The position numbers and the translations under genes are program-made. Source: an uncultured Gammaproteobacteria bacterium (lineage in GTDB: Bacteria > Patescibacteriota > Microgenomatia > Daviesbacterales > UBA10151). Taken from it: DNA of 64,000 nt. The DNA is taken from contig CAZYPW010000004.1 in NCBI GenBank assembly GCA_964649615.1, positions 9,153-73,152 on the forward strand, in the 5' to 3' direction. The notes beneath the pieces were generated by a model. That model was not told the DNA's origin, searched no databases, and saw nothing but the letters and a program-made list of their open reading frames with translations. Shown here piece by piece: positions 1 to 64,000 of this stretch; positions within the stretch are counted from its first letter, which is position 1, and each line of letters opens with the position of its first letter.

Positions 1-2
1 TA

Positions 3-290
3 ACTCCTGCTTTTAAACAGAAGGTTAGAATTACCAGATCTGGCTGGGATCATTTAATAAACCCCTTCCATAAAAGAACTAAAGCAGAACAAGCCAGAAG
101 GTTTGAGATATTACCTCTAGCAAGAAAATTATTGGAAGAGGCCCAAACTTTTCAGGAGCATAGAAAAGATAATCTAGGACACTATTTTGCTTTTGTAGGA
201 TATTTGGGAGGAAGAAAAATTAAAGTTGTGGTTCGTTCAAAAACTTTTCATGGACAAAAGTATTTTTATTCAGTAATGATAGTTTTGTGA
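3..290 (+). CDS. partial CDS (C-terminal 95 codons; start lies upstream of window), hypothetical protein
   Basis: Open frame from window edge to TGA at 288-290 with no internal stops. Translation: ...ITRSGWDHLINPFHKRTKAEQARRFEILPLARKLLEEAQTFQEHRKDNLGHYFAFVGYLGGRKIKVVVRSKTFHGQKYFYSVMIVL. No family recognised. Absent from the ORF track because it has no in-window start. Confidence 0.3.
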   Translation, partial: TPAFKQKVRITRSGWDHLINPFHKRTKAEQARRFEILPLARKLLEEAQTFQEHRKDNLGHYFAFVGYLGGRKIKVVVRSKTFHGQKYFYSVMIVL

Positions 291-387
291 GGCGTCTTCC
301 ACTTTATGCAGATGCAATAATGGGGTCAGGGTCAAGCCCTTCGCCTCAACTATTATGATACTACTCCAAATTTCATAAATCAACTGT

Positions 388-440
388 CATTTTTACCCTC
401 TATACTTTATACATAATACTTGATACTAATTCCTCCCCAC
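388..440. repeat. copy of a ~45-nt repeat containing TATACTTTATAC and CTAATTCCT blocks
   Basis: accctctatactttatacataatacttgatactaattcct aligns with 33920-33960 (accctatactttatactttgctaaattcct). The TATACT hexamers resemble -10 boxes. Confidence 0.4.
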
Positions 441-489
441 CTCCAAAAACTCTGAATTTAAGCACTTTGGGAAATAGCCTTTATGAAGT

Positions 490-798
490 TCACTTATTAT
501 CCTGATACTTTCCGGTAATTGAGGGTCTAAAGTTTCTTAGAGCTTCTCTGTTCAAATCTACCAAACATAATTCATATAAATCAGTTTCAACATCAACTGC
601 CATTTGCCATATATCGCTTCCATAATCAGTGATATTTTCAGTTTTTGAAATTGTTCTCAAATAACTTTGGGCAAATTGCCTGCACAAATTTGTTTTGCTT
701 GGATATGCTCTTCCATTATCTTCAATGTCATCTTGGTAAGAATAATATGCAATAACTCCAATAAGAATTAATACAAAAATTACAAGCTTTTTATTCAC
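490..798 (-). CDS. hypothetical small secreted/membrane-anchored protein
   Basis: 102-aa ORF with an N-terminal hydrophobic stretch (KKLVIFVLILIGVIAYY) followed by an acidic region. No recognisable domain. Confidence 0.45.
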   Translation of the reverse strand: MNKKLVIFVLILIGVIAYYSYQDDIEDNGRAYPSKTNLCRQFAQSYLRTISKTENITDYGSDIWQMAVDVETDLYELCLVDLNREALRNFRPSITGKYQDNK

Positions 799-886
799 TT
801 ATTTAAGAATGCTTAAATTTATAAGATTTGTCAATAACTCTGTCTTTTGCTTTATTTTAAATTTTTTGTTATAATTTAGGTATAAA

Positions 887-1216
887 TTGATCATTCCCTA
901 TTTTTCAATTTTATTTATGGCACAAATAATACAAACAAATCCTAAGTTAGGCAAACCACTGGATGAAAAAAAGCTAGCTCTTTTAAAAGCCCAGGAGGCA
1001 AGAGATAAAATGTTTAAATTAGTAGTTAAAATAATTAGCTGGGAAACAGATTCATTAAACAGTATAGTGGTTAAATCTTTAGATAGGATCTCTCCCACTG
1101 AATGGTCAAATTATAAAAAATATACTCTAGGGATATCTGTCCAAAGTGTAGATAAGGTAAAGCAAAAATTAGCTGAAACTTATAAAAATATTAAAAGCCA
1201 TGGTGGTTTTAAATAA
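887..1216 (+). CDS. hypothetical protein
   Basis: 109-aa ORF starting with TTG. An internal ATG at 917 (MAQIIQTNPK...) is an alternative start. No recognisable domain. Confidence 0.35.
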   Translation: MIIPYFSILFMAQIIQTNPKLGKPLDEKKLALLKAQEARDKMFKLVVKIISWETDSLNSIVVKSLDRISPTEWSNYKKYTLGISVQSVDKVKQKLAETYKNIKSHGGFK

Positions 1217-1257
1217 AACATCTGTTATATATTCTTTTTAAAAAATTCTACAGTCTT

Positions 1258-2049
1258 TTGCATAGCTTGAGTAACAACATGTCCTACTTTAAAATCCCCA
1301 AGGTTCAATTGATCATCACTCTTTTATTAATTTATCTAACCTCTATCTTTAAGTTTCCTACCTCCACCTCTCTTTATCTTTTAATAGCTTGTGTAAGTTT
1401 GAATGTTTTTTTTGACCTGTTATTTACATATCTTAGAAAAAGAGTCTTCTTTACCCCTTATGCAGCTATTGCTTCAGGATTAATTATGGCTTTAATCATT
1501 AACCAATCAGCTAATTTGCTTCAAATTATAGCTGCAGCATTTTTTGCCATGGGACTCAAAAACTTTTTAAGGCCAGGAGGAAGGCATATTTTTAATCCTG
1601 TTGCCAGTGGGTTATTTTTAGCTGGGTTGATTTTTGGGGAATATATTGGCTGGTGGGGAGTTTCTTTTCAAACCTTTAGTCTGCAAAATATACTTTTCTT
1701 CTTAATCCTCATGCTGCCTGGTTTGGTTTCTATATTGAGGTTAAAAAAACACTATTCTTTTTTTTCCTACATTTTAATAAGCTCACTGGCCTCCCAATTG
1801 TTTTTCTCATCTGATCCATTTTCTACCCTCTTAAATCCCTCTATCCTGTTTTTTGCCTTGGTGATGTTGCCAGAACCAATGACCTCTCCTGTTAAACCCA
1901 TAAATCAAACACTCTATGGAGCAATTATTGCCCTTATCCCTTTCCTTTTTGCCCTGCCTTTGCTTAATCAAATCCAAAATTATCTTGCCTTTGATCCCCT
2001 GCTTTTTGCTTTGCTTTTAGCTAATTTAATGTTCTTTAGATATAGATAA
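1258..2049 (+). CDS. polytopic integral membrane protein, unknown function
   Basis: 263 aa, very hydrophobic with at least 7 predicted TM segments. Conserved-looking GGRHIFNPVASGLF motif. Family not confidently recognised. Confidence 0.5.
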   Translation: MHSLSNNMSYFKIPKVQLIITLLLIYLTSIFKFPTSTSLYLLIACVSLNVFFDLLFTYLRKRVFFTPYAAIASGLIMALIINQSANLLQIIAAAFFAMGLKNFLRPGGRHIFNPVASGLFLAGLIFGEYIGWWGVSFQTFSLQNILFFLILMLPGLVSILRLKKHYSFFSYILISSLASQLFFSSDPFSTLLNPSILFFALVMLPEPMTSPVKPINQTLYGAIIALIPFLFALPLLNQIQNYLAFDPLLFALLLANLMFFRYR

Positions 2050-2053
2050 ATAA

Positions 2054-2425
2054 ATGGCATATAACAAACTGACCCCTCAAGAAAAAGATATTATTGAAGG
2101 AAAAGGTACAGAGGCTCCTTTTACTGGAGAGTACGATGATTTTTATAAGGATGGGGTATTTATCTGTAAAAAATGTAATGCTCCCCTTTTTTCATCTGAG
2201 GCAAAATTTGATGCAGGTTGTGGCTGGCCTTCTTTTGATAGTGAATATCCTAATTCTTTAAAAAGACTGCCAGATCCAGATGAGAAAAGGACAGAAATTC
2301 AGTGTAATAATTGTGGAGCTCACTTAGGACATGAATTTTTAGGTGAACACTTAACAGATAAAAATGTCAGGCATTGTGTTAACTCCTTATCCATACATTT
2401 CATCCCTAAATCAAACACTCCTTAA
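2054..2425 (+). CDS. msrB: peptide-methionine (R)-S-oxide reductase MsrB
   Basis: Two CxxC zinc motifs (CKKCNAPLF ... CNNCGAHLGHEF), a GWPSF motif and the HLGHEF catalytic region typical of SelR/MsrB. About 123 aa. Confidence 0.9.
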   Translation: MAYNKLTPQEKDIIEGKGTEAPFTGEYDDFYKDGVFICKKCNAPLFSSEAKFDAGCGWPSFDSEYPNSLKRLPDPDEKRTEIQCNNCGAHLGHEFLGEHLTDKNVRHCVNSLSIHFIPKSNTP

Positions 2426-2428
2426 CTC

Positions 2429-2857
2429 TTATTCAACAATTAACATACCCTTCATGCCTGCAGCCCTGTGGCCTGGCACTCCACAGTAGAATTCAAACTC
2501 ACCTTTTTGATCTGCTACAAACTCCACAGTCTCTTCTTGTCCAGCATCAATCAGATTTGTTTTAATATTAAATTCATCAATCACAAAATTGTGGGTACCC
2601 ATGGTATTTTTGTACGTTACTCTGACAGTATCACCTTCCTTAACCCTTAATTCTGTAGGTTCAAATTTCAACCCTTTGCTGGTAACTGTTAGTTCAACTG
2701 TACCCATGGTGGATGACTGTGTGGCTGATGGTTCTTGAATCACCTCAGGTTCACCTGTTGGATTTGCTATTTGAGTTTGGGGTCTCATTAAAAGGAAATA
2801 TCCTCCTATTAAAACAGCCAATAAACCCACCACACCAACCATTATTTGTTTATTCAA
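2429..2857 (-). CDS. cupredoxin (plastocyanin/azurin-like type-1 blue copper protein), membrane anchored
   Basis: C-terminal YCGVPGHRAAGMKGMLIVE plus upstream HNFV give the His/Cys/His/Met type-1 Cu ligand pattern. N-terminal TM anchor. Probable TTG start at 2855-2857, preceded by a strong SD (aaggaggtga) on the minus strand. The ORF track extends to 2935. Confidence 0.75.
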   Translation of the reverse strand: MNKQIMVGVVGLLAVLIGGYFLLMRPQTQIANPTGEPEVIQEPSATQSSTMGTVELTVTSKGLKFEPTELRVKEGDTVRVTYKNTMGTHNFVIDEFNIKTNLIDAGQEETVEFVADQKGEFEFYCGVPGHRAAGMKGMLIVE

Positions 2858-2924
2858 AATCCTCACCTCCTTTTTTAAGTATACCATCTGTTTCCTATTA
2901 AAAAAAAGGGTTAAAATATTAAAG

Positions 2925-3419
2925 ATGAAGATCAATATTCATGAAGATTATTTAAGAAGCATCCTTTTTGGATTACAGGATGGCCTGGTCTCCACCACTG
3001 GAGTAGCAATAGGAATTACCACAGGCATACAAGATAAACCAATCATTATATTGGCCTCCTTGGTAGCAGTCACAGTTGAGGCTTCCTCCATGGCTGCAGG
3101 ATTATATTCCTCTGAAAAAGCAGTCCATCAGATGGATAAAACTGGAAAGCATACAGACAATCTGCTGCTGGGTGCAGTACTGATGTTTTTTTCTTATTTG
3201 ATAGCAGGTTTTATCCCCATTACTCCCATAATTTTGTTTGATTTATCCATTGCTCCTTCTATTAGCATATTTTTAGCTTTCCTGTCACTTTTTATTTTGG
3301 GGTATATCAAAGGAAAAATAGTTGACCATAAAGCCTTTAGGTCTGCCATAGAAATGTTTATCATTGGAGGCGTTGCTACAGCCTTAGGCATATTAGTGGG
3401 ATTTATTCTGAAAGTTTAA
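2925..3419 (+). CDS. VIT1/CCC1-family (DUF125) membrane protein, putative Fe/Mn transporter
   Basis: GLQDGLVSTTGVAIGI matches the G-x-x-DGLVST signature of the VIT family. C-terminal hydrophobic helices. Confidence 0.6.
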   Translation: MKINIHEDYLRSILFGLQDGLVSTTGVAIGITTGIQDKPIIILASLVAVTVEASSMAAGLYSSEKAVHQMDKTGKHTDNLLLGAVLMFFSYLIAGFIPITPIILFDLSIAPSISIFLAFLSLFILGYIKGKIVDHKAFRSAIEMFIIGGVATALGILVGFILKV

Positions 3420-3428
3420 CTATCTATC

Positions 3429-3457
3429 TTGACATAGCTTGATTTTTGGCTTACACT
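3429..3457 (+). promoter_or_regulatory. sigma70-like promoter candidate (TTGACA-17-TACACT)
   Basis: ttgaca (3429-3434), a 17-nt spacer, then tacact (3452-3457), just upstream of ORF 3471. Similar TATACT-like -10 hexamers occur upstream of dgkA (25951-25956) and recR (33688-33730). Confidence 0.3.
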
Positions 3458-3470
3458 ATTTATCTACCTT

Positions 3471-3713
3471 ATGAGGGAAAAACCATCTACTCCAGTAGAA
3501 CAAGAAACTTCTACAGATGATGAATCTTCTGGATCTTTATTAAGACAGCTCAGAGGAATATTTGGACTTTCTAAATTACCTCTTGTTTTAAGTTCCACTC
3601 CCAGAAGAAATTATGGTAGGCGTTCAAGAAGGAGAATCTCTTCTGCTATAGGACTCTTTAAAGGTATAAAAAAAACATCAAGTTTTTCATCTACTTCACA
3701 TACTTCCTATTAA
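3471..3713 (+). CDS. hypothetical small basic Ser/Arg-rich protein (doubtful)
   Basis: 80-aa low-complexity ORF. Only support is the ORF itself plus the upstream promoter-like sequence. Confidence 0.2.
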   Translation: MREKPSTPVEQETSTDDESSGSLLRQLRGIFGLSKLPLVLSSTPRRNYGRRSRRRISSAIGLFKGIKKTSSFSSTSHTSY

Positions 3714-3740
3714 AATTAATCAAAATGTTAAAATAAGCAT

Positions 3741-4850
3741 ATGTGGAAAGTAGGAATTGGAATATTAATCCTTTTTATTTTGGCAATTGGATTAACTATT
3801 TATAGAAGTAATCCTCCTCAGAAATCTCAGACTCCATTTTTTGTTCAACCTTCCGCTACCATTTCACCTTCCCCAAGTGTAGAAACACCAAAGATAGAAG
3901 TGATTGCCCAAAATTTAGAAGTGCCATGGGCCCTTAGCTTTTTGCCAGATAATTCTATTTTAGTTACAGAAAGAAAAGGCACAGTTAAATTAGTAAAAAA
4001 TGGTGCAGTCTCAGAAATTGCTTTGGATATTAAAGTTAGGCAAACTGGAGAATCAGGGCTGCATGGAATTGCTGTGGACCCAAAGTACCCTCAAGAACCT
4101 TTTGTTTATCTCTACTATACATACTCTGCAGATTCTGATAACACTTTAAATAAAGTTTCCAAATTTACTTTTGAAGGTCCGCCAGCTGGTAGATTAAAAA
4201 ATGAGCAAGTTTTAGTTGATAAAATCCCAGGAGCGCTTTTTCATGATGGAGGAAGAATAAAATTTGGTCCCGCTTCGCGAGGCGAGCCAGATGGCGCACT
4301 TTTTGTAACCACAGGTGATGCAGCCAATCCATCTTTATCTCAAGATAAAAACTCGCTTGCTGGAAAAATCTTAAGAATTGTTAACTCTAAAGTTGAGATC
4401 TATTCCTATGGGCACAGAAATCCACAAGGCATTGCTTGGGATAATGAAGGCAAACTTTGGGAGACTGAACATGGTCAATCTGCCACAGATGAAGTTAATT
4501 TAATAGAAGAAGGCAAAAATTATGGTTGGCCGACAATTCGCGGAGATCAAACTAAAGATGGGATGGTTAGTCCAAGGCTTCACAGTGGTACAAATACCTG
4601 GGCTCCGGCCGGGATGGCTTTTTTCAATGGGTCTATTTATTATGGTGGATTACGTGGCCAGGCACTTTTCCAGCTGAAATTAGATAATATGGAATTAATA
4701 GAACACTTTAAAGGAGAGTTCGGCAAAATTCGGGATGTAATTTTAGGTCCGGATCAGATGCTTTATATTACCACTTCCAACAGAGATGGGAGAGGTAATC
4801 CTTTAGTGGAAGATGACCGAATAATTAAAGTTAACCCAGAAAAACTTTAA
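3741..4850 (+). CDS. PQQ-dependent soluble glucose/sorbosone dehydrogenase family beta-propeller protein, N-terminally anchored
   Basis: LEVPWALSFLPDNSILVTERKGTV and GGRIKFGP...DG.LFVTTGD are typical of sGDH/GSDH (PF07995). N-terminal TM segment. Confidence 0.75.
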   Translation: MWKVGIGILILFILAIGLTIYRSNPPQKSQTPFFVQPSATISPSPSVETPKIEVIAQNLEVPWALSFLPDNSILVTERKGTVKLVKNGAVSEIALDIKVRQTGESGLHGIAVDPKYPQEPFVYLYYTYSADSDNTLNKVSKFTFEGPPAGRLKNEQVLVDKIPGALFHDGGRIKFGPASRGEPDGALFVTTGDAANPSLSQDKNSLAGKILRIVNSKVEIYSYGHRNPQGIAWDNEGKLWETEHGQSATDEVNLIEEGKNYGWPTIRGDQTKDGMVSPRLHSGTNTWAPAGMAFFNGSIYYGGLRGQALFQLKLDNMELIEHFKGEFGKIRDVILGPDQMLYITTSNRDGRGNPLVEDDRIIKVNPEKL

Positions 4851-4875
4851 TCCTTTAAGGCTAATATGGTATATT

Positions 4876-5985
4876 ATGAAGATGAACAAGCCCAAGATAA
4901 CTTACTCTCAAGTTGGCGATGATTATTCCACCAAAGACCCAGTTAAAGTACTCGCTCAAACTGCTGCTTCACAAACTGCTAAAAATTTAACAAATCAGTT
5001 CCAAGAAATATCAGAATCCAGAGGAGAATCCGCCTATGTCTGGAAACAGGATGATATCCTGATGGCTTCAGTGATAGAAGGTTTGGGAACAAAGAGTTTA
5101 GTGGCTGATGAAACAAGAAAAATCACAGGTAAAACTTACTACGATATTGTTGCTCATGACACCATTGCCTACATTATTAATGATCTTGTTTCTGTTGGGG
5201 CAAAGCCTTTAGTTATTCATGCTTACTGGGCAATTGAAGATAACTCCTGGTTAGAAGATAAGCAACGCATGGAAGATCTAATTACAGGATGGAAAAATGC
5301 CTGTGATTTATCAGGAGCTGCTTGGGGTGGTGGTGAAACTGCCACAGATAAAGGAATTATTGAAAAAGGTACCATAGATTTAGCGGGATCAGCAGTAGGA
5401 ATTATTGGACCAGCGGAAAGATTTATTAATAGTAAAAAATTAACAGTTGGTGATAGGATAATACTTATAAAAAGTACCGGAATTAACGCCAGTGGCATAT
5501 CTCTTGCCAGAGCAATTGCTAAACGTGTACCCGAAGGTTATGGAACAAAACTTTCTGATGGCACAATTTTTGGTGAGGCAATTCTAATCAAATGTAATAT
5601 TTATGCAAAATTAACTCAAGATCTTTTGGATCAGGGTATAGATATTCATTATATGAATTATATTTCCGGACATGGTTTAAGAAAAATTATGAGAGCAAAA
5701 AGAGATTTTACTTACATGGTTGAAAATATTTTTGAACCACAGGAAATTTTTAAATTTATTCAGCAACATGCAGGGATTGATGATTATGAAATGTATCAAA
5801 CTTATAATATGGGACAGGATTGTGTTATTTTCTTAACTAAAGAAGATGTGGAAAAAGCCTTAGAAATAATAAAAGAAAATGGATTTGAGGGAATGGATGC
5901 AGGATATATTGAGGCAGGTGAAAGAAAAGTTTTAATAAAGCCCAAAAATATCATCTTTGGAGGAGAGACTTTGGATCTTCGTTAA
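4876..5985 (+). CDS. purM: phosphoribosylformylglycinamidine cyclo-ligase (AIR synthetase) PurM
   Basis: GLGTK motif (VIEGLGTKSLVA) and the AHDTIAYIINDLVSVGAKPL region of the PurM/AIRS fold. Sits in the purine cluster. 3' end overlaps the convergent prs. Confidence 0.7.
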   Translation: MKMNKPKITYSQVGDDYSTKDPVKVLAQTAASQTAKNLTNQFQEISESRGESAYVWKQDDILMASVIEGLGTKSLVADETRKITGKTYYDIVAHDTIAYIINDLVSVGAKPLVIHAYWAIEDNSWLEDKQRMEDLITGWKNACDLSGAAWGGGETATDKGIIEKGTIDLAGSAVGIIGPAERFINSKKLTVGDRIILIKSTGINASGISLARAIAKRVPEGYGTKLSDGTIFGEAILIKCNIYAKLTQDLLDQGIDIHYMNYISGHGLRKIMRAKRDFTYMVENIFEPQEIFKFIQQHAGIDDYEMYQTYNMGQDCVIFLTKEDVEKALEIIKENGFEGMDAGYIEAGERKVLIKPKNIIFGGETLDLR

Positions 5986-6968
5986 CCTCGCTCTTCATAC
6001 GTTCTGTGGGCCTTGGGAATCAGTTTTTCACTCATTGAATCGCCGCTATAGATACACTTAATTGCTTCTGCGAGTAGCGGCGCCACAGAAACAATTGTAA
6101 TTTTTGCATTATTTCTCATCTCATTTCTGACAGGCACGGTATCCGTAATAAAAATTCTCTCAAAATTTGCCTCTTTAATTCTTTTGACGGCAGGATCTGA
6201 AAAAAGTCCATGAGTTGCAACAGCTGATACAGTTTTTGCCCCTCTAGCTTTTATTAATCTTGCCGCCTCACAAATTGTCCCGGCAGTATCGATCATATCA
6301 TCAACAATTAATACATCCTTATTCTCAACTTCTCCAATCAAATCCAAAGCCTTAGATTCGTTTGGCTTTTGAGGGTTCCTTTCTTTATAAACTATTGCTA
6401 TGCCGTCAGCATTTAATAAATCTGCATAAAATGTGGCCTTTAAAACTCCACCTTTATCTGGTGAGGCAACTATCAAATTTTTGGGGAAAGTTTTTTGCAA
6501 AACCGGCAAAAAAGAGTAAGAGGCATATAAATTATCCCAAGGGATCTCTACAAATCCGGGTTCCTGTTCGCTGTGAATATCCACAGTCACAATCCTGTCT
6601 GCCCCGGCATATTCAATAAGCCTAGCAACAATCGAGGCACTGATAGGCACTCTTGGCCGATCTTTCCTGTCCTGTCTGGAATATCCGAAATAAGGAATAA
6701 TTGCAGAAACCTCAGTTGCAGAAGACCTTTTGGCAGCATCAATAATTAAAAAAAGTTCCATAATATTGTCGCTGACAGGAGGGCAGGTTGGCTGGATTAT
6801 GAAAACGTCCCGTTTTCTTAAATTTTCAGGAATAATAACTCGTTTTTCACCATCTGCAAAAGTAGAAATAGTCTCATCCACATTTTTCCCCAAAATTTGG
6901 CCAATTCTCTGCGCTAGCTTTAAATTAGCTGTTCCTGTTAATAAAACAAAACCATTATCATTGGCCAT
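5982..6968 (-). CDS. prs: ribose-phosphate pyrophosphokinase
   Basis: N-terminal RIGQILG region, PRPP-binding DMIDTAGT loop and C-terminal GAKTVSAVATHGLFS characteristic of Prs. Confidence 0.9.
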   Translation of the reverse strand: MANDNGFVLLTGTANLKLAQRIGQILGKNVDETISTFADGEKRVIIPENLRKRDVFIIQPTCPPVSDNIMELFLIIDAAKRSSATEVSAIIPYFGYSRQDRKDRPRVPISASIVARLIEYAGADRIVTVDIHSEQEPGFVEIPWDNLYASYSFLPVLQKTFPKNLIVASPDKGGVLKATFYADLLNADGIAIVYKERNPQKPNESKALDLIGEVENKDVLIVDDMIDTAGTICEAARLIKARGAKTVSAVATHGLFSDPAVKRIKEANFERIFITDTVPVRNEMRNNAKITIVSVAPLLAEAIKCIYSGDSMSEKLIPKAHRTYEERG

Positions 6969-6983
6969 AAAAGTTATACTTAA

Positions 6984-7919
6984 TTATACAATATTTTTTA
7001 GATTTTCTTTAATTCTTTTTTCTATTGGATATTCTCCTGCTTGGAATTTTTTACCAGTGATTTTTTCATAAATTGTGATATACCTTTCCGAAACTGCTTT
7101 TTGTAAGCTACTTGGCATTTTAGGAAGCCTGCCATCACCTTTATATCCGCGCCTGGCGTACCAAAGCCTTAAAAATTCTTTATCAAAATTTTCAGGTTCT
7201 AGTCCCTTTTTAAACCTATCTTGATATGTTCTTTTGACCCAAAATCTGGAAGAATCCGGAGTATGAATTTCATCAATTAAAATTAATTTTCCCTTATTAT
7301 CTAAGCCAAATTCATATTTAGTATCAACTAAAATAATTCCGGCTTTTTTACAAATTTTAGTCCCTCTTTCAAATAATCCTAGTGCAGCTAGCTTCATTTG
7401 TTTCCATATTTTTGGGGAAACAACCCGTTTTTGCAGAATATCTTCTTCCGTTAATCTTTGGTCATGGCCTGATTCTGCTTTGGTGGTTGGAGTTATGACC
7501 GGTTTTGAAAGTTTCTGGTTTTTTTGTAATCCTTGCGGAAATTTTATGCCGTAAATTACTCTTTCTCCTGCCTGATAAGACCCCCAAATAGAAGTATTGG
7601 TAATACCTGAAATATAACCCCTAACCACCATTTCTATGGGAATAGGAGTAGCATTTTTACCAATAGTCACATTTGGATCAGGGACTGAAATCATATGGTT
7701 AGGAATTATATCTTTTGTCTTTTCAAACCAAAATTGAGCCAATAAATTTAATACTGCACCTTTGTACGGGATATGCCCTAAGATAACATCAAATGCAGAG
7801 ATTCTGTCTGTAGTAATTAAAATTCTTCTTTGACCTTCAACAATATAGAAGTCCCTGACTTTACCGCTATGTTTTTCACCAAAACCTTTTAAATTTACAG
7901 TTTTTAATATCCTGCTCAT
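6984..7919 (-). CDS. purC: SAICAR synthetase PurC (long form)
   Basis: ILITTDRISAFD and GKVRDFY motifs. Length ~311 aa. Confidence 0.9.
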   Translation of the reverse strand: MSRILKTVNLKGFGEKHSGKVRDFYIVEGQRRILITTDRISAFDVILGHIPYKGAVLNLLAQFWFEKTKDIIPNHMISVPDPNVTIGKNATPIPIEMVVRGYISGITNTSIWGSYQAGERVIYGIKFPQGLQKNQKLSKPVITPTTKAESGHDQRLTEEDILQKRVVSPKIWKQMKLAALGLFERGTKICKKAGIILVDTKYEFGLDNKGKLILIDEIHTPDSSRFWVKRTYQDRFKKGLEPENFDKEFLRLWYARRGYKGDGRLPKMPSSLQKAVSERYITIYEKITGKKFQAGEYPIEKRIKENLKNIV

Positions 7920-7921
7920 TT

Positions 7922-8404
7922 CTACTCTTTTAATTTAGCTGCCTTTTCCTCAACACCTAAAGCCAGTTTATTTTTGTATTCTATTAATTTTTTCTCAAGT
8001 TCTTTATCTGAAGTTGCCAAAATTTGTACTGCTAGAAGCCCTGCGTTTTTAGCATTGTTTATCCCAACTGTGGCAACAGGAACTCCGGGGGGCATCTGCA
8101 AAGTTGCTAAAAAAGCATCTATCCCGTTTATCGGACCACTCTTTAAGGGAATCCCAATTACAGGAAATGGGAAGTGCGCGGCAACTATACCAGCTAAATG
8201 TGCAGCCAGTCCTGCTCCGCAAATTATTACTTTTACTCCATCTGCTTTGGCTTTCTCCACCAATTCTTTAGTTCTTTCAGGAGACCTATGTGCAGAGGAA
8301 ATCGTTAACTCATATTCCACTCCAAATTCTTCCAAAATTTTTCCAGCCTCCTTCATGGTGCCTAAATCAGAGTCAGATGCAGATATAATGAGTACTTTTT
8401 TCAT
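7922..8404 (-). CDS. purE: phosphoribosylaminoimidazole carboxylase catalytic subunit / N5-CAIR mutase PurE
   Basis: MKKVLIISASDSDL...SSAHRSPERT...IICGAGLAAHLAG typical of PurE. No purK is present in the window, so it may be a class II enzyme (inference). Confidence 0.9.
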   Translation of the reverse strand: MKKVLIISASDSDLGTMKEAGKILEEFGVEYELTISSAHRSPERTKELVEKAKADGVKVIICGAGLAAHLAGIVAAHFPFPVIGIPLKSGPINGIDAFLATLQMPPGVPVATVGINNAKNAGLLAVQILATSDKELEKKLIEYKNKLALGVEEKAAKLKE

Positions 8405-9792
8405 GAATATTTTAAACTAGCAATTTTTTGTGCAATTGTCAAAGACTTATTTTTGGCAGTACCTGTATGATTTTTTACATCAAGCAAATCCAGAATATCT
8501 GCGCTTTTTAAATATTTTCCGATTTCCGGATTGCTCTCTAACAAATCTTCCATCTGGTTCACTTCTCCATTTTGAATAACCTCCCATGCTTTCATAGAGA
8601 TTTCTCTTAAAACTTCATGCATTTTTTGCCTGTTGGCACCTTTTTTAACAGCCTCAACAATAATTACCTCTGTTACAGAAAAAGGCCAATATGTTAATAA
8701 GTTTTTCGTTATTCGTTTATCGTTTATCGTTAATCCATCAATAATATTATTTGCAGATATTAACATTTCATCTATGCTTAAAAACATCTCAGGGATAGCA
8801 ACCCTTCTATTGGCAGAATCATCCAGAGTCCGCTCAAGTAACATGTGTGAAGCATTATCCCAGGACGTTCTGGATAAACTAACAACCAGTCTTGCAAGCG
8901 AGCAGATCTGTTCGGATTTAACAGGATTTTTCTTAAAAGGCATGGCAGATGAACCAACTTGTTTATCCCCAAATGGCTCCTGCCATTCTCCAAAATTTGC
9001 CGACTGCATAATACGCAAATCAAAAGCAAACTTATTCAAACTTTGCGCAATTGATGCAAGTAAATTCCCCAACCAAACCTCTATTTTTCTGGGAGATGTT
9101 TGATTTGTGATTTCATATGCTTCTATCCCCAGTTGCTCTAATACATTAACTTCCATCTCTTCGGCTTTTTTCTCATCCAGCAATTTTATATAACTTGCGG
9201 ATGTTCCCACCGCCCCTTTCATACCTTTGCCCTTTAAATTCTTTTTAACAAATTGTAAAAGTTCTAAGTCCATTAAAAGATCTTGCGCATAAAACGCAAA
9301 TCTATAACCTAACGTTGTAGGTTCTGCCGGTTGCAAGTGGGTATACCCCATACAAACAAAGCCAGCATATTGTTCAATTTTTTTGCCAAAACTTTTCAGC
9401 AGTTTAATTAATCCGTTTTCTATAATACTCAACGCTTCAGAAATTCTGATAGTTTCACCATTATCAGAAATATCCATTGAAGTAGCACCAAGGTGAATTT
9501 TTCCTCCCCCAATCTTTGCCTTTTCTGCAAACTCTTTGATAGCTGCAACAACATCATGCCTTACGTCTTTTTCAATTTCCCAAATTCTTTCTATATTCAA
9601 ATTATCCTGATGATTTTCTAAATCTTCCAGTTCTTCTTTAGATACCAAACCTTCTTCACTTTGAGCCCTTGCTAACTCTACCCAAACCTTTCTCCAGATT
9701 TTGTATTTATTTTCTTCAGACCAAATTTTCCTCATTTCGCCTGAGCCATACCTCCAGGAAAATACTGATGTATAATTTTTAAAATCTTTCAT
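8401..9792 (-). CDS. purB: adenylosuccinate lyase PurB
   Basis: Fumarate-lyase signature GSSAMPFKKNP and HLGATSMDI. Confidence 0.9.
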   Translation of the reverse strand: MKDFKNYTSVFSWRYGSGEMRKIWSEENKYKIWRKVWVELARAQSEEGLVSKEELEDLENHQDNLNIERIWEIEKDVRHDVVAAIKEFAEKAKIGGGKIHLGATSMDISDNGETIRISEALSIIENGLIKLLKSFGKKIEQYAGFVCMGYTHLQPAEPTTLGYRFAFYAQDLLMDLELLQFVKKNLKGKGMKGAVGTSASYIKLLDEKKAEEMEVNVLEQLGIEAYEITNQTSPRKIEVWLGNLLASIAQSLNKFAFDLRIMQSANFGEWQEPFGDKQVGSSAMPFKKNPVKSEQICSLARLVVSLSRTSWDNASHMLLERTLDDSANRRVAIPEMFLSIDEMLISANNIIDGLTINDKRITKNLLTYWPFSVTEVIIVEAVKKGANRQKMHEVLREISMKAWEVIQNGEVNQMEDLLESNPEIGKYLKSADILDLLDVKNHTGTAKNKSLTIAQKIASLKYS

Positions 9793-9794
9793 AA

Positions 9795-11330
9795 TTAATG
9801 CCTAAATGCCCTCCTTTTTGAAAATACCATAGTAATCCCCAGCTCATCAGCAGCATCTATTGAGGCTTTATCATTTACAGACCCGCCTTGCTGCAAAATT
9901 GCAGATATATCATATTGTGCAGCCAATCGTACGCAGTCGTCAAATGGGAAAAAGCTATCCGAAATTAAGATACCTTCTTTAGCATAGTCTGCTGCTTGCT
10001 CCAAAGCAATTTTGGTTGCCCCCACTCTTGAAGTTTGACCCGAACCAATACCGCGAGTCTGCGGAATTTCTTTATCTATTACAATGACTGCATTAGACCT
10101 GACTGCTTTGACTGCTTTAAAACCAAATTTCATCAACTCTAATTGTTTTTCTGTAGGCTTGTTTTTAGTTACAACCTCCCAGTCCTTAAAACTATCTTCT
10201 ATATTATCATCAAAATCCTGAAGTAATGCTGCACCGGAAAAATATTTAAGGTCCCATTTTTCTGATCTTACAGAAGGGATCTCACCGAAGGTATAAATCC
10301 CCATGCTCTTTCTGACCTTTTTCAATAACTCTAACGCTTGATCGCTTATACCCGGTACTGCCACAATATCTATATTTCCTTCTTTCTCATTTTTAAAAGT
10401 AGCAACCACTTTAGCAGCAGCTTCGTCCATTTTTTTATTTATCACCATCACTCCCCCAAAAGCAGAAACAGGATCTGCTTTAACAGCTCTATCTAGCGCT
10501 TCCTCTGCATCTTTCCCGGTTGCTATTCCGCAAGGGCTTAAATGTTTGATCACACAAGCCGCAGCTTCTTTAAATTGCCTGACTGTTTCCAGACCTGCAT
10601 AAATATCACCAATATTGGTACCGGATAATTCCCTGCCCCAAAGGTGTTTTAATTTTGAGAGAGGTGAATTTGTTTTCGGTAATAAATAAAATGCGCCCTG
10701 CTGATGAGGATTTTCTCCATAACGTAGAATATTTGTTTTTCGCAACGGAATTGTTATTTCGTTGGGAAACTCCTGCCTGCCGGCAGGCAGATCTCCTTCG
10801 GAAAAATAATTTCCAATTTGGCTGTCATAAAAAGATAAATGATAAAAAGATTTGGCTGCCAGCTCTTTTCTTTTTTGCACGCTCTTTATAGCATCATCCA
10901 ACTGACCATAATCATTTGAATCTACCATCACTACTACATTTTCATAATTTTTACCGGCTGCTCTAATCATTGTTGGACCCCCCACATCTATATTTTCAAC
11001 ACCGGGTTTCTGTTCAAATGGATAAAGATTACAAACAACAACATCAATTTGTGGAACACCTAATTTTTTTGCTTCTTCAATATGTTTAGGATTTTTCCGG
11101 TCAAACAATATGCCACTTTCTATTTGAAAAGAAATGGTTTTCATCCTACCATCAAAGCAGTCTCTGGGGTTTCCGGTAATTTCTTCAATTGGAGTAACTT
11201 CAATCCCACTTTTTTTAAGTGTTTCAAAAGTCCCGCCTGTGGAGATTATAGTGTAGCCATTTTTTACTAAAACTTTTGCAAAATCTTCTATGCCGGATTT
11301 GTCATATACACTTAAAAGCGCATACTTCAT
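9795..11330 (-). CDS. purH: bifunctional AICAR transformylase / IMP cyclohydrolase PurH
   Basis: N-terminal MGS-like domain (ALLSVYDKSGIEDFAK...ISTGGT) plus a C-terminal AICARFT domain. 511 aa. Confidence 0.9.
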   Translation of the reverse strand: MKYALLSVYDKSGIEDFAKVLVKNGYTIISTGGTFETLKKSGIEVTPIEEITGNPRDCFDGRMKTISFQIESGILFDRKNPKHIEEAKKLGVPQIDVVVCNLYPFEQKPGVENIDVGGPTMIRAAGKNYENVVVMVDSNDYGQLDDAIKSVQKRKELAAKSFYHLSFYDSQIGNYFSEGDLPAGRQEFPNEITIPLRKTNILRYGENPHQQGAFYLLPKTNSPLSKLKHLWGRELSGTNIGDIYAGLETVRQFKEAAACVIKHLSPCGIATGKDAEEALDRAVKADPVSAFGGVMVINKKMDEAAAKVVATFKNEKEGNIDIVAVPGISDQALELLKKVRKSMGIYTFGEIPSVRSEKWDLKYFSGAALLQDFDDNIEDSFKDWEVVTKNKPTEKQLELMKFGFKAVKAVRSNAVIVIDKEIPQTRGIGSGQTSRVGATKIALEQAADYAKEGILISDSFFPFDDCVRLAAQYDISAILQQGGSVNDKASIDAADELGITMVFSKRRAFRH

Positions 11331-12454
11331 GTTAGTATTTTTCTAAGTTCTCCTTTTTCTATTGCCTCTTTAATTTCCATTGCTACTCGCCTTCCCATAG
11401 AAATATTTTTCCCGTATAAATACCCGCTATATGGAGTGGCAAAAATCCCGGGACTTCCCGGCATTCGCGGGGAAACATCAAAAACAATAATTTCCTTTTT
11501 AGGAGGGCCAGGAATGATTATTGTTTGTAAACCAAACGGCCCTATGACTCCTGGCTTATATAGTTTCTGAGAAGCTTTCACAAATCTTTCTCCCATTGCA
11601 AATGCATCTTCTAGTAGAGATTCCAGTACAGTCACTGATACATGGCCTGCCTCTTCAAAAGTTATCCCATACTTATCTCTAACAAGTTTATAATCATCCG
11701 GCGCTACCTTCGTATATCCTTCTGCATTAGTTTGCCTTCTTGTATCTGTTCCTATTAATTCAACTCTTTTATGCAAAGGAGAATAGAAATAATTGAAGTT
11801 AACTTGAACACCTACTAAGTATTCTTCTAATATGGCTCTATCAAGAGCTTCTTGAGTGATTCTACCCTGTCCAATTAATTCTTGTGACCGAGAATAAAAA
11901 GTTTCAGGGGAGTTAACTATAAAAAATCCCCTCTCGAAACCAAGATATTTAGCCATTACTTTCACAACACAGGGGCCATCGATTTCGCTTGGATTTTTAA
12001 ATTGTTTCGGATATCTAATCCCTGCCTCTTCCATAATTTTATATTGATCCACATTATTCCCAGTTCCTCGCTCTTCACATTTTAATAAAAACTTGTTTCC
12101 AAACATGGGGACTTTAAATTTTTTCTCAATTGCATTGTAATCGTTTATATAAACCTCAAAAGACCTGTGGGGAATAAATATGGCATTTCTTTTTAAGAGT
12201 TCTTTTTGAACTTTCTCCGATAAAATATCTTTGAAATTTTCTAACTCAATAACTTCATCAACACAACCTATTTCTCCATTACTTTTGTAATATTTGGCAT
12301 AGGTTTTATCTCTACCCTTTTGCACAATTACCAAAGTTTTAAAACCTAAATCTTTAGCTCCCCTGCAAACATCTAACGCAGAGTGACTACCTAGAACGGC
12401 TATTGTAATATCAGAAAGTTTTAAGTTTTGAATTGTAGTTTTGAGTTTTGACAT
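11327..12454 (-). CDS. purP: archaeal-type 5-formaminoimidazole-4-carboxamide ribonucleotide synthetase PurP (paralogue 1)
   Basis: ATP-grasp PurP family (DUF1246/DUF1297). Motifs LGSHSALD, FYSPL..VEL.G.D.R..TN, PFGLQ and MGRRVAMEIK match PurP as recalled from Methanocaldococcus. Confidence 0.75.
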   Translation of the reverse strand: MSKLKTTIQNLKLSDITIAVLGSHSALDVCRGAKDLGFKTLVIVQKGRDKTYAKYYKSNGEIGCVDEVIELENFKDILSEKVQKELLKRNAIFIPHRSFEVYINDYNAIEKKFKVPMFGNKFLLKCEERGTGNNVDQYKIMEEAGIRYPKQFKNPSEIDGPCVVKVMAKYLGFERGFFIVNSPETFYSRSQELIGQGRITQEALDRAILEEYLVGVQVNFNYFYSPLHKRVELIGTDTRRQTNAEGYTKVAPDDYKLVRDKYGITFEEAGHVSVTVLESLLEDAFAMGERFVKASQKLYKPGVIGPFGLQTIIIPGPPKKEIIVFDVSPRMPGSPGIFATPYSGYLYGKNISMGRRVAMEIKEAIEKGELRKILT

Positions 12455-12467
12455 TTGAGTTTTGAGT

Positions 12468-13484
12468 TTAATCTAAAACCTCCTTTAGCTTATTTTGCGA
12501 AATTGCATTCTTAATCTCGCGGGCGATACGGCGTCCTGTAGACATTGGTTCATCATACAGTAAATATGTATATGGAGATCCATTAATAAAACAATTTGTC
12601 CCTGCAACTATTCGGGCTGAGATTTCTATTACATAAATTTCCTCAGAAGATGTAATAATTGTTTCCAGACAAAACGGCCCAAATAATCCTTTCGGAGAAA
12701 CTATTTTTTGAGATGTTTCAATAACTCTTTGAGCCATATCCACAGCATCTGCAACCATAGATTCCCGAACAGCCATTGGAATGTTTGCAACAACTTCAAA
12801 AGATGGTTCTATATTTAACCCTCTTTGGTTTTTAGCAGGAATCCTACCTAATGAGTCAACATTTGTCTCATATCTTTTATCAACACTCATTAACTCTACT
12901 TTTTTGGTTAACGGTGAATAAAAGAAATGAAAATAAACAGGTACTCCTATTACATATTCCTGAACCATAAACCGCTCTTCCGAAAAGGTTTTTAATTTTT
13001 CATCAAGTTCTTTCTGATTTCTGGCAGTAAAATACCCCTTCCCACCGGCAGCACCATATGATTTTACAATCACCGGCCTATCAGTCTTATCACCTTTTCT
13101 AAATCTGTGGGGAACCTTAATTCCTGCTTCTTCCATCCATATTCTTTGCATCTTTCTGTCCTCCTCCCAATCTAGTACTTTCTTATTTCCAAAATAAGGA
13201 ACTTTCATCTTTTTATTTTCATCCATTCCTAAATATGCCACAAAAGATCCATGTGGAATTATTATGCAATTATCTTTAAGTAACTTTCTTTCTAAGTTTG
13301 GGAAATCGCGCCAGGATTTAATTTTTATTATTTCATCAATGAAGTTTTCGTATGATTTATAAAGTGGAATTCTATCAGAAGTACAAACTACAGCAGTTTT
13401 AAAACCCTCCTGTTTTGCACCCTTGAGAATCTGCAGCGCAGAGTGAGAACCTAAAGTGACAATAGTTATATTTTTAGTTCCCAT
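12468..13484 (-). CDS. purP: archaeal-type PurP family protein (paralogue 2)
   Basis: Same family motifs as paralogue 1 (LGSHSALQILKGAKQEGF, FFYSPLTKKVELMSVDKRYETN, PFCLE, STGRRIAREIKN). About 45% identity to its neighbour by eye. Confidence 0.75.
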   Translation of the reverse strand: MGTKNITIVTLGSHSALQILKGAKQEGFKTAVVCTSDRIPLYKSYENFIDEIIKIKSWRDFPNLERKLLKDNCIIIPHGSFVAYLGMDENKKMKVPYFGNKKVLDWEEDRKMQRIWMEEAGIKVPHRFRKGDKTDRPVIVKSYGAAGGKGYFTARNQKELDEKLKTFSEERFMVQEYVIGVPVYFHFFYSPLTKKVELMSVDKRYETNVDSLGRIPAKNQRGLNIEPSFEVVANIPMAVRESMVADAVDMAQRVIETSQKIVSPKGLFGPFCLETIITSSEEIYVIEISARIVAGTNCFINGSPYTYLLYDEPMSTGRRIAREIKNAISQNKLKEVLD

Positions 13485-13486
13485 AA

Positions 13487-15222
<1,736 letters not shown>

Positions 15223-15234
15223 AATAATATTATA

Positions 15235-16755
15235 TCATTCCCACTCCATAGTTGCTGGAGGTTTGTTGGTGATATCATAAACTACACGATTTACTTCCGG
15301 AACTTCTGTCACAATCCGAACAGATATTTTTTCTAAAACCTCATAAGGCAATTTTGCAAAGTTTGCAGACATGGCATCTGTTGCTTCTATTGCTCTAATT
15401 GCTATTGTTTCACCATATGCGCGATTATCTCCCCTAACTCCGGTTGTTTTAATTCCAGTAAAAACAGCAAATGTTTGCCAGAGCTTTTCATTCTTTAATT
15501 CTTCAGTCACAATTGCATCTGCTTTTCTTAAAATTTCCAACTTTTCTTCAGTTACTTCCCCAATAATTCTGACAGCCAGACCAGGTCCGGGAAAAGGTTG
15601 TCTTTGGGTAATACTTTCAGGCAGTCCTAAAATATCTCCGATTTTTCTGACCTGGTCTTTATAAAAATTTCTTAAAGGCTCTACTAAAACTAATTTCATA
15701 TTTTCTGGTAATCCCCCTACATTATGATGTGACTTAATATTTTGTGCATGCTTGCTCCCCTTTGATTCAATTACATCAGGATAAATTGTTCCTTGCACCA
15801 AAAATTTTGCATTAATTTTCTTTGCTTCTTTATCAAATACTTCAATAAAGGTTTTCCCAATAGCTTTTCTTTTTTCTTCTGGGTCAGTTATACCTTTTAA
15901 TGCTTTTAGCATCTCTCTCGAAGCATCTATAATATCAACATTCATTTTGTAGCGATCTTTAAAAATCTTCTTTAGATTTTCTGTTTCACCCTCCCTCATT
16001 AATCCGGAGTCCACATAAACTGATGTTAAATTTTTACCAATTGCTTTATGTGCTAAAAGTGCTGCAACTGATGAATCAACTCCACCGGACAGTGCACAAA
16101 TTACTCTAGCTTCTCCAATTGAATCCTTTATATCTTCTATAATATTTTCTACAAAGTCTTCATTTATTTCTGATTTTTTTGGAGTGAACCCACATATCAT
16201 TAAAAAGTTTTCTAAAACTTGTGCGCCAAATTCGCTGTGCACAACTTCCGGATGAAATTGAATCCCATAAATTTTATCCTGGCGGTTTTCAATAACTGCA
16301 TAGGGAATTGTTTTTGTGGTAGCAAAATTTTCAAAACCTTTTGGCAATTTCACCACATTATCTCCATGACTCATCCAAACATTAAAACTCTTTGGTAAAT
16401 CTTTTAATAATTCTGAATTCTGAATTCCAGATTCTAAATTTAAAACTGCTGGTCCATATTCTTTTCTGTATCCAGGCTTAACTTCTCCGCCTAATAAATG
16501 ACACATTAATTGCTGTCCATAACAAATGCCTAAAATCGGAATTCCCAAATTAAAAATTTCTTTTTCAACAGTTGGTGAATTTTTTTCATAAACAGATGCC
16601 GGGCCTCCTGAAAGAATAATTCCCTTAGGTTTTAGTTCTTTTATTTTCTCCAATGCAACTTCGGGAGTTGCAATGTAAACTTCTACCCCTAATTCCCTGA
16701 TTCTTCTGGAAATTAAATGTGCGGTTTGTGATCCAAAATCAACTAGTATAATCAT
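15235..16755 (-). CDS. guaA: GMP synthase (glutamine-hydrolysing)
   Basis: N-terminal class-I GATase (MIILVDFGSQTAHLISRRIRELGV...ICYGQQL), ATP-PPase SGGVDSSV motif and C-terminal dimerisation domain. Confidence 0.95.
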   Translation of the reverse strand: MIILVDFGSQTAHLISRRIRELGVEVYIATPEVALEKIKELKPKGIILSGGPASVYEKNSPTVEKEIFNLGIPILGICYGQQLMCHLLGGEVKPGYRKEYGPAVLNLESGIQNSELLKDLPKSFNVWMSHGDNVVKLPKGFENFATTKTIPYAVIENRQDKIYGIQFHPEVVHSEFGAQVLENFLMICGFTPKKSEINEDFVENIIEDIKDSIGEARVICALSGGVDSSVAALLAHKAIGKNLTSVYVDSGLMREGETENLKKIFKDRYKMNVDIIDASREMLKALKGITDPEEKRKAIGKTFIEVFDKEAKKINAKFLVQGTIYPDVIESKGSKHAQNIKSHHNVGGLPENMKLVLVEPLRNFYKDQVRKIGDILGLPESITQRQPFPGPGLAVRIIGEVTEEKLEILRKADAIVTEELKNEKLWQTFAVFTGIKTTGVRGDNRAYGETIAIRAIEATDAMSANFAKLPYEVLEKISVRIVTEVPEVNRVVYDITNKPPATMEWE

Positions 16756-16766
16756 ATATTTTTTAC

Positions 16767-16848
16767 TGTCATCCTGAACAAAGTGAAGGATCTCTAGATT
16801 TACTCAAGAACAAGTCTAGAGATTCCTCTCTAATCGCTCGGAATGACA
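16767..16848. repeat. 82-nt imperfect palindromic (MITE/REP-like) element filling the purQ-guaA spacer
   Basis: tgtcatcctgaac...gctcggaatgaca termini are inverted repeats. Internal arms aggatctctagatt / gtctagagattcctc are also complementary. A related copy lies inside purL at 18655-18725. Confidence 0.6.
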
Positions 16849-16850
16849 AT

Positions 16851-17630
16851 TTATTTTCCTTCCTTTACAAACTGTACCATATCTTCAAAGATAAAAGCTC
16901 CATGTGGTTTTTCAATTTTTTCTCTTCTCCAATTTGGATATTGGGTTATATCCACAAATTTTTCTGGGTGTGGCATAAGTCCTAAAACTCTACCTGTTGG
17001 ATCTGTTACTCCGGCTATGGCATTTAAAGATCCATTTGGATTTTGGGGATAAGTTTGTGTAGGATTTCCATTACCATCAATATATCTGAAGATCACCAAA
17101 TTCTGTGCTTCTATTTTCTTCAGTGTCTCTGTGTTTGCAAAGAACTTTCCCTCTCCGTGATTTATCGCAAACCAGCCAATATTTTTTTCTCCCTTTAAAA
17201 ATACACATTTACTTTTTTCAAGTCTTAACTTTATCCATCTGCATTCAAAATGTCCGCTGTCATTAGATGTTAAAGTAGCATCCATTTCTCCCAGATTTCC
17301 AAAAGGCAATAATCCTGTTCTGATAAGAGTTTGGAAACCGTTACAAAGACCAACAATAATCCCTCCCTTATCTCTAAACTTTTCAATTTCCTTTTTTAAA
17401 AAACTCATAAGTTCCACTGCCAGAATTTTACCTGAAGCAATATCATCACCATAGGAAAATCCTCCAGGAAGTGCCAGAATATTAAAATTCCTTAAACTTT
17501 TGGATTTATCCCGTAGTTCATTAACATGAACAAATTTAGGGGAACCTCCAAACTTTTTGAAAGCATAGAAAAGTTCATTATCACAATTAGTCCCATCTGA
17601 CTGTAATATACAAACCTTTACACTCCTCAT
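16851..17630 (-). CDS. purQ: FGAM synthase glutaminase subunit PurQ
   Basis: VCILQSDGTNCD, LALPGGFSYGDD and catalytic GLCNGFQ. Start ATG overlaps the purL TGA in an ATGA arrangement; the ORF track extends 30 nt further. Confidence 0.85.
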   Translation of the reverse strand: MRSVKVCILQSDGTNCDNELFYAFKKFGGSPKFVHVNELRDKSKSLRNFNILALPGGFSYGDDIASGKILAVELMSFLKKEIEKFRDKGGIIVGLCNGFQTLIRTGLLPFGNLGEMDATLTSNDSGHFECRWIKLRLEKSKCVFLKGEKNIGWFAINHGEGKFFANTETLKKIEAQNLVIFRYIDGNGNPTQTYPQNPNGSLNAIAGVTDPTGRVLGLMPHPEKFVDITQYPNWRREKIEKPHGAFIFEDMVQFVKEGK

Positions 17631-20383
17631 CCGAATATTTCCTTCATTGGTTTCTGCCAAGCATCTTGTAATTGCTTCATATCCGCGCTAAATAATCCCT
17701 TAACTCCTAATTTCTCCTCTTTTATCGTTTTCCCTAATATCTTAAAAGGTATTCCTTTGAATAATTTCTTAGCATTTTCCTCATCATCTACTTCAACAAT
17801 AAAACATCCTGCTGTTTCGTTAAATAGAAAATCACCTCGAAGGTGGGCTTTGACTCCTTCGAAGTAAAGCTTTACTCCACAATTTCCTCCAACTGCCATT
17901 TCAAAAATTGCAGTAATTAATCCTCCTTCTGAAACATCATGAGACGCTAAAACCTGTCCACTAATAATTGCTTTGTGCACTTTCTTCAAAACCTTAGGTA
18001 GTAGTTTTAAATCCACTTTTGGTACACCTCCCAGGTGGGCCATGACTCCTGGGAGGTGAGCTGCTTGGCCTACCAAAACTACAGTTGATCCCGTCTTTTT
18101 AAAATCAGAAGATACTGTTTTTTTAACATCCGGTATTTTTCCGAAAACTGACATAACTAAAGTCGGTGGGCTATGTATTATTACTCCATTAGACCCCCGA
18201 TAGGTGGCAAATAAACTGTCTTTTCCGGAAATCACAGGCAAATTTAGCGCTTTCATAAAATCAACTACTGCATCTACAGCTCTATCTAATTTTCCCAACC
18301 ATTCTGCATCAGGATATGGCCATATATAGTTGTTTATCAAAGAGGCATTCTTATAATCTCCACCAACAGCAACATAATTTGAGATTGCCTCAGTTGCAGA
18401 CCAGATACTTCCCCAGTAAGAATCCTCTCTTGTTAACTTTGGATTAAGTCCGTGGGAAACAACTACTCCATAAGGTTTATCTAAAATTGGTTTTACAATG
18501 GCTGCATCTTGAGGTCCATCCATCCCTTCTCCGGCATATGGATGTAGCGCATTTGTTCCTTGAACATTGTGATCATAAAGCCTTAATATTGGTTCTTTAG
18601 AATTTACATCACCTGATGCTAAAACTTTTTCTAAAATCTTAGCCCAATCCACTTTGTCATTCTGAACGATTAGTGAAGAATCCCTAGATTTAATCTTGAG
18701 ATTCCTCGCTTCGCTCGGAATGACAGCGGGAGAAGTTGCCTTCATTACCCTTTGAGGCAATCCCCCAAACAAAAACTTCATTTCCAAATCTCCTACTTTT
18801 TCCTTACCATAAAAAACTTGTAACTTTTTACTTCCATCAAACTGCGCAATTTCAGTTGCTTCACTATTATATTTGTTAGCAATTTCCAAAAACTTTTTAA
18901 GATTCTTCTTAGGCAAGATTACCAACATTCTTTCTTGTGATTCTGAAACCCAAATCTCCCATGGTGCAAGTCCCGGATATTTAACAGGAGCCTTTTCTAG
19001 GTGTACCTTTACTCCTAACTTTTCTCCCATCTCTCCAATAGCAGATGAAAATCCTCCAGCTCCCAAATCCTGTACAGCCCTTATTAAATTTTTATCTCTA
19101 GCTTCTAAAATGGCGTCAAACATCCTTTTTTCCTCAATGGCATTACCAATTTGCACAGCAGTGGTATTAACTTCTATAGTTTTTTCGCTCATTACAGCAG
19201 AGGAAAAAGTTGCCCCATGTATCCCATCTCTGCCAGTCCTTCCTCCAACTACTACTCCTATATCACCAATCTCAGGAGAACCTTTTTTAGCTTTGCTTTT
19301 TGGTAAGATTCCATAAGCTCCCACTAACACAATTGGCTTGGCTTTAAAATCCTCATCAAAATGAAATGATCCATTGTTGGTAGGGATTCCTATTCTGTTT
19401 CCATAATCTTTCACTGCTGTAACTACTCTTTTTAAAATATAGTCAGGTGGTAAAGTTCCAGCAGGCAGTTTATTTTTATCTAAGCCAGGAGGGGCTAAAC
19501 AAAAGATATCTGTAGAAACTATAGCCTTTGCACCTTGCCCTGTGGCCACCACATCTCTAAAAACTCCCCCGGATCCGGTCATAGCTCCTCCGTATGGTTC
19601 AATCGCAGATGGAGCATTATGGGTTTCTGCTTTACCATTAATGGCCCATCCCCCGTAAAAATCCATTACTCCGGCATTATCAACAAATGCAGAAACTATA
19701 TTTTTATTGTGTTTCAAAGCTTCTTTTTTAAGACGAGTAAATAAAGGCTCTTTTTCTTTTCCATCAATAATTAGTTTGGCTTTAAAAGTTTTGTGAGCAC
19801 AATGTTCACTCCATGTTTGAGCAATAGTTTCCAGCTCCAAATCAGTTGGATCTCTTTTAATATTTTTAAAACAACTTTGAATTGTTTTCATTTCCTCAAG
19901 ATTTAAAAATAGTTTATACCTTGATAATTCCATTAATTCTTCACCAGTCATATTTCTTAATTTGATAATAGTAGTTTTACCTGAAGTTCCTTTAATTATT
20001 AATGTTTTCGGCTCTTCTGTAACTATATGTTCAACCATAGGATTAAAAAGGCCTTTTAAAACTTCTTTGCTGGGTGAATGAAGAAAACCATATTCATGAG
20101 AAGAATCGGCTGCAATTAATTTAATTCCTAAATCTTCTGAGGCTTTTAGAATAGATCCTACCTCAGGATTCATTACCCCAGGTTTGTAAGCAATTTCTAT
20201 GATTTCTTTAGCGCCTTCTATTATTGGAGAATTTAAAGTATATGTTTGAATAATACTTTCACATAAAAATTTTTCAGCTAATTCCTTGGCTTTCTTTTCT
20301 GAAACCCCTTCTAACCTGTATACCTTAGCTTGTTTTACATCTCCCTTATTCTCAATACTTTTAACCCTGACAACTTGTATCAT
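17627..20383 (-). CDS. purL: FGAM synthase PurS-PurL fusion (phosphoribosylformylglycinamidine synthase II with N-terminal PurS domain)
   Basis: A ~80-aa PurS-like N-terminus (MIQVVRVKSIENKG...) is fused to PurL AIRS-like tandem domains (EPYGGAMTGSGGVFRD, DLGAGGFSSAIGEM). The preferred ATG at 20383 immediately follows the purD stop. Confidence 0.9.
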   Translation of the reverse strand: MIQVVRVKSIENKGDVKQAKVYRLEGVSEKKAKELAEKFLCESIIQTYTLNSPIIEGAKEIIEIAYKPGVMNPEVGSILKASEDLGIKLIAADSSHEYGFLHSPSKEVLKGLFNPMVEHIVTEEPKTLIIKGTSGKTTIIKLRNMTGEELMELSRYKLFLNLEEMKTIQSCFKNIKRDPTDLELETIAQTWSEHCAHKTFKAKLIIDGKEKEPLFTRLKKEALKHNKNIVSAFVDNAGVMDFYGGWAINGKAETHNAPSAIEPYGGAMTGSGGVFRDVVATGQGAKAIVSTDIFCLAPPGLDKNKLPAGTLPPDYILKRVVTAVKDYGNRIGIPTNNGSFHFDEDFKAKPIVLVGAYGILPKSKAKKGSPEIGDIGVVVGGRTGRDGIHGATFSSAVMSEKTIEVNTTAVQIGNAIEEKRMFDAILEARDKNLIRAVQDLGAGGFSSAIGEMGEKLGVKVHLEKAPVKYPGLAPWEIWVSESQERMLVILPKKNLKKFLEIANKYNSEATEIAQFDGSKKLQVFYGKEKVGDLEMKFLFGGLPQRVMKATSPAVIPSEARNLKIKSRDSSLIVQNDKVDWAKILEKVLASGDVNSKEPILRLYDHNVQGTNALHPYAGEGMDGPQDAAIVKPILDKPYGVVVSHGLNPKLTREDSYWGSIWSATEAISNYVAVGGDYKNASLINNYIWPYPDAEWLGKLDRAVDAVVDFMKALNLPVISGKDSLFATYRGSNGVIIHSPPTLVMSVFGKIPDVKKTVSSDFKKTGSTVVLVGQAAHLPGVMAHLGGVPKVDLKLLPKVLKKVHKAIISGQVLASHDVSEGGLITAIFEMAVGGNCGVKLYFEGVKAHLRGDFLFNETAGCFIVEVDDEENAKKLFKGIPFKILGKTIKEEKLGVKGLFSADMKQLQDAWQKPMKEIFG
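18655..18725. repeat. 71-nt palindromic element inserted in-frame inside purL coding sequence
   Basis: tgtcattctgaacgattagtgaagaatccctagatttaatcttgagattcctcgcttcgctcggaatgaca shares termini and inner arms with 16767-16848. The gtcat...atgac core is 69 nt (23 codons) and encodes a linker ...ATSPAVIPSEARNLKIKSRDSSLIVQNDK... without breaking the frame. Confidence 0.6.
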
Positions 20384-21678
20384 CTTTGTAATCTTTGAAG
20401 ATCCCTCCAACCAATATCAGTTCTATAATGCAAATTATCTCCTTCAATACTAATAAGCGCCATGGCGTCATATGCTTTTTTTCTTGCCTCAACTAAATCC
20501 TTACCTTCTCCCACAAGATGAAATACCCTACCGCCATTTGCATAGAATTTATTACCTTTCCTTTTAATCCCTGCCCCATAAATTGATATACGAGGTAACC
20601 GCATAGCCTGTTCTAATCCAAAAATTTGTTTACCCTTAACGTTTGAATAATCATCAGGATATCCTTTTGAACAACCAGCAATACTTATACGAACCTTTTC
20701 ATCAAATTCGATTTTTAGTTGATTAAGCCTTTTTTCTAAAACTGTTTCGACTATATCCACATAATCTGTTTTTATGCTTGGCAAAATAACCTCTGCTTCC
20801 GGATCTCCCCACCTGCAATTAAACTCAATAATCTTAACCCCATTCTTTGTTAGCATACCTCCTAGATATAAAATTCCCTTATACGGTCTTCCTTCTTCCG
20901 TCATGCCAGAGAGTGTCGGCCTGATAATTGTTTGTTCTATATTGCGAATAATCGAAGTAGAGATAGCACCTGTTGGAGCAACACTACCTATACCGCCTGT
21001 GTTTGGCCCCTTATCACCATCATAAATCGTTTTATGATCTTGGGAAGATTTGGTAATAATGAAATTTTCACCATCACATATGGCAAAAAGTGTAAATTCC
21101 TCACCCACGAGTGCTTCTTCAATTAGAAATGTTTCACCTGATTTTTCAAACTTACTCATTTCTCTGATTGCCTTTTTTGCCTCTTTTTTATTTTCTGCTC
21201 TTATAACTCCTTTTCCTAAAGCAAGACCCGAGGCTTTGATAAATAAAAGCTGATCAGAAAGTTTGTTGATGTAATCAATTGCTTCTTTTTGATTGGTAAA
21301 GGACTTAAACCTCGGAACCGGAAGATTATATTTGACCATAAAGTTTCTGGCCCAATCTTTACTCCATTCGAGTTCTGATGCTTCTTGAGTGGGACCAAAA
21401 GCTTTGATTCCCAATTTTTGGAATTTATCAACATAACCTGCCGCAATAATATCATCTTGCCCAACATCTACTAAACCTATTTTTTCCTTTTTACAAACCT
21501 TTAAAATTCCATCAAAATCCATCATTCCAATTTCCGGATAATTTTTGATTTTGTCATTTCTAAAATCTGTTAAACCATTACCGGGCGTTATAATTACTTT
21601 TTTTACCAATTTAGATTTGGCATAAGTTACTGCTAAAGCGTGTTCTCTACCATTTTGTCCAATTACTAAAATATTCAT
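20380..21678 (-). CDS. purD: phosphoribosylamine-glycine ligase PurD
   Basis: MNILVIGQNGREHALA N-terminus and an ATP-grasp core. The ATG overlaps the purN stop (ATGA). Confidence 0.9.
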   Translation of the reverse strand: MNILVIGQNGREHALAVTYAKSKLVKKVIITPGNGLTDFRNDKIKNYPEIGMMDFDGILKVCKKEKIGLVDVGQDDIIAAGYVDKFQKLGIKAFGPTQEASELEWSKDWARNFMVKYNLPVPRFKSFTNQKEAIDYINKLSDQLLFIKASGLALGKGVIRAENKKEAKKAIREMSKFEKSGETFLIEEALVGEEFTLFAICDGENFIITKSSQDHKTIYDGDKGPNTGGIGSVAPTGAISTSIIRNIEQTIIRPTLSGMTEEGRPYKGILYLGGMLTKNGVKIIEFNCRWGDPEAEVILPSIKTDYVDIVETVLEKRLNQLKIEFDEKVRISIAGCSKGYPDDYSNVKGKQIFGLEQAMRLPRISIYGAGIKRKGNKFYANGGRVFHLVGEGKDLVEARKKAYDAMALISIEGDNLHYRTDIGWRDLQRLQR

Positions 21679-22283
21679 GATTCCTCCCCGCATAATTTTG
21701 CTAATATATCAACATACAGCTGGTTTTCTTTAACTTTTAGTCTTGTATATAAAGATTCCACAGTATCTCCAGGTAGAATCTTTTCAAAGCATCTTCCTAA
21801 AACTGGCCCAAAATCAAATTCATGGGAAAGAAAATGATTTGTACATCCAGCATATGTTGCTTTTTGATCTAGAAAATTCTGCATTGCTTTATCTGTCATT
21901 TTACCTTTATTCCATAAGGCATCTGTTCCATCCGGATTTTTAACTTTTCCATACATGGTGTCCGGAATTAACCCAGGGTGTGTATTTAAAATTCGATTTG
22001 GAAAAGCATCAATTACTTCATCCAAAATAATTTGCTTCCATCCAGCCAGACAAATAAAATCCGAATTTAATTTTTTTAAAAGAGGTAAGAGTTCTTCTTT
22101 TTTTGGAATTATTTTAATGGGGAGTTGGGATTTTTCAGCTCTCTTTAGCCATGATGCATCAGGTGTATCGGATATCACTGCCACAATTTCTGCCTTAATT
22201 TCTTTGGAATTTATCCCATCAATAATTGCTGACAAGTTTGTACCCTCTCCAATGTTAGAAATAAGTACAGCAATTCTCTTCAT
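21675..22283 (-). CDS. purN: phosphoribosylglycinamide formyltransferase PurN
   Basis: MKRIAVLISNIGEGTNLSAIIDG and formyltransferase core LNTHPGLIP with His/Asp catalytic residues. 202 aa. Confidence 0.8.
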   Translation of the reverse strand: MKRIAVLISNIGEGTNLSAIIDGINSKEIKAEIVAVISDTPDASWLKRAEKSQLPIKIIPKKEELLPLLKKLNSDFICLAGWKQIILDEVIDAFPNRILNTHPGLIPDTMYGKVKNPDGTDALWNKGKMTDKAMQNFLDQKATYAGCTNHFLSHEFDFGPVLGRCFEKILPGDTVESLYTRLKVKENQLYVDILAKLCGEES

Positions 22284-22286
22284 AAA

Positions 22287-23708
22287 TTAATCTATTATTT
22301 TTATCTCCTTTGCTCTCTCCCCAATATCAACCGGATATTTGCCTGTAAAACAGGATGTGCAAAGGCTGTCTTCTGAAATTCCTACGGCTTTTAGAAGCCC
22401 TGGATAAGACAAATAATACAGAGCGTCAACCCCAATTTCTTTTTCGATTTCTTTGACCGTTTTTCTGGCTCCAATTAGATCCTTTTGCCTTGGTGTATCA
22501 ACACCATAAAAATCAGGGTATTTAACAGGAGGCGAGGAAATTAAAAAGTATACTTTTTTAGCACCTGCCCCTTTTATCATATCTATAATTTGCTTGCAGG
22601 TAGTACCCCTTACAACTGAATCATCAATTAAAACCACAATTTTCCCTTTTAGAATATGCTTTAGGGGATTTAATTTTAATCTCACTCCTTGATTTCTGGT
22701 ATGTTGTTCAGGCATGATAAATGTTCTGTGAATATAACGGTTCTTAATAAGCGCCGGGTAAAAAGGAATTCCTGACTCTTTGGAAAATCCTATTGCAGCA
22801 GGAATTCCAGAGTCAGGCACCGGCACTACCACATCTCCCTTTACCTTAAATTCCTTAGACAATTCTACTCCTAAATTTTGCCTCACCTCATCAACACTTT
22901 TACCCATTAAATAACTATCTGGCCTGGCAAAATAAACAAATTCAAAAACATCTAATTTTTCCTTCCCTTTTTCTATCTGATAACTTTTTAAGCCACTGCT
23001 ATCTATAGAAATCATCTCTCCGGGTTTAACATCTCTTATAAATTTTGCCCCAATTATATCCAGTGCGCATGATTCTGATGCAACAATAAACCCTCCATTC
23101 AATTTTCCTAAACACAAAGGCCTTATTCCAAAAGAGTCCCTGACAGCAACAATTTTCTCTTTTTCCATAATCAATAAACAAAATACTCCTGTAAGTAACG
23201 GGTAGGCCTTTTTAATTGATTCTTCCAAAGATAAATCCTGTCCCATGTAAAAGGCTATTGCTTTTGCAATCATTTCAGAATCATTTGCTACCTTTATTGG
23301 AATATTTTTTTCTGACAAGAATTCTTTTAATTTTTGTGTAGATGGCAGATTACCATTATGAGCTAAAGCAATTAACTCGCCATTTTTCAATCTTTCTATC
23401 ACAGGTTGGGCATGTTCAATTTTCGAATCACCTGATGTGGAATAACGGTTATGGCCAATCGCCAAATGGCCTTTTAATTTCTTTAAATCTTTTTCTGCGA
23501 AAACTGCAGAAACCAACCCCATGCCTTTATGAACATAAATTTGTTTTCCATCTGAAGATGCTATACCTGAAGATTCCTGACCCCGATGTTGAAGAGCCCA
23601 AAGCCCGGGATGAACTAAACGTGCCGTCTCAAATCCCTTACCGTATACTCCGAATATCCCACACTTTTCTTTTAACTTATAATCAAAAGTAGGATTTTGT
23701 TTTCTCAT
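22287..23708 (-). CDS. purF: amidophosphoribosyltransferase PurF
   Basis: N-terminal nucleophile CGIFGVYG (Ntn GATase) and a PRTase domain with the VLIDDSVVRGTT loop. Confidence 0.9.
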   Translation of the reverse strand: MRKQNPTFDYKLKEKCGIFGVYGKGFETARLVHPGLWALQHRGQESSGIASSDGKQIYVHKGMGLVSAVFAEKDLKKLKGHLAIGHNRYSTSGDSKIEHAQPVIERLKNGELIALAHNGNLPSTQKLKEFLSEKNIPIKVANDSEMIAKAIAFYMGQDLSLEESIKKAYPLLTGVFCLLIMEKEKIVAVRDSFGIRPLCLGKLNGGFIVASESCALDIIGAKFIRDVKPGEMISIDSSGLKSYQIEKGKEKLDVFEFVYFARPDSYLMGKSVDEVRQNLGVELSKEFKVKGDVVVPVPDSGIPAAIGFSKESGIPFYPALIKNRYIHRTFIMPEQHTRNQGVRLKLNPLKHILKGKIVVLIDDSVVRGTTCKQIIDMIKGAGAKKVYFLISSPPVKYPDFYGVDTPRQKDLIGARKTVKEIEKEIGVDALYYLSYPGLLKAVGISEDSLCTSCFTGKYPVDIGERAKEIKIID

Positions 23709-23763
23709 AGCTTAATATAACTTAAGGATGGTCTTTAGTCAAGTCAACAGGAGAAAAATTTAA

Positions 23764-24018
23764 TTACTTTGGATTAATATTAATCTGGCTTTTTAATAAA
23801 TCCATTTCTTCCTGAAAAATCTTATCAAAGTTTGGAACTTTAGATAGAAGAAAATATCTAACAGAGTTACCAGTTTGATCTTGAGAGTTTAATTCTTCAA
23901 TTTTTGCCATATCTTCATCTGTTAAAACTGGGGCTATTTTGATATATGCTGCCTGTAACGCTAAATTTACTAACTCATCAGCTACTTTTTGTTGATTCTG
24001 TGTTAAGTCATTCATCAT
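23764..24018 (-). CDS. hypothetical small acidic protein, co-oriented with and abutting the 633-aa gene
   Basis: 84 aa. Its start abuts the stop of the upstream 633-aa ORF (coordinates share 24018). Confidence 0.4.
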   Translation of the reverse strand: MMNDLTQNQQKVADELVNLALQAAYIKIAPVLTDEDMAKIEELNSQDQTGNSVRYFLLSKVPNFDKIFQEEMDLLKSQININPK

Positions 24019-25919
24019 TATTGAGTCTCCTCTCTAACTTGTTGTGTAATGTTCTCACTAATCTCTTGCCATTTTCTTGGGTCTAAACCTGAACCAGCTG
24101 TTTTTAATTTAAACCAAGTATCTAAATTATCGCTATTAACATTCATTTTCCAGACATTCCCTAACACAATTTTATCACCATCTACTACTGGGGAGAGAAG
24201 ACCAGGTCTTTTATTCTCTTTCGAATATATTATTGAAGCTCTTATTCTAGAAGTAAAATCACCAACCATCTGATCAAAAGTTCCTGAACCATAATAAGAA
24301 TCGAGCTCCTTTTTTAATAATTCAAGTGTCTTGAGCATTTTAGGATCACCTTCTGAGTGTGCGATATTTTGGCTCCCCAGCTGAGCCGCCTCCTGGGCTA
24401 CATCAGGATTCATTGCTTTCGCAAGGTCAGCCTCAGCTAATCCTTTTACAGAGTATCCTTCTATATTATAGGGATCTGCGCTAGGGTTATTTGGTTGTAT
24501 TTTTTCTTGAAAATCATCACGTATAGTAAAATCATTCCAAGCATATTGGTTGTTCCCTAATCCTCTTCCACTTGCAAATTCCTGTAATGTAGTTGGCTCT
24601 GTAGTCATAAAAGGACTACGAGTCTCAGGTGGAGGTTTTGGTCCTGACTCTCCTGCCCCAGCGCTTGCTGGAACTCTAGAATCTTGGCCAGACTGTACAG
24701 CGCCTATCGTATCCCTTGGAATCCCAGCAAGTAACACTAATACCAGCGGGAGAACTGCTAATCTACAACGTCTTCTCTGTTCCCCTGTTGCTCTTATTCT
24801 CATTAAAGCATCCACTTTACGGGCTATCGCTGGATCAACCTTAGATTCTCTTTCACCCCACCTTTCCCTAAATCCTCTAATCTTATTTACTAATGCATCA
24901 ACACCCAGTACACCAATTCCTATTAAATCTCTCATAAATTCTCTAACTCTTGATGCATAACTAAGTCCCTCTAATTCAGAAAATTTCCCTTCTATTGTGA
25001 CTGGGCGGGATTCCGATGAACTTCGTGGACCATTTGAAGGAGGAGGTATTACTATTACAGCTGGATCTGAGGGTAGTTCTGCAGGAGCTGGTTCTTCAGC
25101 AAAACCTCCAAAAGTATGCCCCATCTCCTCATGAACAACTCCAATTTTATCTCTAACTGGATCAGATGGGAAAAGTTGAGGAACCTCTTTTGATGGAAAA
25201 GCAGTTGTCTCTTCTTTTTTGGGAACTTGTAATAACCTGCTGTCTTTTAGACGTGCTATGGCTGCTTGTTTGTCTTCTTCTTGAGACCCAGTTGAGGTGA
25301 GAGGATTTTTCCAGATCCTTCTGGCTTCTTCAGCTATCCTAGATTTTTCCATTGGGTTACTTTCATCTAGAGCATTTGGGAAAGCTTCTGTATATGGAAT
25401 ACTACTATCTTCAAGTACCCGGGCTTCCTCCTGATATGTTCTTAACTGACCCTCTAGGCGCTCTATCATCTGGGGGCTACTCCATCTACTTGCTCTTTGT
25501 TGCTCTAATTCAGCTTTTGTATTAGCTATATCATCTTTTGCACTAGCTATTAACCCGCTTACATCTAAACCTTCATTCCTCTCGTAGATCTCTCCAGTTT
25601 CTGGATTTTTGAATGTAGTTTTTAAAGCATGCTCAGGACGGTCGGTTATAACTAAAATACCATGTCCAGACATACCCCTTAATCCTTTTTGAAACGTCCT
25701 GAATGCAGCAAACTGATTCCGTTGCTGATTAGTTAAAAGCCCGGTATCTGCTAAATCATCAATTTCTATATTAGGAGCTATATCTCTATGGAGTCTCTCT
25801 ATCTTCACTCCCCATCTGTGAGTAGTTCCATTGAAGGCTTTCATTACTTGTTCTCTAGTGGCAACGCCTTCTGGAGGAGGCGTTGCTTCAACTGGAGGAC
25901 GATCGGACAGTTCAGCCAT
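24018..25919 (-). CDS. large hypothetical Pro/Glu-rich protein with HExxH motif; composition atypical for the locus
   Basis: 633-aa ORF noticeably GC-richer than its neighbours (stretches of ~45-50% G+C by eye). Contains VVHEEMGHTFGG (HExxH), proline-rich linkers and one internal hydrophobic segment (AVLPLVLVLLAGIP). No family recognised. Confidence 0.5.
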   Translation of the reverse strand: MAELSDRPPVEATPPPEGVATREQVMKAFNGTTHRWGVKIERLHRDIAPNIEIDDLADTGLLTNQQRNQFAAFRTFQKGLRGMSGHGILVITDRPEHALKTTFKNPETGEIYERNEGLDVSGLIASAKDDIANTKAELEQQRASRWSSPQMIERLEGQLRTYQEEARVLEDSSIPYTEAFPNALDESNPMEKSRIAEEARRIWKNPLTSTGSQEEDKQAAIARLKDSRLLQVPKKEETTAFPSKEVPQLFPSDPVRDKIGVVHEEMGHTFGGFAEEPAPAELPSDPAVIVIPPPSNGPRSSSESRPVTIEGKFSELEGLSYASRVREFMRDLIGIGVLGVDALVNKIRGFRERWGERESKVDPAIARKVDALMRIRATGEQRRRCRLAVLPLVLVLLAGIPRDTIGAVQSGQDSRVPASAGAGESGPKPPPETRSPFMTTEPTTLQEFASGRGLGNNQYAWNDFTIRDDFQEKIQPNNPSADPYNIEGYSVKGLAEADLAKAMNPDVAQEAAQLGSQNIAHSEGDPKMLKTLELLKKELDSYYGSGTFDQMVGDFTSRIRASIIYSKENKRPGLLSPVVDGDKIVLGNVWKMNVNSDNLDTWFKLKTAGSGLDPRKWQEISENITQQVREETQ

Positions 25920-25984
25920 ACTTAATTTAGTCTATTAAATAGCTTATCAAAATACAAGTTAAGATGATATACTAAAACAAGATT

Positions 25985-26341
25985 ATGGATTCCAAAAGAT
26001 TTAGTATCCTTTCTTTTAAATATGCATTCGAGGGTATGTTTGCCGCTTTGAAAGAAGAACTTAATTTAAAAATTCATTTTATAATTGCCCTTTTAGTTTT
26101 AGGCCTGTCATATTTTTTGCAAATTCAAAGACAGGATTGGATTAATGTCATAATTATCATTGGTTTAGTCTTTACAGTAGAGTTAACCAATACTGCAATT
26201 GAGGCAGTTGTGGATGCTTTTACTGATAAAGAGCACCCAGGTGCTAAACTTGCCAAAGACATCTCAGCCGGAGCAGTATTAGTGGTTTCAATTGTGGCAG
26301 CTATCATTGGAATAATTATCTTCCTGCCATACTTATCTTAA
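25985..26341 (+). CDS. dgkA: diacylglycerol kinase
   Basis: ELTNTAIEAVVD motif and three TM helices typical of prokaryotic DgkA. A TATACT -10-like box lies ~25 nt upstream. Confidence 0.8.
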   Translation: MDSKRFSILSFKYAFEGMFAALKEELNLKIHFIIALLVLGLSYFLQIQRQDWINVIIIIGLVFTVELTNTAIEAVVDAFTDKEHPGAKLAKDISAGAVLVVSIVAAIIGIIIFLPYLS

Positions 26342-26883
26342 TGGATAACTTAGGATTTTTCTTTTTAATATTTGGATTAAATAATCAGAATAATTTTTTA
26401 GATTCTCTAATGATTTTTGGGGCAGAATATGTAATTTATATTTCTTTTGCACTAATCTTTGTTCTGGCTTTTAGAGGGCAGATTAAAGAAAGAAAAGCTT
26501 TAATCTTAGTCTGTTTATCTATACCAATTGTGGTACTAATGATTAAGTTTATTCATCTTTTTTTATTTGAGCCAAGACCATATATTGCACAGGATATCTC
26601 CCCTTTGATACCTGATACCAAAGAAGATGCCTCTTTTCCCTCCAGACACACTGCTTTGATGTTTACTCTCGCCTTTTCATATTTCTTTTATCAATCCAAA
26701 TGGAGATTCCATTTTTTAATTATGGCTCTTTGGGTAAGCCTATCAAGAATTTTTGTGGGGGTACATTACCCACTGGATATTATAGGAGGAATTATGACAG
26801 CTTTTGTTTCTGTTTTTATTGCCTGGAAAATTAAGGAAAAGTTAAAAAGAGGTCTTGGTCTTAACCAATCTTTGCAAAGCTAA
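26341..26883 (+). CDS. PAP2-family phosphatase (undecaprenyl-diphosphatase-like)
   Basis: PAP2 motifs KFIHLFLFEPRP (KxxxxxxRP), SFPSRHT (PSGH) and SRIFVGVHYPLD (SRxxxxxHxxxD). Confidence 0.8.
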   Translation: MDNLGFFFLIFGLNNQNNFLDSLMIFGAEYVIYISFALIFVLAFRGQIKERKALILVCLSIPIVVLMIKFIHLFLFEPRPYIAQDISPLIPDTKEDASFPSRHTALMFTLAFSYFFYQSKWRFHFLIMALWVSLSRIFVGVHYPLDIIGGIMTAFVSVFIAWKIKEKLKRGLGLNQSLQS

Positions 26884-28104
26884 AATATATGAGGCCAGAC
26901 GAAGATTAACTTTTTTCCCTTTGTGAATTTTCCAAACCTTTTCAAAAGCATTTTCCATCTTCTCTTTTAGCTTACTGTTTACTCTTTTCAAATCCCATTT
27001 TTGATTATGCATATTTTGATACCACTCAAAATACGAAACAGTAACCCCACCGGAATTTGCCAAAACATCAGGCATGACAATAATTCCTTTTTTATATAGG
27101 ATCTCATCACCCTCAGGTGTAATTGGCCCATTTGCCATTTCAAAAATTATTTTGGCTTGTATATTTTTGGCATTTTTAGAAGTTATCACATTTTCCATTG
27201 CTGCCGGAATTAAAACATCCACATCCAACTCCAATAATTGCTCATTTGTAATGATCCCATCATCCTTGGGTGCCAAGTCACAAACTGATCCAATACAATA
27301 ACACCCGGCAAGTTTACCTTTTTCTAACCTGCAAGCCCTAACCAAATCTATATTAAAACCCTGCTCGCTGTTATCAAAAATCCCACCCTTTACATCTGAG
27401 ATAGCCACTATTTTAAAACCATTTTCATATAAAATTTTTGCAAAATTGGAACCGACATTTCCAAAGCCTTGAATAGCAACAGTCAATGGTTTTTTGAATC
27501 CTAAATTTTGAACTAACTTTTCCAAGACAAAGAATCCACCCATCCCTGTAGCTTCCTCCCTTCCCAGAGACCCGCCATTAGCAATAGATTTTCCAGTTAC
27601 TACTGCTTTTGTTTTATCCCCTGTTGCTTTTGCATATTCATCTTCAAACCAATCCATTATTTTGAAATTAGTATTTACATCAGGAGCAGGTACATCAACA
27701 GTCGGACCAATATTAAGAGCCAGCCTTTTTGCAAACTCTCTAGTTAACCTTTCCAATTCCCTCTCAGTTAAATCCTTAGGATCTATTCCTACTCCACCTT
27801 TACCTCCTCCAAAAGGCACATCAGCGATAGCATTTTTAATCATCATCCAAAACGCCAGAGCCTTGACTTCATCCATATCCACATTGGGATGAAAACGCAA
27901 GCCTCCTTTATACGGCCCTAGCCAATTATTGTATTGCACTCTATAGCCTTTAAAACCGACAACCTCACCATTATCCTTTTTTAGAGGCACATTTAACTTA
28001 ATTACTCTTTGGGGCACAGATAAAACTTTAACAACTGAGGGGCCTAATTTTATAACATCTGCCGCTTCTTTTAGTCTTTTTAATGCACTATCAAAGGTAT
28101 TCAT
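26842..28104 (-). CDS. gdh: Glu/Leu/Phe/Val dehydrogenase family, glutamate dehydrogenase
   Basis: Glycine-rich catalytic motif PFGGGKGGVGIDPK, NAD(P) Rossmann motif GFGNVG and ~420 aa length. Confidence 0.9.
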   Translation of the reverse strand: MNTFDSALKRLKEAADVIKLGPSVVKVLSVPQRVIKLNVPLKKDNGEVVGFKGYRVQYNNWLGPYKGGLRFHPNVDMDEVKALAFWMMIKNAIADVPFGGGKGGVGIDPKDLTERELERLTREFAKRLALNIGPTVDVPAPDVNTNFKIMDWFEDEYAKATGDKTKAVVTGKSIANGGSLGREEATGMGGFFVLEKLVQNLGFKKPLTVAIQGFGNVGSNFAKILYENGFKIVAISDVKGGIFDNSEQGFNIDLVRACRLEKGKLAGCYCIGSVCDLAPKDDGIITNEQLLELDVDVLIPAAMENVITSKNAKNIQAKIIFEMANGPITPEGDEILYKKGIIVMPDVLANSGGVTVSYFEWYQNMHNQKWDLKRVNSKLKEKMENAFEKVWKIHKGKKVNLRLASYILALQRLVKTKTSF

Positions 28105-29363
28105 CTTAAGATTTTCTCAAACTTTTCACCGCTTTGGAAAGGCCCAATAATTTGTACGTTATACCTATCTTTTTTAAATAACTCTTTGGCCACTGATTGT
28201 ACATCTTCTATTGTGACAAGATCAATTTTTTCTAAATATTCCTCAAATGTTTCAATTTTATGCTCCAGTATAAAATTGGTACCAAAATATTCTGCTAAAA
28301 AGTTAGTAGATTCACTATGCAAAGCTAACCTGCCTCTAATCATCTCTTTGGCTTTTTTTAGCTCGTCTTCACTTATTTTTTCCATTACCATTCTCATAAG
28401 TTCTGCATAAATTACTTCCAATCCTTCATAAACTTTTTCTAACTTAAGTCCGCCAGAAACTGTAAATGTTCCGGTGTCGGCATATGAATTACTGGATGCA
28501 CTAATCCGATAAGCCAAGCCCCTTCTTTCTCTTACTTGTACAAATAATCTTGAAGACATGCCTTCCCCTAAAATTACAGACAAAATATCAGCAGTATATC
28601 TTTTATCATCATATCTATCATATCCTTCCGTTCCCAATATCAAATTAGCCTGATCTGTTTGTTTATAAAAAATATTAACTCTGGGCTTAATCTGTTTTAT
28701 GCTCTTGAAAGGTTTAAATTTGGCTGTAGTTCTCTGCGGAATATCCAAAAAATAATTGGTTGCTAATCTTTCAATATCTCTTGGAAGCTTACCTGCATAT
28801 ACCAAAACTGTGTTTTCCGATGAATATAACGACTCCATATATCCAACAAAGTCACTTCTTATAAAAGAGCTAATTGTTTTTTCGTCTCCTCCTAAATCCC
28901 AACCTAATGGTTGATCACCAAACTGTAACCGCTCATAAAGATCCCAGATTAAACGGGCTGGGATATCACGCAACATCCTAAGCTCTTCTGTAATAACTCC
29001 TTTTTCCCTTTCAATTTCCGTTTTTGATAAAAGCGATTCTTTTATCATTGAGGATAAAATATCTGAGGCCAATTCTATATTCTTGCTCGCAGATTTGATC
29101 CAATAATAAGTAACTTCTTTAGAGGTAGCTGCATTATTGATTGCTCCAATACCATCAATTAAACTTGAGATTTGTTCTGCTGTGGAGAATTTTGTAGAAC
29201 CTTTAAAAAACATGTGCTCCAAAAAATGTGAGATTCCACTAACTCTTTTCGTTTCATAGCGGGAACCTGCTCCTACTGCTATAAGTGAAGTCACAGAATC
29301 AAGATGTGGCATAGAAACAGTTATTAAGGTTAAACCATTTTTTAATTTAGTTAGTTTGTGCAT
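28101..29363 (-). CDS. M16-family (insulinase/pitrilysin-like) zinc peptidase
   Basis: Inverted zincin motif HFLEHMFFKGS (HxxEH) near the N-terminus. 420 aa. Confidence 0.8.
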   Translation of the reverse strand: MHKLTKLKNGLTLITVSMPHLDSVTSLIAVGAGSRYETKRVSGISHFLEHMFFKGSTKFSTAEQISSLIDGIGAINNAATSKEVTYYWIKSASKNIELASDILSSMIKESLLSKTEIEREKGVITEELRMLRDIPARLIWDLYERLQFGDQPLGWDLGGDEKTISSFIRSDFVGYMESLYSSENTVLVYAGKLPRDIERLATNYFLDIPQRTTAKFKPFKSIKQIKPRVNIFYKQTDQANLILGTEGYDRYDDKRYTADILSVILGEGMSSRLFVQVRERRGLAYRISASSNSYADTGTFTVSGGLKLEKVYEGLEVIYAELMRMVMEKISEDELKKAKEMIRGRLALHSESTNFLAEYFGTNFILEHKIETFEEYLEKIDLVTIEDVQSVAKELFKKDRYNVQIIGPFQSGEKFEKILR

Positions 29364-30018
29364 AATTTTTAATATGCCCTAGTATCTTAGAAACAGTTTC
29401 ATCAATGTTTAAATTTGTATTATCAAAAACTACTGCGCCTTCTGGAATTCTCATAGGGGATGCTTTTCTTTCACTATCTTTTTTATCCCTTTCAACCATA
29501 TCCGCTAAAACATCCTCATATTTTATAGACTGGTCTTTTTTATGGAGCTGCTTATATCTTCTTTGGGATCTTGTTTCAACTGATGCGGTTAAGAAAAATT
29601 TAAATTTTGCCTCTGGAAAAATTTCTGAACCAATATCACGCCCTCCCATAACTATCTTACCTATCTGACCTAACTTTCGTTGAATACCCCGCATGACTTC
29701 TCTAACCTGCGGAAATGCTGAAACAATTGGCACTAATTTAGAAATCTCCGGGGTATGCAAAGCATCTGTCACATCAACCCCATCCAAAAACATTTTCCAG
29801 TGGTGATTAGTTTCAAATTTTACATCCAAATTTTTATAAATTTCTAAAATTTTGCCTTGATTATTTACTGATATATTTTGCTGGAGCATCTTTAGACAAC
29901 CAGCTCTATAGATCATTCCTGTATCAATATATTTATATCCTAATTTTTGGGAAAGTAGAAATCCTACTGAATTTTTTCCGCTTGAGGTTGGTCCATCAAT
30001 AGTTACAATATCTTCCAC
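29347..30018 (-). CDS. cmk: cytidylate kinase
   Basis: IDGPTSSGKNSV P-loop, YIDTGMIYRA, GRDIGSEIFPEA and C-terminal RRYKQL typical of Cmk. Confidence 0.8.
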   Translation of the reverse strand: MEDIVTIDGPTSSGKNSVGFLLSQKLGYKYIDTGMIYRAGCLKMLQQNISVNNQGKILEIYKNLDVKFETNHHWKMFLDGVDVTDALHTPEISKLVPIVSAFPQVREVMRGIQRKLGQIGKIVMGGRDIGSEIFPEAKFKFFLTASVETRSQRRYKQLHKKDQSIKYEDVLADMVERDKKDSERKASPMRIPEGAVVFDNTNLNIDETVSKILGHIKNYAQTN

Positions 30019-30036
30019 AATGTATTAGTCTACCAC

Positions 30037-31209
30037 TTAATCCTTGGGCTTTGGAATATAGTACTTTTTACCTTTAAGTTTTTCTGGTAGTAAATCTTTT
30101 TTGGTATATTTGTCATAACCTTTTCCATAATCTAAATCTTCCATCAGTTTAGTCGGAGCATTTCTTAAATTCATTGGTATAGGTAAATTACCTAATTGCT
30201 GGACGTCTTGCAAAGCTTTAAAATATGCCTCATATGAAGATCTATCTTTTCTGGCCAGTGTTAAATATACCACCCCATGTGCTAAGTTAATCTGGCATTC
30301 CGGATAGCCAATTGTTTCACAAGCCCTAAAAACTTCATTGGCCACTACTAAAGCAGTAGGTTGAGCCTGACCAATATCTTCTGAGGCAAATATAACCATT
30401 CTGCGGGCAATAAATAAAGGGTCTTCTCCGGCAGAAACCATGCGGGCCAGATAATACAGCGCACTGTCCGCATTTGAGGCCCTCATGGATTTTATAAAAG
30501 CGGAAATTGTATTATAATGTTCCTCACCGGCTTTATCATACATTAATGCTTTTTTCTGAAATGCCTCTTCAATTTCCTTAACAGAAATTTTTTTATTCAG
30601 ACCGGCAGCAATCTCCAAAGTATTTAGCAGCACCCTGGCATCTCCACCTGAAAGTTCCATTAATAAGTCCTTACTTTTTTTATCTATTTTTACCCCTAAC
30701 TCTTTTAAACCCCTTTTGATAATTTCTGATAAATCAGCTGTGGACAGCGGCTCTAAAACCAATACCCTGGATCTGGAAAGTAAAGGGCTGATTATTTCAA
30801 AGGACGGATTTTCTGTGGTAGCGCCGATCAGGATAATTTGGCCTGTTTCAACCAGCGGCAAAAAAGCATCCTGTTGGGCTTTATTAAATCTGTGGATTTC
30901 ATCTATGAAAACAATGGGCGGAGGCAGCAGACTATTTTGACGGGAGGATTTAACATTATCAATAATTTTCTTTATATCGGCAATACCTGTATTTACTGCC
31001 GAAAACTCTAAAAATTCAGATTTAGTCTCGATAGCAATAATCCTGGCAATGGTTGTTTTACCAACTCCCGGAGGTCCCCATAGAACCATAGAAAAAATCT
31101 TTTTGTTCTTAAGCGATTGAAAAAGTAATTTATCTTCTGAGAGTAAATGCCTTTGTCCAACAAAGTCTTCTAAAGTCTTAGGCCTTAACCGGTCTGCAAG
31201 TGGAATCAT
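30037..31209 (-). CDS. rarA: replication-associated recombination protein A (AAA+ ATPase RarA/MgsA)
   Basis: LADRLRPKTLEDFVGQ, Walker A GPPGVGKTT, Walker B FIDEIHRF and C-terminal MgsA domains. Confidence 0.85.
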   Translation of the reverse strand: MIPLADRLRPKTLEDFVGQRHLLSEDKLLFQSLKNKKIFSMVLWGPPGVGKTTIARIIAIETKSEFLEFSAVNTGIADIKKIIDNVKSSRQNSLLPPPIVFIDEIHRFNKAQQDAFLPLVETGQIILIGATTENPSFEIISPLLSRSRVLVLEPLSTADLSEIIKRGLKELGVKIDKKSKDLLMELSGGDARVLLNTLEIAAGLNKKISVKEIEEAFQKKALMYDKAGEEHYNTISAFIKSMRASNADSALYYLARMVSAGEDPLFIARRMVIFASEDIGQAQPTALVVANEVFRACETIGYPECQINLAHGVVYLTLARKDRSSYEAYFKALQDVQQLGNLPIPMNLRNAPTKLMEDLDYGKGYDKYTKKDLLPEKLKGKKYYIPKPKD

Positions 31210-32564
31210 TGTCTAAGCCTTGGACCTTCTGGAGTATCTTCAACTTCATATCCTAATTTTTTAATTTTATCTCTTAATTCATCAGACTCTTTAAAGTCTC
31301 CTGATTTTCTGGCTGTCTCTCTAAGATTTACAAGCTTCATCACTTGATTAGGAACCTCAAGTGGTTGACCCAAATATTTATCTAAGTTTAACCCCAAAAT
31401 TTTATCCATCTCCAGCAGTACTTTTGCTTTTAAAGATGTAGGCTCATCACTGTGTACCATTTCCCAAAGCACCCCAACAGCTTGTGGTATATTTAGGTCA
31501 TTATTAGCAGCCTTAAGGAATCTCTGCCAAAATGGGTCATTCTGTAGATTACCTTGATTTGACAAACTAATCTCGCTATCCCAACCTCTAATTTGCTCCC
31601 TTAGGTTGTTTAAAGCGTTCTGTGCAGCAATTAAAGACTGCCAAGTAAAATTTAACTTATCTCTGTAATGTGCTGTTAGACATAAGTATCTGAAACTTAT
31701 GGGATCCAGATCTTTATTTTCCAAATCCCGTAGTCTGTAAAAATTTCCTGCTGACTTGGCCATCTTTTGATCCTGTACTAAAAGATGTTCTCCTTCGACA
31801 AAAAAGTTAACAAATTTTTTGCCAGTTTTTCCTTCAGACTGGGCAATTTCGTTTTCATGATGAGGAAATAGTAAATCTATCCCTCCTGCATGTATATCAA
31901 AGGTCCCACCTAGATATTCCTGGCTCATCACCGAACATTCAATATGCCAACCGGGTCTTCCTTTCCCCCAAGGGGAATCATATCCAACCTCGTCCGTCTC
32001 AACTGCTTTCCACAGTGCAAAATCAGATACATCATCTTTACTATATTCATCTGCCTTTACTCTAACACCAATTTTAAGTTCTCTATTTTCTAACCCGGAT
32101 AATTTGCCATAACTTTTAAACTTGGAAATATCAAAATATACTGATCCGTCTTTCTCAACATAAGCCAAGCCTTTTTTTATTAACTCTTCTATATATTTAA
32201 TCATCTTGCCAATATGTTCTGTAGCCTTAGGATAAACACTGGCAGATTTTATATTTAGTTTCTTAAGATCTTCAAAAAAGGCTTTTTCATAAGGAGCTGA
32301 AAACTGACCTATCTCCTCACCTCTCTCCTTTGCCCCTTTAATGATCTTGTCATCAATATCCGTAATATTCATTACTCTTTTGACCTCATATACATTACTT
32401 TCCAAAACTCTTTGCAAGATATCTTCAAAAATAAAAGTTCGCAAGTTACCAATATGGACAAAGTCATAAGCGGTGGGTCCACAGCTATAATAGCCAACCT
32501 GGGGTAGATTCAATGGAGTGAATTCATCTATTGTGCGTGTTAAATAATTATAAAGTTTTAACAT
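31206..32564 (-). CDS. cysS: cysteinyl-tRNA synthetase
   Basis: Class I HIGN (CGPTAYDFVHIGNLRTF) and KMAKSAGN (KMSKS) motifs. Zinc-binding Cys at the N-terminus. Confidence 0.9.
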   Translation of the reverse strand: MLKLYNYLTRTIDEFTPLNLPQVGYYSCGPTAYDFVHIGNLRTFIFEDILQRVLESNVYEVKRVMNITDIDDKIIKGAKERGEEIGQFSAPYEKAFFEDLKKLNIKSASVYPKATEHIGKMIKYIEELIKKGLAYVEKDGSVYFDISKFKSYGKLSGLENRELKIGVRVKADEYSKDDVSDFALWKAVETDEVGYDSPWGKGRPGWHIECSVMSQEYLGGTFDIHAGGIDLLFPHHENEIAQSEGKTGKKFVNFFVEGEHLLVQDQKMAKSAGNFYRLRDLENKDLDPISFRYLCLTAHYRDKLNFTWQSLIAAQNALNNLREQIRGWDSEISLSNQGNLQNDPFWQRFLKAANNDLNIPQAVGVLWEMVHSDEPTSLKAKVLLEMDKILGLNLDKYLGQPLEVPNQVMKLVNLRETARKSGDFKESDELRDKIKKLGYEVEDTPEGPRLRQ

Positions 32565-33013
32565 TACCCGCCGACTCCTCTTTTAAACTCCACCTTACCG
32601 GCATAAGCAACTGCCGGATTAACAGGCTGTTTCTTCTTTTCTTCTTTTTTCATCTCTGTTGTCTGTTTTTCCTGCTGCTCGGTTTGTAGTCTTCTCTGCT
32701 CTTTCTGCTTGTTTTCCTTCCTGACTTTTTGTTGTTCTGCTTCTAAATTTTTAAGCCAACCTCTGGTGTAAACAAGTTGTTTTTGTCTGTCTAGTTCTCT
32801 TTTTTGATCCTCTTGTTGCTTTTGTTGAACTTGTTGGGGAGTAGGTTGAGTGCCAACAACAGATTGTACTCCCTGTTCGATTGCCTCACCCACTGAGTCT
32901 TTGGCATCCTTGGTTACTTCTGCTACTGCCCCTTTCATCTCTCCTGCAAATTGTTTAACTCCACCCCCAGAATCAGACATGGATATAGTATAAAGTAAAA
33001 ACTCAAAAGTCAA
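32564..33013 (-). CDS. hypothetical low-complexity Gln/Lys/Glu-rich protein
   Basis: 149-aa ORF whose stop abuts the cysS start. Likely true start is internal (MSDSGGG...). No domain recognised. Confidence 0.35.
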   Translation of the reverse strand: MTFEFLLYTISMSDSGGGVKQFAGEMKGAVAEVTKDAKDSVGEAIEQGVQSVVGTQPTPQQVQQKQQEDQKRELDRQKQLVYTRGWLKNLEAEQQKVRKENKQKEQRRLQTEQQEKQTTEMKKEEKKKQPVNPAVAYAGKVEFKRGVGG

Positions 33014-33090
33014 AAGTGTTGTTGTTTTCTTTGAAAACTTTTAATTTTTGAATTGTAATTTTGAATTTTGCATTTTGACTTTTGAATTAT
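32990..33090. repeat. AT-rich intergenic repeat with (CAAAAGT)/(TTTTGA) tandem units, related to 44680-44777
   Basis: aaaactcaaaagtcaaaagt ... ttttgaattttgcattttgacttttgaatt. Both ends match the spacer upstream of frr at 44680-44777. Confidence 0.4.
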
Positions 33091-33091
33091 C

Positions 33092-33688
33092 TTAATATTC
33101 TTTTCTGCCTTCCAATGCCCGAGATAAAGTTGTTTCATCAGCATATTCTATATCTGATCCAACAGGCAATCCCCTGGCAATACGGGTTACTTTAATTCCC
33201 AAGGGAAAAATTAATCTTTGTATATACATTGCTGTGGCTTCACCTTCCATAGTAGGATTAGTGGCTAAAATTAATTCTGTTACTTTTCCATCCTTCAATC
33301 TTGGTAATAGTTCCCTAATATGCAATTCATCCGGTCCGATATTTTCCAAAGGAGAAATAACTCCATGCAGGACATGGTAAAATCCGCTAAATTTAGCTTT
33401 TTCTAAGGCCAAAACGTCCAGCGGATTTTCTACCACCATAATTATAGATTGATCACGAGAAGAATCCTCACAGATATCACAGGGATTTTCTTCTCCAATA
33501 TTAAAACAAGTCGTGCAGATAACTATTTTATCTTTCATCTCTAAGGCTGCTTTTGCTAACATTTGCGATTGTTCAACTGGCGCATGAAGTAAATAAAAGG
33601 TCAATCTTTCTGCGGTCTTGGGACCAATGCCCGGAAGCCGTTCAAAGGCCTCAATTAAATTTTGGATAGGTTTGGGAACTCGAGCCAT
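33092..33688 (-). CDS. recR: recombination protein RecR
   Basis: LPGIGPKTAERL helix-hairpin-helix, C4 zinc finger (CTTCFNIGEENPCDIC) and Toprim domain. Confidence 0.9.
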   Translation of the reverse strand: MARVPKPIQNLIEAFERLPGIGPKTAERLTFYLLHAPVEQSQMLAKAALEMKDKIVICTTCFNIGEENPCDICEDSSRDQSIIMVVENPLDVLALEKAKFSGFYHVLHGVISPLENIGPDELHIRELLPRLKDGKVTELILATNPTMEGEATAMYIQRLIFPLGIKVTRIARGLPVGSDIEYADETTLSRALEGRKEY

Positions 33689-33729
33689 GGTTGATAGTAT
33701 ATTGTATAGAGTATAAAGTATAAAGCAAG

Positions 33730-33858
33730 ATGGTTGACAAAATTAGAACATTCACAGATCTAATAGCTTGGAAGGAAGCCCACAAATTGGCAATAATAAT
33801 CTACAATTCAACTGAAAAATTCCCTCTAAGTGAAAGGCAGCAAATCAAACTATCTTAG
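33730..33858 (+). pseudogene. truncated remnant of a four-helix-bundle (23S rRNA IVS-type, TIGR02436-like) protein gene
   Basis: The 42-codon ORF MVDKIRTFTDLIAWKEAHKLAIIIYNSTEKFPLSERQQIKLS matches the N-terminal consensus (F.DL.AWQKAH.L...IY..T.KFP..E) and then terminates. Flanked by inverted repeats agtataaagtata (33710-33722) and tatactttatact (33928-33940). Confidence 0.5.
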
Positions 33859-33943
33859 TGGATAAATTATTGATGGGTTTAATTAAATCTCTGAGAAGTA
33901 AAAATTAATATTATATACTACATACCCTATACTTTATACTTTG

Positions 33944-34222
33944 CTAAATTCCTGGGATACCCATACCACCCATCATGGGTTTCATTTCATCAGCTGCTAC
34001 TTTTTGTGATTGTTTAAGTGCTTCATTAACAGCTTCAGTAATTTTTTCAAAGTCTGACTCACCAGATATTGAAACTACTTTTTGGTCTGCTGTCATCACC
34101 ACAATTACACCTCTGTGTTCTACAGTAATTTTAATTCCTGCTAATTTTTTCTGTATTTCCATTGCCTGGTCTCTCATCTTTTTAAGATCCCCTAGTTGTT
34201 TTAAATTATCCATGAAACCCAT
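33944..34222 (-). CDS. ybaB: nucleoid-associated protein YbaB/EbfC
   Basis: 92 aa. MGFMDNLKQLGDLKKMRDQAMEIQKKL...MMGGMGIPGI is typical of the YbaB family. Sits in the conserved dnaX-ybaB-recR neighbourhood. Confidence 0.85.
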   Translation of the reverse strand: MGFMDNLKQLGDLKKMRDQAMEIQKKLAGIKITVEHRGVIVVMTADQKVVSISGESDFEKITEAVNEALKQSQKVAADEMKPMMGGMGIPGI

Positions 34223-34223
34223 A

Positions 34224-35066
34224 TTATTTTCCTGCTTTCTTCGCTGATTCTACCACATTTTTTAATAGAGACACAATTGTTAAAGGGCCTATCCCCCCAA
34301 CTGTTGGGCAATATAATTTGGCAATTTTAGAAACTTCTTCTTCTTTAATATCCCCATAAATTTGCATCTTTCCATTTATTATTTCCTTTCCAACTCCCAC
34401 TCCCACCACATATGCTCCTTTTTTTAAATTAGATTTATTAACAATATTTTTAACTCCGGTAGCAGAGATAACTACATCTCCTTTTTTAATAATTGAATTT
34501 GGGTTTTTAGTATCTTTAACTACCACCGCAACTTTAAACCCTTTTTTTACTAAAAGTTTAAGAGTTGGCCCGCCTGCTGCTTTACCCTTACCTATCAAGA
34601 CTATTTTTTTATTTTTTAAAAAAGCTGCTGTTTTTTTAAAGCCTTCCAGTAAAGAAAAAGCTGTGAGCATTTCCCATACCCCTAAAGCTGTTGCTCCGGA
34701 AAATGGTGAGCCAGGCAAAAATCCATCCACATCTTTTTGAGGATCTACTTTTGTCACCAATTCATCAAAATTCCAACCTTCGTACACCGGATATTGAATG
34801 ATTACCCCATGAACTTTTTTATCTTTGTTTAGTCTTTCAAGTATTTTCAAAACTTCATTAAATTGATTTTTTGAGAATTCAAAGAGCCTGGCATTAATGC
34901 CAATTCTTTTGGCAGTTTTTATTTTGTTTTGAACATAAATTCTTGATGATGGATCATTTCCTGCCAAAATTATGGCCAGAGCAGGGTGAATATTTTTTCC
35001 TTGAATATCTTTTTCTAATTTTTTAAGAATTGCTTCTGCTACATCCTTCCCAGATACTTTTGCCAT
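34224..35066 (-). CDS. folD: bifunctional methylenetetrahydrofolate dehydrogenase/cyclohydrolase FolD
   Basis: KDVDGF and CPTVGGIGPLTIVSLL motifs. ~280 aa. Confidence 0.8.
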   Translation of the reverse strand: MAKVSGKDVAEAILKKLEKDIQGKNIHPALAIILAGNDPSSRIYVQNKIKTAKRIGINARLFEFSKNQFNEVLKILERLNKDKKVHGVIIQYPVYEGWNFDELVTKVDPQKDVDGFLPGSPFSGATALGVWEMLTAFSLLEGFKKTAAFLKNKKIVLIGKGKAAGGPTLKLLVKKGFKVAVVVKDTKNPNSIIKKGDVVISATGVKNIVNKSNLKKGAYVVGVGVGKEIINGKMQIYGDIKEEEVSKIAKLYCPTVGGIGPLTIVSLLKNVVESAKKAGK

Positions 35067-35069
35067 AGC

Positions 35070-36359
35070 TCATTGTATACCAAGGACAGGGAATTTTCCA
35101 GCAAAGGTTTCTACTTCTTTTCTTATTTGCTTTAAGTTTTTATTTTGCTTTAATTTTGCTTTAGCTTCTTTTAAGAAATCTTTTCTTTTATCCTGTTCTT
35201 TCGGAAGGTCTAAACCTCTTATTTCCTCAAGTGCTCTTTTAATCCAACCGGCAATTTTAATCATATCTTTTTCTTTCATACCTCTAGTTGTTAAAGCAGG
35301 TGTACCTAACCTTATACCAGATGGGTAAAAAGGAGATGTCGGTTCCCCCGGAATTGTGTTTTTATTAACAGTTATCCCTGCTTCCTCCAAGGCATACTGG
35401 GCCTGATATCCTAAACCATATCCATATTTGGTCAAAGATAAAAGTACTAAATGTGTTTCAGAAACTGTTCCTAATTCTTTTGCCAAAATAGCTGCATTTT
35501 TAGCAATTTGTTTTCCATAAGTTTTAAAGGAAGGTTTTAAAGCTTCTTCCAAAGATACTGCTATTGCTGCTGTCTGGTGATTATGCGGACCACCCTGTGT
35601 TCCGGGAATTATAGCTTTTTCTATTTTAGATTTTATATCAGGATCTTTTTTTAAGCCTCTATCTGTAACCAAAATCATCGCTCCTCTTGGACCACGCAGA
35701 GTTTTATGAGTGGTGGTCATAATAATATCCACATAATCAACTGGTGATTGGTGCACTCCTGCAATAATCAATCCCGTGATATGAGAACAATCTGCCACTA
35801 AAGTCGCACCAGTCATATCAGCGATTTTTCTAAACTTTTTATAATCCAGCTTATATGGGTAAGCTGTTGTTCCAGCCCAAATTAATTTTGGTTTATGCTT
35901 TAAAGCTAGCGTTTCCAATTCTTCAAAGTCTATCTTCCAATCTTTACCCACATTATAGTTAACTGCTTTATAAAAAATAGAAGAAAAACTCAAATTCGCC
36001 CCGTGAGTTAAATGTCCACCAGATGCTATAGAAAGCCCCATCACAACATCCCCGGGATTACAAACAGCCATTGTAATCTCTAAGTTGGCTGGAGAACCAG
36101 AATAAGGTTGGACAAAAGCCAAAGGCACACCAAATAACCTTTTAGCTAAATCTATAGCATAATTTTCTATCTTGTCTATAACTTCATTACCGCCATAATA
36201 TCTTCTACCTGGAAAACCTTCTGAATATTTGTTGGTAAGTATTGAACCAAGAGCCGCTAGTACGTCCTCTGATACATAATTTTCAGATGGGATCATCTCC
36301 AATCCGTACTTTTGTCTATATGCTTCTTCTTTAATTAATTTAAAGACTTTTGATACCAT
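35070..36359 (-). CDS. glyA: serine hydroxymethyltransferase
   Basis: LEMIPSENYVS motif and PLP-lysine motif TTTHKTLRGPRGAMI. Confidence 0.95.
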   Translation of the reverse strand: MVSKVFKLIKEEAYRQKYGLEMIPSENYVSEDVLAALGSILTNKYSEGFPGRRYYGGNEVIDKIENYAIDLAKRLFGVPLAFVQPYSGSPANLEITMAVCNPGDVVMGLSIASGGHLTHGANLSFSSIFYKAVNYNVGKDWKIDFEELETLALKHKPKLIWAGTTAYPYKLDYKKFRKIADMTGATLVADCSHITGLIIAGVHQSPVDYVDIIMTTTHKTLRGPRGAMILVTDRGLKKDPDIKSKIEKAIIPGTQGGPHNHQTAAIAVSLEEALKPSFKTYGKQIAKNAAILAKELGTVSETHLVLLSLTKYGYGLGYQAQYALEEAGITVNKNTIPGEPTSPFYPSGIRLGTPALTTRGMKEKDMIKIAGWIKRALEEIRGLDLPKEQDKRKDFLKEAKAKLKQNKNLKQIRKEVETFAGKFPVLGIQ

Positions 36360-36405
36360 GAAGGAGTTAATTGTTAACTAGAAGTAGTTAATTGTCAATA
36401 TGTTC

Positions 36406-38037
36406 TTAATTTACAGTATCAGAATTAAATATTTCTGCTGCAGCCCTAATTATTTCATCATCTGCTGCTACCTCTATATTGGCAATATCTTCTTCTCTGG
36501 CAGGATGAGTACCTAAAATAGTGGCCACTTTAATTTGCCTGGCTAAAATATCAGACAGTATGGATTCTAAAATTTCCCTATTTTTGGGGGCTTCCAGAAT
36601 TCTTTGGTGGAAAGAATAGGGAACCTCAATCACTACTGTGGTATCTGTACATTCAGAAATATTAATAGAACGAAGCAGCGCTTCAAGTGAAAAATTATAA
36701 GGCCTAATTGTTTCTAAAACAAAATTCCATTTCTCTTTAAGCTTTAAAATATCAGAAGAGGTAGAAATATTAAATTGGTTGTTGTCAGTTTTCTGTTCTC
36801 TGTTTTCTGTTTCTGGTTTTTCAGTTGTCTGTTTATTTGTTTCAGAAACTGATTCACTGGCAACTGATTGACTTTCACCTGACAACTGAGAACTGAGACC
36901 TGATAACTGACATACCTCCACCATTACCAATTCCAAAGGCAAACTTTGGATTGAGGTAAACTTTAATTTTTCTAAAGAAGTTTGCAAAAGGTCTAAAATT
37001 TTTATTAGATCTGCATTATTAAAATCCTTAGACAAACTTTCTAATTTAGAATAATTTTCTTCTGCATATTGAGGTTTAACTAAACTTTCACCCAAACCAT
37101 TTTTTATAAAAACTATATTTCTTAAAACATCCATTAAACTACTGGTAAAAATTTTTGCATCAATTCCTTTGGCAAAAATTTTATCTAAACTGATTAAAGC
37201 AGCTTTCATATCTTTTTTTGATAAATTATCTAAAAGCAAAAAAAGATCTTCTGTTTGCCCGCTTTTGAAAATTTCTGCTAAAACTTCCACAGTTTTCTTC
37301 CCTTCAACTGATGAAACCTGATCCAAAAATTTAATTCCATCTCTAAAACTGCCTTCTGCTTTTTTAGCTAAAAATTCCAATGCTTCTTTATTAATCTCCA
37401 ATTTTTCTTCTTTCACTACTTTACTTAAAGCCTCAATTAACTGCTCAGTTGTGGCTGGTTTAAAATCCAACCTTTGAACCCTAGAGAGAATTGTTTGGGG
37501 AACTTTTTGCACATCAGTAGTTGCTAAAATAAAAAGGGTGTGTGAGGGTGGCTCTTCCAAAGTTTTAAGCAGGGCATTAAAAGCCTCAGTGGTTAACATA
37601 TGCACCTCATCAATAATATAAACTTTTTTAGAAGCCTGCGTTGGTGCTAGTTTTATTTTTTCCCTAAGGGCTCTAATATCATCAATTCCTCTATTTGAGG
37701 CAGCATCTATTTCTATAAGGTCCAGATTACTGCCATCTGTGATGGACATACAGGTTTGACATTTATTGCATGGAATGTTATTAGTTTGTAGTTTGTAGTT
37801 CGTAGAATTATTGTTTTTACTACCAACTACCAACTCTGAACTCTGAACTAATTCACAATTAACCATTTTGGCTAAAATTCTGGCAGTAGAAGTTTTGCCT
37901 GTCCCCCTGGGGCCTACAAAAAGATAGGCATGGGATAATTTATTTGCCAAAAATGATGAAAATAAAAGTTTTTTAATAGCTTCCTGGCCAACTAGTTGAT
38001 CCAGAGTTTGGGGGCGGTATTTTAAATAAAATGCCAT
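36406..38037 (-). CDS. dnaX: DNA polymerase III subunit gamma/tau
   Basis: YRPQTLDQLVGQEAI, Walker A GPRGTGKTS, zinc module CNKCQTC and Walker B DEVHML. Carries two repetitive/palindromic in-frame insertions (see findings). Confidence 0.9.
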   Translation of the reverse strand: MAFYLKYRPQTLDQLVGQEAIKKLLFSSFLANKLSHAYLFVGPRGTGKTSTARILAKMVNCELVQSSELVVGSKNNNSTNYKLQTNNIPCNKCQTCMSITDGSNLDLIEIDAASNRGIDDIRALREKIKLAPTQASKKVYIIDEVHMLTTEAFNALLKTLEEPPSHTLFILATTDVQKVPQTILSRVQRLDFKPATTEQLIEALSKVVKEEKLEINKEALEFLAKKAEGSFRDGIKFLDQVSSVEGKKTVEVLAEIFKSGQTEDLFLLLDNLSKKDMKAALISLDKIFAKGIDAKIFTSSLMDVLRNIVFIKNGLGESLVKPQYAEENYSKLESLSKDFNNADLIKILDLLQTSLEKLKFTSIQSLPLELVMVEVCQLSGLSSQLSGESQSVASESVSETNKQTTEKPETENREQKTDNNQFNISTSSDILKLKEKWNFVLETIRPYNFSLEALLRSINISECTDTTVVIEVPYSFHQRILEAPKNREILESILSDILARQIKVATILGTHPAREEDIANIEVAADDEIIRAAAEIFNSDTVN

Positions 38038-38044
38038 ATTAAAA

Positions 38045-38458
38045 TTAATTATGGTGAATGCCTAAAAGATGGCTTAAACCATGTTCAACTAAAGTCTTAA
38101 TTTCTTCCTCAACAGAAATCCCATCCATTGAAGCATCCTCAATAGCCTGAGGACAAGAAATGACAATATCCCCTAACCTTAAAATTCTATCAGGGGAAGC
38201 CACAAAACCAATCCTGGGGATATGTTGTAAACTAACAGGATTAGGATCTTCTAGGGCAAAAGATAAAATATCTGTGGTGGAATCTAGTCCCCGGTATTTA
38301 CGGTTTAACTCATGCATCTTTCTATCTCCCACAATATTTATTCCCACCTCAACCTTGCCAGAAATTCTATGTTTTTGTAAAATCTCCAAAACTGTTAGCT
38401 TGATAGCGTTTTTATTGATGTTATATCTTGGATCAGAATTTACTATTATATTTATCAT
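38045..38458 (-). CDS. ybeY: rRNA maturation endoribonuclease YbeY
   Basis: HGLSHLLGIHH matches the H-x-x-x-H-x-x-x-x-x-H metal-binding motif. Confidence 0.85.
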   Translation of the reverse strand: MINIIVNSDPRYNINKNAIKLTVLEILQKHRISGKVEVGINIVGDRKMHELNRKYRGLDSTTDILSFALEDPNPVSLQHIPRIGFVASPDRILRLGDIVISCPQAIEDASMDGISVEEEIKTLVEHGLSHLLGIHHN

Positions 38459-38895
38459 TGTAATAATTTCTCTTTCACTATAGCGCTAACAGTAGCACCA
38501 TCTGCTCTGCCTGCTGCCTTACCCATCACTACACTCATTACTTTACCCATATCAGCAATGCTTTTGGCTCCTAATTCATTTATAGAGCTTTCTACTATTT
38601 TAGTCAATTCCTCAAATGATAATGCTTGGGGCAAATACTCTTCTAATATTTTAGCCTCAGATTCTTCTTTACTGGCTAATTCTTCTCTGCCCCCTGCTCT
38701 AAAAGACTCTCTTGCCTCTTTTCTTTTTTTAACCTCTTTTTGAATGATGGAAATTATTTCCTGATCAACCAAAGGAGTACTTTTAGCTATTTCCCCATTT
38801 TTAATTTCAGACAAAAGCAGCCTTAAGGTGGAAACTTTTACTTCATCTCGAGCTAATTGTGCCTCTTTTAGGTCAGTTTGTAGTTTAGAAAGCAT
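38455..38895 (-). CDS. yqeY: GatB/YqeY domain protein
   Basis: MLSKLQTDLKEAQLARDEVKVSTLRLLLSEIKN is typical of YqeY. Confidence 0.75.
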   Translation of the reverse strand: MLSKLQTDLKEAQLARDEVKVSTLRLLLSEIKNGEIAKSTPLVDQEIISIIQKEVKKRKEARESFRAGGREELASKEESEAKILEEYLPQALSFEELTKIVESSINELGAKSIADMGKVMSVVMGKAAGRADGATVSAIVKEKLLQ

Positions 38896-38897
38896 AT

Positions 38898-39095
38898 TTA
38901 CCCATTTAATCTTTTGGCCCTCATTATTTTTCTGCGCTTTTCAGCCAAATATTCTTGCCTTAGCTCTGATCTTTTCTTATGGTATGAGCGGTCCCTGATC
39001 TCTTGCACCCAGCCTTCTGCTACCACCCTTCTTTGAAATTTTTTAATCACTGAATCTGTTGAATCACCAGGCCCAGCTTTTACTATAATACTCAA
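38898..39095 (-). CDS. rpsU: 30S ribosomal protein S21
   Basis: 65 aa, basic. KFQRRVVAEGWVQEIRDRSYHKKRSELRQ is typical of S21. Confidence 0.85.
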   Translation of the reverse strand: MSIIVKAGPGDSTDSVIKKFQRRVVAEGWVQEIRDRSYHKKRSELRQEYLAEKRRKIMRAKRLNG

Positions 39096-39116
39096 AAAAA
39101 CACCTCCTTTTAATTT

Positions 39117-39449
39117 TTAAACTTGTTTTTTCCATTGTCCACCTAACAAATGAAAATGTAAATGGGGTACATGCTGTGCTTTACCGCCATTTACTACTAC
39201 CCTGTAAAGATTTTCTTTCAAATTATACTCTGAAACTAATTTTTTTGCCACTTGAAAAATCTCTACCAAAAGTTGACCATGATCTTTTTCTAAATTACTA
39301 AATGCAGGAATATGCATTTTGGGAACTATCACCAAGTGTATATCTGCTGCTGGGTTAATGTCTGGAAAAACTATTAAACTTTCTGATTCAAAGCTAAATT
39401 CCTTTGGTATTTCTTTATTGATAATTTTACAAAAAATACAATCACTCAT
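39117..39449 (-). CDS. HIT-family nucleotide hydrolase
   Basis: Histidine triad HLHFHLLGG near the C-terminus. N-terminal CIFCKI. Confidence 0.85.
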   Translation of the reverse strand: MSDCIFCKIINKEIPKEFSFESESLIVFPDINPAADIHLVIVPKMHIPAFSNLEKDHGQLLVEIFQVAKKLVSEYNLKENLYRVVVNGGKAQHVPHLHFHLLGGQWKKQV

Positions 39450-40561
39450 TATCCTCCCACAAGCTTTTTCAAAAGATCCAACGTCCTAGTTTGCCTTAAG
39501 GCATGGCGCAGGTGCAATTTTGGTTCCTGGGCTTCAAATTGCTTTTTCACTCTGGCATCTTGGATTTTATCTATCTCTGCTTGTAACTGCTCATCTGTGA
39601 TGGTGACATTCTCTTGCCTGGCTATATCTGCTAACCCTAGCTCCATCCTGACATTTTTCTCAGCCTGCGGCCTCCATTCAGTCTTGATTTGGTCCAGAGT
39701 TTTATTCTGGCCTTTTAGATAATCTTCCAGTAAAAGCCCCATATCAGCTACCCTTCTTTGGAGTGAAACTAACATTCTGTTTAATTCATCCTGGATTAAT
39801 ACTTCTGGTAAATCTACTGTAGTAATCTTTTCTACTTCCTGCAGTATTGACTCCTCATAATCAAGCTCATTATTATAGTTAACATTATCTTCTAGATCCT
39901 TTCTTACTTTGGTTTTTAAATCTACTAAATTAGTTCCTCCCATAGCCTTAGCAAAATCATCATTAGGTTGATCTGATGGTGCGCTAGCAGGAACTGCTGA
40001 TTGAGTTTGCTGTCCACCTTGAAAATTTATAGAACCTGCCTGATTTATATTCTGTGTTGCTGAGGGCTGAGGGCTGAGGGCTGTTGGCTGACCAACTGGC
40101 TGCCTTACTTTCCATCTTTTATATAAATCATCAATTACTTTGTTTATTTCTTCATCAGTAACAGGCTTTATGGCAGGCCTTACAGCTTTGATTATTTTGT
40201 AATTTCCCACTTTCACAGCTGGCCTGTTTGTCACTGTTGCTTTAAATTGCAGTTGAGTACCCTTCACAAAAGATAACAGGTCATATTTTGGATAATCTAT
40301 TGGGACAATTTCACTCCCCTTTAGAGCTTCTATTAAAAAGTTGGGCATAGCAACCTTTAAAACTTCATCCTGGAGCCTTTGGCCCAATTGCTGTTCCACC
40401 ATATTAAGTGGTGCCTGGCCTTTTCTAAAACCGGATATTTCTATATCTTGAGCCATTCTCTGCAGAGTCTGATCCCAGGTTGGGGCTAAATCACTCCAAG
40501 GTACAGTAATGCTAACTTCTATTATAGATTTAGGTAAGTTGGTAATATTTTTTGTAATCAT
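39449..40561 (-). CDS. tig: trigger factor (N-terminal ribosome-binding domain present; short, Q-rich insert)
   Basis: GFRKGQAPLNMV signature loop of the Tig N-domain. Contains a GGCTGAG x3 tandem repeat at ~40046-40070. Confidence 0.7.
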   Translation of the reverse strand: MITKNITNLPKSIIEVSITVPWSDLAPTWDQTLQRMAQDIEISGFRKGQAPLNMVEQQLGQRLQDEVLKVAMPNFLIEALKGSEIVPIDYPKYDLLSFVKGTQLQFKATVTNRPAVKVGNYKIIKAVRPAIKPVTDEEINKVIDDLYKRWKVRQPVGQPTALSPQPSATQNINQAGSINFQGGQQTQSAVPASAPSDQPNDDFAKAMGGTNLVDLKTKVRKDLEDNVNYNNELDYEESILQEVEKITTVDLPEVLIQDELNRMLVSLQRRVADMGLLLEDYLKGQNKTLDQIKTEWRPQAEKNVRMELGLADIARQENVTITDEQLQAEIDKIQDARVKKQFEAQEPKLHLRHALRQTRTLDLLKKLVGG

Positions 40562-40597
40562 TTATGAAAGGTATTGTATTAGAAATGATCTTTAAAA

Positions 40598-42313
40598 TCA
40601 ATTAGAAGCTATTTGTTTAATTAATTCATTAAGAGTAATAAAAGAAGTTTCCTTTTCTGATCTTTTTTTAACCTCTAATTTTTCACCTGCTTGCCCTGAG
40701 CTTGTCGAATGGGTTTTTTTAGAAATAACCACCCTATATGGAATACCTATTAAATCACAATCTGCAAACTTTTCCCCAGCAGAAACTCCTACTCTATCAT
40801 CAAAAAGTACCTCCACTCCCTCTACCTGAAGTAATCCATATACTTTTTCAGCTTCTTTTCTTACCTTTTCATCCTCCATGTCTAACCCCACAAGATGTAC
40901 CATGTACGGTGCCACACTCTCCGGCCAGATAATCCCTTTCTCATCATGAAAAACTTCCACAATTGCTGCCAAAGTTCTTCCCAAACCAATCCCATAACAA
41001 CCCATGTAATATGGCTTCTCTTTTCCTTGTTGATCCACAAAATTAGCTCCCTTCATTTTAGATGAATAGTGAAATCCTAATTGAAAAATGTTTCCAACCT
41101 CAATTCCTTTTTTTGTAACTAAGGGTAAATGGTTTTTGGAAGTACATCCTTCTTTGGCCAAAGCAATATCTGCCTCAACATCAACTTTATAATCTCTACC
41201 AAGATTAACATTAAGCAAATCTCTGTGTTTTTTATTTGCTCCAGTATAAGCATTTTTAATGCTTCTCAAAGATAAATCTCCAATTACCTTAACCTTTTTG
41301 TTAAGTCCAACAGGAGATATAAAACCAGGTTCTGAACCCAATTTTCTAATTTCTTCCTCTGTAGCATGACGCAATCTATAAGCTTTTGCAGCATGAGCGA
41401 GTTTTACTTCATTTACATCTAAATCCCCACGGATTACAGCCAATATAAAATTGCCATTTTCATCAACCATCATCAAATCTTTCATCTGTTGCCACAAAGG
41501 CAACTTATGTAGCTTTACCCCGTCTTCCATAGTATTACCCCTTACTGCCTCTATTTCCTCTATTTTTTTCTCAGCTTCATTCAGATTTTTATTTTCAAAT
41601 TCAAATACTGCTACATCTTCATGGGCACTATAACCTACCTCATCCATAAGAAATTTACTTTCACCTATTTCGCTTTCTACCACAAATTCATGACAATATT
41701 CTCCGCCAATGTATCCATTATCTGATTCAACCAACAAAGTATTTAATCCTACTCTTTTAAAAATCTCTTCATATGTTTTTTCCATCTTATCGTATTCCTT
41801 CCTAAAGTCCTCCTCAGTTGCATGGAAAGAATAGGCATCTTTCATGACAAACTCTCTTAGGCGCAATAGCCCACCACGGGCCCGCATTTCATCTCTGAAT
41901 TTGACTGAAAATTGATATAAATTAAAAGGTAAATCTTTATAAGAAAGATTGAATTTCCTCACCAGATCTACCAACATCTCCTCTGCAGTTCCACCTAAGA
42001 CAAACTCCATCTCCTGCCTATCTTTAATACTCATCAGCTCAAATCCTACGGAGCTTGTTCTATTAGTTTCTTCCCATAAATACTTTGGGTGAAGCACCGG
42101 GGCAATTAACTCTTGAGCACCAGCTTTATCCATCTCTTCCTTAATAATTGTTTGAATTTTTTGATGAACCCTCCAACCTAAAGGTAAAAAATAATATCTT
42201 CCAGCTACAGATTCTCTGATAAAACCTGCTCTATAAAGCAATTTATGCGAATCCAATATTGCATCTTTAGGAGTATCTTTAATTGTTTTTCCAAATAATC
42301 TTGAGTATTTCAT
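40598..42313 (-). CDS. proS: prolyl-tRNA synthetase (bacterial type)
   Basis: Class II motifs incl. FRDEMRARGGLLRLREFVMKDAYSF (motif 2) and a GCYGIGLGR-like motif 3. Start placed at MKYSRLFG. A 24-nt block shared with thyA lies near the C-terminus. Confidence 0.9.
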   Translation of the reverse strand: MKYSRLFGKTIKDTPKDAILDSHKLLYRAGFIRESVAGRYYFLPLGWRVHQKIQTIIKEEMDKAGAQELIAPVLHPKYLWEETNRTSSVGFELMSIKDRQEMEFVLGGTAEEMLVDLVRKFNLSYKDLPFNLYQFSVKFRDEMRARGGLLRLREFVMKDAYSFHATEEDFRKEYDKMEKTYEEIFKRVGLNTLLVESDNGYIGGEYCHEFVVESEIGESKFLMDEVGYSAHEDVAVFEFENKNLNEAEKKIEEIEAVRGNTMEDGVKLHKLPLWQQMKDLMMVDENGNFILAVIRGDLDVNEVKLAHAAKAYRLRHATEEEIRKLGSEPGFISPVGLNKKVKVIGDLSLRSIKNAYTGANKKHRDLLNVNLGRDYKVDVEADIALAKEGCTSKNHLPLVTKKGIEVGNIFQLGFHYSSKMKGANFVDQQGKEKPYYMGCYGIGLGRTLAAIVEVFHDEKGIIWPESVAPYMVHLVGLDMEDEKVRKEAEKVYGLLQVEGVEVLFDDRVGVSAGEKFADCDLIGIPYRVVISKKTHSTSSGQAGEKLEVKKRSEKETSFITLNELIKQIASN

Positions 42314-42351
42314 ACTTATAATATAGCATGACTGAGTGAGCATGTACACGC

Positions 42352-43557
42352 TCAAATTACTTGGAAGGAGGAACCATCTCTGGAGACTCCGCACTCATTA
42401 AATACATCTACCCACCAAGAATAGTTGCCTGCTGATTTGACCAAATCCACTGGAAAAGTATACCAATTATTTGTTATTCCATTAAAATCATGCTGAGTGC
42501 CCGTTGTATCAACTAATCTAACATTATAAGTAACATTACTTGATTCATTCCAAGATACAGTTCTACTGTTGTTATTGTAGCCTAGTCCTGTAGGTATAGC
42601 TGGGGGTGTACAAGAAGGAGGGGCAGTAGATTCAGGTTGTGCAGACGGCTCTGCATTAGCTGGGGCAGTACTACCAACAGGCACACGAATTAAGGCAGCA
42701 GGATTATTTGTTTGCTCTCCTAAAGCTCGCAGGTACCTTTCAGGATCCTTTTCATAAGCTGCACAATCTGGAATATATTTCAATGTACCTTCTCCACATT
42801 TATCAGCTGGTTTACTATTACTAGTGGATGTTTGTTGAGTATTTTTTGAGGATTCAGTTTGTTTCTGGTTTTGATTTGATGATTTGCTTCTTTCCTGCTC
42901 AGATCTTTTTCTCTCCTCTTCCAATCTTTTTCTCTCCTCTTCAGCTTTCTTTCTCTCTTCCTCAGCTTTTTTCCTGGATTCTTCCAAATCTCTTAATGCC
43001 TTTTCTACTGCTTCTCTTTGCCTTTCAGCCTCATTTGGGTCTACTGTGTTTACCTGTGAAGGTGGCTGTGTTGCAGCCGGCTGTTGTTGCCCCCTATTAG
43101 AAGTATTCTGTATTGGGGTAGGTTGAACTGATGTTTGGCTCTGGTCCGAAGCTGCTGCTTTATCGCTTAATTGCTTTAAACTCTCTTTATATTTATCTAT
43201 GGAATTTTCAACCTGAGTAAAAAGTTGCTCTTTTTGGGCATGGTTTGTAATCTTTGATATATCCAAGACAGCTGCATTAGTTTGGGCTACCAGTTCGTCT
43301 AAAGTAATTACTGCTGATTTACCTTTATCAAACAAAATTTTGATCTCCTCAAATCTTTTATCAGATCTGGCAGCAGCAAACCAAGCTTTAGTAGAAGGAT
43401 TAAGGGAGGCCACATTATAGATTATATCCTCCAAAAATCTCTTAATGGGGTATGTTGCATCACCTGGCACTGCATTGTTGGAGATTAAAGCCAAAGCTGC
43501 TGGAGGAAATAAAACAATAGATAGTATCAGTACCAAGGTACTGATTATTTTGACCAT
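42352..43557 (-). CDS. hypothetical N-terminally anchored secreted protein with charged coiled-coil (ERKKAEEER) repeats and a C-terminal Cys-containing domain
   Basis: N-terminal TM (ISTLVLILSIVLF). Imperfect direct DNA repeats encode EERKKAEEERKRLEEERKR. The C-terminal ~90 aa has 2 Cys and aromatic residues. No family assigned. Confidence 0.45.
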   Translation of the reverse strand: MVKIISTLVLILSIVLFPPAALALISNNAVPGDATYPIKRFLEDIIYNVASLNPSTKAWFAAARSDKRFEEIKILFDKGKSAVITLDELVAQTNAAVLDISKITNHAQKEQLFTQVENSIDKYKESLKQLSDKAAASDQSQTSVQPTPIQNTSNRGQQQPAATQPPSQVNTVDPNEAERQREAVEKALRDLEESRKKAEEERKKAEEERKRLEEERKRSEQERSKSSNQNQKQTESSKNTQQTSTSNSKPADKCGEGTLKYIPDCAAYEKDPERYLRALGEQTNNPAALIRVPVGSTAPANAEPSAQPESTAPPSCTPPAIPTGLGYNNNSRTVSWNESSNVTYNVRLVDTTGTQHDFNGITNNWYTFPVDLVKSAGNYSWWVDVFNECGVSRDGSSFQVI

Positions 43558-43585
43558 AATTTAACTATACCAATTTATGATCAAT

Positions 43586-44674
43586 TTATGGAAGTAGTTT
43601 TTTGATATCAGAATAAGTTATCAGTACTGCTAAAGATAATAAAAGGACAAAGCCTACAGTATGGATCAGCTTCTCCACCTCTGCTTTAACCTTTTTGCCA
43701 ATGGCAGCCTCAATTAATAAAAAAAGTAGCCTTCCTCCATCCAGAGCAGGAATTGGTAAAACATTAAAAATTGTAAGAGTTAAAGATAAAACTCCTATAA
43801 ACCAAAGGTAAGGTAAAATAGCTTGCCAGCCTGTACTTAAGATATTACTGGTAATATTAGCAATCCCAATAGGCCCTGCCACACTTTGGGAAACTGTTTG
43901 TAAGTCTCCTCTAAATAGATTGGAAAACATCTGTCCTAGACCCATAAAAGTAACTCTGGTTAGATCATAAGAATAAGTGATACCTGAAAATAATTTTTCT
44001 CCTAAAGTAAGATATTGTTTAAAAGGGATGGGAGAAAAAGCCACTCCTATTAGATAATCTCCATTGTCTGCTTGTTTGGGAGTAATTGTTAATAACCTGG
44101 GATTTTGGCCCTCAATATCTGCCAATTTAACTTCTATCTTCGCTCCCTTTTTTTCTTGAATAAATTTTTTGCCATCTGTCAAATTGATTAATTTTTGATT
44201 ATCTATTGCTAAAATTCTATCTCCAACTTTAATCCCAGCTTGTTGTGCAGGAAAATTATTCTCAACAAACCCCACAAAAATTCCAGGCTCAATTGTTGGA
44301 TAAATAATCTTAAAGTTCTGGAAGAATAAAACCACATAAAAAATAAGCCAAGCCAAAAGTAAATTCATCACTACTCCACCTATGACTACTAAAATCCTTT
44401 GGTGAACAGATTTTGCAGCAAAGGAGCGGGGATTTTTTAAAATTTTACCATCTACCTCATCTTCACCTAGAAGTTTTACAAATCCCCCATAAGGAATCCA
44501 ATTTATAGAATATAGTGTCTCGCCAATTTTTTTGCCCCAAATCCTAGGAGGTATACCGAAACCGAATTCTTCAACCTTGATACCAAACCTTTTGGCCATC
44601 AAAAAATGGCCCAATTCATGGATTACAACTAATACCAGTAGGGTAATGATAAAAATAAGTATGGATATTATCAT
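43586..44674 (-). CDS. rseP: RIP metalloprotease RseP (site-2 protease, M50)
   Basis: HELGHFLMAKRFG (HExxH), PDZ domain and C-terminal LDGG motif. Confidence 0.85.
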   Translation of the reverse strand: MIISILIFIITLLVLVVIHELGHFLMAKRFGIKVEEFGFGIPPRIWGKKIGETLYSINWIPYGGFVKLLGEDEVDGKILKNPRSFAAKSVHQRILVVIGGVVMNLLLAWLIFYVVLFFQNFKIIYPTIEPGIFVGFVENNFPAQQAGIKVGDRILAIDNQKLINLTDGKKFIQEKKGAKIEVKLADIEGQNPRLLTITPKQADNGDYLIGVAFSPIPFKQYLTLGEKLFSGITYSYDLTRVTFMGLGQMFSNLFRGDLQTVSQSVAGPIGIANITSNILSTGWQAILPYLWFIGVLSLTLTIFNVLPIPALDGGRLLFLLIEAAIGKKVKAEVEKLIHTVGFVLLLSLAVLITYSDIKKLLP

Positions 44675-44679
44675 AAGTA

Positions 44680-44777
44680 AAAACTCAAAAGTTAAAAGTC
44701 AAAATTACAATTAAAAAATAAAAAGTTTTCTTAGAGAAAACTACCATACTTTTGATTTTTGCATTTTGAATTTTGAA
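44680..44777. repeat. AT-rich intergenic repeat related to 32990-33090
   Basis: taaaaactcaaaagttaaaagtcaaaatt ... cttttgatttttgcattttgaattttgaact, with the same terminal motifs as the recR-proximal spacer. Confidence 0.4.
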
Positions 44778-45332
44778 CTATATTTGTACTAACTCTTCCT
44801 CCTTAGTCTTCCCCAAACTTTCAACTTCTGCTATCTTTTTATCCACCAACTCCTGAAGCAGTTTTTCTCTTCTGAAAAATTCATCTTCACCAAATTTTCC
44901 ATCATCAGATTGTTTTTTCCACTCATTCCTAAAATCTTGCCTGATTTGCCTGATGGATACCTTAGTATCCTCCATTTTGTGCTGCAGAATTTTAATAAAT
45001 TCTTCTCTTCTCTCTGCAGTTAAAGGAGGGATAGGCAATCTGATTAGAGTTCCTTCATTAGAAGGGTTTAAACCTAAATTTGCTTCCTGAATTGCTTTAA
45101 TTACGTTTTGCAGCACTGAGGCATCCCAAACTTGAACTGTCAAAAGAGAGGGTTGCGGTACAGAGATATTTCCCACTTCAATCAGTTTCATAATACCCCC
45201 ATAAGCCTCAACTGGAATATTCTCAATCATGCCAGGATTTGCTCTGCCAGCCCTAATCCCTGCCAACTCCATTTTAAAATGATGCAAGGCATCTTCTATT
45301 TTTTTGTTTGGTTCAGACAGTACTGGATCCAT
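44778..45332 (-). CDS. frr: ribosome recycling factor
   Basis: 184 aa. The ...AGIRAGRANPGMIENIPVEAYGG... pattern is typical of Frr. Confidence 0.9.
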   Translation of the reverse strand: MDPVLSEPNKKIEDALHHFKMELAGIRAGRANPGMIENIPVEAYGGIMKLIEVGNISVPQPSLLTVQVWDASVLQNVIKAIQEANLGLNPSNEGTLIRLPIPPLTAERREEFIKILQHKMEDTKVSIRQIRQDFRNEWKKQSDDGKFGEDEFFRREKLLQELVDKKIAEVESLGKTKEEELVQI

Positions 45333-45460
45333 GTTTATTAAATTCTAAATACTAATATCGAAATTCGAAACAAATTCTAATATTCAAAATTCAAAAGTTT
45401 TAAACATTTGAAAATTAGAATTTTGATATTGTTTCGTATTTAGGATTTCGTGCTTCGAGT

Positions 45461-45910
45461 TTACTCTCCTAAAGATATTCGCTCAAACCTGCTAACCTGA
45501 ATATTTTCTCCCAATTTTCCCATAACTGATTTTATCAACTGGTCAACAGTCAAAGTATTATCTCTAATATACTCTTGTTTAAGTAACTGCTCTACAGATG
45601 AAGGATTCATAGAGGCAATTTGTAAAGAGAGTTCATGGGCTAAATTTTTAAAATCATCAGTTCTAGCCACAAAATCTGTTTCACAAAGCAGTTCAACTAA
45701 AACTCCAACTTTTCCAGAGTGGGAATAAACATCAACAATACCTGCTTTAGTTTCCCTGCCGCCTTTTTTAGCTCCCTTTTCAAATCCTTTTTGTTTTAGG
45801 TACTCTTTGGCTTTTTCAATATTGCCCTTAGAAGAGCTCAGGGCCTCTTTACAGTCAGCAATCCCAGCCCCTGTTTGTTCCCTTAACTTTTTAATTAAAT
45901 CTAAATTCAT
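45461..45910 (-). CDS. tsf: elongation factor Ts (short form)
   Basis: N-terminal UBA-like LIKKLREQTGAGIADCKEAL and a TDFVARTDDF core. Only 149 aa. Confidence 0.75.
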   Translation of the reverse strand: MNLDLIKKLREQTGAGIADCKEALSSSKGNIEKAKEYLKQKGFEKGAKKGGRETKAGIVDVYSHSGKVGVLVELLCETDFVARTDDFKNLAHELSLQIASMNPSSVEQLLKQEYIRDNTLTVDQLIKSVMGKLGENIQVSRFERISLGE

Positions 45911-46752
45911 ACTATTTTTTCTGATTCTTTAACTGCTGCTTTTTCTACTTGTTCTTCTGCTGCTGCAACTTCCATTTTTATCTCTTCAGGCAATTCTTCA
46001 TCAGCAGCTTTTTTCTCATCAGATAACCTTTTTTGCTCTGCCTTTTCAGCAATTTTTCCCGCCTCTTTTTTACCTTCTGAATATGCTTCTATTAAACATT
46101 CTACTAAAATTTTAATAGATTTGATGGCATCATCATTGCCTGTTACAAAATGATCTAATCTGGTGGGATCTGCATTTGAATCAGCTATGGCAAAGACTTT
46201 AATGCCCAGCCTGCCTGCTTCTTTGGTAGCAATTTCATCTGTAACAGCATCTGCTACAAAAACCCCTCCAGGCAGAACTTCCATATTCAAACAGCCTTTA
46301 TAAACTTGTTCTAATTTTTCTATTTTCCTGCTTATTAAAAGCTGTTCTTTTTTGGTATATTTTTTTAGTTGCCCTTTTTCTTTTTGCTCTTTTAATTCCT
46401 TTAATTTTTTAATATTTTTGAATACTTCATCAAAATTAGTCAAAAATCCTCCAACCCATCTCTCTGTTAAATATGGTGCTCCTGCTTTTTGGGCTGCTTC
46501 TTCAATAATAGCTCTGGCTTGTTTTTTAGTTCCTACTAACAACAAAGTTTTACCCTCTTTGCCAAAATTATATAAAGCCTCTGCAGTTTCTTTAAGCAGT
46601 TTTTCTGTTTTAGTTAAATCAATAATATGGACCCCATCTTTAGCTCCATAGATATATGGTTTCATCCTGGGGTGACCACGCCTAACCTGATGTCCAAAAT
46701 GAACACCAGCCACAAGTAGTTCCTGTAATGTTGGTAATTTATACGCTGACAT
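45907..46752 (-). CDS. rpsB: 30S ribosomal protein S2 with acidic C-terminal extension
   Basis: LLVAGVHFGHQVRRGHPRMKPYIYG and LLVGTKKQ motifs. Confidence 0.9.
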   Translation of the reverse strand: MSAYKLPTLQELLVAGVHFGHQVRRGHPRMKPYIYGAKDGVHIIDLTKTEKLLKETAEALYNFGKEGKTLLLVGTKKQARAIIEEAAQKAGAPYLTERWVGGFLTNFDEVFKNIKKLKELKEQKEKGQLKKYTKKEQLLISRKIEKLEQVYKGCLNMEVLPGGVFVADAVTDEIATKEAGRLGIKVFAIADSNADPTRLDHFVTGNDDAIKSIKILVECLIEAYSEGKKEAGKIAEKAEQKRLSDEKKAADEELPEEIKMEVAAAEEQVEKAAVKESEKIV

Positions 46753-46884
46753 TGTCTCTTCTCCTCCTCATGGCTATGGATTCAGAGACAAAACCATGAG
46801 TGTGTAATAAAAGATATTCTAACAAATTCATCAAGATAAAACAATAGGCACAAATATACACTTGGGGGTGTATCACGTTGACAC

Positions 46885-47361
46885 CTAGGGTTTTTCTAAA
46901 TCTAGAAATTTATATTTCAACCCATTATATTCATGACTTTCTTCGAAAACCACTTTTTTAAAGTTTGAGTAATCCGGGAAAAAAACATCTGCATCAGGAT
47001 TATCTTCAATTACTGTTAAGTAAAGCTTATTTGCTATCCCAATTGCCTGTTTATAAATTTCTCCACCTCCAATAATAAATACTTCTTCTTCATTTTGCAC
47101 CAGGCCTAAGGCTTCTTCTAAAGAATGGGTAACTGAAACTCCTTCTGCAAAATAATCTTCATCGCGGGTGATAACAATATTTCTTCTATTAGGCAGTGGT
47201 ACCCCAATTGATTCAAAAGTTTTCCTACCCATGATAATTGGGTGCCCAGAAGTTATTTCTTTAAATCTTTTTAAATCTTGCGGGATATGATAAATCAACC
47301 TATTATTTTTACCTATTGCCCTATTTTCTGATGCTATTGCTGCAATCATGGAAATTCGCAT
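46885..47361 (-). CDS. folA: dihydrofolate reductase
   Basis: ISMIAAIASENRAIGKNNRLIYHIPQDLKRFKEITSGHPIIMGRKTFESIG. Start at MRISM preferred; the ORF track extends to 47412. Confidence 0.8.
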   Translation of the reverse strand: MRISMIAAIASENRAIGKNNRLIYHIPQDLKRFKEITSGHPIIMGRKTFESIGVPLPNRRNIVITRDEDYFAEGVSVTHSLEEALGLVQNEEEVFIIGGGEIYKQAIGIANKLYLTVIEDNPDADVFFPDYSNFKKVVFEESHEYNGLKYKFLDLEKP

Positions 47362-47365
47362 AGTA

Positions 47366-48379
47366 CTATCCTGACATTTTACCAGTTTTCGGATCATAAA
47401 GCCCACCGGCAACAGTTAACTCTGCTTTAAGCATTGGATAAGGATCATAACCCTCAAGCTCTACCATTTCCGGTTTAAAATCATCAATAGATTTTAATTT
47501 TCCATTTATTTTTATCTTAGGAAATGGACGGGGCTTTCTTTTTAATTGCTCTTTTACTTGCGGAATATGATTTTCATAAATATGCGCATCTCCAAAAGTA
47601 TGGATAAATTCTCCTGGTTTAAGTCCGGCAATCTTTGCCAAAACTATTGTAAGTAATGCGTAGCTTGCAATATTGAAAGGCACCCCCAAAAATAAATCAG
47701 AAGAGCGTTGATATAATTGCAGAGATAATTTTCCATTCCTGTTTGAAATTTGAAACATATTATGACAAATTGGAAATCTTGATGCATCTTCATTTGTAGC
47801 CATGGTATATAAATATTCCGGATTCCAGGAATTTACAATTAAGTTTTTTGCATCCGGGTCATCTTTCATCTCCTGTAATATCCACTTAAGTTGATCTATA
47901 GTTCGACCCTTTTTTCTGGCCTGCCCTGAGCTTGTCGAATGGGTTGGCCATTTTCTCCACATCTCTCCATAAATTCTTGGTAATTCCCCGTGCTCTTTAG
48001 CAAACTTTTTATCTGTTTTTATTTTCTCTATAAATTCTTCCTTACTTTTGACTTTTGACTTTTGACTTTTGACTTTGTATATCTTATACGGATAATCATC
48101 CCAAATATGCACATTTTGATCTACCAAATATTTAATATTGGTCTGTCCTGACATAAACCAATAGAGCTCATGTATTACTCCTTTCCAGTAAACTTTTTTG
48201 GTAGTTAAAAGCGGGAATCCGCCAGCTGGCGGACTTTGGGACAAATCATATCTTGTTTGCCTGCCAAAAAGAGAGTACAGCACAATCCCTGTTCCCCGAT
48301 CCACTTTCCTTTCTCCATGTTCCAAGGCTTCCTTTAATAAATCTAAGTATTGATATTCAGGATGTTTCTGCTTTACCAT
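47366..48379 (-). CDS. thyA: thymidylate synthase ThyA carrying several short in-frame insertions
   Basis: GFPLLTTKK and HELYWF motifs and the catalytic-Cys region (FPICHNMFQ). Insertions relative to the E. coli ThyA sequence as recalled: SPPAG (palindrome), KVKSQKSKVKSK (heptamer repeat) and HSTSSGQARKK (block shared with proS). Confidence 0.9.
   Translation of the reverse strand: MVKQKHPEYQYLDLLKEALEHGERKVDRGTGIVLYSLFGRQTRYDLSQSPPAGGFPLLTTKKVYWKGVIHELYWFMSGQTNIKYLVDQNVHIWDDYPYKIYKVKSQKSKVKSKEEFIEKIKTDKKFAKEHGELPRIYGEMWRKWPTHSTSSGQARKKGRTIDQLKWILQEMKDDPDAKNLIVNSWNPEYLYTMATNEDASRFPICHNMFQISNRNGKLSLQLYQRSSDLFLGVPFNIASYALLTIVLAKIAGLKPGEFIHTFGDAHIYENHIPQVKEQLKRKPRPFPKIKINGKLKSIDDFKPEMVELEGYDPYPMLKAELTVAGGLYDPKTGKMSG
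48044..48076. repeat. (CTTTTGA)x4 heptamer tandem repeat inside thyA
   Basis: acttttgacttttgacttttgacttttgactttg. Encodes KVKSQKSKVKSK on the coding strand. Confidence 0.6.
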
Positions 48380-48401
48380 TTTTTAATTTCTAATAAAAAC
48401 A

Positions 48402-48470
48402 GCGAAGTCTGAGTCATAAAAGCAATCTGAAGATTTTGTGTGTAAGTTGCTAGTCACAAAATCTTCACAT
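48402..48470. repeat. intergenic hairpin element (perfect 12-bp stem), family member X
   Basis: gcgaagtc...gaagattttgtg[tgtaagttgctagt]cacaaaatcttc has a perfect 12-bp stem at 48429-48466. Related copy at 49127-49210. Confidence 0.5.
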
Positions 48471-48545
48471 AGTGAAACTAGAGTATAACTTTAATGATTA
48501 ATAATTTCTAGTCGAACGGTGCTTTTTGACCAGATGAGCTGATTT

Positions 48546-49109
48546 CTACACTTGTCTTTCTACTTTCTTCGGGCTGACTCTACCTCCCTGGTGTTGCCCC
48601 CTATACTTTATAGTTTTTCCTTCTATCTTATGAAAAATTATATTACAAATTCTGGCACCCAGCTGTAACTTTACGGGAAAAGGAGAAAGATTTGTGAGTC
48701 CCATCGTAAGCTTACCCACATATCCCGGATCTGTTTTGCTATTAAGCAGCAAAAGCCCTGATCTAAAAAGGGAAGTTCGCGGGTGAAGTATTGGCATTAA
48801 ATCTTCCGGTGTATTTATCTCCTCATATGTTTGCACCAGATAATATTCTCCAGGCTTTATTGTTACCTCCAAAACCTTCCCTTCCACAAACTCTGCAACT
48901 AATTTTGTTTCCACTCCCTTCCTGTTACCTAAAACCTGTCCACTGTCCACTTCTATAAAAGCCCCGCCTTTTATGATTTTATGCACAGAACCTAACCTTA
49001 AATCCACCCCCACACCCTCTGGATAATTTAGTTCTCTTTTACCCAGGTTTTTTATTAACCCATACTTTTTTATTCTTTTGTGGATTTGATTAATTCCAAG
49101 TACAGACAT
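48546..49109 (-). CDS. dCTP deaminase/dUTPase-family protein (second paralogue)
   Basis: Dcd/dUTPase-fold motifs RTSLFRSGL and DPGYVGKLTMGL. ATG start at 49109 preferred over the GTG start at 49136. Confidence 0.7.
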   Translation of the reverse strand: MSVLGINQIHKRIKKYGLIKNLGKRELNYPEGVGVDLRLGSVHKIIKGGAFIEVDSGQVLGNRKGVETKLVAEFVEGKVLEVTIKPGEYYLVQTYEEINTPEDLMPILHPRTSLFRSGLLLLNSKTDPGYVGKLTMGLTNLSPFPVKLQLGARICNIIFHKIEGKTIKYRGQHQGGRVSPKKVERQV

Positions 49110-49126
49110 AGTAAATTTATAAGGAG

Positions 49127-49210
49127 GCGAAGTCACGAGTTAGAAAAAATGTTGAGGATTTTGTGCAGAGTGACTTAATGATTATGAATCGCTAAACCAC
49201 AAAATTCTCA
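49127..49210. repeat. intergenic hairpin element, family member Y
   Basis: gcgaagtcacgag...gaggattttgtg[32 nt]cacaaaattctc has an 11/12 stem. Shares gcgaagtc, gattttgtg/cacaaaat and taatgatta blocks with 48402-48470. Confidence 0.5.
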
Positions 49211-49226
49211 CCAAGCGAGCAAGTCT

Positions 49227-49892
49227 CTACCGTGCGAGCGATTTTTTCAACCGTGACGAGCCGACTTTCTTTCTTCCCATTATATTTGAAACCTCTGGCA
49301 AATCTGAACCACCATACCTGTTATTAGGAGAATTTTTATATGATCTTGAAACAGGAGCAGACAGCTTTTCAAAAGAAAAAGCACAAATTGGAGCCCCTTC
49401 ATAAATAACCACTCTTTTGCCTTTTAAAAATGTGCCGAATTCCAAAACCGGATGTCCATCCCAACCTGGATCAAACCTGGCTGCAGTGGAATGTACCACC
49501 ACTCCCAGTCTGGCCAAAGAGGATTTTCCATGCAGGTGTCCCACAATATTATCTGGTAAAGTTAATTTTTCTTTAGTGGTAGCAATCACAAAATCTTTAT
49601 CAGATAGAACAAAAGGCTGGCCCGGCTTAAGTTCTATAAATTTCATCATAGATTCCATCTCTTCTTTGCTGGTGTGTTTGGTATCAATAATATCCCAACC
49701 ATCACCGGTAAAAACCCGCAGTTTATTCCCTAAATGAAAATCTATGGTCACCTCATCAACGGAATCCTCCCAATCCTTTGGCAAAGGATTAATTTTGATA
49801 ATCCCTTTCTTGATATGTTCTCTAATTGCCCAATCAGGCAGGGTCCCTACCATATTTGGATCAGAGATTTTCTTGCGTGTCTTCTTTGGCAT
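49227..49892 (-). CDS. dcd: dCTP deaminase
   Basis: DFHLGNKLRVF and SSLARLGVVVHSTAARFDPGWDGHPVLEF are typical of Dcd. Confidence 0.8.
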   Translation of the reverse strand: MPKKTRKKISDPNMVGTLPDWAIREHIKKGIIKINPLPKDWEDSVDEVTIDFHLGNKLRVFTGDGWDIIDTKHTSKEEMESMMKFIELKPGQPFVLSDKDFVIATTKEKLTLPDNIVGHLHGKSSLARLGVVVHSTAARFDPGWDGHPVLEFGTFLKGKRVVIYEGAPICAFSFEKLSAPVSRSYKNSPNNRYGGSDLPEVSNIMGRKKVGSSRLKKSLAR

Positions 49893-50068
49893 CTTAATAG
49901 TGACAATTTAAACTCTTAAGCTGTATAATGTCAATATGAAAAAGACAGCTCAACAGATTCAAGATAGTATTTTTAGAAAAATGTCAGCGGATAAAAAAAT
50001 CAAATTTGGTTCAAGTATGTGGAGGTTTGCCAAACAGTTAGCTGGTGATAAAATAGACTTTAGAATCA

Positions 50069-50626
50069 ATGGATCCACATCATCTACTGGTAAAAATAGT
50101 TAAAATTTTAAACTCCTTAAAAATTCCATACCTTGTAACTGGAGGTGTCGCAATTTATGTCTGGGGTAGACCACGGTTTACAGCAGATATAGATTTGGTA
50201 GTAGAATTACAGGAAAAAGATGTCAAAAAATTGGTTCAGACTCTGATTAAGGAAGGTTACGTAGATGAAGATGCGGTAAGGGAAGCTATCACCAATCAAG
50301 GCGAATTCAACTTTATTGATCAGGAAGAAGGCATTAAGGTTGATTTTTGGATACTAAAAAAAGATGAGTTTGATAAATCTAAATTTAAAAGAAGAATAGC
50401 TAAAAAGGTATTAAATCAAAATATTTATTTTATCTCACCTGAAGACTTAATTTTAGTAAAACTTTTATGGTTTAAGGAAAGCCGGTCATTCAGACACTTG
50501 GAAGATATTCTGTCAATCTTGCAAATGCTCGGGAAAAAAGTTAACTTTGGTTATTTAAGAGAGTGGGCCAAAAAACAAAATACCCTGGGAGTTTTAGAAG
50601 AACAAATTGCTCTGGTATCAAGATAA
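50069..50626 (+). CDS. nucleotidyltransferase-fold protein (Pol-beta superfamily-like), orphan
   Basis: GRPRFTADIDLVV resembles the G-x-x-R-x-T-x-DxD NTase motif. A 55-codon ORF (49935-50102) overlaps its start in another frame. Confidence 0.45.
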   Translation: MDPHHLLVKIVKILNSLKIPYLVTGGVAIYVWGRPRFTADIDLVVELQEKDVKKLVQTLIKEGYVDEDAVREAITNQGEFNFIDQEEGIKVDFWILKKDEFDKSKFKRRIAKKVLNQNIYFISPEDLILVKLLWFKESRSFRHLEDILSILQMLGKKVNFGYLREWAKKQNTLGVLEEQIALVSR

Positions 50627-50663
50627 CAATTTAACCCTTAAAGGCTTTTTTCAAGTAGGAATT

Positions 50664-51533
50664 TTATTTTTCAATACTGCCCCGAATCCAAGTTCCTGGA
50701 TGTTTAGGGTTAAAAGTGTTTCTTACATTAACTGGAATCCTTTTATCCCATACCGGTCCCAATGCTAGATAATGAAATACTTTAGCGCCGGACATACCAA
50801 GCTCAGCCATTTCTTCGTAAAGAAGATAGGGTATAGTTGCAGCCTGTGGAACTATATTCGGATCTGCTGTTAAAACACCATTTGTGTCTGTCCAATTTTC
50901 ATATACTACTGCATTTAATCCACCTGCTAAATATGCCCCTGTAATATCTGACCCGCCTCTGGGAAAAGTTCTAATTCTACTTTTACTATCTTGACCATAA
51001 TATCCTGGAACTACAAATCTTTCGACACCTCGCAACCTTTGGGATATCAATCTGTAAGATTCTTCTTGATTAAACACCCCGTCTTCATGAAATTTTATTA
51101 TTTCTGCAGCATCAACAAATTCTACTTCTAAGTATCTTGCTAAAATTCTTCCAGAAAGCCATTCGCCACGAGATGCAGCCCAAGCCACTGTTAAATCTTC
51201 ATTTTCTTTTTTGACCATCAATCCATTTTTTATTGCTTCTAAATCATCGTCTATGCAGATCTCTAATTCATCCGCTATACTTAAAAAACGTTTCTCAATA
51301 AAATCAAAAGTGCCTCTGAAAGATTCACCCCTAAAAGATAATTCCCCACAATTTATTAATAGATCAGTCGTCTTTACAGAATCTTTTTTATCCTTTTCTT
51401 TTCCAGGAGCGGAGGGAACTATAATCCTGCGTCTACAATCTTTATTTATGATATTTCCCACAGCAATAAATCCTCCAGCGTTTGCTAAAGAACTACCTCC
51501 GTATTTTGCTATTATATCTTTTTCTATATTCAT
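50664..51533 (-). CDS. aspartokinase-like amino-acid kinase, catalytic domain only (no ACT domains)
   Basis: N-terminal IAKYGGSSLA (KFGG-type) and C-terminal RGGSDITGAYLAGGLNA...ENWTDTNGVLTADPNIV match the aspartokinase catalytic domain (PF00696). Ends without ACT regulatory domains. Start placed at MNIEKD. Confidence 0.65.
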   Translation of the reverse strand: MNIEKDIIAKYGGSSLANAGGFIAVGNIINKDCRRRIIVPSAPGKEKDKKDSVKTTDLLINCGELSFRGESFRGTFDFIEKRFLSIADELEICIDDDLEAIKNGLMVKKENEDLTVAWAASRGEWLSGRILARYLEVEFVDAAEIIKFHEDGVFNQEESYRLISQRLRGVERFVVPGYYGQDSKSRIRTFPRGGSDITGAYLAGGLNAVVYENWTDTNGVLTADPNIVPQAATIPYLLYEEMAELGMSGAKVFHYLALGPVWDKRIPVNVRNTFNPKHPGTWIRGSIEK

Positions 51534-51547
51534 AGATTTTTCGCCAC

Positions 51548-51577
51548 AAAAAAACCTCCCTGGTGGGAGGCTTCGTA
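51548..51577 (-). terminator. intrinsic terminator / attenuator hairpin 14 nt upstream of the aspartokinase start
   Basis: The minus strand reads gaagcctcccaccagggaggttttttt: a 6-bp GC stem (cctccc/gggagg) followed by a T7 run. The 5' arm can instead pair with the upstream ggagctttcgta (11/12 pairs) as an antiterminator. Confidence 0.55.
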
Positions 51578-51604
51578 ACTGTCTTTTATTTGACAATTTT
51601 TACA

Positions 51605-51673
51605 CTACGAAAGCTCCTCCCTATGAGAGGTAGTTTTAGTAGTTTTCTTTAATGCATTCATTAAGCTATTCAT
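51605..51673 (-). promoter_or_regulatory. candidate Thr-rich leader peptide ORF of a transcription-attenuation leader
   Basis: The minus-strand ORF atg aat agc tta atg aat gca tta aag aaa act act aaa act acc tct cat agg gag gag ctt tcg tag encodes MNSLMNALKKTTKTTSHREELS. Its stop lies inside the antiterminator 5' arm, and its Thr codons overlap stem 1. Confidence 0.4.
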
Positions 51674-51832
51674 GGTTAATAAGATATCATATTTTTGACA
51701 ATTTATCAAGATAAAGTTTTAAAATATCCTGACTGATTTCTTCTTTAGATTTCATTTTTCCATTTTTCTATCCATGCATAAAAGTGATCAAAATAATGTG
51801 TATTATAATAAATAGTGTGGTATAATAATTAT

Positions 51833-52096
51833 ATGAATGGTTTATTTTCTAAAATAATATCTATAACCGAACTCCGTCGTAAATTTGGTGAAGTTACCGA
51901 AAATTTGGCCAAAACCGATGCAGTAATCTTAACCAAAGGAGGTGAACCTTTTGCAATCTTGAAGGCAGCTCCAGAGGAAAAGAGAAAACTCTTGATAAAA
52001 ACAGCCGGAGCCTGGAAAGATACAGCATTGGATAATGATATTTTGTGGAAGAAAGTATCCAAAAAAAAGTCCCGTAAAAAGCCAATCTCTTTATGA
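51833..52096 (+). CDS. type II antitoxin (Phd/YefM-like)
   Basis: The small protein ISITELRRKFGEVTENLAKTDAVILTKGGEPFAILK precedes and overlaps a PIN toxin gene by 4 nt. ATG at 51833 preferred. Confidence 0.6.
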   Translation: MNGLFSKIISITELRRKFGEVTENLAKTDAVILTKGGEPFAILKAAPEEKRKLLIKTAGAWKDTALDNDILWKKVSKKKSRKKPISL

Positions 52097-52491
52097 AGGC
52101 GTACTTAATTGATACTTCAGTTATAATAAACTATCTCAGACATAAAGAATCTACAGTTGAAACCATAAATAATTTAAGCGGAGAACTTACTTCATCCTAT
52201 ATTTGTCTGGCAGAACTTTATGAAGGGATTTCCCGCGTCCGGGAAAAAGAAAAAGCAGAGAAAGTTGTGCTGGATTTTTTTGTTGGATTAGATCGAACTT
52301 ACAGTTTAGACGAAGATATCGCCAAACACTTTGGACAAATCAAAGCTAATCTTAAAATGAAAGGCCAAGTTATAGAGGACTTGGATATTCTGCTGGCAGT
52401 AACCTGTATTGCCAAGGGTCTTACTTTAATAACATCAAACCCTAAACATTTCTCAAGAGTTGCCAATTTAGAAATATTAACAGTAAATTAA
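52093..52491 (+). CDS. vapC: PIN-domain toxin VapC
   Basis: MKAYLIDTSVIINYL with acidic PIN residues (D7, E41, D-like in LITSN). 132 aa. Confidence 0.8.
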   Translation: MKAYLIDTSVIINYLRHKESTVETINNLSGELTSSYICLAELYEGISRVREKEKAEKVVLDFFVGLDRTYSLDEDIAKHFGQIKANLKMKGQVIEDLDILLAVTCIAKGLTLITSNPKHFSRVANLEILTVN

Positions 52492-52680
52492 CTGCTATCA
52501 TTTATATCACGGCCGTAGCATAAATGAAATTACTTCTAATCTGTTTGATTATTCGTTCTGTCAAAAACAGACGTTCTATAACTGGTACAAATCCCTACAG
52601 AACTTTTTGGACAAAATAGTCCTTTAGGAAAAACAGTTATTTTAAGATGAAGTTTCTAGTAAGCCAAATTTAACTTCATC

Positions 52681-53055
52681 CTACTGATCAAATCTTCCAG
52701 CCTGATAAGAGTTTCTTAAGACCCTAGTTATATCCCAAAAAACTCTCTGTAAACCTTCACGGAGAGGATGTGGGAACTCCTGTAATGCTAAGTTGAGTTC
52801 TGACATGGTACCGACTGTCCCCTCTACACGGTGTCTATCAACCACAAGATCTACTGTCGTCAATCCCAACACAAATGCTAGCTTCTCAAATGTACCCATG
52901 GTTAAATTTGATTTACCACCTAAAACCCGTGATAGCTGGGACTTGGAAATTCCTGCTCTTCTTGCCACCTGTGATTGGGACATACCACCTTCCTCTACTT
53001 TCCTTATAAGCTCTTGTCTCCACCTCTCATTTGCCTGATTATTTTCTGCAGTCAT
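52681..53055 (-). CDS. XRE-family HTH transcriptional regulator with C-terminal extension; GC-richer than surroundings
   Basis: GMSQSQVARRAGISKSQLSRVLGGKSN HTH. The coding DNA has visibly higher G+C than its flanks. Confidence 0.7.
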   Translation of the reverse strand: MTAENNQANERWRQELIRKVEEGGMSQSQVARRAGISKSQLSRVLGGKSNLTMGTFEKLAFVLGLTTVDLVVDRHRVEGTVGTMSELNLALQEFPHPLREGLQRVFWDITRVLRNSYQAGRFDQ

Positions 53056-53140
53056 ATTAAAAGATTTTAGTACTTATTTTGTAAATGTCAAAAAAATAGA
53101 TAATCTTGACAAAATTTATATAAAATGTTAAGATTTTAAC

Positions 53141-53785
53141 ATGATAAGCGTCTCTGATGCCTTAAATGAAATAATTTCCACCCAACCTTTTATAGAAGAA
53201 GGTTTAGCTCGTGGACTTATAAACTATTCTGCATATGCTCGAGAAGTAAAACCGATGTTTGAAAAAAGACTTTATAAAGATCTAACTGAAGGATCTATTG
53301 TGATGGCTTTAAAAAGGATTAGTGAAAAGCTAAATAAAAAGCCTAAAAAAGAAAATAGTCTAAATTTGACTAATTTGACTGTTAGATCTAATTTAACTGA
53401 ATTTACTTATCTTTATTCAGAATCTTTACCTAATAAGCAAAAAGAATTGTTTAATCATTTATCTGAAGAAAAGGATGTTTATTGTGCAGTATCTCAGGGG
53501 ATAAGGGAAACTACTTTTATAGCCAGTCCTGAGGCTACTTTAGCAATTGAAAGGATTTTCTCATCTGCAAACTTGATTGCTAAAATAGAAGATCTCTCCT
53601 CTGTTTCCATACATCTACCAAAAGAGGTAGTGTATATTCCTGGAGTTTATTATTCAGTGTTGAAAATGTTGGCTTGGGAAAATATAAATGTGATAGAAGT
53701 TTTATCAACTTACACTGAGTTGACAATTATTTTGGAAACTAAAGATGTGGATAAGGCTTTTTCTATTCTAAAAAATATTTCTTAA
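53141..53785 (+). CDS. hypothetical protein with ACT-like C-terminal fold (putative small-molecule-binding regulatory protein)
   Basis: The C-terminal pattern SVSIHLPKEVVYIPGVYYSVLKMLAWENINVIEVLSTYTELTIILE looks like an ACT fold (tentative). Divergent from the XRE gene. Confidence 0.4.
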   Translation: MISVSDALNEIISTQPFIEEGLARGLINYSAYAREVKPMFEKRLYKDLTEGSIVMALKRISEKLNKKPKKENSLNLTNLTVRSNLTEFTYLYSESLPNKQKELFNHLSEEKDVYCAVSQGIRETTFIASPEATLAIERIFSSANLIAKIEDLSSVSIHLPKEVVYIPGVYYSVLKMLAWENINVIEVLSTYTELTIILETKDVDKAFSILKNIS

Positions 53786-53787
53786 AT

Positions 53788-54276
53788 TTATTTAACTTCT
53801 GATAATTTATCAAGATAAATATTTAAATAGTTGATATCATCCTCCAGATATTTATATTCCAAATTTTGCGTATTTTTCGGATAAGCTACATATAAATCAT
53901 TTAATATTTTTTTATGATTTGTGAATTGGGTTTTTACTGCAGCCACTTTATCTTTTAAATTATTTGCAATTATTAAATCTGTTATTTGTCCTGCTGTTGT
54001 TGAATACCTCAAAGATGAGGGTAGCAAAAAGTCATAGCTTTTATGATCCAAAATAGCCGCAATTTCTGCTAATCTGGCATCGAGCAAAGAACTCATATAA
54101 TCTAATTTATCTGTCGGGTTAGATTTAAAGTTAAGATATATTTTTTCCTGAACTCTTTTTAAACTAAATAACAGCGGGTTATCCGGAGCGGCGCTTTGGG
54201 ATAAGATCAAAGATAAAGCAGTAATAGCTAAAATAACTATTAATATAACTTGAATCCTGGTTTGCATTTTTTTCAT
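53788..54276 (-). CDS. hypothetical N-terminally anchored/secreted protein
   Basis: 162 aa with signal/anchor IQVILIVILAITALSLILS. No recognised domain. Confidence 0.45.
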   Translation of the reverse strand: MKKMQTRIQVILIVILAITALSLILSQSAAPDNPLLFSLKRVQEKIYLNFKSNPTDKLDYMSSLLDARLAEIAAILDHKSYDFLLPSSLRYSTTAGQITDLIIANNLKDKVAAVKTQFTNHKKILNDLYVAYPKNTQNLEYKYLEDDINYLNIYLDKLSEVK

Positions 54277-54947
54277 ACTTTTAGTGCGCGAAGCGCGCGA
54301 GCTTTGCTTAGAATCTTTAAAATCTCTCTGTGGATTTTCTCTTCGGGGTTCATTTTATCATTCTCCATACAATTTATAACAACCCAATTTTTTTCTGACT
54401 GGGAAAGTTCCAGATAAATTTGGGCCGCTTTTTCTTCATGTTCCAAACTTTTTTCATGAATATCAGTCAGATGAGCTTTTAAGGCATTCTCTTGTCCCAT
54501 TTTTGGATCAACATTTAAAAGAATCACTAAATCTGGTTTTGGCATGCCATTAGTTTGATATTCCAGCTGATCCACCCATTTTATAAAATCTTCTCTCTTG
54601 CTCTCATCTAAATTTGCTCCCAAGTGGGCTTTAGATGCAGAAACATATCTGTTAGCAATAATTAATTTTCCATTTTGCAGCCAGTTTTCAATTTCTGGTT
54701 TTGCTAAAAGTCTATCCGCTGCATAAGCTTCAGCTATCCAATATGGATCCACCTTATTTATAGCCCCAAATTCTCCCTCCAAATATCTTTTAACTAATTT
54801 TCCATATTCATTTTCCTGATATCTTGGAAAGCTTATCACCTCAAAAGGAATGCTTTTTTCCTGAAAATATTTACTTAAAAATTCAATCTGGGTAGTTTTC
54901 CCAGATCCATCTATCCCATCTATAACAATAAGCAAACCTTTGTTCAT
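54273..54947 (-). CDS. tmk: thymidylate kinase
   Basis: LLIVIDGIDGSGKTTQ P-loop, DRY-like ANRYVSAS and a lid region. Start placed at MNKGL; the ORF track extends 33 nt further. Confidence 0.85.
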   Translation of the reverse strand: MNKGLLIVIDGIDGSGKTTQIEFLSKYFQEKSIPFEVISFPRYQENEYGKLVKRYLEGEFGAINKVDPYWIAEAYAADRLLAKPEIENWLQNGKLIIANRYVSASKAHLGANLDESKREDFIKWVDQLEYQTNGMPKPDLVILLNVDPKMGQENALKAHLTDIHEKSLEHEEKAAQIYLELSQSEKNWVVINCMENDKMNPEEKIHREILKILSKARALRALKV

Positions 54948-55294
54948 AATATAACCTCTAATCCATTCTTGGAATAACAACCAATAAATGGCTGCTTTTT
55001 TCTCCTTAAAGTATTTATAGCACTTATAATCTCGTCCATAAAGGGAATAATCTCTTCTGGTTTAACATTTGGAAAGTCCAAAACCATCACACTTACCTTT
55101 TCCTCGCCTTCAATCGATTTTAGATAATCTTTATCAAAACTTAAAATAATCCGTTTTTCAACAAGTGCTTTTGTTCTAACTGTTGAATCAGAAACACCAT
55201 GTAGAGATCGCTGGATTCTTTTAACATCATGTCTTCTCTTTTGTAAATAAGAAATTAAAGTTGGAGGAAAATTTTCATCAGCGAGTAATTTCAT
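54944..55294 (-). CDS. DUF5615-family (PIN-like) putative toxin
   Basis: MKLLADENFPPTLISYL N-terminus is typical of the DUF5615 partner of DUF433 proteins. Overlaps the upstream DUF433 gene. Confidence 0.55.
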   Translation of the reverse strand: MKLLADENFPPTLISYLQKRRHDVKRIQRSLHGVSDSTVRTKALVEKRIILSFDKDYLKSIEGEEKVSVMVLDFPNVKPEEIIPFMDEIISAINTLRRKKQPFIGCYSKNGLEVIL

Positions 55295-55541
55295 GAAGGA
55301 TTACTGGAACTTTTTCAATCTCCGCACGATTTAATTCTACTTTTTTAACTAGTTTTTTGGCATAGTCAATTGCTGCCAGAATTTCTGATTTTTTAAGCTC
55401 TTTATATTCTTTTAGTATATCATTTACACTCATCCCAGCACCTAAAAAGTTCATTATAAGCTCAACAGTAATTCTAGTTCCAGCAATTATCGGTTTACCA
55501 GATAAAATTTTCGGGTCAGAAATAATTTTTGATCTTGCCAT
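55278..55541 (-). CDS. DUF433-family putative antitoxin
   Basis: ISDPKILSGKPIIAGTRITVELIMNFLGAGMSVNDILKEY matches the DUF433 pattern. Confidence 0.6.
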   Translation of the reverse strand: MARSKIISDPKILSGKPIIAGTRITVELIMNFLGAGMSVNDILKEYKELKKSEILAAIDYAKKLVKKVELNRAEIEKVPVILHEITR

Positions 55542-55601
55542 ATAAGTATTATACTACAATAAAACCTCAGCGGACCTATAACTTCTTTTATAATTCTAAA
55601 T

Positions 55602-56378
55602 TTGATATGCTTTCTTTTAATGGAAAATGTAGATTTACCTAAATCACCCAGTCCCAACAAATTCTCAGAAAGATTTATTAAACCTGTTCTAGAAAGATTT
55701 CAAAGATTAAAGGAAGGAAGAGCTACAACTTTTGAATCTCAAAATCCTTTTGGGTTCGCAACTCCAGACTTTAGCAATTTATCAGAAGACCAAAAAAGAG
55801 AATTATGGATTACTCAAGGAGGTAAAGAATTTAAAGGTGAGGTGGGTGAAGTTAGAAGATATGTAATTGGAGTAAGACCTCACGTTGTTGATCAAGTTAA
55901 AAAGAATGGTTTTGACCCAGAGAAAAAAAGGATGGGCTATACAGCTTTCTTACCCCATTTTATAGGAGGAACAGAGGGTAAAGGAGTATACGGAACTACT
56001 AATCCTACTATGGCTAGTAGAGAATATGGGCCATCCATAATCGTGGCTGATTTTGCTTTAGGGAAAGTAGCTACACCAGATAAAAATCATATTTTAAAAG
56101 TTTTAAATAAATTGCATGATCCTATTAGATGGAGTCAATCTCTTTACAGTGCGATAGCAATGGTTTGGGGAACAGGATCCTTTTTACTGGGTGAAACTGT
56201 TGTATCTCCACAGGCAGCTGTGGCTATACATACTGCATCTCTAGAAGATTTTATTAAAAAAATCCAGCAACACAGAGAATGGATTGTAGCTAAAGATCCT
56301 AAAAGAGTGAAGATAGTAGATGTTTTTCCTTATCTTGAGGCCTATCAGCAAAAGGAATCAGAATTAACAAGAAGATAA
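55602..56378 (+). CDS. hypothetical protein, no recognisable domain
   Basis: 258-aa ORF (possible start MENVDLPKS at 55620). Convergent with pyrG (4-nt spacer). Confidence 0.4.
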   Translation: MICFLLMENVDLPKSPSPNKFSERFIKPVLERFQRLKEGRATTFESQNPFGFATPDFSNLSEDQKRELWITQGGKEFKGEVGEVRRYVIGVRPHVVDQVKKNGFDPEKKRMGYTAFLPHFIGGTEGKGVYGTTNPTMASREYGPSIIVADFALGKVATPDKNHILKVLNKLHDPIRWSQSLYSAIAMVWGTGSFLLGETVVSPQAAVAIHTASLEDFIKKIQQHREWIVAKDPKRVKIVDVFPYLEAYQQKESELTRR

Positions 56379-56382
56379 TAAT

Positions 56383-58026
56383 TTAATTCTTGCTTACTGC
56401 CTCTATAAATGCAAGAAATAGAGGGTGTGGAGAAAGAGGCCTTGATTTATATTCCGGATGGCCCTGGGTGGCCATATAAAAAGGATGGGTCTCTTTGGGA
56501 AATTCTATTATCTCCACTAAATTCTCCTTCGCTGACCTGGCTGAAAATACCATGCCCTTGTTTTCAAAATCTTTAGAATACTCATTATTAAATTCATACC
56601 TGTGCCTGTGCCTTTCTGAAGTTAGTCCTTCAGGATTTTTAAGCTGGCCATATTCCTTGTATATTTCATATGCTTGAGTGCCTTTTGCAACAATAGCATC
56701 CCAGGAACCTAACCTCATTGTTCCACCATATGCTCTTTTAGCCATGAATTTTTTTTGTTTAGGCATTAAATGAATTACAGGATGCTTAGTCCTTTTATCA
56801 TTTTCAGTGGTATTGGCATCTTTCCAGCCTAAAATATCCCTGGCAAACCCTATTACCGAAAGCTGCATCCCATAACAAAGCCCCAGATAGGGAATCTTTC
56901 TATCCCTAGCATATGAGGCTGCAGCTATCATCCCCTCAGCCCCCCTTTCTCCCCAGCCAATTGGCACAATTAACCCATCAGGATTTCCTATAATTTCTAC
57001 TCCTTCCTTTTCCACTTTCTCAGCATCTATCCATAAAGTTTGAACTTTAACCCCAATATTAAACGAGGCATGATCTATAGCATCAAGTAAGGCTGCATAA
57101 GAATCTCTTAACTGATAATCCCCTGTGCCAAAATATTTTCCCACAATGGCAATGGTAACCACTTTAGCTTTTTTGCTGTTTATTCTTTCCACTAAATTTT
57201 CCCATGCCTTCAAATCAGGTTTTTTTACCTTCAGGCCCAATTTTTTAAGTATTCTTTCTTCCAAACCTTGTTTGTGTAAAACCAAAGGAATCTCATAGAC
57301 TGATGGTAAATCCGGATTAGAGATAATATCCTCCGGTTTCATATTACAAAACAGGGCAAATCTTTCCCTTCTTCTTTGATCCAGATATTTTTCAGATCTG
57401 GTAATCACAAAATCAGGCTGAATTCCTAAAGAGTTTAAGGTCCTGACAGATAGTTGAGTGGGTTTGGTTTTTGGCTCGCCAAGGTGAGGAGGTGTTGGTA
57501 CATATGAAACATGAATATGTAAAACATCACCCGGCTTTTGTAATGTCAAAATTCTTGATGCTTCATAGTAAAAAACATTCTGGTACTCACCTGCTGTTCC
57601 CCCCAGCTCAATAATGACAATGTCGGCATTTTTTACCTTTCCTAGGTGATTTATCCTGTCAATAATTTCATTAGTCAAATGTGGAATAGCTTCTACATCC
57701 TCCCCCTGGTATTCAAATCTTCTTTCCCGATCAATTACTGACTGATAGATTCTACCCATGGTGACAAAATTTTCCTTACCCATATCCTCATCCAAAAACT
57801 TCTCATAAGTTCCGATATCCATATCAGCTTCTGTTCCGTCTTCACACAGGAATGGATCACCATGTTCTATTGGATTGATTGTTCCTGCATCCAAATTTAA
57901 GTAATTTTCAAATTTAATGGGGGCAACTTTGTAACCTGCAGATTTTAGCAGGAAAGCAATTGAGGCAGCTGTTGTGCCTTTTCCAATACCAGAAATTACA
58001 CCACCTGAAACAAATATATATTTCAT
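56383..58026 (-). CDS. pyrG: CTP synthase
   Basis: N-terminal synthetase domain MKYIFVSGGVISGIGKGTTAASIA and C-terminal GATase GLCYGMQL. Confidence 0.95.
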   Translation of the reverse strand: MKYIFVSGGVISGIGKGTTAASIAFLLKSAGYKVAPIKFENYLNLDAGTINPIEHGDPFLCEDGTEADMDIGTYEKFLDEDMGKENFVTMGRIYQSVIDRERRFEYQGEDVEAIPHLTNEIIDRINHLGKVKNADIVIIELGGTAGEYQNVFYYEASRILTLQKPGDVLHIHVSYVPTPPHLGEPKTKPTQLSVRTLNSLGIQPDFVITRSEKYLDQRRRERFALFCNMKPEDIISNPDLPSVYEIPLVLHKQGLEERILKKLGLKVKKPDLKAWENLVERINSKKAKVVTIAIVGKYFGTGDYQLRDSYAALLDAIDHASFNIGVKVQTLWIDAEKVEKEGVEIIGNPDGLIVPIGWGERGAEGMIAAASYARDRKIPYLGLCYGMQLSVIGFARDILGWKDANTTENDKRTKHPVIHLMPKQKKFMAKRAYGGTMRLGSWDAIVAKGTQAYEIYKEYGQLKNPEGLTSERHRHRYEFNNEYSKDFENKGMVFSARSAKENLVEIIEFPKETHPFYMATQGHPEYKSRPLSPHPLFLAFIEAVSKN

Positions 58027-58125
58027 GGTGTTTATTATCCAGACTAAGCCCTAAAATTACAAGTCTTATCTTTTATGTGTTATAATATTATTATGGGGTT
58101 CTAACCCCAAGATTTTCTTTTGGCT

Positions 58126-59034
58126 TTAAATAAGCTCATAAAAACCATTTCCTACTCTCCTAACTATTCCTTCTTGGACTAAAAGATTAAGACCTCTGCC
58201 GAAAGCCGATCTTCCAGGTTTTCTCTCATTCTCTTGATTTATCAATTCAGCTAAATGACTTAACTTAACTGGCTCACCTATTCTTTGCATAGCCTCTATT
58301 AATTTTCCCCTAGTTTCATCTCCACCTTTAGGACCAATATGACTTCTTTCCTGCTGATAGTTGTCTAGGAAGTAGGATAATTTTGTTGAAACCAATGGTC
58401 TGTTTGGAAGTGGGGTTAGAGTATCAGCTACTTCTTTTATTGGTAAAAGTACTTCATCATAAAACATCTTAGTTAAATCAGTTGCTTCAGCTTGGCTTAC
58501 AGTATCTCCCCCCTTAAAAACTGACTGATGGGATAAAGCCCCAATGTTAGATAAAAATGTGAGGACATTTGAAATATCACTAGGATATACATTTAGGGCA
58601 TTCCCCAGATCATACCAAGTAAAAGTAGTATCAGGATACTGTAAAATATAATTAATTATCTTATTAAAAAAGCTTCTATTTTTAAAAGCTTTCCTCTTTT
58701 TTCTCATTTCCTGATACAAATATTCCACATCATGAAGTTTTTCTTCATCCCTTAATATATAGCCAGACCAACCTTTAACCTTCTGACCTCTGTGATCTCT
58801 TCCAGGAGATTGGTAATGAAGGATACCACAAGCGCTGGAGTTGTCTGAATCATCACCCAAATTATTTAAAACAAGTGAAATAGCTCCTCTTTTAACTTGC
58901 CCTTCTAAGACCTCTTCCAAATCAACAGTTCGATGTACACCAGGATGAGTTACCAGGTACTCAACCACCTTAAAAACTGCTAGAGGGCGTCTTTCATCTG
59001 TCCGGGATTGAATAGAGCCTATCAGTCTGAACAT
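58126..59034 (-). CDS. hypothetical protein (possibly winged-helix containing), moderately GC-richer
   Basis: 302-aa ORF with no recognisable catalytic motif. C-terminal LLVQEGIVRRVGNGFYEL resembles a wHTH recognition helix/wing. Confidence 0.4.
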   Translation of the reverse strand: MFRLIGSIQSRTDERRPLAVFKVVEYLVTHPGVHRTVDLEEVLEGQVKRGAISLVLNNLGDDSDNSSACGILHYQSPGRDHRGQKVKGWSGYILRDEEKLHDVEYLYQEMRKKRKAFKNRSFFNKIINYILQYPDTTFTWYDLGNALNVYPSDISNVLTFLSNIGALSHQSVFKGGDTVSQAEATDLTKMFYDEVLLPIKEVADTLTPLPNRPLVSTKLSYFLDNYQQERSHIGPKGGDETRGKLIEAMQRIGEPVKLSHLAELINQENERKPGRSAFGRGLNLLVQEGIVRRVGNGFYELI

Positions 59035-59570
59035 GGAGTCAAACTGATGAGGGAGACCACCCTGTCCTACTTGGTAAACAAACTCACAAACATATGATGT
59101 GATAAGAAGAATGCAAAACCAAGGTGTGGCTAAAGATGCCTTCCCAGTTACTTATAGTGCTGCCTGGGCATATTGTGAACGTATGGATAAAGATGGGGAA
59201 ATAAAAGATGGCTCGTTGGTAAGGATTGGAACAGTGGTTAAACAGGCTCATCTCAGGTCTTTGGAGAGGGGTGAGGAAACAGGGTATATTTTGTCTCAAG
59301 CAGGAGCAGATTTAGCAATGTCCCTTTTACCATAATAAAGCTGTTTGGCTGTAAAATAAATTGTTCCCTGATCCATTCCTGCTAGGACTACTATTTTTGG
59401 ATCCGGGGTTAGGGTAGATAATAAGCCCCCTAATCCTCTTTCAGGATTGTAACTATCATTTTCAGCCGAGTGCAAAGAAACAAAATCTTTATATCTTTCT
59501 AGTTTTTCGGGACTTATTGCCATGGTCGAATTATAGGATATTTATTTGGTGAATACAAATTGAGGCAAGT

Positions 59571-59960
59571 CTAATTTTTATAAAGCTTCTCAAAATCTTG
59601 ATCAAAAGAAAAAAGCTCATCTTTTTTGGCTATTTGAGACAGATAAATGTCTGTAAAATCCTGCTTTCTTTTGATCATTTTTTCCAGAACCTTTGCCATC
59701 AATTCTTTCTCAACCTCAATAATTTTAATGTTTTTAAGAATTAATAGCTTAATAAGCTGTGGAAGAAATATTTTTCTTTTAATTTTGTAGAATTTCTCCA
59801 GTATCCAAACAACTTCATTTACTACTAAAATTGAAACTAATGCATTAACTTCTCTTTCCTCAATACTTTCAAAAAAACTCCTGGACTTCTGATACTGTTC
59901 TTCAACATCTCTAGTGATAAATCTTATGAGGATATTACTGTCTACAAAGACATCTTTCAT
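59571..59960 (-). CDS. vapC: PIN-domain toxin VapC
   Basis: MKDVFVDSNILIRFITRD with conserved acidic residues (D, E in VVNEVVW, D in FDQDF). 129 aa. Confidence 0.75.
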   Translation of the reverse strand: MKDVFVDSNILIRFITRDVEEQYQKSRSFFESIEEREVNALVSILVVNEVVWILEKFYKIKRKIFLPQLIKLLILKNIKIIEVEKELMAKVLEKMIKRKQDFTDIYLSQIAKKDELFSFDQDFEKLYKN

Positions 59961-60236
59961 TTACTTTTTATTCATCTTCTTCACTAAATCTCTGGCCACA
60001 ATTTTTTTTGTTTCTTCCATTACTTTAGAAAAAGGTATTCCCCTTTTTGAAGGTGGGATATATTTCAACAGACTTCCTCCGACCTGATCCACTATGGAAG
60101 TTTTCAAGGGTTTTACCAAAAGAGCACCCTTTTGGGGATATAATGCTATTCTCATTCTAGGAGCTAATTTTAACTCTTGCTGGATATCTTTGGGAATAGT
60201 TATTTGACCTTTAGAAGAAAGTAAAGTTATTTTCAT
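59961..60236 (-). CDS. AbrB/MazE-type (SpoVT/AbrB swapped-hairpin) antitoxin
   Basis: MKITLLSSKGQITIPKDIQQELKL is typical of the swapped-hairpin barrel. Immediately upstream of the VapC gene. Confidence 0.65.
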   Translation of the reverse strand: MKITLLSSKGQITIPKDIQQELKLAPRMRIALYPQKGALLVKPLKTSIVDQVGGSLLKYIPPSKRGIPFSKVMEETKKIVARDLVKKMNKK

Positions 60237-60269
60237 ATTACTTTAATTATAACATATTACTTTACTAAA

Positions 60270-62309
60270 TCAAATGACAACCTCAGATTTATCAGTTTTT
60301 GGTTTAGTCCAGGAAGCAAATTTGCAGCCTGGCCAGTTTTTACAGCCGTAAAAAGTTTTCCCTTTTCTGGTTTTTCTGACCACAATCTCTCCTCCGTCTA
60401 ATGGACATTTAGCATTAACTTTTTCCTCAAGGCTTTCTGTATGTTTACAATCAGGAAAACCACTGCAGGCTAAAAATTTACCAAACTTACCTATTCTCAC
60501 CATTAATTGTTTACCACATAAGGGACAATTTTTATCCACCATCTCAACTTCCATTTTAACTTTTTGAGCCGTTTTTTCGGTCTGCTCTAATTTTTTCTCA
60601 AAAGGATCGTAAAATGCTTTGATTGTTGGCTTCCATTGTCTTTCTCCTCTGGCAATATCATCCAGTTCATCTTCCATTTGGGCTGTGAATTGGTAATCAA
60701 AAACATCCGGAAAATACTCCATTAAAAAATCACAAACTGTAAATCCCAGGCCAGTTGGAATAAACTTTCTCTCTACTCTTTCAACATAAAACCGCTCCTG
60801 GATGGTGGAAAGGGTGGGTGCATAAGTAGAAGGCCTGCCAATCCCCAGCTCTTCCAGTTTTTTAATCAATGAGGCTTCATTATATCTGGGAGGAGGCTCA
60901 GTAAAATGCTGCCCGGGAATAAGCTGAATTAAGTTCAATAGTTGTTTTTCAGATAGCACTGGCAAAACCTGTTTTTTCTCATCTCCCTCTTTTTCAGCTT
61001 CCTTCCCATATAATTTTAACCAACCATCAAATTTAATTACACTACCAGTTACTCTCAGTAAATAATTGTCTGCTAATATATCAATAGCTGTCTGATCCAT
61101 CACTGCCTCAGACATCTGGCAAGCCACAAATCTTTTCCAAATTAAATCATATAATCTAACATGGTCTTTGTTAAAATTATCCTGTTGCCTGATGCCTGTT
61201 GCCTGTAACCTGACATCTGTTACTCTGATTGCCTCATGGGCTTCCTGGGCATTTTTGGATTTTGATTTAAAAATTCTAGCTGCTTTAGGCAAATAAGATT
61301 TGCCGATTGAATTCTCAATATATGTGCGTACTGCTCCAATTGCCTGGGCAGACAAATTAACAGAATCTGTTCTCATGTAAGTAATGAAGCCATGTTCATA
61401 TAAATTCTGGGCCAGCATCATAGTTTTTTTGGCTGACATCCCCAATTTGTTTGCTGCAGCTTGCTGAAGAGTTGAAGTTGTAAAAGGTGGATACGGAAAT
61501 CTCCTAGTTTCTTTTTGAGTTATTTTTGAAACAATGTAAGAAGCTTTCTCTAAATTTTTAACATGCCCATCTGCTTCTTCTTTACTGCTAATTTCCAATT
61601 TCTTGACATTTTGCTCTATTAAAGTTGCTATAAACCTTGATTCTTGAAGATCGTTAGATCGCAAGCTCTGCTTATTCTTGATTCTTGATTCTAATTCTGC
61701 TTCAATTATCCAATATTCCTCTGCTTTAAAGGCTTGAATCTCTCTTTCCCGCTCCACTATTAGCCTCAAAGCCACAGACTGAACTCTTCCTGCAGATAAA
61801 CCCTTTTTTACCTTTATCCAAAGCAGTGGAGACAATTTATACCCAACAAGTCTATCTAAGACCCTTCTGGCTTGCTGAGCATCTACGAGTTTTAAATCTA
61901 TCTCTCTAGGATTTTTAAAAGCTTCTTTGATTGCTTCAGGGGTAATTTCATGGAATACAACACGTTTTATGTCTTCACTTTTGAGTTTTGAGTTTTGAGT
62001 TTTGAGTTCAGAATTGCGTAGCAATTCTGCTATATGCCAGGCAATTGCTTCACCTTCCCTATCAGGATCTGTGGCTAAATATAAGTTTTTAGCATTTTTA
62101 GCTATTTTTTTTAGCTCATTAACTGTTTTTCTCTTATCTCTGGGGATTATATATTGGGGCTCAAAATTATGTTCAATATCCACTCCCAAATCAGACTTGG
62201 GCAAATCCCTGACATGCCCCATTGAGGCTTCTATTTGATATTTATCCCCTAAAAACTTTTGCAAAGTCCGGGCTTTGGTTGGCGATTCAACTATTACTAA
62301 ATTCTGCAT
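60270..62309 (-). CDS. topA: DNA topoisomerase I
   Basis: Toprim N-terminus LVIVESPTKARTLQKFLG, active-site Tyr region and two C-terminal C4 zinc ribbons (CPLCGKQL...CSGFPDC, CPLDGG...CKNWPGC). Confidence 0.95.
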   Translation of the reverse strand: MQNLVIVESPTKARTLQKFLGDKYQIEASMGHVRDLPKSDLGVDIEHNFEPQYIIPRDKRKTVNELKKIAKNAKNLYLATDPDREGEAIAWHIAELLRNSELKTQNSKLKSEDIKRVVFHEITPEAIKEAFKNPREIDLKLVDAQQARRVLDRLVGYKLSPLLWIKVKKGLSAGRVQSVALRLIVEREREIQAFKAEEYWIIEAELESRIKNKQSLRSNDLQESRFIATLIEQNVKKLEISSKEEADGHVKNLEKASYIVSKITQKETRRFPYPPFTTSTLQQAAANKLGMSAKKTMMLAQNLYEHGFITYMRTDSVNLSAQAIGAVRTYIENSIGKSYLPKAARIFKSKSKNAQEAHEAIRVTDVRLQATGIRQQDNFNKDHVRLYDLIWKRFVACQMSEAVMDQTAIDILADNYLLRVTGSVIKFDGWLKLYGKEAEKEGDEKKQVLPVLSEKQLLNLIQLIPGQHFTEPPPRYNEASLIKKLEELGIGRPSTYAPTLSTIQERFYVERVERKFIPTGLGFTVCDFLMEYFPDVFDYQFTAQMEDELDDIARGERQWKPTIKAFYDPFEKKLEQTEKTAQKVKMEVEMVDKNCPLCGKQLMVRIGKFGKFLACSGFPDCKHTESLEEKVNAKCPLDGGEIVVRKTRKGKTFYGCKNWPGCKFASWTKPKTDKSEVVI
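61978..62008. repeat. (GTTTTGA)x4 heptamer tandem repeat inside topA
   Basis: ttttgagttttgagttttgagttttgag encodes NSELKTQNSKLKS. Followed by a perfect 9-bp hairpin cagaattgc-gta-gcaattctg (62009-62029). Confidence 0.6.
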
Positions 62310-62440
62310 TTTTTACTCCTTTGGTAAAATTAGTGCGTGATTCGTTCATAGTTCATCGCACGAACTAACTATGAACTAACTAACTAACTAACTATTTACT
62401 ACTGTGGGGTAATTGTATATTGCTTGTCAATAGTTCGACT

Positions 62441-62680
62441 TCACTCAAAGTCAGAATCTAAAACTTCCGGGTTAACTTTTTCTAACTCTACCTTTAGATC
62501 TGTTGATTCATTAAACTGAAAAGTTTTTGGGGCATTAGGTGGAGCTGGGGTAGAAACTGGGGCAGTAACTGGTGAGGATTTAGGATTTACCAATGAGAGG
62601 TCTTTCTGACCTGTGACAAAATATACTGCGATCGCTGCCAAAATTGTCAACATAGCCACTAACAGAATTTTGTTTTTCAT
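62441..62680 (-). CDS. hypothetical small membrane-anchored Pro-rich protein
   Basis: 79 aa. N-terminal TM LLVAMLTILAAIAVYFV followed by a PVTAPVSTPAPPNAP stretch. Confidence 0.35.
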   Translation of the reverse strand: MKNKILLVAMLTILAAIAVYFVTGQKDLSLVNPKSSPVTAPVSTPAPPNAPKTFQFNESTDLKVELEKVNPEVLDSDFE

Positions 62681-63087
62681 TGTAGAGCCTTCCCTACCTC
62701 ACTTCTAGCTCTTAAGATCTTACCTTTTAAGGTTTGCAGCGAAGATCTAAGTTGAGCAGCAGATGAATACTTTTGAGCCCTTTGAAAGGCAATAGCCTCA
62801 GCTGCATAAGTGATCTGATAGTCTGCAGATTTAATGGCATCATCTATTCCCCCAAAAGCCACCCTGGTTTCTGTGATTCCTTTCCTTCTCCTTAACTCCT
62901 CCATAATAGCTGCCAGCTTTGAGAGATCATCTTCAAATCTATTACAGACCTTTTGATTAATGTTATAAAGGTTGGACGAGGCATGAGCAGGTATTATGTA
63001 GTATGTATTAAGTATTAAGAATAAGATTCCCATAATACCTAATACTTTATACTTACCGCCGAAGGCAGGGCGAGTTATACTTTTCAT
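62677..63087 (-). CDS. hypothetical secreted protein
   Basis: 136-aa ORF. The internal start MGILFLILNTYYIIPAHASS (at 63033) gives a signal peptide with an AHA cleavage site and is preceded by an agg SD. The gtataaagtatta motif lies just upstream. Confidence 0.35.
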   Translation of the reverse strand: MKSITRPAFGGKYKVLGIMGILFLILNTYYIIPAHASSNLYNINQKVCNRFEDDLSKLAAIMEELRRRKGITETRVAFGGIDDAIKSADYQITYAAEAIAFQRAQKYSSAAQLRSSLQTLKGKILRARSEVGKALQ

Positions 63088-64000
63088 GAAAGTAAATCTA
63101 CTCCTGCCTTAAAGATTTCTCCTTTATTCATTTTACCTTCCAAAATTAATCTGGAGAACTTAGCTTCCAGGGTATCTTGGATTAGTCTTCTTAAAGGCCT
63201 GGCTCCCAAAACTGGATCAAAACCCTTTTGTCCTAACTCTGAAACTAAACCTTCCTCAAATTCTACTAAATAACCTTTTTCTTCTAACTGTTTTTTTAAA
63301 CTGATAAGTTTTATCCTCACAATTTTTTCTAAATCAGTTGGTGATAAAGGCTTAAAAATAACCACATCATCAAACCTGTTAATAAGTTCAGGCTTAAAAA
63401 CTTTCAGCAGTTCATCATTAACTAATTTATCAATTTCACCCATATTTTTGCCTTGTTGCAACTCTTGGGCAATAGTTAAAGAAGCTGCATTTGAGGTAGC
63501 AATAATAATGGTATTCTCAAAACTAATTATTTTCCCCATCCCATCTGTTAATCTTCCATCTTCTAATACTTGTAAAAATAAAGTTAAGATTTTAGGATCT
63601 GCTTTTTCAAATTCATCAAGCAATAGCAGGGCATAGGGCCTGCTTCTAACTGCCTCAGTTAATAATCCTTCTTGACCAATCCCACCAATAAGCCTGCTAA
63701 CAGATTCTGGATTTTGATATTCAGACATATCAAATCTAATGAAAACTCCTTCTATTTTAAAATATACTGAAGCTAAAGTTTTAGCTAATTCTGTTTTACC
63801 TACCCCAGTTGGGCCAACAAACAAAAATGAGCCAATTGGCCTATCTTCCTGCTTTAAACCTGTAGCAGAACGCCTCAGAGCATCTGAGACTAACTTGACT
63901 GCTGGCTCCTGGTCTATTAATCTTTGATGGATTTCACCCTCCAAATTAAGCAGCCTGTTTTTATCTACATTTCCTACCTCAATCAAAGGCACTTTTACCC
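63084..64000 (-). CDS. Clp/Hsp100-family AAA+ ATPase (ClpC/ClpB-like), C-terminal D2 domain only; gene continues beyond window end
   Basis: Q.LIDQEPAVKLVSDALRRSATGL, the Walker A GPTGVGKTELAKTLA and the sensor-2 region GARPLRRLIQ. The open frame runs to the window edge. Confidence 0.8.
   Translation of the reverse strand, partial: VKVPLIEVGNVDKNRLLNLEGEIHQRLIDQEPAVKLVSDALRRSATGLKQEDRPIGSFLFVGPTGVGKTELAKTLASVYFKIEGVFIRFDMSEYQNPESVSRLIGGIGQEGLLTEAVRSRPYALLLLDEFEKADPKILTLFLQVLEDGRLTDGMGKIISFENTIIIATSNAASLTIAQELQQGKNMGEIDKLVNDELLKVFKPELINRFDDVVIFKPLSPTDLEKIVRIKLISLKKQLEEKGYLVEFEEGLVSELGQKGFDPVLGARPLRRLIQDTLEAKFSRLILEGKMNKGEIFKAGVDLLS

Follow-up and report, generated by a model that had tools for sequence, protein, structure and literature searches.

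FAICAR synthetase activity has been demonstrated for only one PurP protein, M. jannaschii MJ0136 (PurP I; PDB 2r7k-2r7n), and the two P. furiosus proteins PF1517 and PF0421 were reported to be inactive (PMC3261824, PMC6486802). MJ0136 is a single gene product that works with PurO and without PurH. Other archaea carry two different genes, purP II (cluster Ib) and purP III (cluster II), that co-occur strictly 1:1, are frequently adjacent (as in Sulfolobales and Pyrobaculum) and are linked to other pur genes. The two types are discriminated by Asn258 with a (K/R)GG(K/R)G loop on one side and His258 with a loop two residues longer on the other (Brown et al. 2011, PMC3261824), and a genome has exactly one PurP III gene, alongside a cluster Ib gene. 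A physical PurP II/III hetero-oligomer was speculated by Cruz et al. 2019, and a role at the FAICAR-to-IMP step has been speculated for archaea that have neither PurO nor PurH2. The combination of purP II, purP III and purH is known from 10 archaeal taxa (PMC6486802), and Methanosarcinales and Thermoplasmata with this genotype have a full-length PurH, folate-type C1 metabolism and PurN as well (PMC3261824; PMC6486802). Four archaeal phyla have PurP, and it was missing from all 1,266 complete non-CPR bacterial genomes and from every bacterium among 1,403 complete genomes surveyed (PMC6486802). In published surveys, the PurP II/III pair was known from archaea only.

The window analyzed in this study (the whole 64-kb stretch of DNA) comes from Candidatus Daviesbacteria (CPR/Microgenomates), an ultra-small, groundwater-type bacterium, and the same contig carries the bacterial genes for RecR, DnaX, trigger factor, EF-Ts and RseP. 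A preliminary description had reported two PurP genes in a bacterial purine operon with purH, and this was confirmed, as both genes are intact ORFs that encode both PurP Pfam domains at full length. Copy A (12468..13484, minus strand) encodes 338 aa and copy B (11327..12454, minus strand) encodes 375 aa, with a gap of 13 nt between them. The pair lies directly upstream of purH (9795..11330, minus strand) and, as had been described, is translationally coupled to it, since the copy B stop and the purH start share 4 bp (ATGA, 11327-11330). Downstream of purH, on the same strand and in one tightly packed unit (5982..9792), domain and profile matches identified purB (8401-9792), purE (7922-8404), purC (6984-7919) and prs (5982-6968). 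A purM-like gene on the plus strand (4876..5985) is convergent with prs and, at 177 bits, does not reach the TIGR00878 cut-off (236). The upstream purine genes (15235..23708), all on the minus strand, are purF (22287-23708), purN (21675-22283), purD (20380-21693), purL (17627-20410), purQ (16851-17660) and guaA (15235-16755), with a divergent purA (13568..14878, plus strand) between guaA and copy A. A sigma-70-like sequence on the minus strand, TTGATT-17-TATAAT (13490..13518), ends 5 nt ahead of the copy A start codon, but it is a consensus match only, and promoter and terminator matches in this region were overall no more frequent than in shuffled sequence. A tRNA scan and an Rfam scan of the window found nothing.

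Copies A and B have the two-domain architecture of PurP, with end-to-end matches to DUF1246 (E=2e-43 for A, 7e-42 for B) and DUF1297 (E=2e-67 for A, 2e-60 for B) that cover profile positions 1-122/122 and about 2-188/188. The best PDB match of copy A was P. furiosus PF1517, a PurP II protein (347 bits), and that of copy B was M. jannaschii PurP (240 bits). The AF2 model of copy B (pLDDT 82) had TM scores of 0.81/0.85 to MjPurP (2r7m) and was far from other ATP-grasp families, though confidence was low at about residues 242-271. PurT and PurK, which likewise use an ATP-grasp fold to activate a one-carbon acid (formate or bicarbonate) for a ribonucleotide amine, have weak sequence and fold similarity to PurP but are different families (Foldseek E about 1e-9 vs 1e-34 for PurP). 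The Pfam domains, the PDB matches and the copy B model all support membership of the PurP family. The NCBIfam formate--phosphoribosylaminoimidazolecarboxamide ligase models matched both proteins, with best scores of 395 bits for copy A and 291 bits for copy B, although these are under the curated equivalog cut-offs of 580 and 556. A database protein 100% identical to copy A is already named formate--phosphoribosylaminoimidazolecarboxamide ligase [Ca. Daviesbacteria], and the identical NCBI protein to copy B is named only 'DUF1297 domain-containing protein'.

The residues that discriminate the PurP types assign each copy to a different subfamily. Residue roles, in M. jannaschii numbering, were taken from Brown et al. 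2011 (PMC3261824), where His27 and Arg314 contact the formyl group and Ser94 and Ser266 contact the AICAR phosphate. In copy A these correspond to His14, Arg291, Ser80 and Ser242, and Asn258 corresponds to Asn234. Its loop is of standard length and glycine-rich (GAAGGKG, i.e. AGGKG against (K/R)GG(K/R)G), with Ala at a first position that varies among representatives, and copy A falls in the PF1517 clade (99-100% bootstrap), as expected of PurP II/cluster Ib. Copy B keeps the formyl and phosphate contacts (H24, S98, S279, R330) but has His271 where Mj has Asn258, and its loop (AKYLGFERG) lacks the glycine motif and is two residues longer (14 vs 12). Together with its A-type partner gene, this identifies copy B as PurP III/cluster II. 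With this signature, the 71 A-type and the 80 B-type sequences separate without exception. Neither set varies at His27 or Arg314, and 33 columns are conserved in the two types alike, including K156, E200, D226, R228, E265, S266 and R314. Of these, K156, E200, D226 and R228 are ATP-grasp residues, whose conservation the preliminary description had proposed to inspect. On sequence grounds, copies A and B are bacterial orthologues of archaeal PurP II and PurP III. The preliminary description had called them tandem paralogues with about 45% identity. They are an adjacent pair of PurP-family genes, but their actual identity is 36% (BLASTP), and the signature together with the A/B split at 99-100% bootstrap indicates that they did not arise in place or by recent duplication and instead represent the ancient PurP II/PurP III pair.

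Comparison with the described systems shows what is shared and what differs. Copies A and B have the same fold and domain pair as M. jannaschii PurP and keep its His27, Ser94, Ser266 and Arg314, and in copy A Asn258 and the glycine-rich loop are retained too. However, M. jannaschii PurP acts as a single protein next to PurO, copy B differs from it by His258 and an altered loop, and both copies stay under the equivalog cut-offs. The subfamily signatures and loop lengths are those of archaeal PurP II/III pairs such as PF1517 and PF0421, and the window pair resembles them in co-occurrence, adjacency and pur-gene linkage. In contrast to those pairs, it is found in a bacterium (CPR), in a bacterial-style operon, and is coupled to a bifunctional purH. 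Methanosarcinales and Thermoplasmata have the same three genes, but in the window these adjoin and overlap within a single operon of a bacterium.

The purH gene product, a bifunctional AICAR transformylase/IMP cyclohydrolase, is full length (NCBIfam PRK00881, 511 bits against a cut-off of 402), as had been described, and its main catalytic motifs are intact (KH, RYGENPHQ, SNA and FFPF). It has the lineage-specific changes KTISF and GGSVND, the latter a lineage-wide Arg to Asn change in the transformylase domain at an otherwise conserved GGSxRD motif. Folate one-carbon metabolism is also present in the window, as FolD (34224-35066, minus strand), GlyA/SHMT (35070-36359, minus strand), ThyA and a PurN with the catalytic N/H/D motif are encoded. 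A possible bypass of the folate step had been suggested, but with these genes present and the PurH motifs intact, one made necessary by missing folate is not indicated. It had also been suggested that PurE may be class II, but its sequence is class I-like: it contains SAHR and AGLAAHLAG motifs, which we take to be marks of class I, and scored 166 bits to T. maritima PurE and 119 bits to E. coli N5-CAIR mutase (class I) versus 61 bits to the class II T. denticola PurE. The reported absence of purK and purT from the cluster extends to the whole 64-kb window, where no homologue of either was found (best E 0.2 when a related genome's genuine PurK was the tblastn query). A PurP paralogue as a PurK substitute was rejected, since two related Microgenomates, L021 and L032, have the pair next to a gene for a genuine PurK (450 bits), and the pair does not substitute for PurT because PurN is present. 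Support for the proposed PurS-PurL fusion was weak. The 927-aa PurL does have an N-terminal extension of about 165 aa, with the FGAR-AT linker at residues 165-207, but the PurS match was weak (PF02700, 19.7 bits, under the cut-off of 22.2) and residues 1-200 gave no PurS structure match.

The linkage of the two genes is conserved among relatives. In all 75 loci with both purPA and purPB the genes are on the same strand; they are at most 200 nt apart in 60/75 and overlap or are within 20 nt in 49/75. The order purPA-purPB-purH-purB-purE-purC-prs is kept in about 30 Daviesbacteria species, with the 4-bp purPB/purH overlap in 17/30, and Peribacteria and Gracilibacteria independently have the order purH-purPA-purPB. 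Daviesbacteria contigs of 0.74-1.06 Mb are available, e.g. JAQUSJ010000001.1. Median identity among relatives was 85% for copy A, the highest of the cluster, and 70% for copy B, which is level with PurH, PurB and PurE. The shared strand and close spacing support a physical association of the two proteins only indirectly, and a natural A-B fusion was absent from the 150 best representatives of the family. One locus (L036) seemed to have a PurPB-PurB fusion, which was rejected as a scaffold gap (a run of X). In some DPANN loci, ORFs separate A from B; they were rejected as PurO candidates because they encode S-layer-like or unknown proteins, or in L032 a GIY-YIG gene.

The best relatives of the pair outside the CPR are DPANN archaea (48-55% identity), and the closest of these are mesophilic DPANN, not thermophiles. 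In neighbor-joining trees (Kimura distances), whose archaeal sample leaned toward the nearest relatives, the Microgenomates sequences formed one clade nested among DPANN for both proteins (bootstrap 85-97% for A, 100% for B), and CPR sequences as a whole fell into two or more distinct clades that are all nested among DPANN (86% for B-type). Given DPANN as the nearest non-CPR relatives and the nesting of CPR within archaeal sequences, transfer of the pair from archaea to CPR is the best reading of the sequences, in agreement with the horizontal acquisition proposed earlier. Vertical descent from a common CPR/archaeal ancestor, or transfer from CPR to DPANN, is very unlikely. Such an origin would fit the presence of the pair in several CPR lineages (Microgenomates, Peribacteria, Gracilibacteria and one Patescibacteria SAG) and the poorly supported deep nodes of the A-type tree, and Woesearchaeota PurE, PurC and GuaA are also about 50% identical to those of the window, so exchange may run both ways. 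However, the family is broad in archaea, spanning four phyla with ancient paralogy, and absent from the 1,266 complete non-CPR bacterial genomes (PMC6486802), and each of the separate CPR clades lies among DPANN sequences. A binning or assembly error that attached an archaeal fragment to a bacterial contig can practically be dismissed: apart from the archaeal affinity of the two copies nothing points to it, whereas the PurP genes abut or overlap bacterial-type pur genes on one contig of uniform GC (0.33-0.40), and the same synteny recurs in >30 independent assemblies (contigs of 386 kb and 744 kb among them).

The sequences show the family, subfamily, synteny, conservation and tree position of the pair, whereas we infer its function, including its substrate, its hetero-oligomeric state and its division of labor with PurH, because no PurP II or III protein has shown activity. 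Most likely, the two proteins together formylate AICAR, using formate and ATP, and supply the PurH cyclohydrolase. The linked genes for PurP II and III would have passed together from DPANN-like archaea to a Microgenomates ancestor and would then have been integrated in the purine operon just upstream of purH. Copies A and B would be co-transcribed and translationally coupled, would probably form a hetero-oligomer and would work as a FAICAR synthetase, an AICAR formyltransferase dependent on ATP and formate. The IMP-cyclohydrolase domain of PurH, encoded downstream, would cyclize the FAICAR to IMP. This route would be folate-independent and ATP-driven, parallel to the 10-formyl-THF-dependent transformylase domain of PurH. 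We give this explanation as a whole, from orthology and archaeal acquisition to a joint FAICAR synthetase feeding PurH, a probability of roughly 55%. Against it stand the reported inactivity of the P. furiosus proteins (PMC3261824, PMC6486802) and the scores of both window proteins under the equivalog cut-offs. The route would also be redundant given the apparent 10-formyl-THF supply (FolD, GlyA), PurN and an apparently intact PurH transformylase domain, and no formate source for it was identified.

It is unlikely that copy A alone is a catalytic FAICAR synthetase, with copy B either an enzyme inactive by itself or a partner that has a structural or regulatory role without catalysis. Copy A does retain Asn258 and a glycine-rich loop for ATP, and no other protein of the operon is as conserved, while B-type sequences have systematic changes near the active site (N258H, E230Q, E297Q, E310D, AGTN317-320 to GSPG and the non-glycine loop), and the low-confidence part of the copy B model includes His271. 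These changes also count against the main explanation, as copy B may not be catalytic in the same way. However, H27, S266, R314, K156, E200, D226 and R228 are kept in 80/80 B-type sequences from CPR and DPANN, so a purely structural subunit would be unexpected, and P. furiosus PurP II alone was reported inactive (PMC6486802). Less likely still is that the pair does other chemistry that is not redundant with PurH, with another one-carbon donor or with one member at the FAICAR-to-IMP step. In favor of this reading, the expected activity is missing in the P. furiosus proteins, PurP II and III occur in 37 archaeal taxa that have no known IMP cyclohydrolase (PMC6486802; PMC3261824), the pair coexists with an apparently complete PurH both here and in Methanosarcinales, and three Microgenomates clusters (L021, L029 and L032) have the pair with no purH in the fetched stretch. 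This is countered by the MjPurP residues contacting AICAR and the formyl group, which are conserved in both copies, by the evidence that the pair replaces neither PurK nor PurT, and by the IMP-cyclohydrolase domain encoded immediately downstream, so that no cyclohydrolase is missing here. The tight coupling of A, B and purH argues for a role of the two copies, as a unit, at the AICAR-to-FAICAR step.

PurP has been regarded as an archaeal signature, a status that it loses here, as the complete PurP II/III pair is fixed in the purine operon of an entire CPR lineage and is found separately in Peribacteria and Gracilibacteria. The pair is a bacterial representative of a known family and no new kind of enzyme or pathway, and it provides a core-metabolism case of the already known gene sharing between CPR and DPANN. 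No paper describing such a pair turned up in literature searches that combined PurP with CPR, Patescibacteria, DPANN or Daviesbacteria. The finding also bears on the function of PurP II and III, in question since 2008, for which mesophilic genes are now on offer. Tentatively, and with considerable doubt, PurP II and III may be an obligate two-subunit FAICAR synthetase that carries the main AICAR formylation in Daviesbacteria, with PurH acting chiefly as IMP cyclohydrolase, which would explain the inactivity of each P. furiosus protein alone. If this is true, the mesophilic, operon-encoded pairs of CPR and DPANN would be the first tractable system in which a function could be assigned to the orphan pair of >60 archaeal taxa.

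Both copy A (purPA; 12468-13484, minus strand, a 338-aa ORF) and copy B (purPB; 11327-12454, minus strand, 375 aa) matched the Pfam domains DUF1246 and DUF1297 end to end (E 1e-42 to 1e-67) and every NCBIfam model for formate--phosphoribosylaminoimidazolecarboxamide ligase, with scores below the curated equivalog cut-offs (395 against 580 bits for copy A, 291 against 556 bits for copy B). They belong to a compact minus-strand purine cluster of purF (22287-23708), purN (21675-22283), purD (20380-21693), purL (17627-20410), purQ (16851-17660), guaA (15235-16755), the two copies, purH (9795-11330), purB (8401-9792), purE (7922-8404), purC (6984-7919) and prs (5982-6968), with purA (13568-14878) and a convergent purM-like gene (4876-5985) as the plus-strand exceptions. 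Copy A and copy B are 13 nt apart, and the stop codon of copy B overlaps the purH start in an ATGA. The core observation of the preliminary description, two PurP genes in a bacterial purine operon, is therefore confirmed. The start codon of copy A is only 5 nt from the end of a promoter-like site (TTGATT-17-TATAAT, 13490-13518, minus strand; a consensus match only), and a transcript from this predicted site would be leaderless or near-leaderless. Upstream of purF lies a 633-aa ORF (24018-25919, minus strand) with no match in Pfam or NCBIfam, and an 84-aa ORF (23764-24018) sits between the two.

Archaeal PurP proteins fall into groups I (cluster Ia), II (cluster Ib), III (cluster II) and IV, the last a small group found only in Thermococcus; the only characterised enzyme, MJ0136 of M. 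jannaschii (MjPurP), is in PurP I, PF1517 of P. furiosus belongs to PurP II, and PurP II and III invariably co-occur (61 taxa) (PMC3261824, PMC6486802). According to Brown et al. (PMC3261824), cluster I is recognised by Asn258 and a (K/R)GG(K/R)G loop and cluster II by His258, which is always present, and a loop two residues longer, and the formyl contacts His27 and Arg314 are kept in both. When the window proteins were aligned with MjPurP, PF1517 and 151 homologues from related loci, copy A had H, S, N, S and R at MjPurP positions 27, 94, 258, 266 and 314 and the loop GAAGGKG, and copy B had H, S, H, S and R and the longer loop AKYLGFERG. The cluster I pattern was found in 71/71 A-type sequences and the cluster II pattern in 80/80 B-type sequences. 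The closest PDB entries were PF1517 for copy A (347 bits) and MjPurP for copy B (240 bits); no PurP III structure was found in the PDB. An AlphaFold2 model of copy B (pLDDT 82) superposed on MjPurP (TM 0.81/0.85), and other ATP-grasp families were far behind PurP (E about 1e-10 against 1e-34). The copies are, by signature, orthologues of the ancient PurP II/PurP III pair. They had been described as tandem paralogues about 45% identical by eye; the measured identity is 36%, and, by the PurP II and III signatures and the PDB matches, the genes are not a local duplication.

A scan with copy B of one genome per GTDB species gave 153 confirmed loci. Among the best 80 of these, which were examined, 38 were from Daviesbacteria, Microgenomates or Patescibacteria (59-74% identity), followed by DPANN archaea (Aenigm-, Nanohalo-, Nano-, Woese- and Altiarchaeota; 48-55%), with Peribacteria, Gracilibacteria and a Patescibacteria single-cell genome (SAG) interspersed among the DPANN loci. 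The PurP family is small, with 586 matches at E<=1e-3 and 90 at E<=1e-30 among 1.84 billion cluster representatives. The order purL-purQ-guaA-(purA)-purPA-purPB-purH-purB-purE-purC-prs-(purM) is kept in about 30 Daviesbacteria species, and the 4-bp purPB/purH overlap in 17 of 30. Peribacteria and Gracilibacteria have purH-purPA-purPB, Woesearchaeota have purC-purB-purPA-purPB-guaA, and in Altiarchaeota purPB precedes purPA. Where both genes were present they were always on the same strand (75/75 loci), no more than 200 nt apart in 60 loci and overlapping or within 20 nt in 49. Within the cluster, copy A is the best conserved protein (median identity of Daviesbacteria to the window, 85%), and copy B (70%) is about as conserved as PurH (75%), PurB (75%) and PurE (74%); judged from this conservation, both are therefore under purifying selection. 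In some lineages the pair is interrupted (L032, 7667-7990; L041, 3013-3723; L059, L064 and L077), by a GIY-YIG domain ORF in one Microgenomates genome and by S-layer-like secreted proteins in Nanoarchaeota and Woesearchaeota. An apparent PurP III-PurB fusion (L036, 8001-10415) was an artefact of a run of N, X in translation, at a scaffold gap.

Trees were built by a modest method (neighbour-joining on Kimura distances, 200 bootstraps, own scripts). A-type and B-type sequences were split with 99-100% bootstrap. In each half Microgenomates formed a single clade (A, 85-97%; B, 100%), placed among DPANN sequences. Peribacteria, Gracilibacteria and the SAG stood apart from Microgenomates, forming their own clade in the A half (98%) and falling inside a Woese/Nanoarchaeota clade in the B half (86%), where more distant family representatives were outside the DPANN and CPR group (82%). 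PurP was found in 0 of 1,266 complete bacterial genomes; among archaea it is widespread, across four phyla (PMC6486802). This absence and breadth, together with the trees, favour DPANN-like archaea as donors of the linked pair to CPR bacteria, in line with the archaeal acquisition suggested earlier, and there was probably more than one transfer; direction and number are inferred from limited sampling. Vertical inheritance, or movement from CPR to DPANN, is improbable given the nesting among DPANN.

It is hardly credible that the arrangement is an assembly artefact. Proteins 100% identical to copy A and to copy B are encoded on a 195-kb Ca. Daviesbacteria (CPR/Microgenomates) contig, the GC content of the window is even (0.33-0.40), and its remainder is bacterial (RecR, MgsA, DnaX, trigger factor, EF-Ts, S2, RseP and TopA). 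Many GTDB records titled 'uncultured Gammaproteobacteria' (L001, L002, L004, L006 and others) share synteny with Daviesbacteria, at 60-90% identity; the L001 contig proteins are assigned to Daviesbacteria by NCBI, and the titles are apparently placeholders that mislabel the organism. For a CPR genome, the window has many nucleotide-metabolism genes, with tmk, pyrG, cmk and two tandem dCTP-deaminase-like genes (48546-49136 and 49227-49892, minus strand) adjoining thyA (47366-48379). It also encodes a glutamate dehydrogenase (26842-28104; best match the archaeal GdhA model, under cut-off) and two accessories unusual in a CPR genome, a plastocyanin/azurin-type cupredoxin (2429-2935) and a glucose/sorbosone dehydrogenase (3741-4850).

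PurE carries SAHR and AGLAAHLAG, which we take to be class I motifs, and scores 166 and 119 bits to class I structures against 61 to the class II T. denticola PurE; it is thus class I-like by sequence, and not class II as had been suggested. The lack of purK and purT noted for the cluster extends to the 64-kb window. In CO2-rich settings, a class I PurE that lacks a PurK partner has precedent (PMC3261824). The pair is not a PurK substitute, since a genuine purK (450 bits) lies between purB and purE alongside it in a Microgenomates subclade (L021, 10619-11746; L029, 11196-11674; L032, 11387-12514); this subclade has a large single-chain purL and no purH within the fetched stretch. The N-terminal extension of the window PurL contains an FGAR-AT linker, and its PurS match is below threshold. 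Missing folate chemistry cannot explain PurP retention, because the window encodes FolD, SHMT, ThyA and PurN with its N/H/D catalytic motif. This PurN is divergent (117 bits against the TIGR00639 cut-off of 150), and an insertion (about 35 aa) separates its NxHP motif from the catalytic Asp. PurH keeps the KH, RYGENPHQ, SNA and FFPF motifs. Across about 27 Daviesbacteria/Microgenomates loci scanned, all Daviesbacteria PurH have KTISF for KTLHP in the cyclohydrolase domain and GGS(V/I/L)ND for GGS(I/V)RD in the transformylase domain, where the Arg presumably contacts the AICAR phosphate; the Peribacteria PurH (L055) retains both canonical motifs. These changes could alter transformylase activity in the lineage with the pair.

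The proposed role is that copies A and B act together, probably as the hetero-oligomer speculated on by Cruz et al., and would formylate AICAR using formate and ATP, the FAICAR being handed to the PurH cyclohydrolase domain. Both copies keep the MjPurP contact residues for the AICAR phosphate and formyl group and the core ATP-grasp residues K156, E200, D226 and R228, and the genes are co-oriented, usually overlapping, and in the window coupled to purH. Linkage to purH recurs independently in two CPR lineages, which favours this step over others as the place where the pair acts. However, tests of P. furiosus PurP II and III showed no activity (PMC3261824, PMC6486802), the route seems to duplicate that of PurH, and copy B has systematic changes near the active site (N258H, E230Q, E297Q, E310D and AGTN to GSPG), all of which count against the proposed role. 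With such changes copy B may be a non-catalytic partner, a possible but unlikely reading given the residues that it keeps. Somewhat less probable still is that the pair carries out a different reaction or uses another one-carbon donor, which the P. furiosus result would allow and the conserved AICAR and formyl contacts argue against.

The PurP family, both subfamilies, their co-occurrence and their coexistence with PurH are already known in archaea, and annotation pipelines already name copy A ("formate--phosphoribosylaminoimidazolecarboxamide ligase" at NCBI, where copy B is only "DUF1297 domain-containing protein"). However, the host here is a CPR bacterium, the latest survey restricts PurP to archaea (PMC6486802), and a literature search turned up no account of PurP from CPR or other bacteria; the bacterial occurrence is therefore the new part. 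The PurP pair in CPR removes an "archaeal signature", extends CPR-DPANN gene sharing by a core-metabolic example, and provides operon evidence and mesophilic genes for testing the function of the PurP II/III pair.

Follow-up and report, generated by a model that had tools for sequence, protein, structure and literature searches.

The window, the whole 64-kb stretch of Daviesbacteria DNA analyzed here, encodes on its minus strand a purS-purL gene for FGAM synthase II (17627-20410). The open reading frame has Pfam matches to FGAR-AT_linker, AIRS and AIRS_C. Its N-terminal PurS-like part is weak, with a PurS match (E 9e-4) that lies under Pfam's cut-off. Within purL is an imperfect palindrome of 71 nt (18655-18725, minus strand) with the termini TGTCATTCTGAAC...GCTCGGAATGACA. 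Two TGTC-tagged REP hairpins, arranged head to head as a dimer, make up the palindrome, and an alignment of 120 homologues places it in frame within the PurL linker. Each unit is ~28 nt long and is made up of a TGTC tag, an AT-initiated 21-nt hairpin, and a 3-nt tail. Arm 1 (18698-18725, minus strand), the 5' arm on the coding strand, has the TGTC tag, the hairpin ATTCC-GA-GC-GAA-GC-GA-GGAAT, which is backed by covariation, and the tail CTC. Arm 2 (18655-18684, plus strand) belongs to a 'CGATTAG' sub-family and reads TGTC, ATTCT-GA-AC-GATTA-GT-GA-AGAAT, and CCC. The hairpin of the window family consists of 5 bp, a tandem G.A, 2 bp, and a GNA loop. Between the arms is a 13-nt centre (18685-18697), TAGATTTAATCTT, itself a small palindrome; element centres vary between copies.

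As RNA the 71-nt element has a folding energy of -30.6 kcal/mol on the plus strand and -35.2 on the minus strand, with z scores of -7.0 and -8.4, respectively, and none of 200 shuffles equalled it. A preliminary description made from the sequence had placed the palindrome in purL, and its position, termini and fold (z about -7 to -8) were confirmed. The claim that the frame is kept also held: the GTCAT..ATGAC core is 69 nt, or 23 codons, and the open reading frame 17627-20410 continues through the element, where the translation reads ...TSPAVIPSEARNLKIKSRDSSLIVQNDKVDW... The element encodes the peptide (A)VIPSEARNLKIKSRDSSLIVQND(K), at about PurL residues 566-588. Read forward in frame 1, arm 2 gives a TAG stop; its complement gives SLIVQND. 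Judging by the open frame, the 23-codon insert would add a hydrophilic loop of some 23 residues to the protein. In the predicted structure (pTM 0.80) the pLDDT drops below 50 at precisely residues 564-585 and 785-794, and the very low model confidence at the insert would be consistent with a flexible loop. At 785-794 a second, unrelated palindrome in purL, CACCTCCCAGG-12 nt-CCTGGGAGGTG (18025-18058, minus strand), encodes the peptide HLPGVMAHLGG and marks a second PurL hotspot.

Across the 120 homologues, the sole hypervariable stretch of PurL is the linker bounded by the conserved GLPQRVMKA and EWIxxLEKVL. In the window the linker is 31 aa, 23 of them from the element, and where no repeat was recognized its median length is 23 aa. 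The nearest homologues in the alignment lack the segment at the site of the element, as the preliminary description had anticipated for about 23 residues. The window linker is not simply that of an orthologue with 23 aa added: the PKTEK motif, usual ahead of the conserved W, is absent, so sequence was lost or overwritten there too. At this site related peptides also occur in four homologues (P0004, P0058, P0084, and P0099). The presence of the same segment in orthologues had been named as evidence against an insertion. Similar segments do exist in these four, but they lie in a hotspot and are scattered: on the PurL tree the five carriers require five changes. Their scatter reflects the hotspot and not an ancestral linker.

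That the PurL linker is a hotspot, with repeats recurring and turning over at one site, is seen throughout the alignment. Repeat signatures from at least nine families are found in the linker of 58 of the 120 homologues; the other 62 have no recognizable repeat there. Two proteins that are 91% identical (P0104 and P0096) carry different linker elements. At the DNA level the linker is significantly structured in all seven purL genes analyzed (z -2.8 to -7.1), and these represent at least four families.

A sister head-to-head dimer of 82 nt (16767-16848; arms 16767-16794 and 16819-16848) fills the 95-nt spacer from purQ (16851-17660) to guaA (15235-16755). Its identity to the purL copy is 77%, in agreement with the earlier claim of a sister copy, and it also folds, with z = -4.4. 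In three relatives (L001, L235, and L236) the purQ-guaA junction is at the DNA level an ATGA gene overlap with no element, and purQ and guaA are called as overlapping genes on the contig of P0004 as well, the closest homologue that carries this type of element. A degenerate third copy had been proposed at 13541-13588. It shares the TGTC tag and an AT-initiated stem with the other two, but what lies there is a single REP hairpin of a different family (13541-13589, plus strand), composed of TGTC, ATCCCGGA (8-bp stem), a 26-nt loop, TCCGGGAT, and a CCA tail. We therefore rejected its reading as a decayed 71-nt element. Eight nucleotides separate this REP from the likely ATG start of purA downstream (13598), and in L002 a CGTC-1-type dimer occupies the matching spacer position. 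Clear copies of the 71-nt type in the 64-kb window thus number two. A generic loose scan of the window for GTCAT-hairpins found six against 3.5 expected, which is not above chance, so only specific copies count. An Rfam scan of window positions 13000-19500 gave no covariance-model match at E <= 1.

The arm family is found across dozens of phyla, in sampled loci ranging in G+C from 27% to 71%. The arm consensus is AT-YCY-GA-RC-GNA-GY-GA-RGR-AT (21 nt), with pairs 5-25 and 6-24 invariantly AU/UA. Terminal and inner triplets are Watson-Crick paired in 174 of 182 arms. In elements whose two arms differ, pairing within the arm is kept in 52 of 54 arms. In a set of 106 distinct arms, paired cells make up 96.8%, and 96 compensatory cells occur at three pairs; none of 500 shuffles did as well and slid controls reached at most 54% paired. 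Each arm folds on its own, as an independent hairpin. Head-to-head pairing is found in both window elements and in those recovered elsewhere, a predominance to be read with the search pattern for genome contigs, which demanded two inverted termini. Canonical units are also present in CPR loci, for example TGTCATTCCCGCGAAAGCGGGAATCCA. CCA tails are found on the 13541-13589 REP and on the L002 units; the arms of the window dimers carry CTC or CCC. At position -1, before GTC, 98 of 126 elements have T and 18 have C, and at position +1 an A is present in 87. Direct repeats in the flanks of the 126 elements are no commoner than in shuffled pairings, so the target-site duplications for which the preliminary description had proposed a check do not exceed chance. 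For matches in high-GC genomes the spanning-ORF statistics were excluded as unreliable, since long spurious open frames are common in such genomes.

The copy nearest to the window purL element, at 92% identity, is in a class I tRNA-synthetase gene in L144. In L001 the identity is 83% to the orthologous purL copy and 84% to an intergenic copy; four-fold sites of purL are only 36-47% identical, i.e. saturated. The CGATTAG-arm sub-family is present in 74 metagenome stretches. Its in-frame copies lie at domain boundaries in PurL, class I aaRS, TsaD, DnaX, PheS, PolA, and others, and it is also found in spacers of other CPR-like contigs. The search for further copies that had been suggested thus found the same sub-family in other genes, spacers and contigs. 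An assembly artefact was rejected, as related in-frame copies recur across independent assemblies. The nearest PurL homologues without the segment, the empty junctions, the dispersed copies and the 92% match support the view that this is a mobile palindromic element, similar to the Rickettsia palindromic elements (RPE), that survives in-frame insertion. The further suggestion that it 'targets' such insertion was not borne out. In one orientation of the element frame 1 contains a TAG stop; of the 20 open-frame copies, 19 lie in the other, stop-free orientation, and a selection filter accounts for these data.

We also looked for a linked mobilizing gene. All-against-all clustering of the ORFs at 120 loci gave no recurrent neighbouring family; nothing beyond ABC transporters, response regulators and the like clustered. 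Neither the window nor any of 238 loci (1.87 Mb in total) matched an IS200/IS605 (Y1) profile, though this profile, built from four IS200-type proteins, could have overlooked RAYTs.

Taken together, the purL palindrome is probably a non-autonomous REP-type repeat that landed in the PurL linker and persists there through its frame, its orientation and the flexibility of the site. A dimer of two ~28-nt units around a short variable centre inserted between the two halves of PurL, and the sister copy between purQ and guaA. The purL copy would persist because its core is a whole number of codons (23), its orientation is stop-free, the segment is one of low model confidence and the flanking domains are intact. 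Copies may spread via a single-stranded DNA intermediate, with an enzyme, HUH/Y1-like or other, recognizing the tagged hairpin and acting in trans; the surroundings of the copies yielded no gene for one. The linker hotspots could result when a high flux of insertions meets purifying selection everywhere else, and insertion into resident hairpins possibly helps to form them.

A broader version of this reading is that the TGTC hairpin is spread by a conserved host function or by a broadly shared trans-acting enzyme. The interdomain linkers of essential CPR enzymes (PurL, class I aaRS, TsaD, and DnaX) would then be continually overwritten by its dimers, and linker sequence in these reduced genomes would consist largely of successive REP insertions, with a possible selected role for a hairpin at domain boundaries. 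The near-constant 21-nt hairpin, present in dozens of phyla at 27-71% G+C with no transposase of its own, is the basis for shared propagation, and we hold this version as a tentative and rather doubtful extension.

Selection for a hairpin as such at the boundary between the PurL domains is an unlikely reading. The hairpin would serve, for example, as a translational pause between the two half-enzymes, in mRNA processing or stability, or as a DNA signal, with REPs as the raw material and the hotspot a product of positive selection. Such selection would fit the structured linkers of the seven purL genes (all significant, z -2.8 to -7.1, at least four families), the repeat signatures in 58 of 120 homologues, and the replacement, rather than mere loss, of elements between the 91% identical P0104 and P0096. 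However, 62 of the 120 linkers have no recognizable repeat, and the same elements are also found in spacers and in many unrelated proteins. The second PurL loop and the linkers of DnaX, TsaD, and class I aaRS behave alike, for which tolerance of disordered linkers is a simpler account.

Two further origins were considered. The dispersed copies, polymorphic for presence or absence, with their variable centre and inverted ends of about 28 nt, would suit a classical MITE. Such an element derives by deletion from an IS, a DDE transposase binds its ~28-bp terminal inverted repeats, and the arm hairpin would be incidental. We consider this quite improbable. Target-site duplication is not above chance in 126 elements, no parent element or transposase adjoins any copy, and the strong covariation within arms, even where the arms differ, is unexpected for plain protein-binding repeats. 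It is extremely unlikely that vertical inheritance of an old PurL linker accounts for the segment, with its palindrome there by chance and the intergenic look-alike a local duplication. The related peptides shared at this site by P0004, P0058, P0084, and P0099 are in its favor, but vertical inheritance and local duplication are both contradicted by the PurL tree, with five changes for five carriers, and by the copy identities. Copies in other genes and other genomes match the window element as well as or better than the orthologue does (92% and 84% versus 83%) with four-fold sites saturated, and the same arm family is present in dozens of phyla.

With the REP-type origin as the preferred reading, the window adds in-frame 'selfish' palindromes to CPR/Patescibacteria, extending a behavior known mainly from Rickettsia. 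CPR genomes are small and gene-dense, so nearly any insertion strikes a gene. The window also indicates that particular interdomain linkers of essential enzymes are recurrent landing sites with fast turnover. In metagenome-assembled genomes such inserts inflate apparent protein divergence, give rise to 'hypothetical' peptides that are spurious, and make both orthology and structure prediction harder. The covariation within arms also gives the question of how transposase-less CGTC-type REPs move a concrete substrate, a tagged 21-nt hairpin. The preliminary description knew of no such element in this kind of genome. For CPR this agrees with the literature searched, as a full-text search on the arm sequences, the peptide AKAGIQ, and palindromic elements or MITEs in CPR/Patescibacteria returned nothing relevant. 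The kind of repeat, however, has been described before (PMC3733652). The element is therefore a known kind of hairpin repeat that is new for CPR bacteria within the literature searched.

The known kind is the CGTC/TGTC-tagged REP superfamily (Di Nocera, De Gregorio, Rocco 2013, BMC Genomics 14:522, PMC3733652), which includes RPE-4, RPE-6, and the Neisseria dRS3. According to the available parts of that paper, these units have an unpaired (C/T)GTC tag and a 3-nt tail, most commonly CCA, form predominantly head-to-head dimers, lack a dedicated transposase, and were known in 2013 from five phyla. The window arms fit this superfamily by the available text and supplements. TGTC starts every arm of both window dimers, the dimers are head-to-head, and no dedicated transposase was found to flank such elements (120 loci; 1.87 Mb). 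In geometry they are close to CGTC-2 as described there, with its unpaired (C/T)GTC tag, A-T/T-A stem start, 8-9-position stem, 3-5-nt loop and 3-nt tail, and like CGTC REPs they have in-frame intragenic copies. The 21-nt arm equals in overall length the CGTCATCCTGAACCTGTTTCAGGAT-type units that the same pattern picked up in Sphingomonadales and Novosphingobium (L010 and L047). It deviates in two tandem G.A stem positions and a 3-nt loop (5 nt with the closing pair): unlike CGTC REPs, it combines a GNA loop with a tandem G.A conserved in the stem (GAGCGNAGCGA). The tail is 3 nt but reads CTC or CCC instead of CCA, and the host range extends far beyond the 2013 list, CPR/Patescibacteria now being part of it. 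The arm sequence and the peptides SEAK, SEAR, and LSEA are absent as CGTC entries from the available supplementary tables.

REPINs and BIMEs, GTAG-tagged REP doublets that RAYT transposases mobilize, with the same REPs flanking the cognate RAYT gene, are likewise inverted doublets of short hairpins that fold into a larger one, are non-autonomous, and leave no target duplication. Unlike them, the window element has the tag TGTC and not GTAG, and no RAYT/Y1 transposase was found beside any copy (64-kb window; 238 loci). Unlike a MITE, it has no target-site duplication above chance and no parent element was seen. In PurL itself the same paper lists REP dimers in frame in the formylglycinamidine synthase of Opitutus terrae (GTAG-17, Oter_3711); that case differs in the large single-chain PurL, the GTAG-type units, and the positions. 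The classical in-frame RPE, compared by description, is ~150 bp and Rickettsia-specific, with a family-specific consensus and a conserved encoded peptide, whereas the window element is 71 nt, has another arm sequence, and is from an unrelated phylum. Both are palindromic and lie in frame in housekeeping genes without destroying them. The 2013 paper equates the CGTC-1 and CGTC-4 units of R. conorii with RPE-6 and RPE-4 and lists intragenic dimers. Intragenic units in R. conorii encode VIPAKAGI, and a CPR PurL linker (P0010/L002) encodes VIPANAGIQ by way of the same kind of unit.

The 71-nt palindrome at 18655-18725 (TGTCATTCTGAACGATTAGTGAAGAATCCCTAGATTTAATCTTGAGATTCCTCGCTTCGCTCGGAATGACA) lies in a minus-strand ORF (17627-20410) coding for FGAR-AT_linker, AIRS, and AIRS_C domains and, at the N-terminus, a weak PurS-like match that misses the Pfam cut-off. 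The ORF product is 100% identical to an annotated Candidatus Daviesbacteria protein. The reading frame is open through the element, encoding VIPSEARNLKIKSRDSSLIVQND, and we infer that the insert is translated. The 15-nt termini are 87% complementary. Each strand forms one extended hairpin, at -30.6 kcal/mol (z = -7.0) and -35.2 kcal/mol (z = -8.4), and 0 of 200 shuffles were equally stable. A sister copy (16767-16848) takes up nearly the whole 95-nt purQ-guaA spacer. It has identical termini, related inner arms, 77% identity to the purL copy, and a fold z of -4.4. Sequence, folding of both copies, and the open ORF thus confirm the in-frame palindrome and the intergenic copy reported in the preliminary description.

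That description also listed a degenerate third copy at 13541-13588. Its sequence places it in the superfamily of the 71-nt element, but it is not a degraded copy of that element. The stretch (13541-13589; TGTC, ATCCCGGA, 26 nt, TCCGGGAT, and CCA) is one CGTC-1-type REP whose loop is enlarged to 26 nt, and 8 nt separate it from the probable start codon of purA. In locus L002, a CGTC-1-type head-to-head dimer ends at this flank (ATGACAATGG.AG), and the purA spacer in loci L001 and L235 holds promoter-like sequence alone.

To define the repeat unit, one genome per species was scanned for the two termini at a spacing of 40-70 nt. At least 120 stretches matched, with about two chance matches expected over the whole collection by our own estimate. 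The matches listed share the arm consensus (T)GTC-AT-YCY-GA-RC-GNA-GY-GA-RGR-AT-CTC around a variable centre. Among them, the two variable triplets of an arm pair with each other in 174 of 182 cases (inner pair G-C in 152, A-T in 27, mismatched in 3), and where the two arms of an element differ in triplets, internal pairing is kept in 52 of 54 arms. When 106 distinct arms are aligned, 96.8% of cells are paired with 96 compensatory cells at three pairs; 0 of 500 shuffles match this, and sliding the partner 1-3 columns gives 14-54% pairing. Because the 3' partners lay outside the search-pattern constraint, this pairing and covariation show every arm to be a 21-nt hairpin that folds by itself. 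It has 5 bp, a tandem G.A, 2 bp, and a GNA loop, with an unpaired tag before and a short tail after. Two such units, arranged head to head, make up the 71-nt element, and the arms in the window fit this model. For 126 elements among the matches listed, flanking direct repeats indicative of target-site duplication were not above chance, and the base preceding GTC is T in 98.

We then aligned 120 PurL homologues (59-100% identity). The element position is the sole hypervariable stretch, flanked by conserved GLPQRVMKA and EWIxxLEKVL. The expectation that orthologues lack about 23 residues exactly there holds in part: the site is hypervariable, and the window linker has 31 residues, 23 of them from the element, versus a median of 23 in linkers without a recognisable repeat. 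Against the solved Thermotoga PurL structure the alignment ends at query residue 566, and against that of Thermus there are gaps and a poor match over residues 566-589, the junction of the half-enzymes. In an AlphaFold model (pTM 0.80), residues 564-585 have pLDDT <50 with well-modelled domains on either side. At the other site, purQ and guaA overlap by ATGA in the DNA of L001, L235, and L236, and also in the gene calls of the contig encoding homologue P0004; a 95-nt spacer with an element is found in the window and L002. Both the purL segment and the spacer copy are insertions. The L002 spacer (13705-13799) has the same heterodimer as the window, a AACAAAGT arm plus a CGATTAG arm, in the opposite orientation and with TGTCAT termini mutated to ATAT, suggesting independent insertion or an in-place flip.

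Further copies were found beyond this local pair, in other genes and genomes. The closest to the window purL copy (92% identity) lies within the gene for a class I aminoacyl-tRNA synthetase (L144), with within-arm compensatory changes; the L001 intergenic copy is 84% and its orthologous-site purL copy 83% identical. Four-fold degenerate sites of purL between these genomes are only 36-47% identical. An old PurL linker in neutral drift is therefore ruled out, given copies 83-92% identical, the closest in a different gene. On a neighbour-joining PurL tree, with variable columns left out, the 11 carriers of the element family require 11 changes and the five SLIVQxD sub-type carriers five. Outside the linker, homologues P0104 (L237 7741-7800) and P0096 share 91% identity, yet the repeats at the same linker position belong to different families (VILRAKPEGSHEILRYAQND versus HSSKRSASRIDSGQARMT), which implies rapid element replacement there. 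The linker is significantly structured in all seven purL genes examined at the DNA level, four of which, the window included, have TGTC- or CGTC-tagged dimers. That a domain-boundary hairpin is itself useful is the main rival explanation, and we consider it improbable. The proposed RPE-like mobile palindrome tolerating in-frame insertion is supported by the dispersed similar copies, the open frame, and an orientation bias.

The bias comes from the sub-family arm GTCATYCYGARCGATTAGDGARGRAT, present in 74 metagenome stretches (G+C 27-45%). Twenty of 75 such arms fall in open frames 120 codons or longer, and 19 of these read ...SLI(V/A)(Q/R)(D/N)D; the opposite orientation, GTC ATT CTG AAC GAT TAG, gives a stop. 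This matches the prediction of a selection filter. The genome matches listed come from a very large number of phyla (Acidobacteriota, Chloroflexota, Verrucomicrobiota, Bacteroidota, Nitrospirota, Planctomycetota, Omnitrophota, Firmicutes, Proteobacteria, and CPR), and all 82 record titles shown for them (L003-L122) are metagenome-assembled genomes. A further 45 dimers from this arm family were found on 38 IMG/VR viral contigs (L197-L234; G+C 0.41-0.71).

In 58 of the 120 homologues the PurL linker bears repeat signatures, which represent nine or more families. The variable loop after VVLVGQ is a second hotspot with the same behaviour, with AHLRGE...SHLGG-type palindromes in P0007, P0008, P0010, P0013, and P0019-22. 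In this loop window purL has a second, unrelated 34-nt palindrome (18025-18058; CACCTCCCAGG-12 nt-CCTGGGAGGTG) encoding HLPGVMAHLGG, with pLDDT <50. In L237 (8456-8507) the second hotspot holds a TGTC REP (stem ATCCCGAA) whose loop contains an arm-like hairpin, ACCCTGAGCGAGGTCGAAGGGT, apparently one unit nested inside another's loop. The clearly internal hosts of the sub-family arm are PurL, PheS, DNA polymerase I, a GHMP kinase, ribosomal protein L1, a class I aaRS (two variants at the same site, the catalytic/anticodon-binding domain boundary), TsaD (three variants at a single site), and DnaX (two variants, at the junction of domain III with the C-terminal domain). The window dnaX (36406-38037, minus strand) holds, in frame, a 130-nt palindrome (36783-36912; TGTCAG...CTGACA; peptide CQLSGLSSQLSGES...ENREQKTDN) from a different family between domain III and DnaX_C; at the identical site metagenome relatives L159 and L173 have a purL-type TGTC dimer. 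Survival is shown to be limited to sites where frame, orientation, and protein architecture permit. The TsaD genes of L169 and L190 encode, besides a TGTC dimer, repeat-like peptides elsewhere (EHLRGEAEMTPGTHLGGE and NLWIPDQVRDDKG, respectively).

The element is thus a dimer of tagged self-folding hairpins with no target duplication and highly similar dispersed copies. Mobilisation would most plausibly occur in trans via single-stranded DNA, with a putative enzyme reading tag and hairpin. Linker hotspots would result from selection, possibly helped by insertion into resident hairpins, with which the nested L237 unit is compatible. No gene family recurs beside the elements as a linked mobilising gene, and an IS200/IS605 transposase profile (queries verified against PDB entries) had 0 matches in the 1.87 Mb of DNA examined. 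This agrees with the lack of a dedicated transposase described for CGTC-tagged REPs in the text of PMC3733652.

The visible 64 kb of this genome (G+C ~0.35, GC skew negative over nearly all of it) includes other structured regions. The strongest local fold (25831-25920; -39.4 kcal/mol), a GC-rich stem-loop with core GCAACGCCT / AGGCGTTGC, falls in the first ~25 codons of minus-strand ORF 24018-25919. GCTGAGG tandem repeats (40041-40130) lie inside ORF 39449-40561, and inverted repeats of unassigned nature are at 33000-33088, 45347-45448, and 63001-63110. The purine cluster also encodes an archaeal-type PurP (DUF1246/DUF1297; 12468-13484). The adjacent ORF 11327-12454 may be a second PurP copy; relatives have two adjacent copies.

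In the text and supplementary tables of Di Nocera et al. 2013 (PMC3733652), CGTC-tagged REPs have 4-5 nt loops and 3-nt tails, mostly CCA; head-to-head dimers predominate and intragenic copies occur. That paper identifies RPE-6 with the CGTC-1 units of R. conorii, RPE-4 with its CGTC-4 units, and dRS3 with the CGTC-1 units of Neisseria. The supplementary tables list peptide VIPAKAGI for R. conorii intragenic CGTC-1 units and two GTAG-type REP dimers in Opitutus terrae PurL. The CPR loci examined contain canonical units, e.g. TGTCATTCCCGCGAAAGCGGGAATCCA and TGTCATCCTGAACTTGATTCAGGATCTC, and a canonical-unit dimer in the P0010 (L002) PurL linker encodes VIPANAGIQ...RLRGDD. The window element shares its tag, 21-nt hairpin length, and CTC tail with CGTC-2-like units but differs in its GAGCGNAGCGA core. 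Neither its arm sequence nor the peptide terms SEAK, SEAR, and LSEA appear as CGTC entries in those supplementary tables. Comparison with that text and its tables supports an element of the CGTC/TGTC-tagged REP kind, without a family number. We found no description of such elements in CPR in the searchable literature. Tagged REP dimers, in-frame ones included, are already known; the CPR host lineage, this arm variant, the breadth of distribution, and the recurrent fast-turnover linker hotspots are new.

Follow-up and report, generated by a model that had tools for sequence, protein, structure and literature searches.

What are the two genes that separate purF from dgkA in a Candidatus Daviesbacteria (Microgenomates, CPR) genome, and are they a recent acquisition? 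The stretch of DNA analysed, referred to here as the window, is 64,000 nucleotides long, and two ORFs of 633 and 84 amino acids were found exactly where the initial annotation had placed them. The flanking genes named there were also borne out by Pfam, with GATase and PRTase domains in purF and a PAP2 gene beyond dgkA. We recognise the following features at the locus.

24018-25919, minus strand: large gene, 633 aa, from an ORF call and an exact database match (NCBI HYS92_01180, hypothetical).
23764-24018, minus strand: small gene, 84 aa, from an ORF call (NCBI HYS92_01175), encoding a predicted acidic four-helix protein assigned to the DUF5663 family.
24016-24034, minus strand: putative coupling junction, GAGAGGAG, with a Shine-Dalgarno sequence at 24027-24034 and a TAATG stop/start overlap at 24016-24020.
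25920-25984, no strand assigned: divergent control region of 65 bp, with a predicted dgkA promoter (TTATCA-18-TATACT with TG; -10 at 25964-25973).
23709-23763, minus strand: spacer with the predicted promoter of purF itself (TTGACT-17-TATATT, 23742-23714), the -10 of which ends 5 nt before the ATG.
23747-25961, no strand assigned: approximate span of the indel in comparison with relatives lacking the pair, from the purF -35 'AAGTCAAGT' to the dgkA -10 'TGATATACT'.

The small ORF abuts the large one, as initially described: the stop codon of the large gene and the start codon of the small gene overlap by 1 nt (TAATG), GGAG lies 8 nt upstream, and the small gene appears to be translationally coupled to the large one. 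The two genes overlap or abut in all related loci. On the strand of the large gene, the divergent control region contains a -10-like TAAATT 4 nt before the ATG and no Shine-Dalgarno sequence. The promoter element of purF is kept beside purF in loci with and without the pair. No paralogues of the pair were found within the window.

The pair region has a G+C content of 0.398 versus 0.357 for the window, and it is the highest-G+C stretch of 2.2 kb in the window, with 0.3% of same-size windows reaching 0.398. Long stretches of 45-50% G+C, estimated by eye, did not emerge from the calculation, in which the best 300-nt window reached 0.477. With a G+C content of 0.294, the small gene lies under the background level, so that the description "GC-rich two-gene insert" suits the large gene (0.412) and not its AT-rich neighbour. 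Within the large gene, GC1 (0.543) and GC2 (0.442) are both high, and GC3 is 0.251 versus a window mean of 0.271 ± 0.043. Its observed G+C compares with 0.420 predicted from its amino-acid composition and the synonymous usage of the window (observed minus expected, -0.007; sd 0.014), and its synonymous-choice score (0.170 versus 0.190 ± 0.039) lies within one standard deviation of the window. The G+C excess is thus confined to codon positions 1 and 2 and comes from a protein rich in arginine, proline, alanine and glutamate. Most of it stems from the disordered linkers of that protein, the second of which is the most G+C-rich stretch (0.552). The initial annotation had taken the composition as a sign of recent horizontal acquisition, a reading that it held to be incompatible with uniform GC3 and codon usage; on calculation, usage proved uniform with the window, and GC3 and synonymous choice are native. 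Raw G+C was misleading here, reflecting amino-acid content and not foreign codons.

Synteny supports the view that the pair behaves as an insert when related genomes are compared, as it is absent from this site in the nearest relatives. Of 80 metagenomic loci that contain a dgkA relative, the nearest relatives of the window among them, not one carried the pair, and the positive controls all matched. One of these nearest relatives is L018 (purF about 90%, M16 79%). In many loci without the pair, purF abuts dgkA across 64-78 bp (L018, L020, L022, L026, L031, L036 and others), and junction alignment with L018, L020, L022, L026, L031 and L034 gave the indel extent listed above. In comparison with L018, divergence showed no step beside the junction such as would mark a recombination tract. 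Flanking repeats were limited to short chance matches, the 5-bp CAAGT that occurs on either side of the indel being within chance expectation. Neither a tRNA nor an integrase was found, and there were no phage or plasmid homologues.

At least five divergent lineages have the pair in the same slot and with the same orientation, in the gene order cmk-M16-(gdhA)-PAP2-dgkA, then large-small-(DUF4153)-purF-purN-purD-purL. Carriers make up 3 of 19 on the purF tree, and each has a closer relative without the pair (bootstrap 0.99-1.0, by resampling). Depending on the relative, the slot holds nothing, the pair, a DUF4153 membrane protein, a HicA/HicB-like pair (L041) or a cupredoxin-like gene. As the closer relatives of the carriers have either purF adjacent to dgkA or other cargo, the pair is an accessory element at a variable junction; it is not compositionally foreign and is probably not recent. 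Between carriers, the small protein is 52-81% identical, compared with 63-80% for dgkA and 73-79% for purF, and the closest carriers, L002-L004, are closest for both the pair and the flanks; pair and flank topologies differ weakly, the sequences being short. Native codon usage, together with carrier copies as diverged as the genes beside them, suggests that the pair has long been resident in the lineage. The slot resembles pangenome islets in general, in that one core-gene junction receives different cargo in different relatives, but it differs from them in having no integrase, tRNA, repeats or compositional signal. A patchy spread in a variable slot is also a pattern of defence and conflict systems.

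The large protein can be divided into six segments, all encoded on the minus strand.

25200-25862, minus strand: N-terminal domain, aa 20-240; helices and a small sheet, pLDDT 91-98, predicted cytoplasmic.
24960-25199, minus strand: Pro-rich disordered linker 1, aa 241-320; pLDDT 33-44, containing HEEMGH.
24780-24959, minus strand: juxtamembrane helices, aa 321-380; pLDDT 61-79, with the conserved motif DPxxAxKVxxLxxI+xP.
24717-24767, minus strand: single transmembrane helix, aa 385-401; Kyte-Doolittle 2.23.
24615-24716, minus strand: disordered Pro/Ser/Gly-rich linker 2, aa 402-435; pLDDT 35-43, predicted outside the membrane.
24021-24614, minus strand: C-terminal domain, aa 436-633; pLDDT mostly 89-98, predicted extracytoplasmic and modular.

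This layout agrees with several features that had been read from the letters: proline-rich linkers (7.1% proline in the large protein versus 4.1% in other window ORFs), one internal hydrophobic helix (residues 385-401) and a C-terminal domain of about 200 residues, which the model shows to be folded. The N-terminus (MAELSDRPPVEATPPP...), as read from the sequence, has no hydrophobic signal-like segment, in line with the reported lack of a signal peptide. Five K/R residues precede the transmembrane helix versus two following it, and almost all family members have a similar bias (4-7 upstream versus 0-3 downstream). From this K/R excess on the N-terminal side, the positive-inside rule predicts that the single-pass large protein has its N-terminus inside and its C-terminus outside.

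The N-terminal domain is the most conserved part of the large protein, with many invariant charged residues and 38-59% identity in the closer members P0002-P0021, dropping to about 20-30% in more distant ones. It is also present in the giant proteins P0037 and P0041, and is fused in one case to a giant protein bearing a Ser/Thr kinase. Linker 1 is gappy and poorly conserved (0-39% identity across the family). The juxtamembrane motif is part of the family consensus and is kept in P0025 despite a different N-terminus. The C-terminal domain stands alone behind a transmembrane anchor in P0033 and P0040, occurs without the N-terminal domain in P0035, P0036 and P0039, and gives way to unrelated sequence in P0004 and P0016-P0020. 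A by-eye likeness of the alternative C-terminus of P0004 and the L009 protein to LysM had no Pfam support even at E ≤ 5. The large protein of L012 has the N-terminal domain and no clear transmembrane helix.

Searches of the large protein against Pfam, NCBIfam, PHROGs and PADLOC returned no family, and no recurrent weak Pfam matches appeared across 31 members of its family. Foldseek found no match to the N- and C-terminal domain models in the PDB or BFVD. Sequence-profile searches of the PDB gave a best E-value of 0.59, and both large-protein profiles retrieved nothing below E = 1. The family is rare, a search of 1.84 billion proteins having yielded 34 representatives at E ≤ 1e-3, and alignments of the large and small proteins retrieved nothing from GTDB representative genomes.

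The statement that neither protein matches a family is therefore upheld for the large protein and revised for the small one, which we assign, on the evidence of its homologues, to Pfam DUF5663 (PF18908). The small protein is acidic, as first noted (13 D/E versus 8 K/R), and its AF2 model consists of four helices with a mean pLDDT of 85.7. Against the PF18908 profile it scores E = 0.092 and 13.8 bits, under the gathering cut-off of 23.7 bits, and three of five close homologues also match below threshold (best E = 0.0077). Conversely, a profile of its homologues (A5) retrieves 11 proteins carrying PF18908, with E-values from 1.9e-36 to 7.9e-8. PF18908-carrying homologues are 45-67% identical to the small protein, the upper value being that of P0045. 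The DUF5663 profile has 84 positions, the length of the small protein, and shares with it the conserved core LTxEDxxKIExL...FLxSKVPNFDxIxxEE; the difference is that the window protein itself falls below the Pfam cut-off. The small protein had no match in the PDB, and no paper in the literature searched mentions DUF5663.

What remains constant at these loci is the association of the two genes. The small protein is always encoded directly downstream of a protein of 433-682 aa without a Pfam match, either overlapping or abutting it, and this linkage holds where the genomic context differs and where the C-terminal domain differs. Three unrelated C-termini, those of the window type, the P0004/L009 type and the L012 type, are each accompanied by a DUF5663 protein, the small proteins beside non-homologous C-termini being at 51-63% identity. 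The large protein of L016, which is without the N-terminal domain, keeps its DUF5663 partner. Between carriers, the small protein is better conserved than the N-terminal domain (52-81% versus 42-61% identity). The constant pairing of DUF5663 with an upstream large membrane protein is a new observation here and not an annotated property of the family.

On balance, we lean towards the pair being a self-contained accessory unit of two genes that encodes a membrane-anchored surface-binding or sensing protein and its small partner. The pair would form a transcription unit with its own promoter and coupling signals. The first gene product would comprise, in order, a cytoplasmic N-terminal domain of about 220 aa, a Pro-rich linker, juxtamembrane helices, the transmembrane helix, linker 2 and an outer domain of about 200 aa, and the second would be a small acidic four-helix cytoplasmic DUF5663 protein. 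Judging from gene linkage, the two proteins may interact physically, in which case the DUF5663 protein would bind the cytoplasmic part of the large protein, at the N-terminal domain or the juxtamembrane motif. The exchangeable outer domain might bind a target at the cell surface, such as the cell wall, a ligand or another cell, be it partner or host, and the conserved cytoplasmic domain with DUF5663 would be the intracellular half of the link. The module would then act as a membrane-spanning adaptor or sensor, and not as an enzyme or toxin; this role in surface binding or sensing is our inference.

Single-pass anti-sigma factors and membrane-tethered sensors of the RsgI or RskA type likewise consist of a cytoplasmic N-terminal domain, one transmembrane helix and an outer domain that can be exchanged, and a neighbouring gene encodes their small cytoplasmic partner. 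The window pair has the same layout, a resemblance of design only. It differs from these systems in that the genes beside it (purF, dgkA and PAP2) include none for a sigma factor, Pfam detects no anti-sigma domain (zf-HC2, RskA, RsgI) in the large protein, and its partner, at 84 aa, falls far short of the size of a sigma factor.

The pair could instead be the remnant distribution of an ancestral envelope or division scaffold, formerly core and repeatedly lost. Its fixed position and orientation with full synteny in the divergent carrier lineages, its native codon usage, a divergence between carriers that is about that of the flanks, and its placement divergent from the lipid-carrier genes dgkA and PAP2 are all compatible with such a history. 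We nevertheless regard it as doubtful: it requires many independent clean deletions that left promoters 3-14 nt apart and no remnants, carriers are in the minority, and the slot accepts unrelated cargo.

Less probable still is an anti-phage or conflict system, in which a membrane-anchored sensor or effector and its small partner would occupy a "defence-islet" slot. Presence/absence polymorphism, changing cargo that includes a toxin-antitoxin pair, the two-gene architecture with a modular outer domain and the rarity of the family would fit such a system. Neither protein has a PADLOC match, however, and Pfam found no nuclease, NTPase, TIR, SIR2 or pore-forming domain in the 31 large-family members (alignment A3). 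The other cargo of the slot is mixed, with cupredoxin-like and DUF4153 membrane proteins, and carrier divergence matching that of the flanks suggests long residence rather than rapid turnover.

The initial annotation had called the arrangement typical of an effector/immunity, toxin/chaperone or polymorphic-toxin module; on this reading, a toxic C-terminal domain would be neutralised or chaperoned by the small protein. In polymorphic toxin/immunity cassettes (CDI, Rhs, LXG), the N-terminal part is conserved, the C-terminal domain varies and a small gene follows directly. The window family shares all three features, the small gene being tightly coupled, and its patchy distribution in a slot occupied by a HicA/HicB-like pair in one relative points the same way. 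Yet the small protein does not change along with the C-terminal domain and remains DUF5663 beside at least three non-homologous ones, and because its family is constant when the outer domain is swapped, we consider a toxin/immunity function quite improbable. Conservation is also higher in the small protein than in the large one, the reverse of what typical immunity proteins show. No toxin, trafficking, LXG, Rhs, CDI, secretion or defence family was matched, and among the 31 larger window ORFs scanned against Pfam there was no secretion-system gene, all matches being to housekeeping or DUF families. The conserved membrane anchor with its positive-inside flanks rather suggests a resident membrane protein.

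A zinc metalloprotease with HEEMGH as its catalytic motif is scarcely credible and was dropped: the motif is indeed present (residues 263-268, nt 25116-25133; chance expectation for this one protein 0.007), but it lies in a disordered segment (pLDDT 38-44) of linker 1, where the family is least conserved, it is absent from all homologues, the three close ones (P0002, P0003 and P0004) lacking the whole insertion that contains it, and no peptidase family was matched by the window protein in Pfam or NCBIfam or by any of the 31 large-family members scanned with Pfam, whereas the genuine HExxH protein of the window (an M50 protease, 43586-44674) was readily found by Pfam. HEEMGH is a chance match that is not supported as a functional site, and a lone HExxH does not make a protease.

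Returning to the membrane-anchored binding or sensing unit, these results link DUF5663 to a constant partner in the genome, which belongs to a rare family of modular single-pass membrane proteins not covered by Pfam and has two confidently modelled domains without a PDB match. They also identify the promoter junction between dgkA and purF as a variable cargo slot in Daviesbacteria, which offers a handle on surface and contact proteins and on gene flux in CPR. A more specific version, unlikely as it stands, is a transmembrane coupling device specific to CPR and made up of two folds not described before, in which the surface domain would sense a host-cell or environmental ligand and the cytoplasmic domain would recruit or release DUF5663 as the signal. 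If true, this would be the first function for DUF5663 and would establish a new family in signalling or adhesion, of relevance to the episymbiotic lifestyle.

Both genes proposed between purF and dgkA from the initial reading are present, and their neighbours were confirmed by Pfam. Each has an exact match in NCBI to an entry of a Candidatus Daviesbacteria bacterium. The genes of the region are:

22287-23708, minus strand: purF (Pfam)
23764-24018, minus strand: small gene, 84 aa (exact NCBI match HYS92_01175)
24018-25919, minus strand: large gene, 633 aa (exact NCBI match "hypothetical protein HYS92_01180")
25985-26341, plus strand: dgkA (Pfam)
26341-26883, plus strand: PAP2 phosphatase (Pfam)

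One base is shared by the large gene's stop codon and the small gene's start codon (TAATG), and a Shine-Dalgarno sequence with a strong GGAG (GAGAGGAG) lies 8 nt upstream of the small gene. These signals suggest translational coupling of the pair. The large gene lacks a Shine-Dalgarno sequence and has a -10-like TAAATT 4 nt before its ATG (25920-25930, minus strand), within the 65 bp (25920-25984) that it shares with the divergent dgkA. Past the small gene, purF retains its own promoter, TTGACT-17-TATATT (23714-23742, minus strand), in a 55-bp spacer (23709-23763). The pair is an autonomous two-gene unit. The purF -10 ends 5 nt before the ATG, a spacing kept in all related loci, and the extended -10 of dgkA (TGATATACT, 25964-25973, plus strand) is 11 nt from its ATG. 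The promoters of purF, dgkA and the large gene appear leaderless or nearly so, from which the internal small gene differs by its GGAG.

On the purF side, the stretch 4876-23708 of this CPR genome holds a cluster for nearly the whole de novo purine pathway (purM-like, prs, purC, purB, purH, purA, guaA, purL, purD, purN and purF). Among its genes are two neighbouring PurP paralogues of archaeal type (DUF1246/DUF1297; 11327-12454 and 12468-13484), which adjoin a bacterial purH (9795-11330). Genes in the window are overwhelmingly on the minus strand, and the cumulative GC skew falls steadily.

The pair had been taken for a GC-rich, recently acquired insert. Its region does have the highest G+C in the window at the 2.2-kb scale (0.398; mean 0.357, sd 0.015), a value reached by only 0.3% of such windows. 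The long stretches of 45-50% were not recovered, as the best 300 nt reach 0.477 and the small gene is AT-rich (0.294). The excess of the large ORF is confined to the first two codon positions (GC1 0.543 against a window mean of 0.463; GC2 0.442 against 0.337), while GC3 is 0.251 against 0.271 (sd 0.043). Its synonymous-choice score (0.170) is like that of the other genes (0.190 ± 0.039). The G+C predicted from the amino-acid composition of the large protein and the pooled synonymous usage of the window is 0.420, with 0.412 observed, so the excess is explained by amino-acid composition. The protein is enriched in R (7.4% versus 4.3%), P (7.1 versus 4.1), A (8.2 versus 6.5) and E (9.2 versus 7.6) and depleted in K, I, L, Y and F; its outer linker (linker 2) is the G+C extreme (0.552). 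Uniform third-position and codon usage was the outcome that the initial annotation had itself named as contradicting horizontal transfer, and base composition provides no evidence for a foreign origin of the pair.

As a description of presence and absence among related genomes, "insert" is nevertheless right. Loci carrying the pair have identical synteny (cmk-M16-(gdhA)-PAP2-dgkA / large-small-(DUF4153)-purF-purN-purD-purL), even where the flanking genes share no more than 55-76% identity with those of the window. These loci had been recovered through the pair's own proteins and initially suggested that it was not an insert. Querying metagenome contigs with the window's dgkA recovered 80 loci, and the pair was absent from all 80, the closest relatives included; positive controls all matched. 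In many of them purF and dgkA are 64-78 bp apart. The nearest pair-less relatives of the window (loci L018, L028 and L034) share 87-90% identity in purF, and L018 79% in M16, against 74-76% in purF for other carriers. Likewise, carrier L008 is nearest to pair-less L041 (purF 91%), and carrier L009 to L022 (purF 83%) and L042 (dgkA 84%). In 99-100% of resamples, each carrier was closer to its nearest pair-less relative than to any fellow carrier, giving at least five carrier lineages interleaved with non-carriers. The distribution of the pair is thus accessory.

Junction alignment placed the pair exactly between the purF -35 (AAGTCAAGT, plus strand) and the dgkA extended -10, which are only 3-14 nt apart in pair-less loci. 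This junction of divergent promoters is a slot for variable cargo, empty in most related contigs (including L018, L020, L022, L026, L031 and L034). Other occupants, by locus, are:

L002, L009-L011: the pair with DUF4153
L042: DUF4153 alone
L041: HicA/HicB-like pair and a 175-aa ORF
L049: cupredoxin-like 143-aa ORF
L028: uncharacterised 300-aa ORF

We found no phage or plasmid homologues of the pair, no meaningful repeats flanking it, and no tRNA genes or Rfam families at gathering score in the 64-kb window. Nucleotide identity between L018 and the window is about 0.83 across purF; from dgkA through PAP2 and gdhA to M16 it ranges from about 0.64 to 0.83, mostly near 0.70, a difference that could reflect gene-specific constraint or separate histories of the two flanks.

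Two histories have roughly even odds. Repeated acquisition, or recombination through the conserved flanks that swaps the cargo, is favoured by the minority of carriers, the acceptance of unrelated cargo by the slot, and pair-less junctions that are uniformly compact and free of remnants. Ancient presence with repeated loss is favoured by the same position and orientation in all carriers, native codon usage, and a pair that has diverged between carriers as far as its flanks have. Moreover, the closest carriers (L002-L004) are closest for dgkA, small protein and C-domain alike, and no divergence step was found beside the junction relative to L018. In either direction, the pair is long resident in the lineage's gene pool. 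That it is a formerly core envelope scaffold now undergoing loss seems unlikely.

The large protein was modelled with AlphaFold2 on an alignment of 31 sequences (mean pLDDT 79.9). The model comprises:

Residues 20-240: N-domain, helices and a three-stranded sheet (pLDDT 91-98)
Residues about 250-319: disordered linker 1 (pLDDT below 50)
Residues 321-375: helices (pLDDT 61-79)
Residues 381-398: transmembrane helix
Residues 401-431: disordered linker 2 (pLDDT below 50)
Residues about 440-633: C-domain (pLDDT mostly 89-98)

In the sequence, the hydrophobic helix spans 385-401, with five K/R in the 15 preceding residues and two following. Because this bias (4-7 before versus 0-3 after) recurs in nearly all family members, we infer an N-in/C-out topology. 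The family is rare: searching 1.84 billion representatives exhaustively with an HMM gave 34 proteins at E ≤ 1e-3. N-domain identity is 38-59% among the closer homologues (P0002-P0021). The C-domain is 27-43% identical where present and swapped for unrelated sequence (10-17%) in others, for example P0004 and P0016-P0020. It also occurs behind an N-terminal transmembrane anchor (P0033, P0040) and without the N-domain (P0035, P0036, P0039). P0033 and P0035, both lacking the N-domain, have it twice in tandem, and their copies share the motif GYS[VI]KG...NP.L...DP....TL..L. The N-domain also opens the giant proteins P0037, of 1768 aa, and P0041, of 2076 aa; a Ser/Thr protein kinase domain (PF00069, E = 1.4e-25) closes the latter. 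The large protein crosses the membrane once, its inner domain being conserved and its outer domain exchangeable, and its spacers are disordered and rich in Pro.

The small protein, modelled with four helices (mean pLDDT 85.7), yielded neither a fold nor a sequence match in the PDB, and inspection of its sequence revealed no signal-like or transmembrane segment. Its own match to Pfam DUF5663 (PF18908) is below threshold (E = 0.092; 13.8 bits, cut-off 23.7). However, a profile of its homologues retrieved 32 proteins. PF18908 is present in 11 of these, one of them 67% identical to the small protein, which by this profile evidence is therefore a DUF5663 member. The literature searched made no mention of DUF5663. 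All contexts recovered place the DUF5663 gene directly downstream of a gene for a 433-682-aa protein without a Pfam match, overlapping or abutting it in syntenic loci and unrelated contexts alike. The pairing persists where the large protein differs in its C-terminus (L003, L009) or N-terminus (L016) or shows no clear transmembrane helix (L012); the small protein is obligately linked to its partner. Between carriers it is 52-81% identical, compared with 28-46% for the large protein overall and 42-61% for its N-domain.

A defence or conflict system is an improbable reading of the pair, and the toxin/immunity module suggested initially is slightly more so. Immunity proteins typically do not stay constant across exchanged toxin domains, nor are they better conserved than their partners. 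The small protein shows both traits, and this is the main argument against such a module. Toxin, secretion and defence domains were not found; all Pfam matches among 31 window ORFs were to housekeeping families or DUFs.

A metalloprotease, suggested by HEEMGH at residues 263-268, can be practically dismissed: the motif occurs by chance in an insertion missing from all three closest homologues, at pLDDT 38-44 in the family's least conserved region, and none of 31 large-family members scanned against Pfam matched a peptidase family. The only other HExxH among the window ORFs is the genuine one of an RseP-like M50 site-2 protease with PDZ domains (43586-44674, minus strand). Beside it is a 401-aa protein of DUF5667, like DUF5663 an uncharacterised Pfam family (42352-43557, minus strand), slightly overlapping its neighbour.

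The initial observation was largely real, with overstated G+C figures. Its interpretation finds support in part, the pair being an insert relative to close relatives, but none for transfer judged by G+C, for a working HExxH motif or for toxin/immunity. We lean towards a two-gene unit comprising a single-pass membrane protein with a swappable outer domain and its DUF5663 partner. The DUF5663 protein may bind the large protein's cytoplasmic part, and the unit would then couple something bound at the surface to the cytoplasm, as adaptor or sensor; a role in sensing or adhesion is a tentative suggestion. The pair consists of uncharacterised, lineage-restricted genes of moderate interest, which lies in two unmatched folds, a first consistent genomic partner for DUF5663 and a clearly delimited slot of variable content in a CPR genome.

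What the first reader, a model, noticed from the sequence alone, without database searches (positions are those of the whole stretch)
47919..47944. Identical 24-nt GC-rich block inside two unrelated essential genes (thyA and proS), in-frame in both
TGCCCTGAGCTTGTCGAATGGGTT occurs at 47921-47944 in thyA and at 40692-40715 in proS. Both flanks are CCTGC-containing. In each gene it is read on the minus strand as ...THSTSSGQA.... In ThyA it falls exactly where the E. coli sequence (as recalled) has WPT-PDGRHIDQ, and here it reads WPT-HSTSSGQARKK-GRTIDQ, so it is an insertion relative to E. coli. A 24/24 match between otherwise unrelated, AT-rich coding sequences cannot be chance. It points to a short mobile or recombination-spread insertion sequence, a gene-conversion tract, or a shared target sequence.
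Basis: seen in the sequence. Interest (0 to 1): 0.75.

Follow-up and report, generated by a model that had tools for sequence, protein, structure and literature searches.

The report
Tiny 24-base insertion shared across bacteria
The identical 24-base block in thyA and proS is a real in-frame insertion of an ultra-short, GC-rich repeat unit found scattered through many bacterial phyla, and it matters because something this small seems to be copied into new sites by a mechanism nobody has identified.

Summary
It reads HSTSSGQA in both genes. Most orthologues lack it. Removing 24 nt restores PT|RKKGRT in ThyA and KKT|GEK in ProRS.

The unit, CC(C/A)-TTCGACAAGCTCAGGGCA-RGC, is not specific to CPR. 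Exact copies with unrelated flanks occur in Acidobacteriota, Chloroflexota, Sphingomonadaceae isolates, Verrucomicrobia, Actinomycetota, Nostoc, Saccharibacteria and phage contigs.

Filled and empty sites show it is inserted as a discrete 23-25 nt piece with no target duplication. Examples are two IS3 transposase genes in Sphingomonas and Rhizorhabdus plasmids, REP-like hairpin loops in Acidobacteriaceae, and a heptamer array in Chloroflexaceae.

In AT-rich genomes the surviving copies are almost all in frame, in sense orientation and in the polar STSSGQ frame. I read this as a selection filter.

Two things remain unexplained. The same codon boundary of thyA shows at least 9 gain or loss events. 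The module nucleotides stay invariant where synonymous sites of the host gene are near saturation.

The unit is not palindromic and matches no Rfam family. I found no paper that prints its sequence. The copying mechanism is unknown.

The parts
47919..47942 (-). 24-nt micro-insertion unit CCATTCGACAAGCTCAGGGCAGGC inside thyA. It adds HSTSSGQA between Thr and Arg of the W-PT|RKKGRT-IDQL loop. Placement is ambiguous by 1-2 nt because of flanking C residues.
   Evidence: Searches show it absent from L001 and from about 100 of 120 orthologues. One search shows it as a gap against solved thymidylate synthase 3uwl.
40689..40712 (-). 24-nt micro-insertion unit CCATTCGACAAGCTCAGGGCAAGC inside proS. It adds HSTSSGQA between KKT and GEK in the C-terminal anticodon-binding domain.
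   Evidence: Searches show it absent from L003 proS and from most orthologues. One search shows that the solved ProRS 8w8j is six residues shorter across this segment.
47366..48379 (-). Host gene thyA (thymidylate synthase, 337 aa).
   Evidence: (PF00303).
40598..42313 (-). Host gene proS (bacterial-type prolyl-tRNA synthetase, 571 aa from the annotated start).
   Evidence: (PF00587, PF04073, PF03129).

Best explanation
The block is two independent copies of an ultra-short (23-25 nt, typically 24), non-palindromic, GC-rich dispersed repeat unit with consensus CC(C/A)-TTCGACAAGCTCAGGGCA-RGC. The unit is inserted as a discrete piece, with no target-site duplication, into unrelated sites in many bacterial phyla. 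It encodes nothing and must be copied in trans. In this gene-dense, AT-rich CPR genome the copies that persist are the harmless ones. Their length is a multiple of three. They are in sense orientation, where all three frames are free of stop codons. They sit in the frame that gives the small polar peptide HSTSSGQA, and they land in length-variable loops of ThyA and ProRS.

Three things are shown: the insertion, the pan-bacterial distribution, and the filled versus empty sites. Two things are inferred: that the enzymes merely tolerate the insert, and that orientation and frame bias come from selection.

The copying step is a guess. I favour a replication- or repair-associated, single-strand-based copy-in by a widespread host or mobile-element enzyme, with a preference for particular sites.
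For: Clean 24-nt insertions in both genes. Independence of the two insertions: L003 has the thyA insert only.

Copies are present in finished plasmids and chromids of cultured Sphingobium, Sphingomonas, Novosphingobium, Variovorax and others.

Unit boundaries: over 175 copies, positions -3..-1 are CCC (92/97/81%) and +1..+3 are RGC, and composition is about random beyond that. Tandem arrays have a period of 24.

Filled versus empty sites: an IS3 gene in Sphingomonas NY01 against DS-9 and NIC1 has identical flanks and a 23-nt gap. Rhizorhabdus DC-6 against RW1 gives the same result. An Acidobacteriaceae hairpin of 18 nt (empty) is 42-43 nt when filled. A heptamer array is interrupted by exactly 24 nt (L046).

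Selection filter: in low-GC contigs the ratio is 27 sense to 1 antisense in ORFs of at least 150 aa, with frames STSSGQ 23, RQAQG 2 and FDKLRA 2. The two insertions in dispensable IS genes are antisense and 23 nt long, so they shift the frame. Both window inserts fall where solved structures have gaps.
Against: A purely passive insert-then-drift model does not fit two results. First, module-bearing ThyA sequences need 9-12 gain or loss events on bootstrap trees, yet every module-type insert (single units and their derivatives) sits at the same codon boundary, PT^. ProRS shows the same pattern at KT^G. Second, module codons are identical at 28 of 28 third positions among thyA genes whose synonymous sites are only 49-57% identical, and 7 of 7 in proS. 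This needs one of three things: strong site preference with recent hits, nucleotide-level selection, or homogenisation between copies.

No target consensus emerged from 62 AT-rich copies. No mobilising enzyme was identified. There are only 2 copies in 64 kb, so abundance in this particular genome is unknown.
Confidence: 0.6

Rival explanations
1. Functional nucleic-acid motif. The 24-mer is a DNA or RNA recognition site, for example for a widespread binding or processing protein. It is kept by purifying selection at the nucleotide level, including inside coding regions, much as parS sites sit inside genes.
For: Module nucleotides are invariant at synonymous positions, and three different Ser codons plus G/C-ending codons are kept in an AT-rich genome. 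The core is identical across phyla. Orientation bias in AT-rich genomes is strong.
Against: The unit lands in and disrupts IS3 transposase genes, sits in REP-like loops and interrupts a heptamer array, which is how an insertion behaves, not a selected site. Decayed copies exist at the same loci: HSASSGRA, RSAGSGQA, and the duplicated or diverged units in L286 and L287. No Rfam family matches and it has no structure. Density is low, at 2 per 64 kb.
Confidence: 0.15
2. Homing-like, site-directed insertion. A trans-acting system repeatedly places fresh consensus copies at preferred sites, or restores decayed ones. On this view the thyA and proS boundaries are true targets and not just tolerated places.
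For: The same codon boundary is used in at least 9 separate events in thyA and throughout ProRS. A different variant (LRQSSGQA; ACG CTT CGA CAA AGC...) sits at the same proS boundary in L298. The module is far younger-looking than its host gene.
Against: There is no shared target motif beyond AC^ next to an A-rich stretch in the two genes, and no consensus over 62 copies. Other unrelated GC-rich modules hit the same ThyA loop at a slightly different position (L284 and L285, after CCC), which points to loop tolerance. No enzyme candidate was found.
Confidence: 0.2
3. Selected peptide. HSTSSGQA is a useful protein tag or loop, for example a modification site, acquired convergently by both enzymes.
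For: The same frame is used in 23 of 27 sense copies. The peptide is conserved in several orthologues.
Against: The same DNA occurs in other frames, in antisense, in intergenic hairpin loops and inside transposase pseudogenes in other phyla. Conservation extends to synonymous sites, which a peptide function does not explain.
Confidence: 0.04
4. Assembly or library artefact, meaning a chimeric read or adapter-like sequence.
For: None beyond the fact that the source is a metagenome-assembled genome.
Against: The identical ThyA and ProRS proteins occur in public assemblies, ThyA on contigs of two lengths. Orthologous, slightly diverged inserts occur in many samples and pipelines. The unit is present in finished genomes of cultured isolates.
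Confidence: 0.01

Closest known systems
Small dispersed repeats (SDR) of Nostocaceae (Elhai et al. [quoted passage not shown] The paper could not be read here. It is known to me from memory and from citing papers PMC3116915, PMC2884548 and PMC5861425.
   Same: Size class of about 21-27 nt. Dispersed with no coding capacity. Mobility inferred from filled and empty comparisons. Found inside other repeats.
   Different: SDRs were reported as restricted to Nostocaceae (PMC5861425), whereas this unit spans many phyla and phage contigs. Here it is also embedded in frame in essential genes of CPR bacteria. Sequence identity to SDR1-8 could not be checked.
Rickettsia palindromic elements (RPE; Ogata et al. 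2000, cited from memory; mentioned in PMC10969869)
   Same: Selfish repeats inserted in frame into protein-coding genes, including essential ones. They are tolerated because they land in surface regions.
   Different: RPEs are about 100-150 bp, palindromic and specific to Rickettsia. This unit is 24 nt, not palindromic and pan-bacterial.
REP / REPIN elements mobilised by RAYT transposases (PMC3116915; GTAG/CGTC-tagged REPs, PMC3733652)
   Same: Short, GC-rich and dispersed with many copies. No target duplication.
   Different: This unit has no palindromic stem, no GTAG or CGTC tag, and is not extragenic in CPR. In Acidobacteriaceae it sits inside the loop of a REP-like hairpin, so it is a passenger of such elements and not one of them.
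Homing introns and inteins in conserved genes
   Same: Patchy presence at one conserved site of conserved genes. The element is better conserved than the host gene.
   Different: No ribozyme, no endonuclease, and no excision from the mRNA. The unit is translated.

Membership tests
Very small mobile repeats (SDR-type) | Length about 21-27 nt with no coding capacity | tested here: met
   The unit is 23-25 nt.
Very small mobile repeats (SDR-type) | Dispersed copies with unrelated flanks, and filled versus empty sites | tested here: met
Very small mobile repeats (SDR-type) | Sequence belongs to SDR1-8, with a Nostocaceae-restricted distribution | not testable with these tools
   The paper is not held. 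The distribution found here is clearly not restricted. One Nostoc copy exists (L089).
REP / REPIN | Imperfect palindrome forming a stable stem-loop | tested here: not met
   DNA folding gives -0.6 to -1.7 kcal/mol, z-score 0.2-0.9.
REP / REPIN | GTAG or CGTC tetranucleotide tag at one end | tested here: not met
   Neither tetranucleotide occurs in the unit on either strand, read directly from the sequence. Criterion taken from PMC3733652.
REP / REPIN | Association with a RAYT gene | not tested
   No whole genomes were available.
MITE | Terminal inverted repeats and a target-site duplication | tested here: not met
   No duplication at four filled/empty junctions. The unit has no terminal inverted repeats.
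Rickettsia palindromic elements | Palindromic repeat of 100-150 bp | tested here: not met
   The unit is 24 nt and unstructured.
Rickettsia palindromic elements | In-frame insertion in ORFs, tolerated in the protein | tested here: met
DNA uptake sequences | Very high density (about one per kb) and lineage specificity | tested here: not met
   2 copies in 64 kb. Present in many phyla.
RNA-level excised element (mini-intron) | Out-of-frame or stop-containing copies tolerated in intact genes | tested here: not met
   About 30 in-frame copies against 4-5 ORF-breaking copies in low-GC contigs.
Known RNA families | Match to an Rfam covariance model | tested here: not met
   No family covers the unit in the window or in 17 loci.

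The most novel reading that the evidence does not exclude
A 23-25 nt, unstructured, non-coding sequence is an active mobile unit shared by most bacterial phyla and their phages. That would make it the smallest mobile DNA known. It would be copied without target duplication by an unidentified trans-acting machinery with homing-like site preference. This would explain why the same codon boundary of thyA and proS is hit again and again, and why the copies look much younger than their host genes. Together with sibling modules in the same window (SPPAG palindrome, VIPSEARN unit), it would be a major and overlooked source of small insertions in CPR proteins.
Probability: 0.3. Interest if true: 0.9.

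Novelty: new variant of a known kind. Interest (0 to 1): 0.78.

Why it matters
If the unit is truly mobile, it sets a new lower size limit for a dispersed element with cross-phylum reach, and it implies a copying activity that has not been described. It also gives a concrete source for the short insertions that distinguish CPR proteins from their orthologues: four of the six window-specific insertions I found were GC-rich repeats. It explains a class of recurrent spurious peptides (FDKLRAG, LRQAQG, STSSGQA, PELVEG, LSLSKG) in metagenome annotations. The Sphingomonas IS3 cases are in cultured isolates with finished genomes, which makes the mechanism open to experiment.

Tried and rejected
Palindrome or hairpin element: rejected, because the unit does not fold. 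Flanking complementarity is only modestly above control (p=0.0014), so location in a hairpin loop is a tendency and not a rule.

Rfam: no family matched.

Literature string searches for the DNA and for all six peptide readings found nothing relevant. Concept searches found only general repeat papers. Elhai 2008 could not be opened.

Mini-intron idea: rejected.

Target-site consensus: none found in 62 AT-rich copies.

A generic automated search for empty sites was swamped by self-matches from sub-repeats and was useless. The targeted search worked.

Cultured phage hits are a 20-nt match in the LIT1-like tail fibre gene without the CCC and RGC flanks, most likely coincidence.

The proximity of an IS110 transposase to one copy turned out not to be adjacent to the unit.

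I fetched 50 kb of plasmid NY01 p1 to look for filled and empty IS copies within one genome, but did not complete that search.

Full report
OBSERVATION. The 24-mer TGCCCTGAGCTTGTCGAATGGGTT is present exactly twice in the window, at 40692-40715 and 47922-47945. No other copy appears with up to 3 mismatches, and no match appeared in 100 shuffles. A scan with up to 8 mismatches adds only a chance-level hit. The window has about 35% GC, and nearly all genes are on the minus strand. Both copies lie in minus-strand ORFs. One is a bacterial-type ProRS (40598-42313) and the other is ThyA (47366-48379). Their best database matches are 100% identical proteins named from Candidatus Daviesbacteria. On the coding strand the sequences read CCA AC|C CAT TCG ACA AGC TCA GGG CAG GC|C AGA in thyA and AAA AAA AC|C CAT TCG ACA AGC TCA GGG CAA GC|A GGT in proS.

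IT IS AN INSERTION IN BOTH GENES. Among 120 ThyA orthologues of 76-85% identity, about 100 have W-PT-RKKGRT-IDQL or a close variant, while the window has PT-HSTSSGQA-RKKGRT. Among 120 ProRS orthologues, most have SKKT-GEK-LEVKKR, while the window has SKKT-HSTSSGQA-GEK. DNA of syntenic relatives confirms a clean 24-nt difference with no target duplication. L003 carries the thyA insert but not the proS insert, so the two events are independent. Against solved structures both inserts fall in gaps (3uwl for TS, 8w8j for ProRS). In TS this is a loop that is also longer in eukaryote-type enzymes.

THE UNIT IS PAN-BACTERIAL. The exact core TTCGACAAGCTCAGGGCA occurs in 40 viral contigs. The taxa include Acidobacteriota, Chloroflexota, Pseudomonadota (including a Sphingomonas natans isolate), Verrucomicrobia, Planctomycetes, Bacteroidia, Actinomycetota, Chlamydiota, a Nostoc isolate, Saccharibacteria, Paceibacterota and Uhrbacteria. 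Over 175 copies the flanks are CCC on the 5' side (92/97/81%) and R-G-C on the 3' side, with about random composition beyond. This defines a discrete unit of 24 nt. Tandem arrays with a period of 24 exist (L009, L043, L071, L120, L127). Finished plasmids and chromids of cultured Sphingobium, Sphingomonas, Novosphingobium, Rhizorhabdus, Variovorax, Polaromonas and Comamonas carry it, so it is not a metagenome artefact.

EVIDENCE THAT IT IS INSERTED AS A PIECE. There are four lines of evidence.
- (a) The two CPR genes described above.
- (b) Two different IS3-family transposase genes are interrupted by the variant CC(C)TTCGACAAGCTCAGGACAGG(G). In the first case, Sphingomonas sp. NY01 p1 was compared with DS-9 pDS1 and NIC1. 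The flanks are identical to DS-9 and the gap is 23 nt. In the second case, Rhizorhabdus wittichii DC-6 was compared with RW1 Swit_5097, again with a 23-nt gap. There is no target duplication. The insert is antisense to the transposase gene and shifts the frame.
- (c) In Acidobacteriaceae a REP-like hairpin AG[CT]CGTCCC-loop-GGGACT exists in an empty form of 18 nt and a filled form of 42-43 nt within the same loci, with the unit sitting in the loop.
- (d) In a Chloroflexaceae genome the unit interrupts a (GAGTGAC)n array by exactly 24 nt, and the repeat phase is kept (L046).

WHAT IT IS NOT. It is not palindromic: folding energies are no better than those of shuffles. It has no GTAG or CGTC tag, no terminal inverted repeats and no target duplication, so it is not a REP or a MITE. 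No Rfam family covers it. It is too rare here (2 per 64 kb) and too widespread to be an uptake sequence. It is not removed from the mRNA as a rule. In low-GC contigs about 30 copies sit in frame in intact long ORFs, against 4-5 that break an ORF.

WHY THESE COPIES SURVIVE (inference). All three sense frames are free of stop codons (PFDKLRAG, xSTSSGQA, LRQAQG), and one antisense frame contains TGA. In low-GC contigs, copies embedded in ORFs of at least 150 aa are 27 sense to 1 antisense (p about 1e-5 against the 3:2 ratio expected from open frames). The frames are STSSGQ 23, RQAQG 2 and FDKLRA 2. In high-GC genomes, where ORF calls are unreliable, the ratio is about 2:1. The insertions in dispensable IS genes are antisense and out of frame. 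I therefore read the CPR pattern as a selection filter acting on a process that is not orientation-specific. Only 24-nt, sense, polar-frame copies in tolerant loops persist in essential genes.

WHAT REMAINS UNEXPLAINED. Twenty of the 120 ThyA orthologues carry module-type inserts. On 100 bootstrap NJ trees these need 9-12 gain or loss events, compared with a median of 19 for a shuffled trait. Yet all module-type inserts sit at the same boundary, PT^. ProRS shows the same pattern at KT^G, including a different variant (ACG CTT CGA CAA AGC TCA GGG CAA GCC = LRQSSGQA) in a Levybacteria gene. The thyA genes compared are only 73-78% identical in nucleotides, and their third-position identity at identical residues is 0.49-0.57. 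Even so, the module codons CAT TCG ACA AGC TCA GGG are identical at all 28 comparable third positions, and at 7 of 7 in proS. The orthologues were chosen by protein sequence, so this result is not an ascertainment effect. Decayed or duplicated copies do exist at the same site (HSASSGRA, RSAGSGQA, the 48-nt and 57-nt versions in L286 and L287). Unrelated GC-rich hairpin modules hit the same loop one codon earlier (L284 and L285). Passive decay after a single insertion does not fit these data. The choice lies between repeated recent hits with strong site preference, nucleotide-level selection, and homogenisation against other copies. I could find no target consensus and no candidate enzyme.

COMPARISON WITH KNOWN SYSTEMS. 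The closest concept is the small dispersed repeats of Nostocaceae: 21-27 nt, inferred to be mobile, and found inside other repeats. I know these from memory and from citing papers, because the paper itself could not be read. SDRs were reported as confined to Nostocaceae, whereas this unit is pan-bacterial. The in-frame colonisation of essential genes parallels the Rickettsia palindromic elements, which are about five times longer and palindromic. The patchy, same-site distribution resembles homing elements, but nothing here is excised. Full-text searches for the DNA and for its six peptide readings found no paper that prints it.

VERDICT. The thing itself is an ultra-short dispersed insertion unit with cross-phylum distribution. 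I classify it as a new variant of a known kind (very small dispersed repeats, in-frame selfish DNA). Its copying mechanism is unknown, and its homing-like pattern is unexplained. Together these make it worth following up.

Noticed in passing
window 48218-48233 (insert called at 48221-48235): thyA carries a second micro-insertion, the perfect 16-nt palindrome TCCGCCAGCTGGCGGA. It adds SPPAG in DLSQ-SPPAG-GFPLL. In the 113 orthologues the pattern parsed, 108 have a five-residue DLSxG-type motif with no insert and 5 have the insert. P0011 also has the insert but fell among the 7 sequences that were not parsed. P0013 has ISPPAGG in a different ThyA loop, so this module is also dispersed.
   Followed up: partly
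window 18704-18732: The unit CTCCCGCTGTCATTCCGAGCGAAGCGAGG sits in frame (SPAVIPSEARN) inside a 929-aa ORF. Its 21-mer GTCATTCCGAGCGAAGCGAGG occurs in 12 viral contigs, with about 10 distinct flanking contexts, always followed by AATC. This is a second widespread micro-module in the same genome.
   Followed up: partly
window 40058-40087: The trigger factor gene has a window-specific 10-aa insertion, PTALSPQPSA, made of three tandem GCCCTCA heptamers with 67% GC.
   Followed up: partly
window 48043-48080; also 12415-12473, 33035-33093, 44671-44784, 61955-62008: Hexamer repeats TTTTGA[CG] recur in several places. Inside thyA they encode KVKSQKSKVKSK. Orthologues vary strongly in length in this segment.
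   Followed up: partly
window 10759-10803, 18018-18064, 25857-25889, 4261-4302, 11444-11477, 51552-51579, 54278-54311: Further GC-rich palindromes or hairpins lie inside long ORFs of this AT-rich genome. Examples are CTGCCTGCCGGCAGGCAG and CACCTCCCAGG...CCTGGGAGGTG. They may be more in-frame micro-insertions. They were not compared with orthologues.
   Followed up: no
L284 3001-4071, L285 3001-4089: Other Microgenomates thyA genes carry unrelated GC-rich inserts of 39 and 42 nt with self-complementary ends in the same loop, after the Pro codon. The middle of the L285 insert (CGACGCTCAGGCG) resembles the core of the 24-nt unit.
   Followed up: partly
L286 11138-11416; L284 4097-5636; L285 4133-6403: The thyA-folA junction, which is tight in the window and in L001 and L003, holds extra genes in relatives. 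These include a GIY-YIG nuclease gene, a PIN-domain gene and a 661-aa ORF of unknown function. It looks like a hot spot for selfish gene insertion.
   Followed up: no
L001 17668-19110 compared with window proS: A close relative with conserved synteny encodes an archaeal/eukaryote-type ProRS (480 aa, ProRS-C_1) at the position where the window has the bacterial type with an editing domain. This is a gene displacement in situ.
   Followed up: no
LIT1-like Pseudomonas phages, e.g. FN422399.1 34154-34173: A 20-nt identity to the unit core lies inside the tail fibre gene of about 68 cultured phages. It lacks the CCC and RGC flanks and is probably coincidental.
   Followed up: partly
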